Below are positions 1 through 26,605 of a stretch of DNA of 26,605 nucleotides, piece by piece. The stretch is from IMG/VR virus record IMGVR_UViG_3300037465_000671, positions 1 to 26,605 of that record; one strand, given 5' to 3'. Source of the stretch: a virus. Lineage: Duplodnaviria; Caudoviricetes. A program made the position numbers and the translations under genes. Positions within the stretch are counted from its first letter, which is position 1. Every line of letters starts with the position of its first letter. The notes below the pieces were generated by a model that was given only the letters and a program-made list of their open reading frames with translations, was not told the DNA's origin and ran no database searches.

Positions 1-37
1 TTTTAAGGAGAGCGAACTAGAGCCTATAGGAGGAATG

Positions 38-74
38 GTTACAACTACTAAGAATCCCTATTAGGGATTGAAAC
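38..74 (+). CRISPR. Single 37-nt CRISPR direct repeat of cyanobacterial type (resembles repeats of type I-D arrays); positions 1-37 may be a spacer
   Basis: GTTACAACTACTAAGAATCCCTATTAGGGATTGAAAC has a GTT start, an AATCCCT-ATT-AGGGATT hairpin (53-69) and the canonical ATTGAAAC end. Only one copy is visible and it is at the window edge, so an array cannot be confirmed. Confidence 0.72.
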
Positions 75-2101
75 TAGTTTGGCTTGCTTGCAAAGTAAAT
101 GGAGTATGCCAAGTCTACCGATACGATCCGCATCAAAAGGCTAGCGCCAGATTAATAAAGATAGGTAACGATCTAGATGGTGTACCTCAAAAGCTATTTA
201 TTTGGCAAGATGGACTTTATTTAATTACCGATACAAACCTTTATCGATTAATTGGTACTACAATTACCAATATTCCGCTGCCGAGTAACTTTAGACCCTT
301 GGACGCTATAGAATTTAGCCATCAAAAACGCTTATTCATTGGTGGCTATATTGCCAATACAGCCGCACTGTTAGAGTCAAGCGATGGATCGCACTTCAAT
401 CAAGTCCCTGGCGTTCCTCAGTCCTTTACGGCTTGCGCGATCGCTTCTTTATTGGAAATCAGAGGCGACCTCATTTTACTGGCGAGAGATATTGGCAGCA
501 ATCAATCTGGGATTAAACTGCATAAGTTGCCTAACGGCATCACGGCAAATATTACTACTAGTAGCTATATTGAAATCGGTTATTTGCCTTCAATATTTTT
601 GTATTCAATAAGTCGAATTGATTTTGCTTTTTTATTGGGACATTATTATTTTGCCGTTGGTGACGATCTTTGGTTATTTGACGGGCAAAATACAGCATTT
701 CATTCGCTAGAATCTTTAGGAATGCCAAATGCAGAGATTTCTTGCTTAAAAGCTTTTGGCGATGCTTTATTAATTAATTTTGCTGTCGTGCCAAATACTT
801 ATTTGTTTAGTTACTTGCCGCAATCAAACGATACAGTAATGCAAGTCAATAAATGTTTGACTTTATTGTATCCTACAGGGTTTATTTCCGAGCGTCCTTT
901 CACTGGCGGACAATGCCCAGGCGTGCTTTATAGAGTGTATTTAAAGCCCTTATACTGGAATGGAGATTTTGTTTATCCAGGGACTGAAGGAGAAGGAGAA
1001 GAGATATATGTAGATGTATACGGCCCGGTAGCTAGAATTTATTGCTTGCAAACAGCGGCTGAATTGCCATGCAATCCAGGCGATACTTATTATTTTGCTT
1101 TTTTGGTAGCAGATGCTACCCCTGGTCCAAATGCAACTAATATTTTTTTAAGCGGAGGAGGATGTACTCCTACGGGGCAAGATTATTTTGGTTTTTTGCC
1201 TGGCTCGATACGAATAGTAAGATTTGATGGCTTGCCAGACAATTGCGACTCTACTGACGAAAAAAGATTTTTAACCGATAGCGATCGCCCCATCTTTACT
1301 AGTAATGAAAAATTTCACGTTCGATACGGACTGGAAGTATCTAATCTTTCTTATTCATCTGACTTAGCGATCGATAATGGTGAGGCTAGCTTAAACCTTG
1401 CTAATTTTATTGACGACAGCTTGCTAAGCGAAGATATTATTAGATACGCCAATCGAGCATCTTCGGCTACGCAAAACTTAAATGCTAATGCTATTAGGTT
1501 TATTTTAGCTGTAGTCGATCGCGTTAGCTACAACACCACTCATAACTGGCATCCCAATCAAGTTTTGATGACGGGCGAGATTGGAGAAATCAAAATCGAC
1601 CATGCCAGAGCAACATTAGAGTTAGCCTCGCTTAAGTCGAAACTACAAAACAATAACGCACTAAAAACTACCAGTTATTGCAGGCACGTCTTAGGCGATA
1701 ATAACTGTCAAGTTAATTTAGAGCCATTATCGACAACAGGGCAAGTAACAATTTTGTACGATCGCCCACAATTTTTTGAGGCTCAATTAGCCATTAATAT
1801 TCCCAGCACAGATTATTATTTAAGAGGGCGATTGCAATGGTTGAGCGGCGAAAATAGAGGAGTAGTATCAGAAGTAGCTTTTCAAGATAATTACAGCAGC
1901 GATACCATGACCCTGGGGTTATGGGAAACTACGCCTTATCCAATAGCCGTAGGAGATAGTTTTAAAATAAGTCCAGGATGCGATCGCTCGATAGAAACCT
2001 GCCATAATAAATTTAATAACGTGCCTCTATTTGGCGGATTTCCTTGGATTCCAGGAAGCGATCGCTATTTAGCAGGAAGCAATTTATCTGCTCCAGGATG
2101 A
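68..2101 (+). CDS. Tail hub/baseplate protein: DUF2163 plus BR0599-like C-terminus (GTA gp13 / lambda gpL-like), with a ~380-aa N-terminal extension; true start uncertain
   Basis: C-terminal ~295 aa carry IxRxDG...FLTDSD...DLAIDN...TGEIGEI, CRHVLGDNNC and GCDRSIETCHNKFNNVPLFGGFPWIPG, the four-Cys pattern of this family. The called TTG start lies inside the CRISPR repeat. Confidence 0.85.
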   Translation: MKLVWLACKVNGVCQVYRYDPHQKASARLIKIGNDLDGVPQKLFIWQDGLYLITDTNLYRLIGTTITNIPLPSNFRPLDAIEFSHQKRLFIGGYIANTAALLESSDGSHFNQVPGVPQSFTACAIASLLEIRGDLILLARDIGSNQSGIKLHKLPNGITANITTSSYIEIGYLPSIFLYSISRIDFAFLLGHYYFAVGDDLWLFDGQNTAFHSLESLGMPNAEISCLKAFGDALLINFAVVPNTYLFSYLPQSNDTVMQVNKCLTLLYPTGFISERPFTGGQCPGVLYRVYLKPLYWNGDFVYPGTEGEGEEIYVDVYGPVARIYCLQTAAELPCNPGDTYYFAFLVADATPGPNATNIFLSGGGCTPTGQDYFGFLPGSIRIVRFDGLPDNCDSTDEKRFLTDSDRPIFTSNEKFHVRYGLEVSNLSYSSDLAIDNGEASLNLANFIDDSLLSEDIIRYANRASSATQNLNANAIRFILAVVDRVSYNTTHNWHPNQVLMTGEIGEIKIDHARATLELASLKSKLQNNNALKTTSYCRHVLGDNNCQVNLEPLSTTGQVTILYDRPQFFEAQLAINIPSTDYYLRGRLQWLSGENRGVVSEVAFQDNYSSDTMTLGLWETTPYPIAVGDSFKISPGCDRSIETCHNKFNNVPLFGGFPWIPGSDRYLAGSNLSAPG

Positions 2102-2151
2102 CTTTTTGACTTTTTGTTTATGGCTTTTTGACTTTTTGTTTATGGCTTTTT
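2102..2151. repeat. 22-bp tandem duplication CTTTTTGACTTTTTGTTTATGG x2.3
   Basis: Read directly. It begins right after the TGA stop of the hub gene. Confidence 0.9.
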
Positions 2152-2196
2152 CTTTTCTTTATAACTTTTTGTTTTTATTTTTTATTTGACTGTCCC

Positions 2197-3108
2197 ATGC
2201 CATCACCAATTTACGGACTGCCGGAACTAGCACAAAATCAAGCTAATGCTTATTTGACTGTCAACTACTTGAATCAAGCGATCGAGGTATTGACCGGAGC
2301 CAAAGTTATTTCTAGAGCCGTAACCAGTCCTCCTAGCGGCTCGGCAGACGGCGATCTTTATATCGTGCCTGTAGGTGCCAGTGGAGCATGGACGGGGGAA
2401 GAAAACAAACTAGCCATCAAATTAAATGCCACTTGGTATTTTTTTGCACCTAGTTCGAGAATTGGCATTAAATATTTAGAATCAGAATCAAAATTGGTAC
2501 ATTGGAACGGTACGGCTTGGGTGGAGCTAGGGTTAAGTACTGATGTTGAATTTATTCAAGATACGGTAGCCGCCATGCTTGCTGGAGGAACCCATACGGG
2601 GATAAGCTTTAATTACGATGACCCCACGGGGACGATAAGCGCCACTGTTTCTGGCGGTAGTGGTGGCGGTAGTGGTGGCGGTGGGGCAGGAGGGGAACTG
2701 GCTTCTAATTTAGTTTTGCTAAAAGATTCCAATTGGCGCTTAGAATTTGCAGGCAGCGGACCGAGGACTGGCAATTCCTGGAATTCTTTTGCTTCCGGTG
2801 AATCAGGGCAGGGGAAAATTAGATTGGGATATTACGTCTTAGGGCAAACATTGCATTTAATGTTAGCTGGAGGTGGTTCGACCAACGGCAACCTAAAGCT
2901 AATAAAAATAATTGAGAAAGATACTAATATCGTTTTAATAAGTACTACTTTAGCTACCGTGCTAGGAGTTGATGTTGACGCGCTGACTTACTGTACTATT
3001 AGCACCTCATCTGACGCCGGAAAAACTGCTTGCATAGAGGTGGAAGATGCCGACTCTGGAAGCGGTTGGGCTTGGATTTCTATCGGCCAAAATATTTTTG
3101 TACAGTAA
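2197..3108 (+). CDS. DUF2793-family tail fibre / receptor-binding protein with Gly-rich linker and a putative carbohydrate-binding C-terminal domain
   Basis: LPELAQNQANAYLTVN...PPSGSADGDLYIVPVGASGAWTGEENKLA...WYFFAP matches DUF2793. Start moved to ATG 2197 because the 23 codons from 2128 are a translation of the T-rich repeat. Confidence 0.8.
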   Translation: MPSPIYGLPELAQNQANAYLTVNYLNQAIEVLTGAKVISRAVTSPPSGSADGDLYIVPVGASGAWTGEENKLAIKLNATWYFFAPSSRIGIKYLESESKLVHWNGTAWVELGLSTDVEFIQDTVAAMLAGGTHTGISFNYDDPTGTISATVSGGSGGGSGGGGAGGELASNLVLLKDSNWRLEFAGSGPRTGNSWNSFASGESGQGKIRLGYYVLGQTLHLMLAGGGSTNGNLKLIKIIEKDTNIVLISTTLATVLGVDVDALTYCTISTSSDAGKTACIEVEDADSGSGWAWISIGQNIFVQ

Positions 3109-3129
3109 TAGCAATAAACACAAGGTCGA

Positions 3130-5439
3130 TTAATAAAGTGATATTATTTGCTCGTATCCATTAATTACAATTGGATCGAGTTGAGTTATTTTGACAAAGC
3201 CCGATCGCACCGCACCACCGCTTGCCAATACTTGTCCCGATAAGTTCCAAGCATAAAAATCAGCATTAATCCCCGTAACTTCATCGCTAAATAGCAAAGC
3301 GTTGGCAGAACTAAAAAACTCAAGTTTAAATCGATACTCTGCTAATAAATCACTAACTGGTACGTTTGTACTTTCTAGTAAAGTATTAAAGTATCGATAG
3401 TGACACCACTGCCAGCTAACAACGATCGCGTCATCATCGTTTCTTCCTATCTTTAAAGACCCAACAGGAGGGCATTTAAGATCTTCGGCGGTAAAAGTAA
3501 CGGTAGTCACTGGAGAGGTACTTAAATTACCTCCAGGCTCAAGAGCTTTAAACCTAAAATTAGAACCGATTAGGTCGAATCTACTATCGGGCCTGATATA
3601 AAAAGCATCTTCTCCTTTTAATAGATAAAAGCGTTCGGAAATAGCGTGAGCGTTAATATAGGACTGCGTACCGTACAAACCACGAATTAACACCGATAAG
3701 TCGTAAGTTTTTGGAGCGACTAATGCGGCATTCTTAAAAGCAATAATTTCAGTTCCCACGATCGCCAAATTTACTTCGTCATAAAAATCCAGTTCGGGTA
3801 TAGGCGAAAGTTCCCCATCGCCATCTAATCTGACTCTAATAGTGCTAGCGCGATCGACTAACCCACTACTGGCATTCCCACTAGGTATTTGCAATACTTC
3901 CCCAATTACGGCAGGCGCATCGTAAGTATTGACTAAATAATAATTATTACCATTGTCATTACTGGCATAAAGATCGAATACAGCTAAGTCGAATAGAGTA
4001 TGAGGAAAGATATTCAAACTCGCTCTAGCATCTGTCGCTTTTACTACTCTAGCGTTAAGTGCCAATAGCTCGATCGTTCCATAAAAAGGTGGATTGTTTT
4101 CCGGTCTGATCGGTAATAGACTAGGCACGCTGGCTAAGTATTCCGAGTCTTCGACAAAGTTGCAAGTAGCAATATAGTTATTGCCTAGATCTATTTTCTC
4201 GATCGTCAAGCTTTTGGAACTAATCGATCTATAGTTAAGGCTCCAGTACGTCCCCAAGCGAATCAGATCGAAGACGACAGCAGATCCTATATTGGCTTCT
4301 ACTTTCTTCCTTCTCGCCCAATATAGAGCCAATAGAGACTCGCTTATAGACTTGATGGTGTCTCCTGGCAAGGAATAAGTAAGGCTAATAGACTCGCTAT
4401 TGGAATTAAGGAACCCAACTCTAGCAGAGCTAGCTGATTCGTTATCGTGGTCTTTATGTATGCTTGGCGCAGATACTTGCAATCTACTGGGTAATTCGTT
4501 TAAGTCTTTATTGCTAAGGCTAAATACTTTTTCTAGTTCGTTGCCGTAAGGTCTAGCACCAGCTACGCGATCGCTTAACACCGCTGGGCTATTAATATTC
4601 TCTTGAATATGATATAAATCTAAGCTTGAAACAGTAAAGTCAGTAATATCTACGTCTCTAGGCTTAGTTTCCCTTGCCGCTATCAAATATAGTTGCTGTG
4701 CCTGCTCTAAATAAGCTCGATATTGCTCTCCATCTTGAGAAGCGATAAACCCTTTCTGGCGAGTAGTATTGCTATCGGCAAAGCTATCGTTATCTAAGTC
4801 GTTAGGGATAGTGTAATTTTCTATCCCCGATCGCTCGATTAAATCCGCCAAGTGCGAGGGTATATCTTGCCCCACTAATTCGGCACTTACAGGGGGGAAA
4901 GAATTATTGTATTTATCTAGGGGCAAGCCATTAAATACTATCCGGCACAAACCATAGTAAGCAGGCGTAAGACTAGCCCCATCTCTTCCTACTTCTGTCG
5001 GATCTTGAAACGCACCCCCGCCGCGATCGCCGTCGTAAAAAGTAAAGTATTGAGCGGTTTTACTGTTGCGCTCCAAAGTCTTCTCGTCAGTCTTAGTAGT
5101 ATCGTAGGCGATCTCCCCATAGAGCCATAATCTGCGTAAGTTACACTTGCCCTCAGCCAGCAGCACGTCAAACGTACCGTAGTAAGTGTAAGCAGTATAC
5201 TTCGGCCCGCCTTTCCCCTCTCGCTTTCTTTTCTTGACTTCAATAATATCTTTTGCCCAAATCAAATTGCCTGTAACCCTGCCTATGCCGTAGATCTTGG
5301 GTATAGCTTTCCCGTACTCGCTGCTAGGTGCTTTCAGGCTATCTAGCCGATTGGTAGTTCCTTTCTGAGGTTTTTTAAAAAAGCCCAACAAAAAACGAGC
5401 AGCAAAGCCTACGGCTAAAGATATGCCAAAATCAGCCAT
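3130..5439 (-). CDS. Central tail / host-specificity protein, GTA gp15 (Rcc01698, megatron)-like, lacking the TIM-barrel glycoside hydrolase insert
   Basis: SEYGKAIPKIYGIGRVTGNLIWA...GKGGP...YTYY, PAYYGLCRIVFNGLPLDKYNNSFP and EIIAFKNAALVAPKTYDLSVLIRGLYGT motifs; lies downstream of NlpC/P60. Confidence 0.85.
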   Translation of the reverse strand: MADFGISLAVGFAARFLLGFFKKPQKGTTNRLDSLKAPSSEYGKAIPKIYGIGRVTGNLIWAKDIIEVKKRKREGKGGPKYTAYTYYGTFDVLLAEGKCNLRRLWLYGEIAYDTTKTDEKTLERNSKTAQYFTFYDGDRGGGAFQDPTEVGRDGASLTPAYYGLCRIVFNGLPLDKYNNSFPPVSAELVGQDIPSHLADLIERSGIENYTIPNDLDNDSFADSNTTRQKGFIASQDGEQYRAYLEQAQQLYLIAARETKPRDVDITDFTVSSLDLYHIQENINSPAVLSDRVAGARPYGNELEKVFSLSNKDLNELPSRLQVSAPSIHKDHDNESASSARVGFLNSNSESISLTYSLPGDTIKSISESLLALYWARRKKVEANIGSAVVFDLIRLGTYWSLNYRSISSKSLTIEKIDLGNNYIATCNFVEDSEYLASVPSLLPIRPENNPPFYGTIELLALNARVVKATDARASLNIFPHTLFDLAVFDLYASNDNGNNYYLVNTYDAPAVIGEVLQIPSGNASSGLVDRASTIRVRLDGDGELSPIPELDFYDEVNLAIVGTEIIAFKNAALVAPKTYDLSVLIRGLYGTQSYINAHAISERFYLLKGEDAFYIRPDSRFDLIGSNFRFKALEPGGNLSTSPVTTVTFTAEDLKCPPVGSLKIGRNDDDAIVVSWQWCHYRYFNTLLESTNVPVSDLLAEYRFKLEFFSSANALLFSDEVTGINADFYAWNLSGQVLASGGAVRSGFVKITQLDPIVINGYEQIISLY

Positions 5440-5586
5440 TAGAATAAATTGGGTAGACTTACCAATCGGTATGATACCATGCTATAGTCTTAAATGGGAT
5501 AATATTGCCTTTTTTCGCCGGCAGCGCGGGCATATACAGAACGGATATATACAGAAATAGAACAAGCTATCGAAAAACCATTCTAG

Positions 5587-5614
5587 AAAAAGAAGCCAGG
5601 GGAGCCCTGGCTTC
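5587..5614 (-). terminator. Putative intrinsic terminator, copy 1
   Basis: Perfect 10-bp stem GAAGCCAGGG/CCCTGGCTTC with a 3-nt loop, followed by TTTTT on the minus strand. Confidence 0.65.
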
Positions 5615-5630
5615 GTCACGCATACAGAAA

Positions 5631-5686
5631 TAGAACAAGCTATCTAGAACAAGCTATCTAGAACAAGCTATCTAGAACAAGCTATC
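5631..5686. repeat. 14-bp tandem repeat TAGAACAAGCTATC x4
   Basis: Read directly. The neighbouring duplicated unit has only one copy. Confidence 0.95.
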
Positions 5687-5701
5687 GAAAAACCATTCTA
5701 G

Positions 5702-5729
5702 AAAAAGAAGCCAGGGGAGCCCTGGCTTC
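5702..5729 (-). terminator. Putative intrinsic terminator, copy 2
   Basis: Same hairpin and T-tract as copy 1. Confidence 0.65.
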
Positions 5730-5860
5730 GTCAATTGGCGTGAAGGAATTATTTCTTTCCACTCCTATTGTGCCAGTTGGCTTCTAAGTAGTAGTTAGAT
5801 CCATATATGCGCCTCGCGTCGCGTCGCAAAAGCGTATATTATCCCAATATAAATATAGCA

Positions 5861-6409
5861 TCAACTTTGTAGATTGAAATAAGCGATCGCCCGACGCTCC
5901 CAATATCCCTTAAAAGGCACTTCGCATACTTTGCGATCGACTTGAGAGGCATGGATAAACCAAGTGTCTTTACCGTTTACTTTTACCTCATTGCCATAGG
6001 TGACAGCGGCGACAGTTTCCTTAGAAGTCTTGCTGGGTAAAGTTTTTGTCCTGTCGCCTATATAGGCGACAGGATAGGTGACAGTAGGTGACAGGTCTTG
6101 AATTTGGCTTACTAATCCGACGTGATGAGGTACGCCATTAAAACGAAAAACGATAATATCCCCTAGTTCTAGCTCTTCTTGCTGTTTGGGGGCAAAATAC
6201 GTGCCGATCGCGTTCAGCAGGGAATCGCCATTAGGCGTTCGCTGGTAGTTGTCTTTTAGGGCGATCTCCATGCCCAATTCCTCGGCTACCGCTAGAAGAA
6301 ACTGAACGCAATCAACGCCAATACCCTTGGTGCGTTGATGGTGCTGCCAAGGGGTATCGATCCAGGTGCGGGCAATGGCGATAGTTTGAGATCTGATTTC
6401 TGTTTGCAC
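5861..6409 (-). CDS. Phage tail NlpC/P60 cysteine peptidase (GTA gp14 / lambda gpK-like) with a ~40-aa repeat-derived in-frame insertion
   Basis: ARTWIDTPWQH...GVDCVQFL...GDIIVFRF...HHVGLV...FIHA motifs. The segment between HVGLV and FIHA is abnormally long. Confidence 0.9.
   Translation of the reverse strand: MQTEIRSQTIAIARTWIDTPWQHHQRTKGIGVDCVQFLLAVAEELGMEIALKDNYQRTPNGDSLLNAIGTYFAPKQQEELELGDIIVFRFNGVPHHVGLVSQIQDLSPTVTYPVAYIGDRTKTLPSKTSKETVAAVTYGNEVKVNGKDTWFIHASQVDRKVCEVPFKGYWERRAIAYFNLQS
5989..6094 (+). repeat. ~100-bp TAGGTGACAG-rich element inside the NlpC/P60 gene, homologous to 26491-26598
   Basis: CATTGCCA-TAGGTGACAGC..CGACAGTTT..TTA.AA..CTT[core]AA.G.TTT...CTGTC.CCTAT.TAGG.GACA is collinear with the right-end copy. 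Confidence 0.85.
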
Positions 6410-6438
6410 GATCGATCCGTTTTTTTAAAATTATTTAC

Positions 6439-6605
6439 AAGAAAGAACGGGAGCGTAAAAGCCCACCAGCGAAGCGTCCTTCAGGAGTGGGATGAAAAAT
6501 GCCGCTAAGAATATTCAAATGGTTGGGACATCGACCGTTAAGTTATTGCCGTTCGAGCTTAGAATCCCACGGCTTTAACGCAGTGTAGCCGTGGGAGTAT
6601 GTCAA
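6439..6605 (+). mobile_element. Non-autonomous miniature IS200/IS605 (TnpB-type) element: left end, last tnpB codons and right end
   Basis: Preceded by TTAC (6435-6438). Left hairpin CCCAC..TCCT-TC-AGGAGTGGG; NAAKNIQMVGTST (from 6498) resembles the TnpB C-terminus; right hairpin TCCCACGGCT/AGCCGTGGGA; ends in TCAA. The left boundary is approximate. Confidence 0.8.
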
Positions 6606-6653
6606 CCCTCTCCTAACTCCTAAGCAGAAAAGGGGTAAGATCGAGGCTAAAAC

Positions 6654-7004
6654 CTAAAACGGGCAATATTCTTCATACTCAAAGCAAGCGGGATTGCTTT
6701 CATCCATCGGAATATCGAGCTTCGTGCAACGCCCTTGGCGATCGCTAAAGTGTACGCACATGGTACAGATAGGTTTAATCTTGGTATTTGCTGGATTGCT
6801 AGCCCAAAACTCTAACCCTTCAATGTACCCAAGGATATAAGCGTCGTCGCTTTTATGATACCGAATATCAGGCATGGCATTTACGCTGCCATCGGTATAG
6901 CCGTCTAGCCAGCGATCGCGCGCTGCTTTATCTTGCTCGGTGATTTCCTCGTTGGGAAAGAATGTATAGGTGCTTTCTGAAGAAAGAACGAATTGACGTG
7001 CCAT
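6654..7004 (-). CDS. Hypothetical phage protein with a C-terminal CxxC...C...C metal-binding motif
   Basis: CTMCVHF...GRC...AC motif. ATG 7004 is preferred over 7019 because GGAGA lies upstream of it. Confidence 0.65.
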   Translation of the reverse strand: MARQFVLSSESTYTFFPNEEITEQDKAARDRWLDGYTDGSVNAMPDIRYHKSDDAYILGYIEGLEFWASNPANTKIKPICTMCVHFSDRQGRCTKLDIPMDESNPACFEYEEYCPF

Positions 7005-7214
7005 AATATAGATCTCCATTCCATTAATTTGGGTTGTAAGGGCGATCGCTTATCTCTTCGCGGGGAAAGCGATCGCTGTAAATTTGCAGTTTTCTTGACT
7101 CGGAAAGATCGACCATTAATCCCGAATAAGCGTTGTAGTCGGTACTGGCGTGCTCGTTCGGTCTTTCGATCTCAAATTCAATCTCGACTTTTAACCGTTC
7201 TAAATTGCAGTTAC

Positions 7215-7376
7215 AGAAACCTTTTGATTTCTGCACGAGTATCCTTGGCAAGTGCCTCAAGGTAACTGCAGTAGTCTTCCAGTTCCCACAAGAAACCTTT
7301 TGATTTCTGCACGAGTATCCTTGGCAAGTGCCTCAAGGTAACTGCAGTAGTCTTCCAGTTCCCACAAGAAACCTTT
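7215..7376. repeat. Perfect 76-bp tandem duplication bounded by the 10-bp microhomology AGAAACCTTT
   Basis: Units start at 7215 and 7291; a third AGAAACCTTT is at 7367. Confidence 0.95.
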
Positions 7377-7532
7377 AGCCTCGTCTTCATCTTCGTCTTC
7401 GCTCGTTAAATATCGGGCAACTTCTTCGAGCGAGTCGGCGTAATCCTGCATTTTTTGGGCTTCTTCTCTTAAAAGAGCTTGGAGTTCTTCAAGTTGCTTG
7501 AGTTTTTTGGCTGCTTTTGTTTCGGTTCTCAT
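7257..7532 (-). CDS. Hypothetical acidic helical protein, divergent from the HTH gene
   Basis: ATG start with GAGAG upstream and coiled-coil-like composition. The last 10 aa arise from the 76-bp duplication. Confidence 0.6.
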   Translation of the reverse strand: MRTETKAAKKLKQLEELQALLREEAQKMQDYADSLEEVARYLTSEDEDEDEAKGFLWELEDYCSYLEALAKDTRAEIKRFLVGTGRLLQLP

Positions 7533-7753
7533 GATTTTCTCTCGTTCGTTGTTTGATTTTACTCTTTACTTTACTTTGGGCTTGGCGCGAATGCCTTGCG
7601 CTTTTCTCTTGTTTCTATATTACTAACTAAATGATACTATTGCCAATGTGCTAGCAATACTATTTACTTATAAATAGTCAGGCTAAACATTATTAGTGCT
7701 AATTAGCTAGCAATACTAGCCATGTGATAGTATTGAGAGGTAAAAATTGGAAA
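7533..7753. promoter_or_regulatory. AT-rich divergent promoter region with repeated candidate operators
   Basis: GCTAGCAATACTA occurs at 7650-7662 and 7706-7718, with related TACTATTGC and TAGTATTG half-sites, between two divergent genes. Confidence 0.55.
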
Positions 7754-7975
7754 ATGCCAGTGAAAAACAAAATCAAACCGTTTTTAGACAGTAGAAAGAT
7801 TACGGCTTACAGATTCAGGCAAGATGTAGGAATAGCGCAACGAACGGCTTACGATCTGTACAACAATCCAGATCGACTACCTTCATCTACTGTTTTGAGC
7901 AAAATCTGCGACGCTTACGAGGTTCAACCCAACGATTTATTAGAGTGGGACAAAAAAGAAAAAGCCAATAGTTAA
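7754..7975 (+). CDS. Xre/Cro-C1 family helix-turn-helix regulator
   Basis: ITAYRFRQDVGIAQRTAYDLYNN...PSSTVLSKICDAYEVQPNDLLEW is a typical single-domain Cro/C1 HTH. ATG 7754 is preferred as the start. Confidence 0.88.
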   Translation: MPVKNKIKPFLDSRKITAYRFRQDVGIAQRTAYDLYNNPDRLPSSTVLSKICDAYEVQPNDLLEWDKKEKANS

Positions 7976-8087
7976 GCCATTTTAGTTTTAGAACGCCTTC
8001 AGCATTACTGCTTTCCCCCGCTTGGGTGGCTTGGAATTTATTGCCGTTAATTTCCAAGGATATCGTGCTAGTGCTAATCGGTAACGT

Positions 8088-11000
8088 TCACTCAAACTTA
8101 TTTCGCGCCGATTCTAAGCGAGAGCTGTAGTCTCTCAAAGTCTGACTTTGACTCTTTCTAAAGCTATCGGCATCAGGTGAATAGACTTTGAACTGGTTTT
8201 GAATGGTGATATTGCGATCGCCTTCTCCTTTTCCTCTTCTACTCACAGGTGCGATCGTGCTGGCATAATTAACGTTTCCGACCGTGCCACCATTGGCGTA
8301 GCGATCGACCTGGGTATTAGCTTTCATCTTTACCCAGTCTCCATTTGCTTTGAGAGCGCGATAAAATTGAGCGTCGCCATTCTTGTCGGTGAGGATTTCT
8401 TCGTTTGCACGAGCAACAACTGGAATTGCACCTACTCCTTCTAAAGCCATTGCCCGCTTAATTCCCAGTCCTAAACTCAAAGCATCTGTAGCAACCGAGT
8501 TCATACTAATCCCAACCGTGCCACCATCATCGAAATTGCCAACAGCAGCGCCAGCCAACGCCGACAAGCCCGAACTAAGCGCGCCTCCTCCACCTCCACC
8601 TCCACCGCCGCCGAACATCGGAGTAGAGCCGCCACCAATACCCAAAAAGTCGCCAAATAACCACTGCACGATCTTCATGGAAGCCATCTTCGCCGCCATA
8701 TCCGCAAACATTTGGAGGACTCCCTTCGCGAGATTCCCCAAGCTGCCCAACAAGCCCGCCTCGAATCTGAAGAAGGAACTTAACGCCCCCTCCAAATTTC
8801 GCCCTACACCATCGCGAATCTCCAAAGCCAAACTGTTGAATCGATCTTTGATGTTGGAGAGTTCTTGGGCATCTATTTGGTCGAGTAAATTGCTGATTTG
8901 TTGCAGTCGATCGGGATCGAGGATACCCGCTGCTTTAGCTTTGTCAAAAGTCTCGATTCGTCGTATTTGTTGGTTGAAAGGGAGCATCTGCAAATCAAAT
9001 TCAGCTTGCCGAGCCGCTTTATAGTACGGGCTAATCCATTCCCCCAACCCTTGGGATCGAGCGTCAAATAGTTGTTTGCTCAGATCGCCGAAGATCGTCA
9101 TTTGGTCTAGTTGCTTTTGCAGTCTCGTGCGGGTGCTTTCGGTAAATCGCGCGAGATCCTTTATCCCCTCTAATTTGTCGATCGAGGTTTGCAGGATGGT
9201 GCTTACCTTTTTCATCATTTGTTGATAGGAGATAGCGCCCGCGCTGTAGGCTTTGACTGTAGCCTCGATCTCGCTCCTCTCTTCCGGCTTGATTTCGAGG
9301 GTGTCAAAGGCGGCAAATAGTTTTTGAGGGTCGATCGCCCCTTCGGATTTTTTAAGCGTCTCCATTAAATCCGCCATCGAGTCGATTCGATCTTGGATTT
9401 CTCGGACTGCAACCTGGCCCGCCAAAGCCGCCTGTTCGTCGATGGTCTGTCCGCCGCCGTATTTAAGCAGGATTTCTGCTACTTTCCTCTGCGCCTCCTC
9501 TCCTTGTTTGAGCAAATCCCGACGACGTTTGGCTAAATCGAGTATTTGCGCGTTGGCTTCAGCAATGCGAGACGTAAGTATGGAATCGCGCTTAATCGTC
9601 TCGTTCTGCGCCGCAACCGCACGATACTGCCTTACGGTTTGGGCGAATCCCGCTATTTGGCTGTCGAGCTTTTGCTGGTTAGCCCGTTGCAAGAAGGAGG
9701 TGACAGGCTTGTAGGGCTTGTAGTCGGCTTCTGGTGGGGGGTATCTGTTATCCGCGATGTTTCCAGGCAGACCGCTCGACCCCGCTGCCGCGCCTGACTG
9801 TTGAGGGTACGTCGCATAATAATTACGGTTATCCGAAGTCGCGTTTCCCCCCCCTACCCACGTATAGAGGCGATCGCTAGCAGTTTTCATTTGCCCGTAC
9901 GCCCCACGCAGTTCGTTATTCAGCCGCTGTAGTTCCCCCTGCAATTGTTGTCCCTTGGGCGATAGGTGGTTTTGTCCTTGCTGATAGCGGGCTAAATTTC
10001 TCATCTCGTAGCCGTACTTATTCGCCCACTCTTGACCGTCATACACGACTTCATTCTTGAGTTGCTGCTGGACGCTGACTATTTGTTGCTGGATTGTTTT
10101 GTACTGGGCTTTAAAAAAGTCAAACTGCGATTTAGCAGCAGGGTTGATGGCAAATCCCCCACCGCTGACGGCATTGCTGCTGACGGCATTGCTGCTGACG
10201 GCATTGCTGCTGACGGCATTAACATTGGCGTTGTTGCCGATCGCGCTAGCAATTCCACCGCCCAACTTGCTAGGATCTAGTCCTTGTAAATGCGCTGCTG
10301 CATTGGTTAGCTGCTGTCCGGCGTTTGCCAGGACATTACCAGAATCGATCAGGTTGCTGCTACCGCTCTGCAATTCGGATGCCGCTTGCTTCAGCACTGA
10401 CTCAGTAAGGTTAAGCGTCGAAAGCTTTTGCTGAAGCTCTGCCATCTTCTCGTTAAGCTGCTGCTGTTTTTCAACGAAGCCCTGCATCTTTTCTCGATAC
10501 GCTTCCGCTGCGTCGATCTCTTTTTGGTATAGTTCCGACCGTCGCTCTTGCAATTCCTCAAGTTTTTGCTGTAGCTCCTCACCCTTGGCTTTAGTGCCGC
10601 GTCCTACAGTATCCAATTCATCCAGCAGCCCGCTAAACCATTCAGCCAGCTTGACGGCTGGCGAGTCTACCCCTGCGCCACTTTTTAGAAGTTGGGTTTT
10701 GAGAGGCAGGATTGCGTTCTCTCGTGCCAGTTTTTGAATCTCCAATTGGAGATCTCTAGTTTGCTTTTTAATGTCGTCGATCGCCTTAGAGTATTCCTTG
10801 CCAAGATCTCTGAGCGATTTTTGGTAATCGCGGTTAGCCTTACTAATCTCGCGTCCCAGATCGCCCATTTCCTTCTGCGTGCTGGCGATATCCTTGAGTA
10901 CGGTTTTGCGCTCTGAGGCAATATCTATCAACTGCTTGAAGATATCGCTACCTTGGTCGATTAAATCCAACTGACTGGTACTAATGTCCTTAAGTTGTTG

Positions 11001-14000
11001 CAAGCGCTGCTTGACATTATCCGAGCGAGCCTTGGACGTAGCATCAACATCTAGAATTGCTTTCTCGATTTGGTATCTCGAAGCTTTTAACGGATCGCCG
11101 CCTAATAATTGCCTTAGATCGGCAAGTTCTTCTTTATGCAGTCCCATGGCGATTGCTTTGCGCCTCATTTCGATAATTTGCCGGCGCAATTCTATTTCTT
11201 GCCGCAGGTTCTGGACGGTGAGGATTTTCTCGGCAGCTTCAAATTGCTCCTTGGTTTGCCCCTGCTGGTAAGCTTCACGATAGACGCTAGCTTTGTTAAG
11301 CTTGGCTGCTGCGGATAAATCGAACTCTTTAGAAGCGATCGCTGCCATCGCTTTGTTGAGGGCTGCGGTGGCCGCTGGCAAGCGTCTTTCCCCTAGTTCG
11401 CGCCAATAAGCCAAAGACTCTGTAGCTAGATCGCGCTGCTTAGACTTTAGATCGAGCAAAGTTGCTAAATAATCCTTGGTTGCGCCATGGGTGCGAATCA
11501 GTCCGGCGTTGACCCTATCGTTTGCCGATTGCACTTGCGAGAAAGATGCCGTCAGGGGGCTGCCGCCTAACGCTTTAAATACTTCTGTCATCTCATCAGG
11601 AAGTAATTTACTGGTGGCTTCTTTGATGGTTGAGGCTAACTCTTTCCCTAAATTCTCAATCCGAGCTTTTTGCTTGCTAAAGTCAATATCCGCTAGCTTA
11701 AACTCTGCAAAGCCTTTGGTAAATCCAGAATTGGCGATCGCTACCTGTTGTTTGAGATAAAATTCATCGATCGAGCGCGATAGATCGTCGTAGCTGTAAA
11801 CTAACTCCTTGAGTCGCACGGCATAGGCTGCGACTAATTCCCCGTTACTCCTAAATATGCCTTGAGCTTGAATTTCGGCATTATAGTAATCTGCTAATGC
11901 TTTCTGGCTTTCTCTGGACGCTTCTTTGAGCCTGATTAACCCGCTTGCAAATGCCTTTAAATTGCCCGACACTGGCAATTTCTTGTCCGTCTGCTCCAGT
12001 TTTACGGCTAACTCCTCAAGCTGCTTGTTGGTCAATTTAAAAGGGTCTAGATTGAAGCCGAATTCAGCTAGCTCTTTCTGCATGGCAGGTGCCGATTGCT
12101 TGAGTTGTCTGGCAATGGTACGAACCAGAGCATCTAGCACTCTGGCCGTACTTTTTAAATCTAGTCGCTGGTTAGCTTGTTGCATGGCATCAGCCATGGC
12201 AGGAGGTAACTGGTTGGTGAGGATGGACTTAGCGGTATCGAGCGATCGCTCGATTGACTTTTCATCTACTAAGTCAATCTTCAGTCCTTTAAAACGAGCT
12301 TCTTGGACGGCAAGGGCATCAGATAAACCGTGAAGGCTCCGCTTGTAGTCGTCTGCGGCTTTTTGCTGTTGCACCAAAGCTTCATTAAAACCTAAGCTAG
12401 CTTGCTCTGCTTCTGTAGTTAATTGGTTAAATTGCTCTAATCCAGTCAATAAAGCATCCTGCTCTGGAGTAAATTGAAATACCTCTTTAAGTTCTTTAAG
12501 TCGTTCGATGTCTCCCGCGCCTATAGCGTGTAAAGGCTTTTTAGCTAGGGTTTCTATAAATTTTTGGTCTGCTTCTTTTGTGCTTAGAATAGCATGTTTT
12601 ATCTTTTTTAATTGGTCGTCAACCGCTCTATAACGAGCCTCGGCATTTATCGCCCCAGCTTCGGCATTTGCCAATCCTTCTCGTTCTGGTAAAATCTCCC
12701 GATCGAGTATGCGTTTAGCGACATTGCCTTTTACCATAGCTTCACCTAATTCCAAAGAAGCTTTGATATTGGCAAATTCAAAACCAAGCTCCTTAAGAGC
12801 ATTGGTGGTATTTTGAGTGCCATTCTCTATGCTTTTCCAAAACCGATTGACAGTATCGAGAATGCCTCTAATATTGGCTATCTGCTTATCGATATTGCTA
12901 GCGGTGACGGGATCTAGAGCGCCTTTTTCGTCTAAAACTTCTTTAGTTTTTTTAAGCGTTTCTATTTGCCTTTCGAGCCAGCTAATATCGCCACCAGGAA
13001 TGAGGTTGATTTTTATTTCTGCTTTCTCTGCTTCTAGTTGCTCTAGCTTTAGTTTTAAGTTGGAGCGTTCTTCAGGAGTGAGCCTGTTCTCTACTAAAGA
13101 CAGTTGAATTTCGCCTTGAGTAATTTCAATGGCTTTTAATTTTTCTCGGTATTTCTCTATAGCAGATGGATCTACTTCTAACTTGATAACTTTAGATCTG
13201 ACATTTCTCAGAACGGTAGCTAAGTCTTCAGCGTTTTTACGATATTTCTCTAACGCTTGCTGGCTAGACATTGATGCTACGGGATTAATATTTTCTTCGT
13301 ATTCTTCATGGGACATTTCTTTTAATCCCATTTTTTTGCGGCGTTCGTTAATCCCTTCTCTGCCACCAAATGGTGCATCTATTAATCTAGTAAGATCTGC
13401 TAAGCTATCGTAAAACCAACTGCCACTTTTAAATGGCTTTTCACGAGCGCCTAATTTTTCTACAGTTTTATCTAATTGTCCTAACTTGTCGATAACTTCC
13501 GGCGTCTTCTTAACAATAAGATTAAAACCAGCGCCGATGGCATCTACTAAAGCAAATATTCCAGCAAAAGCCGCGCCTTGTAAAGCAACAGCGGACACCC
13601 CACTCATTACCGCTTTAAGTAGTCCAATTTGCTTGGCCAGCAATCCAAACTGAGTACCCGTTTCGATCGCGTGCTTGATTAAATGCGCTAAGAAAGTAAC
13701 TAAATTTACCGCAGCTAAGACAGTAAAAGCTATAATTAAATTTCCTGCGTTAGCTGCTGCAAACTCCAACGCATTCCCTAAGGTATTAAATAAAGGAATT
13801 AGGATGCCCGCGCTCCCTGCCATAGCATCAAACATTCCTTTGCCTAAACTTCGCTCTAAACTAAATCCTAAATTCCTCCAAGCATTTTGGACTTTGGTTG
13901 CTCTGCCGATTTCCGAACTAGCAAATACTTGAGACTCTTTATCTAATTGCTGGATAAACCGAATAACTTCTTCGTAACCGATCGCGCCAGCCTTAACATT

Positions 14001-17000
14001 TCTTAATAACTCAGCAGGAGCTTGATTTAACGCTCTGGCAAATATTTGAATAGCTCCTGGCAAGCTTTCTGATAGCTGTTGCCTTAGCTCCTCGGCGGAC
14101 ACTTTACCTTTAGAAATCATTTGAGTAACGGCAGAGAGCGATCGCTCTTGCGCTTGTCCTGAAATCCCCATTAAAGTAAGCGATTCGCTCAAAGAAGCAA
14201 ATAAGTCGGCACGTCCTTCCAGTGGCGTTTGATAAGAAGCAGCCAATAATTGAGGAGTGCCTTGCAAGGTAGAGCGCAAGTCTATGGCTTTATCTTTGAG
14301 GCGATCGATAAATGTTTCAGCATTGCCACCTTTAAAAGCGTCCATTGACTGGGCAAAGAAAGCAACGTTTTTGGCCGTTTCTAAAGCTTGCCTGCCAAAC
14401 CTGACAAAAGCAGTTGTCACCAAAGTAATACCAGCAGCAGATAAACCCAAAAATACCAATCGTTCTCCAGTGATACCGATAGCTTTACCCATATCGATCG
14501 CGCTTTGAATAAAATCGGTATTAAACAATTGGTTTAACTGATGGCGCAATTGTTTTGCCATATCCATGGCAGTATTAAAGCGATTGGGGTCTAAATTTAT
14601 ATCGGTGGGTAAATTGCCAAATTCTTTTTTTATCTCTGCTACAAATCCATTTAATTTAGTCTTGACCTTACCTAAATTAGTTTTAATTTTACTTGCTATT
14701 GCATTTCCAGTAAAATATAAATCAATACTGCGTTCTAATTGACTCCCCCATACTTTTCCTACTGCGGCTAAAGCGGGATTATTAGATGCAGCTAAAGCTA
14801 TTTGCTGATTTGCTAACCGCAAAGCGATCGCGGCTTTTTGAGTTGAATCGCTATTTACCAAGCTGCTAACAATAGGATCGATATGTGCGGCTAGTGCTGT
14901 TGTTGCTTTTGATGGCTGCTTTCCTATTCTTAGATTGGCTAGCCTTGCTAGGGCTTTTTCCAAAGGAGCTATAGCATTGGTATTGCCTGCTTTTACCTTT
15001 TCCAGTAATCCTAGAGCCACCCTCAATTGGACCTCTTCGGTTTTCCAAAGAGCAGCCATATCAGCCTTAAGCGTGGCTAAGTAAGCTTTATCGTTTTGAC
15101 TTCTGACAGCAAATCCTGCTGTCGTGTTTTTAACCTGAGCTTCAATACTTTGTTGTTGCAATTGCAGTGAAAAGTCTTTTCGGGACGCAAAAGCTGGACT
15201 GATTATTCCAGCCTTAAGATCGGCGGCTAACTGCAATCTTTTAGTTTTAATAGCCTTCCATTGGACTTCAAGGGTAGCAAGGGTCGTTTTCAGATTTTCT
15301 TGGTCGCGCTTTAGTTGCTGTTGCGCGCCTTTATAAAATATTTTTAATCGGTCTAGTTCTTCAATGCTTGGCTGTCCTTTTGCCGCTGAATGGTGAAGTG
15401 ATTCCATGATTGCGTCGGCAACGCTTTTGCCTTTAACCGCTAGTCGCCCCAATCCATTGCCTAAGCCAATCTCTAAGCCTTGGACAATAAAATGAGCGAT
15501 CGCGATCGCTTTTTTTGAAGGAGACCGAACATCAGCGCCTTTTTTCAATCCTTCGATCGCCCCTTTGCCTAAAGCTTCGCCTGCATCCACTGCCGAAGAA
15601 ACGAATAACCCCATTTCTAAGCCTTTGGCAATAAAATCAGCTATTTTTGCGCTTTCTTTCTGATAGCTAGCTAATTGCTTTTTCAAGTCCTTGGAAGAGG
15701 CTTTGCCCGATAGTTTTTTTACCGCTTCATTAGCCGCCTTAGATTGAGCGTCCAAGTACTGGAACAACATCGATACGCCCAGATTAGCTTCACCTGGCTT
15801 GGTGTTGGCTATCATGGATTCGATTGTTTTAAAAAGCGAATTTCTGATTTTGCCAATTCGCTCTAATGCTGTGGAAATATCGGCTTCTGGCTGATTGCTA
15901 AAATCGTTTAGAACGGCGATCGCGTTTTCGATAATTTCCTTGGCTTCAGAAAACTTTTTAAGCTGTCCTTTGGCAGCTTTTAGCTGTACGGCAGCATTAG
16001 CCATACCCAAAGACTCTTCCCCCTTAGTTCTCTCTTCTTTAGGCTTGCTGCGAACGACTTTGGTTTTTTCGTCTAAGTTCTTGGCTGCAACCTCTACAAC
16101 GTGCTGTTGGTGGGCGATCGCTTGCTCGATCAATCCAGCATTTAAAAGATCGTCTCCCTTTTTACGCTGTTGCGAAATTTGTTGGTTGAGAGTTGGCTTA
16201 GACTTAGACTTAGCAGCCTCGATTTGTTGTTGCTTGGACAGGAGTTGATTGAGCTTTTTAAGCTCCTCCCCCTCAGCAGGCATGAGTTGGTTGGTAGCAC
16301 TGTAAGAATGCTCCGCAATTTTACCCAAAGCAGTTTCTATGGTTTTCTTGCCCGCACCTGCAATACCTAAATCGATACCGCCCGTTAAAACTGCTTTAGT
16401 CATACCTGAAACTGCCCGATCGATCGCGCTTGGGATAGAAGCAGCAAATTCGGACGCACCAGTTACGATGCCATGTACGCCTGGAATATTGCCAGCAAAG
16501 TGCCCCGCTTGTACTAATCCAGAACCTATAGCACGAGCGGCTGTTGTCTGGAATATCGGCAGGCTTCCTAAAGCCGAACCGATCCGCCCTGGAATTGAAA
16601 TTAGAGAGGCAGTAACGCCCTCGCCTACGGCAGAAGAAATTGGAGACACCAGCAGATCGGTCAAAGTATGGATTACTTGGCCCGCAGTTCCTCCTGTAGC
16701 GGCATTTACTCCCATCATTCCCGCCATGGGGAGCAAGAAATTAGCGCCCAAGTCTCGCGTCGCCTGACCGAAGGGCAGAGCATTTAGGACGGGTTTTTCT
16801 ACCGCTTTTAATTGCGTCCAGCCGCGATGCACGGTAACGATCGTACCGCTAATAAAATGGTTGAGGACGTACAAGAAATCTTCAGCCGATTTTTTGAGGT
16901 ATGCCCTCAACTTAATTTCTTGCTCCGTATAAGCTTTTCCTAATTGAGTAGACCTAAGATCGATCTTGCCAAACTCTGGAACTTGGTAATCAAAACCAAA

Positions 17001-20000
17001 GCGATCGAACGCTTTATTAATGCCTCGCCTACCCCAATCGATACCTTTATTTAACCCCCTGCTGGCATTGTTCAGGACGAATTCGCCTGGCCGCCATAGT
17101 TCTCCAGCCAATACCCCTAAATTATATGCTGCTTTATGGGGATCGAATTCCAGATCGATTCTGATGTTGGGGTTATCTTCGCTAAGTTTTCCTAGTCGAG
17201 GAATTGACAAGTTGAATCGCTTATTGATTAAATCGGTCCCTTGGTTGAGACGATCGACTCCATGGTTTAAAACTGCAGCTAAATTATCTAAAGAAGTTTT
17301 AATAATTGTGACTTCTGGTGCGATTGAAATATCGGCGATAACAGGTCTTGATTCGCCCCAAGCATCTTCTAGCTTTTCTTCTTGCCGAGCAATTGCGGCT
17401 TCTGGTGCGATTGAGATATCGGCGATAACAGGTCTTGATTCGCTCCAAGCATCTTCTAGCTTTTCTTCTTGCCGAGCAATTGCGCCAATATGTTGGGCGA
17501 TCGCTAGTACGGTCAGATCTAAATTCTGTAAAACTTTAATTAAGCGATCGAACGGTTTTTCTAGCTTGATTCCTGCTTGGGGTACTGCTTGGGGTAATTC
17601 GGTTTCCCCCGCAGTTTCTGAATTTTTTATGCCTGCGATTGTTTTCTTGGCTTTAGCTTTAGCAAAATATTGTTCGTTATATTTGGCAATTTCAGCTAAT
17701 ATTTGAGGATCGGTTGCTTTTGGGTAAATCTGTAATGGTAAATCGGGGGTGTTAGTTTCTCTATTTTCTAAAGTGAAGTATTTGCGAATATTTTCAGGTA
17801 AATGTTTTGTAAAATCAGCATTAAAGCCTTCAAAAACACCACCCTTTAAAGACATAGCTAATTGCTGCAATGCGGGCTTAATCGTAGAAGATGTAGTTTC
17901 ACTTATTGCTTCTTCTACGGTTTTTATTGCCTTAGCCAATTCTTCAGTTTGCAATAATTTGAGGGCTTTAGAATTTGCAGCCATAGCTTCTGCAAATTCT
18001 GTAGAAACGTCATCGGCTAACTGCATAGCCTCGATTAACTCTAAAGCTTCTTTATTTATTTTTTCTAGCGATTGAGTAGCAGCTATAGCTTGACCTAGGC
18101 TTTTAAATTCACTACCTAAGCCTTTCTCCGTACTTTGATTAATTCCTAAAGTTTTAGCTAACGACGCTATAGTAGTTTTATAATTTTTACCGATTTCTAA
18201 TCCTGCCGCTAATTGGGGGGTAATTTCCATCTGCCCTTTGATAGATTTAAAAGCGCGTTCGGATTTAGTAAACATAGATAGGACATTAGCTATGTCCTGA
18301 AACATTAATGCAGAAAAATTGCCTTCTTGCAGTTTATCTCTACGATAAAACGCTCCTCCATGAATCCGGCTCATAGGATCTTTGCCGCTTTCTAGATCCT
18401 CTAACGCCATCATTTGTCTGTACGGATAAACGTATTTAGTTTGGTTCATAAACTCGTCTTTTAAAGCTTGAGAAGTTTCAGCGACGAATTCTTTAACCAC
18501 GCCTTTAAAGCCCCTTTTATGAAGCTCTGCGGCAACTTGGGGATGAGGTACTATTTGCCCTAGCGCGTGGGAATCCGACTGCACGTCCAATCGAGGCACG
18601 ATCAGATCGGCAGCCTGTGATTTAGTACCGCCAAACATTCCCGAAAACAGAGGATTATTCAGCGCATCTTGCTCGGCTACTACACTAAAATAGGATGAAG
18701 GCTTACCCGTTACCGGCTTCAAGTAATCACCAATTCCAAAACCAACAGCCTTAGCTTCTTCCCCTAGAAACTCCAACGCTTTTGCCGTATTCCTAATTAC
18801 TTGAGTTCCCCAAGAAAAGCCCGCATACTGTATATTTTCATCTGCATATCCTTTTTTTTGGGCTGCTTTACGAATCGCCATCATTCGCACGGCTTCGGTC
18901 GAGTAACCCATTACTAAGCCAGAAACTAAATCTATATACGAATTTGGTATGCGGTTATAGTTTAAAGCTTTATGCTTAGCTGCTTCTTCTGGCGAAGGCT
19001 CTGGGGTAAGTTGTTTGCCTAATGCCTCCGCTATGGGAACAAATAAAGACTGAAATGGATTGAGATTATTTAGGTCGGTGTGAAAAGGGTTATAGGTAGG
19101 ATTTGTAGCCGTGATTGCTTGCGATCCAGGAAATAACGACCGAATAACAGGAAAATGTTCCTCAGCGCCCCTGCCAAAATCAGAAATTGCGTTGGCATAG
19201 ATTGTCAAAGAACTATTAGCATCTACTAATTCTGGAACTAGATCGGCAAAAGAATCTGCCAACTTTTCAGCTTCAACGTTCATTTGGATCGCGTTAGCTT
19301 TACGAAGAAAATTGGTAGAAACCCTAAAGATATTGCCCAGCAACGTTGCGTGCCTTAAAAAATCTTTTAAACCGCTTTCATTTAAAACTTCATAGCTTGC
19401 CTGTTCTACCGCGTTTGCTAATTCCCTAGCGCCCCACTTTTTAGGCGAACCCTTGACAGCATTACGCATCTCAAAAGCTTTAGTTTTTACTTCTTCTTCC
19501 GTAGCTTCATCCCCTAAGTCCTTTCTGATTTCTCTTTCAGAAATTTCAACAACTTTAGCTATAATTGCTTTGGCGTAATCGGTAGATCCCTCTTCTGCTA
19601 TTCCGGTCTGTAAAGATTTTTGATTTACTCCTTTTGCCCCCATAGGCGTAAGAGCATTGCTCATAAGCGACAATTTGCTGCCTAAACCATTTTTAAGTAA
19701 ATCTATCCTAGAACTTATTGCTTTACCTAAATCGTCGTAAATTACATCGCGAATAAAAACGGCAAATACATCTTCTACTTTTCCCATAGCGGTAAAAAAC
19801 GGCTCTGGATGGAAAAAGTCAGATGCCTGTTTGCCAAATGCTTGCCAATCTGCTTTTAATCCTTCAATCCCATCTTCATAAGATAATAATTCTTTGGCAA
19901 AATAGTCGCCAAACTCTAAAGCCCTACCCTTAAATTCTACGATTAAATGTTTATTGGTAGTATCAAAATCTGCTTTAGCTTGTTGTCTGATAGTTTGATC

Positions 20001-20639
20001 TAAATAAGTTCTAGCGGTTGCTCCTATGGCTTTTAAAGGAGCGGTAAATATATTGCCAAGCAAGTTGCCTTTAGCCTCGCTGCTAGCCTCGCTGCGGTCT
20101 TTTTTAAGGGCATTATAAACCTGGCTTTCCAGTTTAGAGGCAAAAGTATTGCCAAGGCGATCGAATCCTTTCTCGTTAACTGACACCAATTTATTATTAG
20201 TATTAAAAGATTGCTGCAAGCCATTGCTGACGGTGTTTCCTGTCGCATTAATTGCTTGAGACTGATTTTGCAGCAATCCGCCTAAACGGCTTAATTCGGC
20301 AACAATTAAATGGCAGCACTCATCTTTATCTTTACCCGTGCCAGCATTCTTCGTTCTAGAGCCGTAGTTGCTGTAGTTGCTGTAGTTGCTGTAGTTGCTG
20401 TAGTTGCTGTAGTTGCTGTAGTTGCTGTAGTTGCTGTAGTTGCTGTAGTTGCTGTAGTTGCTGTAGTTGCTGGCATTTCCCGAACCTTTAAACGCTAATT
20501 TATCTTGCCCTCTGACAACTACTTCAACCGTCATCTTTCTGGGGCGCTCGATACTCTGGTCTATTCGCTTCATTTGGGCTTCAAACCTGGCGAGATTAGC
20601 CGTGATATCTACAGCAACGGTGTCTAAAGAAATAGCCAT
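8088..20639 (-). CDS. Giant tail tape measure protein (4183 aa)
   Basis: N-terminal LDTVAVDITAN; SPSKK motif; tape-measure motif QMISKGKVSAEELRQQLSESLPGA (~aa 2174); hydrophobic helices; long coiled coils; C-terminal FDDGGTV, YANGGTV and SPDADSFRKSQSQ; lies downstream of the chaperone pair. Confidence 0.93.
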   Translation of the reverse strand: MAISLDTVAVDITANLARFEAQMKRIDQSIERPRKMTVEVVVRGQDKLAFKGSGNASNYSNYSNYSNYSNYSNYSNYSNYSNYSNYSNYSNYGSRTKNAGTGKDKDECCHLIVAELSRLGGLLQNQSQAINATGNTVSNGLQQSFNTNNKLVSVNEKGFDRLGNTFASKLESQVYNALKKDRSEASSEAKGNLLGNIFTAPLKAIGATARTYLDQTIRQQAKADFDTTNKHLIVEFKGRALEFGDYFAKELLSYEDGIEGLKADWQAFGKQASDFFHPEPFFTAMGKVEDVFAVFIRDVIYDDLGKAISSRIDLLKNGLGSKLSLMSNALTPMGAKGVNQKSLQTGIAEEGSTDYAKAIIAKVVEISEREIRKDLGDEATEEEVKTKAFEMRNAVKGSPKKWGARELANAVEQASYEVLNESGLKDFLRHATLLGNIFRVSTNFLRKANAIQMNVEAEKLADSFADLVPELVDANSSLTIYANAISDFGRGAEEHFPVIRSLFPGSQAITATNPTYNPFHTDLNNLNPFQSLFVPIAEALGKQLTPEPSPEEAAKHKALNYNRIPNSYIDLVSGLVMGYSTEAVRMMAIRKAAQKKGYADENIQYAGFSWGTQVIRNTAKALEFLGEEAKAVGFGIGDYLKPVTGKPSSYFSVVAEQDALNNPLFSGMFGGTKSQAADLIVPRLDVQSDSHALGQIVPHPQVAAELHKRGFKGVVKEFVAETSQALKDEFMNQTKYVYPYRQMMALEDLESGKDPMSRIHGGAFYRRDKLQEGNFSALMFQDIANVLSMFTKSERAFKSIKGQMEITPQLAAGLEIGKNYKTTIASLAKTLGINQSTEKGLGSEFKSLGQAIAATQSLEKINKEALELIEAMQLADDVSTEFAEAMAANSKALKLLQTEELAKAIKTVEEAISETTSSTIKPALQQLAMSLKGGVFEGFNADFTKHLPENIRKYFTLENRETNTPDLPLQIYPKATDPQILAEIAKYNEQYFAKAKAKKTIAGIKNSETAGETELPQAVPQAGIKLEKPFDRLIKVLQNLDLTVLAIAQHIGAIARQEEKLEDAWSESRPVIADISIAPEAAIARQEEKLEDAWGESRPVIADISIAPEVTIIKTSLDNLAAVLNHGVDRLNQGTDLINKRFNLSIPRLGKLSEDNPNIRIDLEFDPHKAAYNLGVLAGELWRPGEFVLNNASRGLNKGIDWGRRGINKAFDRFGFDYQVPEFGKIDLRSTQLGKAYTEQEIKLRAYLKKSAEDFLYVLNHFISGTIVTVHRGWTQLKAVEKPVLNALPFGQATRDLGANFLLPMAGMMGVNAATGGTAGQVIHTLTDLLVSPISSAVGEGVTASLISIPGRIGSALGSLPIFQTTAARAIGSGLVQAGHFAGNIPGVHGIVTGASEFAASIPSAIDRAVSGMTKAVLTGGIDLGIAGAGKKTIETALGKIAEHSYSATNQLMPAEGEELKKLNQLLSKQQQIEAAKSKSKPTLNQQISQQRKKGDDLLNAGLIEQAIAHQQHVVEVAAKNLDEKTKVVRSKPKEERTKGEESLGMANAAVQLKAAKGQLKKFSEAKEIIENAIAVLNDFSNQPEADISTALERIGKIRNSLFKTIESMIANTKPGEANLGVSMLFQYLDAQSKAANEAVKKLSGKASSKDLKKQLASYQKESAKIADFIAKGLEMGLFVSSAVDAGEALGKGAIEGLKKGADVRSPSKKAIAIAHFIVQGLEIGLGNGLGRLAVKGKSVADAIMESLHHSAAKGQPSIEELDRLKIFYKGAQQQLKRDQENLKTTLATLEVQWKAIKTKRLQLAADLKAGIISPAFASRKDFSLQLQQQSIEAQVKNTTAGFAVRSQNDKAYLATLKADMAALWKTEEVQLRVALGLLEKVKAGNTNAIAPLEKALARLANLRIGKQPSKATTALAAHIDPIVSSLVNSDSTQKAAIALRLANQQIALAASNNPALAAVGKVWGSQLERSIDLYFTGNAIASKIKTNLGKVKTKLNGFVAEIKKEFGNLPTDINLDPNRFNTAMDMAKQLRHQLNQLFNTDFIQSAIDMGKAIGITGERLVFLGLSAAGITLVTTAFVRFGRQALETAKNVAFFAQSMDAFKGGNAETFIDRLKDKAIDLRSTLQGTPQLLAASYQTPLEGRADLFASLSESLTLMGISGQAQERSLSAVTQMISKGKVSAEELRQQLSESLPGAIQIFARALNQAPAELLRNVKAGAIGYEEVIRFIQQLDKESQVFASSEIGRATKVQNAWRNLGFSLERSLGKGMFDAMAGSAGILIPLFNTLGNALEFAAANAGNLIIAFTVLAAVNLVTFLAHLIKHAIETGTQFGLLAKQIGLLKAVMSGVSAVALQGAAFAGIFALVDAIGAGFNLIVKKTPEVIDKLGQLDKTVEKLGAREKPFKSGSWFYDSLADLTRLIDAPFGGREGINERRKKMGLKEMSHEEYEENINPVASMSSQQALEKYRKNAEDLATVLRNVRSKVIKLEVDPSAIEKYREKLKAIEITQGEIQLSLVENRLTPEERSNLKLKLEQLEAEKAEIKINLIPGGDISWLERQIETLKKTKEVLDEKGALDPVTASNIDKQIANIRGILDTVNRFWKSIENGTQNTTNALKELGFEFANIKASLELGEAMVKGNVAKRILDREILPEREGLANAEAGAINAEARYRAVDDQLKKIKHAILSTKEADQKFIETLAKKPLHAIGAGDIERLKELKEVFQFTPEQDALLTGLEQFNQLTTEAEQASLGFNEALVQQQKAADDYKRSLHGLSDALAVQEARFKGLKIDLVDEKSIERSLDTAKSILTNQLPPAMADAMQQANQRLDLKSTARVLDALVRTIARQLKQSAPAMQKELAEFGFNLDPFKLTNKQLEELAVKLEQTDKKLPVSGNLKAFASGLIRLKEASRESQKALADYYNAEIQAQGIFRSNGELVAAYAVRLKELVYSYDDLSRSIDEFYLKQQVAIANSGFTKGFAEFKLADIDFSKQKARIENLGKELASTIKEATSKLLPDEMTEVFKALGGSPLTASFSQVQSANDRVNAGLIRTHGATKDYLATLLDLKSKQRDLATESLAYWRELGERRLPAATAALNKAMAAIASKEFDLSAAAKLNKASVYREAYQQGQTKEQFEAAEKILTVQNLRQEIELRRQIIEMRRKAIAMGLHKEELADLRQLLGGDPLKASRYQIEKAILDVDATSKARSDNVKQRLQQLKDISTSQLDLIDQGSDIFKQLIDIASERKTVLKDIASTQKEMGDLGREISKANRDYQKSLRDLGKEYSKAIDDIKKQTRDLQLEIQKLARENAILPLKTQLLKSGAGVDSPAVKLAEWFSGLLDELDTVGRGTKAKGEELQQKLEELQERRSELYQKEIDAAEAYREKMQGFVEKQQQLNEKMAELQQKLSTLNLTESVLKQAASELQSGSSNLIDSGNVLANAGQQLTNAAAHLQGLDPSKLGGGIASAIGNNANVNAVSSNAVSSNAVSSNAVSGGGFAINPAAKSQFDFFKAQYKTIQQQIVSVQQQLKNEVVYDGQEWANKYGYEMRNLARYQQGQNHLSPKGQQLQGELQRLNNELRGAYGQMKTASDRLYTWVGGGNATSDNRNYYATYPQQSGAAAGSSGLPGNIADNRYPPPEADYKPYKPVTSFLQRANQQKLDSQIAGFAQTVRQYRAVAAQNETIKRDSILTSRIAEANAQILDLAKRRRDLLKQGEEAQRKVAEILLKYGGGQTIDEQAALAGQVAVREIQDRIDSMADLMETLKKSEGAIDPQKLFAAFDTLEIKPEERSEIEATVKAYSAGAISYQQMMKKVSTILQTSIDKLEGIKDLARFTESTRTRLQKQLDQMTIFGDLSKQLFDARSQGLGEWISPYYKAARQAEFDLQMLPFNQQIRRIETFDKAKAAGILDPDRLQQISNLLDQIDAQELSNIKDRFNSLALEIRDGVGRNLEGALSSFFRFEAGLLGSLGNLAKGVLQMFADMAAKMASMKIVQWLFGDFLGIGGGSTPMFGGGGGGGGGGALSSGLSALAGAAVGNFDDGGTVGISMNSVATDALSLGLGIKRAMALEGVGAIPVVARANEEILTDKNGDAQFYRALKANGDWVKMKANTQVDRYANGGTVGNVNYASTIAPVSRRGKGEGDRNITIQNQFKVYSPDADSFRKSQSQTLRDYSSRLESARNKFE
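10164..10220. repeat. 15-bp in-frame tandem repeat (NAVSS x3.8) in the tape measure gene
   Basis: GCTGACGGCATTGCT units read directly. Confidence 0.9.
17312..17484. repeat. 87-bp in-frame tandem duplication in the tape measure gene
   Basis: Encodes AIARQEEKLEDAW(S/G)ESRPVIADISIAPE twice; units start at 17312 and 17399. Confidence 0.93.
20364..20471. repeat. Perfect 9-bp tandem repeat GTAGTTGCT x12, encoding (SNY)12 near the tape measure N-terminus
   Basis: 108 bp, no mismatches, read directly. Confidence 0.97.
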
Positions 20640-20641
20640 TT

Positions 20642-20965
20642 TTAGTAGCCCTCAGAAATATCGGGTAAATCTATCGTTTGTCCTGCAAGCTGGTGAGAAC
20701 AATCAGACAAATAACGAATCTCGCCATCGGTCACATAGCAATGGCAAATTCTATTTTTATCTGCTTGGCTTGGTACTTGCACTTTTAAAAAAATACTAGG
20801 AGTAAAGGTAGGCAAATCTAAGTTGCCGTTAAATTGCCATTTAGCGCCCATCGAGTTGGCGTAAGGCGCAACAGTAACGGCGTGGTAATCTTGGCAGCCA
20901 GGACACCAAAAATGGTAGCCCTCTACTTCATTCGATGAATTGACAAAGGCTTCCAGTTTAGCCAT
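20642..20965 (-). CDS. DUF6527-like small Cys/His metal-binding protein
   Basis: FWCPGC...H...WQFNGNLDLPTFTPSI...CHCYVTDGEIRYLSDCSHQLAGQT. The family name is from motif recall. Confidence 0.7.
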   Translation of the reverse strand: MAKLEAFVNSSNEVEGYHFWCPGCQDYHAVTVAPYANSMGAKWQFNGNLDLPTFTPSIFLKVQVPSQADKNRICHCYVTDGEIRYLSDCSHQLAGQTIDLPDISEGY

Positions 20966-21377
20966 AAGCGATCGCCTGCAAGTCTTCTAAATAACTAGTT
21001 ATTACTGCTATTGCTGTATTGCCTGCTTGCTTGTACTCTTTTAATACTTGTCTTGCCGTTTCTTTCGATACGTGCAATCTAGGAGATGTCTTTTTGGCAG
21101 CAGCAGGAAAAGGCAAGAAATTAGTAAAGTGAGAATCGGTATTTTTTTCGGAATTAGCCCTCAAGAACATATCGCTCAATCGAGCCAAAGTAACCTGGTT
21201 TTGATTGTGATAGTTTTGGACGGCATCCAAACCTTGCTTGACTAACCACATCGGCAAAGTGCCAAAGTTATCGGGATTGAAACGCCGATCGCTGCCGCCT
21301 AAAACTACTACTAACTGCCAGTAAATACTCGCCCAAGGACTACTCGAAGACTGCTGGTTTATCAGGTCAGTTATAAT
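20958..21377 (-). CDS. Tail assembly chaperone, second (gpT-like) frame, reached by -1 frameshift
   Basis: The -1 frame is open from the slippery site (IITDLINQQSSSSPWASIYWQLVVVLGGSDRRFNPDNFGTLPMW...) into the listed 99-aa ORF. Confidence 0.8.
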   Translation of the reverse strand: MITDLINQQSSSSPWASIYWQLVVVLGGSDRRFNPDNFGTLPMWLVKQGLDAVQNYHNQNQVTLARLSDMFLRANSEKNTDSHFTNFLPFPAAAKKTSPRLHVSKETARQVLKEYKQAGNTAIAVITSYLEDLQAIAYG

Positions 21378-22090
21378 TTTGGGGCATCTTCACCATTTTC
21401 CACTTTGCTTTGTACGTCGCTTTGTACGTCGCTTTGTACGTCTAGTGCGTCTTTTGGTTCGATACCATTATTTGTCTCTTTGGCAATGAATTTACTTAAT
21501 TCTTTAATTTGCTTCCTTAGCAGCATATTTGTATTGTCTAAATCCCAGTTAGGATCTAGGCGAGATTTGAGAAAATAGGTGATTCGCAACGAGTCGATCT
21601 CAATGTCGTTATCGAGCAAAGCAGCAGTTGTTATCAAGTCTTGGACTTCTTGCTGATAGGTCAAGATAAACTCTTGATATTCGTCAGATTCAGCTAATTC
21701 TTCTGTAGGCTTGATAACGGCCTGCCTGCCTTCTGAAAGTTTGGATAAACCTAGTGCTTCTTTAGCTTTTTGCCCCAACTGAGTCAGCATTACCTGGATC
21801 TTAATTTGATCGTTTCTCAGCGTTGCCAAATGCTCGAAAAACCAAGCTTCACGCTGAAGTAAATCGTCGTACTTAGTTAATTCGATTCCAGCGACAATCA
21901 CTTTTTCTCCTGGCGGCAAAGGAGAATTAAAGTTAATATTTACTGGGATTCGACTTTCACTCGATACCTTTTTGACGTAATTAATTAGATTGCTAGATAC
22001 ATTCTCTTTTTTGTGAACTAATTCTAAATCAGTCGTAGACTGTCCGTTATTAGCAATAATTGCATTATCTTTATCGGTTTTAACAGCCAT
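21371..22090 (-). CDS. Tail assembly chaperone (gpG-like)
   Basis: Lies between the tail tube and tape measure genes, has a GAGG ribosome binding site, and ends ...APKL* over a slippery heptamer. Confidence 0.78.
   Translation of the reverse strand: MAVKTDKDNAIIANNGQSTTDLELVHKKENVSSNLINYVKKVSSESRIPVNINFNSPLPPGEKVIVAGIELTKYDDLLQREAWFFEHLATLRNDQIKIQVMLTQLGQKAKEALGLSKLSEGRQAVIKPTEELAESDEYQEFILTYQQEVQDLITTAALLDNDIEIDSLRITYFLKSRLDPNWDLDNTNMLLRKQIKELSKFIAKETNNGIEPKDALDVQSDVQSDVQSKVENGEDAPKL
21377..21383 (-). other. Programmed -1 ribosomal frameshift site C CCA AAA
   Basis: X XXY YYZ heptamer in the correct phase, separated from the stop by one codon. Confidence 0.8.
21407..21442. repeat. 12-bp in-frame tandem repeat x3 (DVQS)
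   Basis: GCTTTGTACGTC x3. Confidence 0.9.
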
Positions 22091-22102
22091 TGTTTTTAGC
22101 CT

Positions 22103-22321
22103 CTAAACTATACTTAGTATAATGTTCTCTGCAGCAAAAGGAATATCTCGATCGCACATGGCGTCGGGTATCCTTACTCTGTACATATTACCAGAACTAG
22201 TATCGGTAAGATTTTGAAACGGAGTTAAATTTTCTCCAACGATCGCTAGTTCGGCAAATATTTTAGACCTAGTGACTTCGTAGCCCCAAATTACTAACTG
22301 CTGCGATCGATTAACCAGCAT
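22103..22321 (-). CDS. Hypothetical protein
   Basis: ATG start, tightly packed in the operon and overlapping the upstream stop. Confidence 0.55.
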   Translation of the reverse strand: MLVNRSQQLVIWGYEVTRSKIFAELAIVGENLTPFQNLTDTSSGNMYRVRIPDAMCDRDIPFAAENIILSIV

Positions 22322-22727
22322 TTAGATCCAACTCAAAATCTAAATCTAAATCTAAAGTAAGTTGAACGCATGCTTTTTTTCGTTCTTTTCGTTGGCTTGC
22401 GGCAAGGGAGCGCGTATCGGCAAAAAACTCGTCGCAATATTGCTCGTAAAGCCTAGCTAACTCTCTAGCGCTAAAAGGAGTATGCTTGGCAATTCTAGCT
22501 AGTTCCCAAGCTCTTTTGGCAGGCGACCTGACTTCCCTGTAGAGGCTAGAGAGTAAGTTCATGCAGGCTTCAAAGCTAAGATATTCTTCCCGTTGGCGGT
22601 TTTTTTTTCGGTCGATTGGAACTACCGCGCTAAAGCGCTTTTGCACGTCCTTAGCAGCAAGGGCAAAAATCCGATCGAGATTAGAGCGATCGAGATTAGA
22701 GCGATCGAACTGAGTTAATGCCAGCAT
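22311..22727 (-). CDS. Hypothetical protein
   Basis: 138-aa ORF collinear with the operon. The N-terminus contains a 15-bp tandem repeat (22672-22708). Confidence 0.55.
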   Translation of the reverse strand: MLALTQFDRSNLDRSNLDRIFALAAKDVQKRFSAVVPIDRKKNRQREEYLSFEACMNLLSSLYREVRSPAKRAWELARIAKHTPFSARELARLYEQYCDEFFADTRSLAASQRKERKKACVQLTLDLDLDFELDLNAG

Positions 22728-22839
22728 CTACCATCTACCATCTACCATCTACCATCTACCATCTACAGCCTACAGCCTACAGCCTACAGCCTACAGCCTA
22801 CAACCTACAGCCTACAACCTACAGCCTACAACCTACAAC
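22728..22839. repeat. STRR-like heptamer array: CTACCAT x5, then CTACAGC/CTACAAC x11
   Basis: 16 consecutive 7-mers fill the whole intergenic space. Confidence 0.95.
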
Positions 22840-23105
22840 AGCAGCATTTTTAAGTAATCGATCGCTTCAGGATCGGTAAAGCGAACTCCCCTCACTAACA
22901 CCCCATTACCAGGGTGAACGTCGTCTATCAATACTCCAAAACCTTCTTCGCTATTAGTATAAAATCCTGGATCTTGCCAATATACGAAATACAAAGTCAA
23001 GCTTTCGTCAGAAAGTTTTATCTCCCCCACCCATGCTAGGTTAATAGCGTGGCGATCGACTACCAAGAAACCATTCTTTAAATTAATTCTGTTTCTAGCT
23101 GCCAT
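22833..23105 (-). CDS. Hypothetical protein
   Basis: 90-aa ATG ORF in operon orientation. Confidence 0.6.
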   Translation of the reverse strand: MAARNRINLKNGFLVVDRHAINLAWVGEIKLSDESLTLYFVYWQDPGFYTNSEEGFGVLIDDVHPGNGVLVRGVRFTDPEAIDYLKMLLL

Positions 23106-23138
23106 TTTATTGACTTCTCTATTTTATTTTTTTGCCTT

Positions 23139-24518
23139 TTAACCGAATTCAATTACTCTAACCGTCATGCCGCAAGAATCAGCAGCCGATATATTGGCAA
23201 GATCTAGCAATCTTAAAACCGTCCCCGCTGGTAGTTCTTGGTTGCCAATATTAACCAATAAAACTCCCCCTCTAGCAGCAGTATAATCCGCCCCTTGTCG
23301 GACAAAATCATAAACTCTATTGGTAATGGGCGCTTGAGCTACCGCCCCTACCCCTAAATGTCCCAATACGGTACTGCCACTACCTTCTACTTTCAACCCT
23401 ATGGACCTATTACCAGGAGTTGCACTGCTGCTATAAATAGCATTTACCCCTTGAATAAAGCACCGTTTGGGTAAAGTGATAGTCCGAGAATTGCCCGTCG
23501 CCAAAGGCAAGAAATAAGTATTTGGAGTAGATGTCAACGCGCTTCTTAGTTCCGCTAGATTGCCGCCAGACTCTAAGGCTAAAGCAGACGTATTGAGATT
23601 ATCCCCAGCATCGGCAACAACAGGAATTCGCCCCGCAGCTAAGCTAGGTATCCTATTGAGGAGGATATTGAATTGGGACAAGAACCGCTTGATCAAAGCG
23701 ATTACTCCAAAGCTCCCAGTATCGCTGGTTGCGGCCGCATCGCTTTGATGCCCTACATTTGCTAATAATTGGTCGTTGGGATCGGCTAGATCTGCGGGCA
23801 ATGGAGCAGAAGCGATCGCACTACTCGTAGTAAGGTTGTACCAAGTGCTGCTCAGTACTGCTCCATTGCCATCGGTATCAAAAATGATTGTATTGATCAG
23901 CCAATCCCCAGGGCTATATCCAGTGCCACTTTCTTGGGCTTTCCAGCGATCGCTTCTTATCTGCCTGTCATTTGCCCCCAATACGGGAATCGATCCGGCA
24001 GGCAGACTGCCGACGATCGTATTATCTGATAAACGAGTATAGATCGTACTGACGCTACCGTCGTCTTGACTCCTTACCCTTTCTTCTCGATAGAAGACGG
24101 CTGCCGTACTACTTCTATCCTCCCAAAGCGTACTAGTTATGAATGCGTCATCTCGCTGTTCGGCAAGAATGGCGTCAAGAGTCGATTGCAGCCCTGCTAA
24201 ATCGGTATGCGTCGTGCCAGTATTTAGTGCTGTCAATATGCTATTTAAAGTAGCCTGTGTTGGTAAATCGATAGAGAGCTTGGTGAAGATATTAGCTAAG
24301 GAAGTAACTATGGAATTGATATCGGCGCTTCGATCGATACCCGAAGCTACGTCCGCAAGAATGCCGTCAGTAGAGCCACCACTATCACCGCTAGAAGCGC
24401 CCTTAGCTTGTTGTAAATTAGCTAAAAGCCTAACTTGAACGGGATCGACAAAGTTATTGCGATCGACTTCATCTTTAAGGGCGGCAATTTTAGCGTCAAT
24501 ATTAGGATCGAAAGCCAT
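23139..24518 (-). CDS. Probable virion structural or fibre-like protein
   Basis: 459 aa, Ser/Thr/Gly/Ala-rich. The segments SDAAATSDTGSFGVIALIKRFL and NLNTSALALESGGNLA resemble, from recall, motifs in phage structural proteins. Directly follows the tail tube gene. Confidence 0.5.
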   Translation of the reverse strand: MAFDPNIDAKIAALKDEVDRNNFVDPVQVRLLANLQQAKGASSGDSGGSTDGILADVASGIDRSADINSIVTSLANIFTKLSIDLPTQATLNSILTALNTGTTHTDLAGLQSTLDAILAEQRDDAFITSTLWEDRSSTAAVFYREERVRSQDDGSVSTIYTRLSDNTIVGSLPAGSIPVLGANDRQIRSDRWKAQESGTGYSPGDWLINTIIFDTDGNGAVLSSTWYNLTTSSAIASAPLPADLADPNDQLLANVGHQSDAAATSDTGSFGVIALIKRFLSQFNILLNRIPSLAAGRIPVVADAGDNLNTSALALESGGNLAELRSALTSTPNTYFLPLATGNSRTITLPKRCFIQGVNAIYSSSATPGNRSIGLKVEGSGSTVLGHLGVGAVAQAPITNRVYDFVRQGADYTAARGGVLLVNIGNQELPAGTVLRLLDLANISAADSCGMTVRVIEFG

Positions 24519-24610
24519 GATCTAAAAAAATAACTTGCGGCTAAAAATAAGAAATAATCTCGCTTGGGTTTCGATCGAGCAAGACTTAAACGAAAACATC
24601 AGCAAAACGC

Positions 24611-24650
24611 AAAAAAACAAAAAAACAAAAAAACAAAAAAACAAAAAAAC
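24611..24650. repeat. 8-bp tandem repeat AAAAAAAC x5
   Basis: Abuts the stop codon of the 271-aa gene and forms a U-rich tract on the coding strand. Confidence 0.92.
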
Positions 24651-25465
24651 TACGAAGTCAAAACGCTCAACCCAGCTAGTTTTCTAAGATGGTTAATGCC
24701 GTTTTGCTCGGTAGTAGAAAGATAAGGGAACAAGGTAGGCGCGTTCCATTCTCCCTGAAAATTTAGAGCGAACTGCGGCCTGGAAATTTCGTTAATATTG
24801 CCGTCGTTGGTCAACTCCATAACCTTAGCCCGACCAAAAGCGTGTTCTCCGCCATTAGGGGCGTTACGCAACATCAGCGCGTAAATATCGTTATTGGTCA
24901 TCACGACTTTGCGAACCACTTCCCAATAAGCCCGATCGCCTGGAACCGCGATCGTACTAATTTGGGGATTGAACATAATTCCTACTTTTACCTCGCTTCC
25001 CCTCAAGCCATTGCTAAGGTCTTTGCGATCGGTGTTATTGGAAGTGAGATTGAGCGGTAAGTTGGTCGGAGAAATTAGTTTTAACAGTCCCCAACTCCAT
25101 CCCAATGTAGCGCCAGCAATAACAGCAGTAGCATCTTCTATCGGTACTGTCACTGGAGTTAGCCCTACTACTGTCTCAGTGGCTACGGTAATAAAGCTAG
25201 TTGCGGCATCTATGTCAGCGCCAAAATAAACTCTGCTCCCTTGCCTCAGTCGAACTGTAGTGCCAACAGCACTAGGAACGGTAACTTTTAAGCTGGCCGT
25301 ATCGTCTCCGATCGCCACAGGCGTATCTAACTCTAAAGTGTAAACCTGGGCTTCTTCAGCACACGAAGGCATTGCCCCAAGGTATAGCGCCGATCCGGCG
25401 TTCTGAATCTCGTTGCAACTGACAATATCGGTCTTAAAAAAATCCTTGACTAGGGTAGAAGCCAT
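24650..25465 (-). CDS. Probable major tail (tube) protein
   Basis: Position upstream of the chaperones and tape measure gene, size, GAGG ribosome binding site, and a beta-rich C-terminal half ending GRAKVMELTNDGNINEISRPQFALNFQG. Confidence 0.62.
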   Translation of the reverse strand: MASTLVKDFFKTDIVSCNEIQNAGSALYLGAMPSCAEEAQVYTLELDTPVAIGDDTASLKVTVPSAVGTTVRLRQGSRVYFGADIDAATSFITVATETVVGLTPVTVPIEDATAVIAGATLGWSWGLLKLISPTNLPLNLTSNNTDRKDLSNGLRGSEVKVGIMFNPQISTIAVPGDRAYWEVVRKVVMTNNDIYALMLRNAPNGGEHAFGRAKVMELTNDGNINEISRPQFALNFQGEWNAPTLFPYLSTTEQNGINHLRKLAGLSVLTS

Positions 25466-25513
25466 AAATGAGATTTCCTCTGTAGCAATCGCGCGTTGTC
25501 TAGTGCCTATTTT

Positions 25514-25567
25514 ACAGTATTAACTGTATTGACTGTATTGACTGCATTGACTGCATTGACTGTATTA
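25514..25567. repeat. 9-bp imperfect tandem repeat ACTG(T/C)ATT(G/A) x6
   Basis: Read directly, upstream of the tail tube gene. Confidence 0.85.
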
Positions 25568-25648
25568 ACTATCAAAACCTTTGCACTTCAGTCGATCGCT
25601 ATTGCCTGCGGGCAAGTCAATAACGCCAAAAGCAAAGTCATATCGACT

Positions 25649-26116
25649 TCATATTCGATCGGGGAATAACATTTCATAGTATTTAATCGTTATCTTTACC
25701 TGCTCTGGCACGTCGTAATCGTAATTAGCAGGCAAAAATACGTTATTGGCAACTATATAGTTGAGCAAAATGCGCTTAGTGGCGATCGCTAAGTTCTGGT
25801 AGGTGCGATCGTCCAATTCTTGCGCCGTCTCGATGCCATCTCCAACAGCCCTGTGTGCTGCTAGCCTTACGCCCCAATATTGCTCGGTATGCACGCCACT
25901 TGTAGTCCCTTGATGGGTGTAGCGCGGTATGCGATCGACTATTACCTCTAGCCCGCTTACTTCTATCCGATCGCCCCGATGCCCGATCGCGATCGCTGGT
26001 AACGTTTGCCCGCCTTCATAAGTGTAATTACCCAGCAAGTCACCGATTATATTAGCAAGCGATCGGACTAGATCGGCCGGAGTAATGGGGTTGCAAGTTG
26101 GTATTGGATTTGTCAT
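25649..26116 (-). CDS. Probable tail completion/terminator protein
   Basis: 155 aa, immediately upstream of the tail tube gene; LGNY...PAI...GLEVIV...P...WGVRL pattern. The function is inferred from position. Confidence 0.5.
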   Translation of the reverse strand: MTNPIPTCNPITPADLVRSLANIIGDLLGNYTYEGGQTLPAIAIGHRGDRIEVSGLEVIVDRIPRYTHQGTTSGVHTEQYWGVRLAAHRAVGDGIETAQELDDRTYQNLAIATKRILLNYIVANNVFLPANYDYDVPEQVKITIKYYEMLFPDRI

Positions 26117-26191
26117 AAAATTTTACACTCTTTGTAGCTAGGGGCAAGTAGGAGTTTGGGAACGTTTTGGGAAATTATCTGTCGATCGGGA

Positions 26192-26598
26192 ACTGTCACC
26201 TATTCGGCAACGAACTGTCGATGGTATAGACGACAGCCTTAACACTTTGTGCGGTAAGGCTTCTGCAAAAACTGTCGATGCTGTCACCTACTGTCATCTA
26301 CTAATTTCTTTTTCTCTTATAAAGAAGTTTTCCCCTCGCTGCAAATTAATGTTTTTAAAAGCTTTTTAAGTATATATGCCTACTTAATAGAAAAAAGACA
26401 GATTTACCCAATATAAAGTATACATGAAAAAAATAAAAATAGGGATTAAACAGACAAGTTGCTTCATTTTTTCTTGTTTTCTAATTATTCCATTGCCAGT
26501 AGGTGACAGCATCGACAGTTTTTTTATAACGCTTACCCAGCAAGGCTTTGTTACTGTCACCTATGTAGGTGACAAGGCGTTGCCAAATAGGTGACAGT
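26192..26598. repeat. ~100-bp imperfect inverted repeats (26192-26293 and 26497-26598) flanking a ~200-bp AT-rich core; candidate replication origin or recombination locus
   Basis: A 27-bp perfect inverted repeat (26267-26293 / 26497-26523), with arms collinear over ~100 bp and multiple CTGTCACCTA/TAGGTGACAG units. Confidence 0.85.
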
Positions 26599-26605
26599 AA
26601 GCGTT

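Follow-up and report, generated by a model that had tools for sequence, protein, structure and literature searches.

The question raised by this locus is why a complete CRISPR direct repeat should lie in direct contact with a phage tail hub gene, one spacer length from the end of a viral contig. The stretch of DNA analyzed here (hereafter the window) is the complete IMG/VR record IMGVR_UViG_3300037465_000671, a linear entry of 26,605 nt with a CheckV completeness of 23%; position 1 is therefore the contig end, and exactly 37 nt of the contig precede the repeat. Of the 14 open reading frames (ORFs) scanned, 9 have family matches, all of them either to phage functions (tail, tape measure, cell-wall hydrolase) or to domains of unknown function (DUFs), and no host genes were found anywhere in the 26.6 kb. 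The fragment, which includes a tape-measure gene of 4183 codons, has no close relative in any of the collections searched. A preliminary description of this DNA had offered three readings of the contact, namely that the phage carries an array or a lone repeat, that phage DNA has become joined to a host array, or that a spacer matching the tail gene gave rise to a chimeric assembly. The features on which the discussion of these readings turns are collected in Table 1.

Table 1. Features of the window that bear on the contact between the repeat and the tail hub gene.
Feature	Position	Strand	Basis
S1, spacer-sized unique sequence, read as a host-array spacer	1..37	+	Directly 5' of the repeat; the contig opens at its first base
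Complete 37-nt CRISPR direct repeat, cyanobacterial DR5 family	38..74	+	RF01318 score, hairpin, ATTGAAAC 3' end
Putative common stretch, host spacer = protospacer inside the hub gene	75..110	+	Inference; extent taken from spacer lengths of 34-37 nt
3' 2 kb of tail hub gene, 5' part (DUF2460/distal-tail domain) most likely missing	75..2101	+	Pfam, PHROGs, codon statistics, relatives
Protospacer in the tape-measure gene	13166..13199	-	33/34 match to a spacer of run X1, with the mismatch at position 21 of the spacer
GTC, type I-D-type GTN PAM	13200..13202	-	Directly 5' of the protospacer

The repeat is a genuine CRISPR repeat of a host of the filamentous-cyanobacterium type. Its bases (GTTACAACTACTAAGAATCCCTATTAGGGATTGAAAC) occur as a single copy in the window, with none expected from shuffled sequences, and they align to the entire Rfam model RF01318 (CRISPR-DR5; model positions 1-37 of 37) with 51.1 bits, above the gathering score of 40, so that the 37-mer does match a known CRISPR repeat, a point on which the preliminary description had made its interpretation depend. 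The predicted hairpin comprises 7 bp (-7.9 kcal/mol, z -2.25; 4 of 200 shuffles were as stable) and leaves the 5-nt GAAAC tail unpaired; all of the sequence features previously attributed to this segment, including its completeness and the hairpin, were verified. With the DR5 repeats of Nostoc, Calothrix, Fischerella and others it shares the length of 37 nt, the GTT..CAA 5' part, the AATCCCTATTAGGGATT hairpin and the GAAAC end. Furthermore, its 3' 22-mer is found in arrays with a period of about 71-73 nt at no fewer than 121 genome loci, nearly all of them in filamentous cyanobacteria, which bears out the earlier assignment of the repeat to known cyanobacterial arrays. Published work associates the 37-nt DR5 repeats of filamentous cyanobacteria with type I-D and type III systems. 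The window repeat nevertheless differs from the DR5 repeats of sequenced genomes, the nearest full-length copies of which deviate at 3-4 of the 37 bases, and the exact 37-mer had no match in the viral, genome (species-representative) and metagenome contig collections. As it was found in no species-representative genome, the host species would lie outside the genome collection, or was not reached by the search.

On its 3' side the repeat is followed immediately by coding sequence. The called ORF (ORF1; 68-2101, 677 codons) is intact and shows no decay, and it begins at a TTG inside the repeat, two codons after an in-frame TAG (62-64). No other canonical start occurs before the TTG at 299 (codon 78), and the first in-frame ATG is found at 722 (codon 219), an arrangement that the preliminary description had reported correctly. 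The codon statistics assign coding potential to the hub frame from base 74-75, right up to the junction (log-odds of +3.7 for 74-184 versus -9.7 to -25.7 in the five other frames), and no promoter- or terminator-like site was found between the repeat and the frame. The encoded protein has the composition of a tail hub of the gene transfer agent (GTA) type (RcGTA g13-like), with PF09931 (Gp84_N; 53.1 bits, cut-off 26; aa 400-550) followed by PF09356 (BR0599; 87.6 bits, cut-off 22.9; aa 583-665), both domains thus lying within aa 400-665, and it also matches phrog_778 (E 5e-40). The window resembles GTA-type tail modules in its wider content as well, with NlpC/P60 and Rcc01698-like genes and a tape measure.

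The relatives of this protein indicate what may be missing from it. An exhaustive phmmer search of 1.84 billion representatives returned 5377 hits, and in the 149 matches listed (the query excepted) the best-matched stretches lie at residue positions of at least 266, with no relative detectable for aa 1-265 among these matches. In the best match, P0002 (870 aa), residues 496-867 align with ORF1 266-674; since residue 496 stands opposite residue 266, P0002 has 230 extra residues upstream. Several longer relatives carry an N-terminal DUF2460 domain, at residues 9-207 in P0077, 4-211 in L133 (854 aa) and 30-212 in L134 (1067 aa). These are the three of nine long (774-1067 aa) hub relatives in which Pfam DUF2460 scores above the cut-off; the domain is weak in P0028 and was not found by Pfam in P0002, P0012, P0078, P0135 and P0140, although the N-terminus of P0002 is tied to the DUF2460 relatives via P0028 (E 2e-9, then 1e-4). 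Some cyanobacterial relatives of the GTA-type hub thus have the hub fused behind a DUF2460 distal-tail domain. In contrast, ORF1 has no such head, and DUF2460 is absent from all six frames of the window and from the 14 ORFs scanned.

A word-based protein search with the hub protein recovered the query itself only, and 7 of 401 genomes of the order Nostocales match ORF1, all in the hub domain only. In the ESM Atlas the best score for ORF1 aa 1-400 was 0.78, which is below the meaningful level. A search for related loci in viral contigs recovered no hub relative, and the Rcc01698-like protein led to one distant locus, L125, in which hub, NlpC and g15 genes follow one another in that order on one strand, whereas ORF1 of the window is situated beyond the Rcc01698-like gene and on the opposite strand.

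With no start outside the repeat, coding sequence that extends to the junction, and the DUF2460 head of longer relatives missing, the hub gene looks as if it had been cut at its 5' end, although the case for truncation is an indirect one. The comparison of the N-terminus with homologues, as proposed in the preliminary description, therefore speaks against its wording, which placed the fusion at the gene's 5' end: the repeat would instead be joined to the inside of the gene. This position is also a difficulty for the reading that invokes site-specific integration of a temperate phage into a CRISPR repeat, the window representing one attachment junction. The junction interrupts a structural gene, whereas an attachment site would be expected between genes and next to an integrase, and no integrase family was detected in the 14 ORFs scanned. 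The repeat, moreover, has its full length, and no part of it is duplicated at the junction; integration of this kind is extremely improbable.

The same anatomy bears on the reading that places a phage-borne mini-array or lone repeat ahead of a hub gene translated from TTG 68. In that case host Cas6 would cleave the leader of the tail mRNA, or RNA of the repeat would serve to decoy Cas proteins of the host. There is precedent for phage-borne repeats of this kind. Nostoc phage N-1 (KU234532) has 5 repeats and 4 spacers of the same DR5 family, phage YongM (MT426122) has 2 repeats and 1 spacer, and the Microcystis MaMV phages each contain 2 near-matches to the window repeat. The N-1 repeat is 86% identical to that of the window over 36 nt, and the YongM repeat has the exact 22-nt 3' half in common with it. 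Passages of the respective reports state that the N-1 array is transcribed (PMC4916379) and that the N-1 repeat is cut by Anabaena Cas6 enzymes (bioRxiv 10.1101/2020.04.14.041012). The window also contains 28 HIP1 sites (GCGATCGC), compared with 0.22 expected, a host-like density such as is seen in the N-1 and YongM loci, which suggests a phage of such hosts. HIP1 density was discarded as a means of telling phage from host DNA: values of 0.6-0.8 per kb were obtained both for the loci of N-1 and YongM and for the loci taken from genomes.

However, the local anatomy of the window departs from that of these phage arrays, which have 2-5 repeats, are preceded by a leader, occupy intergenic positions and are followed by non-coding DNA. 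In the window there is a single repeat, the contig ends 37 nt upstream of it (a second copy could lie beyond this end), and it abuts a coding sequence that begins at the first base after it with no terminator-like site, so that the intergenic position of the known mini-arrays is not reproduced. A sole start codon inside the repeat, with the TAG two codons earlier, and the absence from the entire window of the distal-tail domain expected at the head of the protein also argue against a mini-array. The earlier suggestion that phages can carry mini-arrays, with a Cas6 site in an mRNA leader, is therefore well founded as regards precedent, but receives no support from the surroundings of this repeat.

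A further difference is apparent from the abundance of the repeat in run X1, a single public freshwater run in which depths are contig or word depths and comparisons between them are consequently rough. The exact repeat reaches a word depth of about 840 in X1 (3074 summed in the 41-80 bin) versus 8.35 for the phage contig, and contigs of X1 link exact repeat to exact repeat over 34 and 36 other letters at a depth of 6.5-6.7. Together, these observations point to large host arrays with many copies of the repeat; regularly spaced copies with unique spacers are seen for the exact repeat in X1, and one copy in the window. The abundance of the repeat does not track that of the phage, being roughly 100-fold greater by these contig depths, which implies that nearly all copies are located off the phage, unlike the situation with the Cas-less mini-arrays of N-1 and YongM. 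It would also be a less simple account for a phage to carry the repeat of the very arrays that target it (see below), and a phage-borne mini-array or solitary repeat is, on balance, very unlikely.

The junctions themselves are not represented in the portion of X1 inspected, neither the S1-repeat nor the repeat-75 junction being among the best 8 of 53 X1 matches. At 90% and 80% likeness, X1 has nothing on window positions 76-184, and a 1943-nt phage contig starts exactly at 185, without a loose end; this gap is no evidence for or against any reading. A third spacer starting at 185 (with GTA at 182-184) was considered and dropped, as no joint from 74 to 185 is reported in X1.

The sequence to the left of the repeat was confirmed to be 37 nt of spacer-sized, unique DNA, as previously described. 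The proposed search of this segment (S1) against phage and plasmid databases gave no match, nor was any found in viral contigs (0) or elsewhere in the window. In X1, window positions 1-38 are present at 338-375 of a 416-nt contig (depth 10.1), where they are followed by 41 letters unlike the repeat. The occurrence of this stretch in a contig without the repeat indicates that S1 is common to an array and to other DNA, as a protospacer copy would be. A sequence shared in this way produces a branch in the assembly graph at window base 1, which explains both the end of the contig and the length of 37 nt.

A direct connection between the host arrays and this phage is provided by a 34-letter spacer (depth 6.7), one of the two full spacers between exact repeats among the X1 matches listed. 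It has one match in the window, with a single mismatch, in the tape-measure gene (Table 1), and no match in 100 shuffles. The protospacer is preceded by GTC, which conforms to the PAM given for type I-D systems in passages of two reports (GTN/GTH; PMC5896167; PMC10212523), although this agreement concerns one protospacer and has a chance of 1 in 16. The other 4 of the 5 X1 array-derived strings have no match in the window at up to 3 mismatches, and the 1598 spacers of reference cyanobacterial arrays yielded none that is convincing (at best 16/16, and 19/20 in a tandem repeat). These sequence matches link the phage to a host whose arrays are of the DR5 type and whose PAM is type I-D-like, most likely a filamentous cyanobacterium of a freshwater community.

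The exact repeat belongs to high-copy host arrays in X1, those arrays hold a spacer against the same phage, and the gene at the junction appears truncated at its 5' end. On these grounds the chimera is the reading favored among the three offered in the preliminary description, and the contact between direct repeat and hub gene is probably an assembly artefact that arose via a host spacer matching the phage. Under this reading, the phage sequence from 75 to about 110 would recur as a spacer in the host array; the assembler would pass from S1 and the repeat into this common stretch and then out along the phage, and the repeat would have no function in the phage. We infer that a spacer equal to 75-110 exists and that the two sequences were joined in silico and not in the DNA itself. 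The window has several characteristics of a metagenomic viral contig misassembled at one end through a spacer: array sequence is restricted to the outermost bases, the first base coincides with a spacer boundary, the same phage is a target of the host arrays, and the gene is cut at the junction. It differs in that the spacer equal to 75-110 was not observed: neither a contig with repeat, 75-110 and repeat nor one with phage and other sequence upstream of 75 was found, and window positions 76-107 have no exact match in metagenome contigs. Moreover, an assembler run at large k would not be expected to join sequences over 35 identical bases, which would count against an assembly origin if such a k was used. 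A literature search found no paper that describes spacer-mediated misassembly of viral contigs specifically, and the 'chimeric' passages of one report (PMC8862349) deal with other chimeras.

The same anatomy, a repeat and then phage sequence from inside a truncated gene, would be expected of a recombinant DNA molecule, in which homologous recombination between spacer and protospacer, or another rearrangement, joined the phage to a host array, or of a cut-down prophage fragment beside a chromosomal array. The spacer against this phage in host arrays with the exact repeat is equally compatible with such an event, and the per-spacer depth of the X1 arrays (6.5-6.7) is near that of the phage (8.35), as expected of one replicon. 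Varble et al. reportedly described recombination between phages and CRISPR loci in 2019. However, phage-array recombinants are expected to be rare in a population and not to form the consensus of an assembly, the intact frame of 677 codons argues against an old, dead fragment, and the absence of host genes from the 26.6 kb, in which every family match among the ORFs scanned is phage-type or a DUF, does not favor a chromosomal setting. A recombinant or rearranged junction is accordingly considered distinctly unlikely, and a real recombinant and a phage-borne mini-array, taken together, account for an appreciable minority of the probability.

If the join is an artefact, the first 74 bases are to be trimmed from the viral record, and the hub gene is to be annotated as 5'-partial instead of being given a TTG start within the repeat. 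The artefact would then also be informative, as together with the 33/34 spacer match in the tape-measure gene it ties an orphan phage fragment to its host, and on this chimera reading the type I-D-like system of the host would have taken spacers from this long-tailed phage. It is unlikely that the junction is real, the cyanophage having taken the end of a host array by spacer/protospacer recombination in the hub gene, or carrying a phage-borne repeat whose Cas6 site heads the tail-gene message. If it is, the locus would show a cyanophage capturing a CRISPR array in nature, which would be of clear interest, and phage-array hybrid molecules of this kind could carry CRISPR memory between filamentous cyanobacteria.

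The CRISPR repeat with which the window opens stands at the end of a contig, since the IMG/VR record, which is linear, is represented here in full (26,605 bases; CheckV completeness 23%) and position 1 is consequently its terminus. The 37-mer (GTTACAACTACTAAGAATCCCTATTAGGGATTGAAAC) occurs once in the window and in none of 100 shuffled sequences, folds into a 7-bp hairpin and matches the Rfam family CRISPR-DR5, the only Rfam family matched in the window, over the full length of the model (51.1 bits, where the gathering score is 40). This match disposes of the concern, raised in the preliminary description, that the repeat might resemble no known CRISPR repeat, and the details recorded there are all borne out: the repeat and its hairpin, the called TTG start of the tail hub gene (ORF1) within the repeat, the TAG at 62-64 in frame with it, and the late further in-frame starts (next canonical, TTG at 299; first ATG at 722).

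Principal features of the window
Feature	Position	Strand	Remarks
CRISPR repeat	38-74	+	37-mer
ORF1, tail hub gene	68-2101	+	677 codons
Protospacer	13166-13199	-	inside tape-measure ORF
Tape-measure ORF	8088-20639	-	4183 codons; PF20155 at aa 2084-2263

The exact 37-mer was found in none of the species-representative genomes or JGI metagenome contigs searched, and in no IMG/VR record besides that of the window. Its 3' 22 bases are present at a minimum of 121 loci (ca. 1000 stretches by estimate), nearly all of those listed belonging to Nostoc, Calothrix, Fischerella, Trichormus, Okeania and other filamentous cyanobacteria, in arrays with a period of about 71-73 nt, and the closest full-length repeats differ at 3-4 of the 37 positions. 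The 22-mer has a single exact match at 19 loci, nine of which (L005, L026, L031, L038, L060, L070, L100, L101 and L106, all genome contigs) carry solitary DR5 units, that is, no second repeat-like copy (at most 9 mismatches of 37) within 400 nt, although several of these loci are short or cut; in some, such as L038, L060 and L070, the likeness to the repeat is confined to the 3' half. The cyanobacterial HIP1 octamer is represented by 28 copies in the window (0.22 expected), a density which fits a phage of filamentous-cyanobacterium-type hosts; because similar densities occur at loci from N-1 and YongM, both lytic Nostoc phages, HIP1 does not discriminate between phage and host DNA.

The repeat is abundant in X1, a public freshwater metagenome run analyzed as Logan contigs, which contains 84% of the words sampled from window 1-1200. 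The word depth of its exact sequence is about 840 (sum for the 41-80 bin, 3074), compared with 8.35 for the phage contig. Contigs leading from repeat end to repeat start over 36 and 34 other letters (depth 6.5-6.7) are true arrays, and the depth ratio implies that repeat copies number in the region of one hundred; almost all of them, as the repeat depth shows, lie off the phage. This argues against a phage-borne array or solitary repeat, a reading which we regard as quite unlikely even though CRISPR-DR5 arrays do occur in phages: that of Nostoc phage N-1 comprises five repeats and four spacers, that of YongM two repeats and one spacer, and the Microcystis MaMV phages have two near-matches each. 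The N-1 array is transcribed (PMC4916379), and Anabaena Cas6 enzymes cleave its repeat (bioRxiv 10.1101/2020.04.14.041012). However, the N-1 and YongM arrays are intergenic and have a leader, and nothing alike is seen at the window repeat. Judged by eye, the DNA just upstream of the first repeat contains a stretch common to N-1 (L123 2290-2345) and YongM (L124 2625-2680), ..ACCTTGAAAACCAAATA.AACAA.., possibly a leader element conserved among phage-borne DR5 arrays.

One X1 spacer of 34 letters, located between two exact repeats, agrees with the protospacer in the tape-measure gene in all but one position (33 of 34; none in 100 shuffles), so the owner of the array has met the phage and acquired one spacer or more from it; the four other array-derived strings, of five tested, have no match in the window. 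The three bases directly 5' of the protospacer are GTC. The sole mismatch, at spacer position 21 (window 13179, minus strand; spacer G, phage A), may reflect an escape mutation or simply variation between strains. The spacer-sized sequence preceding the repeat (window 1-37) recurs in X1: window 1-38 lies within a 416-nt X1 contig (depth 10.1), where it is followed by 41 letters unlike the repeat, and this sequence therefore occurs outside arrays as well in this run, which is the look of a spacer with a co-occurring target. Its sharing with non-array DNA would explain why the window contig starts exactly one spacer length before the repeat; leftwards, the assembly graph would branch at the first shared base into the preceding repeat and the flank of the target. 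No X1 contig was placed over window 76-184 (the phage contig begins at 185), a hole which in itself proves nothing.

ORF1 itself appears to be cut at its 5' end. Matches to known families are limited to aa 400-665 (PF09931 and PF09356, of the GTA-type tail hub, and phrog_778), and tblastn against 50,697 phage records gave C-terminal matches only, all but one of the 15 records listed starting at aa 382 or beyond (the exception at aa 276). When 1.84 billion representatives were searched exhaustively with phmmer, 5377 matches were returned, and none of the 149 listed besides the query has its best-matched stretch before aa 266. Codon statistics over 74-184 favor the ORF1 frame (+3.7; the five remaining frames range from -9.7 to -25.7) and no promoter-like or terminator-like site was found between the repeat and this frame, so that coding extends from the first base after the repeat. 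In the best phmmer match (P0002, 870 aa, E 2.7e-38), residues 496-867 align with ORF1 266-674, an offset that gives P0002 230 extra upstream residues. Longer relatives carry at their head DUF2460, a GTA g12-type distal tail domain that siphovirus tails of this kind require (P0077, 9-207; an 854-aa protein at L133, 4-211; a 1067-aa protein at L134, 30-212; the last two from cyanobacterial genomes of the order sampled). The P0002 N-terminus is tied by similarity to these relatives through another hub relative, P0028 (in two steps, at E about 2e-9 and then 1e-4, within a small local database); the first 260 residues of ORF1 showed no link to P0002, P0028 or the DUF2460 relatives in that database, and DUF2460 is absent from all six frames of the window. 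The comparison with homologues proposed in the preliminary description thus finds a DUF2460 head in longer relatives and none in ORF1, but the argument for truncation is indirect, three of nine long hub relatives scanned scoring above the Pfam cut-off (one is weak and five, including P0002, have none). The simplest reading is that ORF1 lacks roughly 200 or more 5' codons, which would lie in phage DNA outside the contig.

The X1 array depth, the spacer match and the cut-looking ORF1 favor, among the options originally put forward, an assembly chimera: a real host repeat has probably been set on the end of the phage contig by way of a spacer that has its match in the hub gene. Within a de Bruijn graph, the array would be connected to the phage if just one further spacer matched 75 to about 110 perfectly, and the similar spacer and phage depths would offer the assembler no coverage cue to separate them. 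A real spacer-protospacer recombinant, or a prophage fragment adjoining an array, would be indistinguishable at contig level, and both phage-CRISPR recombination and prophage integration into CRISPR loci have reportedly been described; we nevertheless consider such an origin unlikely. Site-specific integration into the repeat is highly improbable, as a junction inside a structural gene does not fit. Fusion of a repeat to the beginning of a tail gene, the headline feature of the preliminary description, is unlikely to be a trait of the phage itself.

The tape-measure ORF is unusually long, its predicted product implying a very long tail, and contains tandem repeats (a 9-nt run at 20334-20495; 15-nt repeats at 10164-10220). 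The hub and DUF2793 fibre-like genes (68-3108, plus strand) are placed beyond the tape-measure, NlpC/P60 and Rcc01698-like genes (3130-20639, minus strand), on the opposite strand, whereas in the distant relative L125 hub, NlpC and g15 are consecutive on one strand. Between the tape-measure and NlpC/P60 genes there are only two small ORFs of no clear family, one matchless and the second with a weak match to phrog_4405, a function-unknown family (E 0.0087). A perfect 76-nt tandem duplication (7215-7366) falls inside ORF 7257-7532. Short tandem-repeat runs (22714-22837, 25514-25567, 24596-24651 and 5558-5733) comprise 7-mers (CTACCAT and CTACAGC), 8-mers (AAAAAACA) and 14-mers flanked on both sides by a 61-nt repeat, the run at 25514-25567 being of 7-mers by look only; we take these runs to be reminiscent of those known from heterocyst-forming cyanobacteria. 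An element of 75-105 nt, in three copies ca. 71-73% alike (5997-6072, 26192-26296 and 26494-26598) with internal TAGGTGACAG / CTGTCACCTA ends, looks like a small dispersed repeat, two copies forming an inverted pair at the contig 3' end.

The value of the contig terminus is that it connects a very long-tailed cyanophage fragment, otherwise an orphan, with a host.
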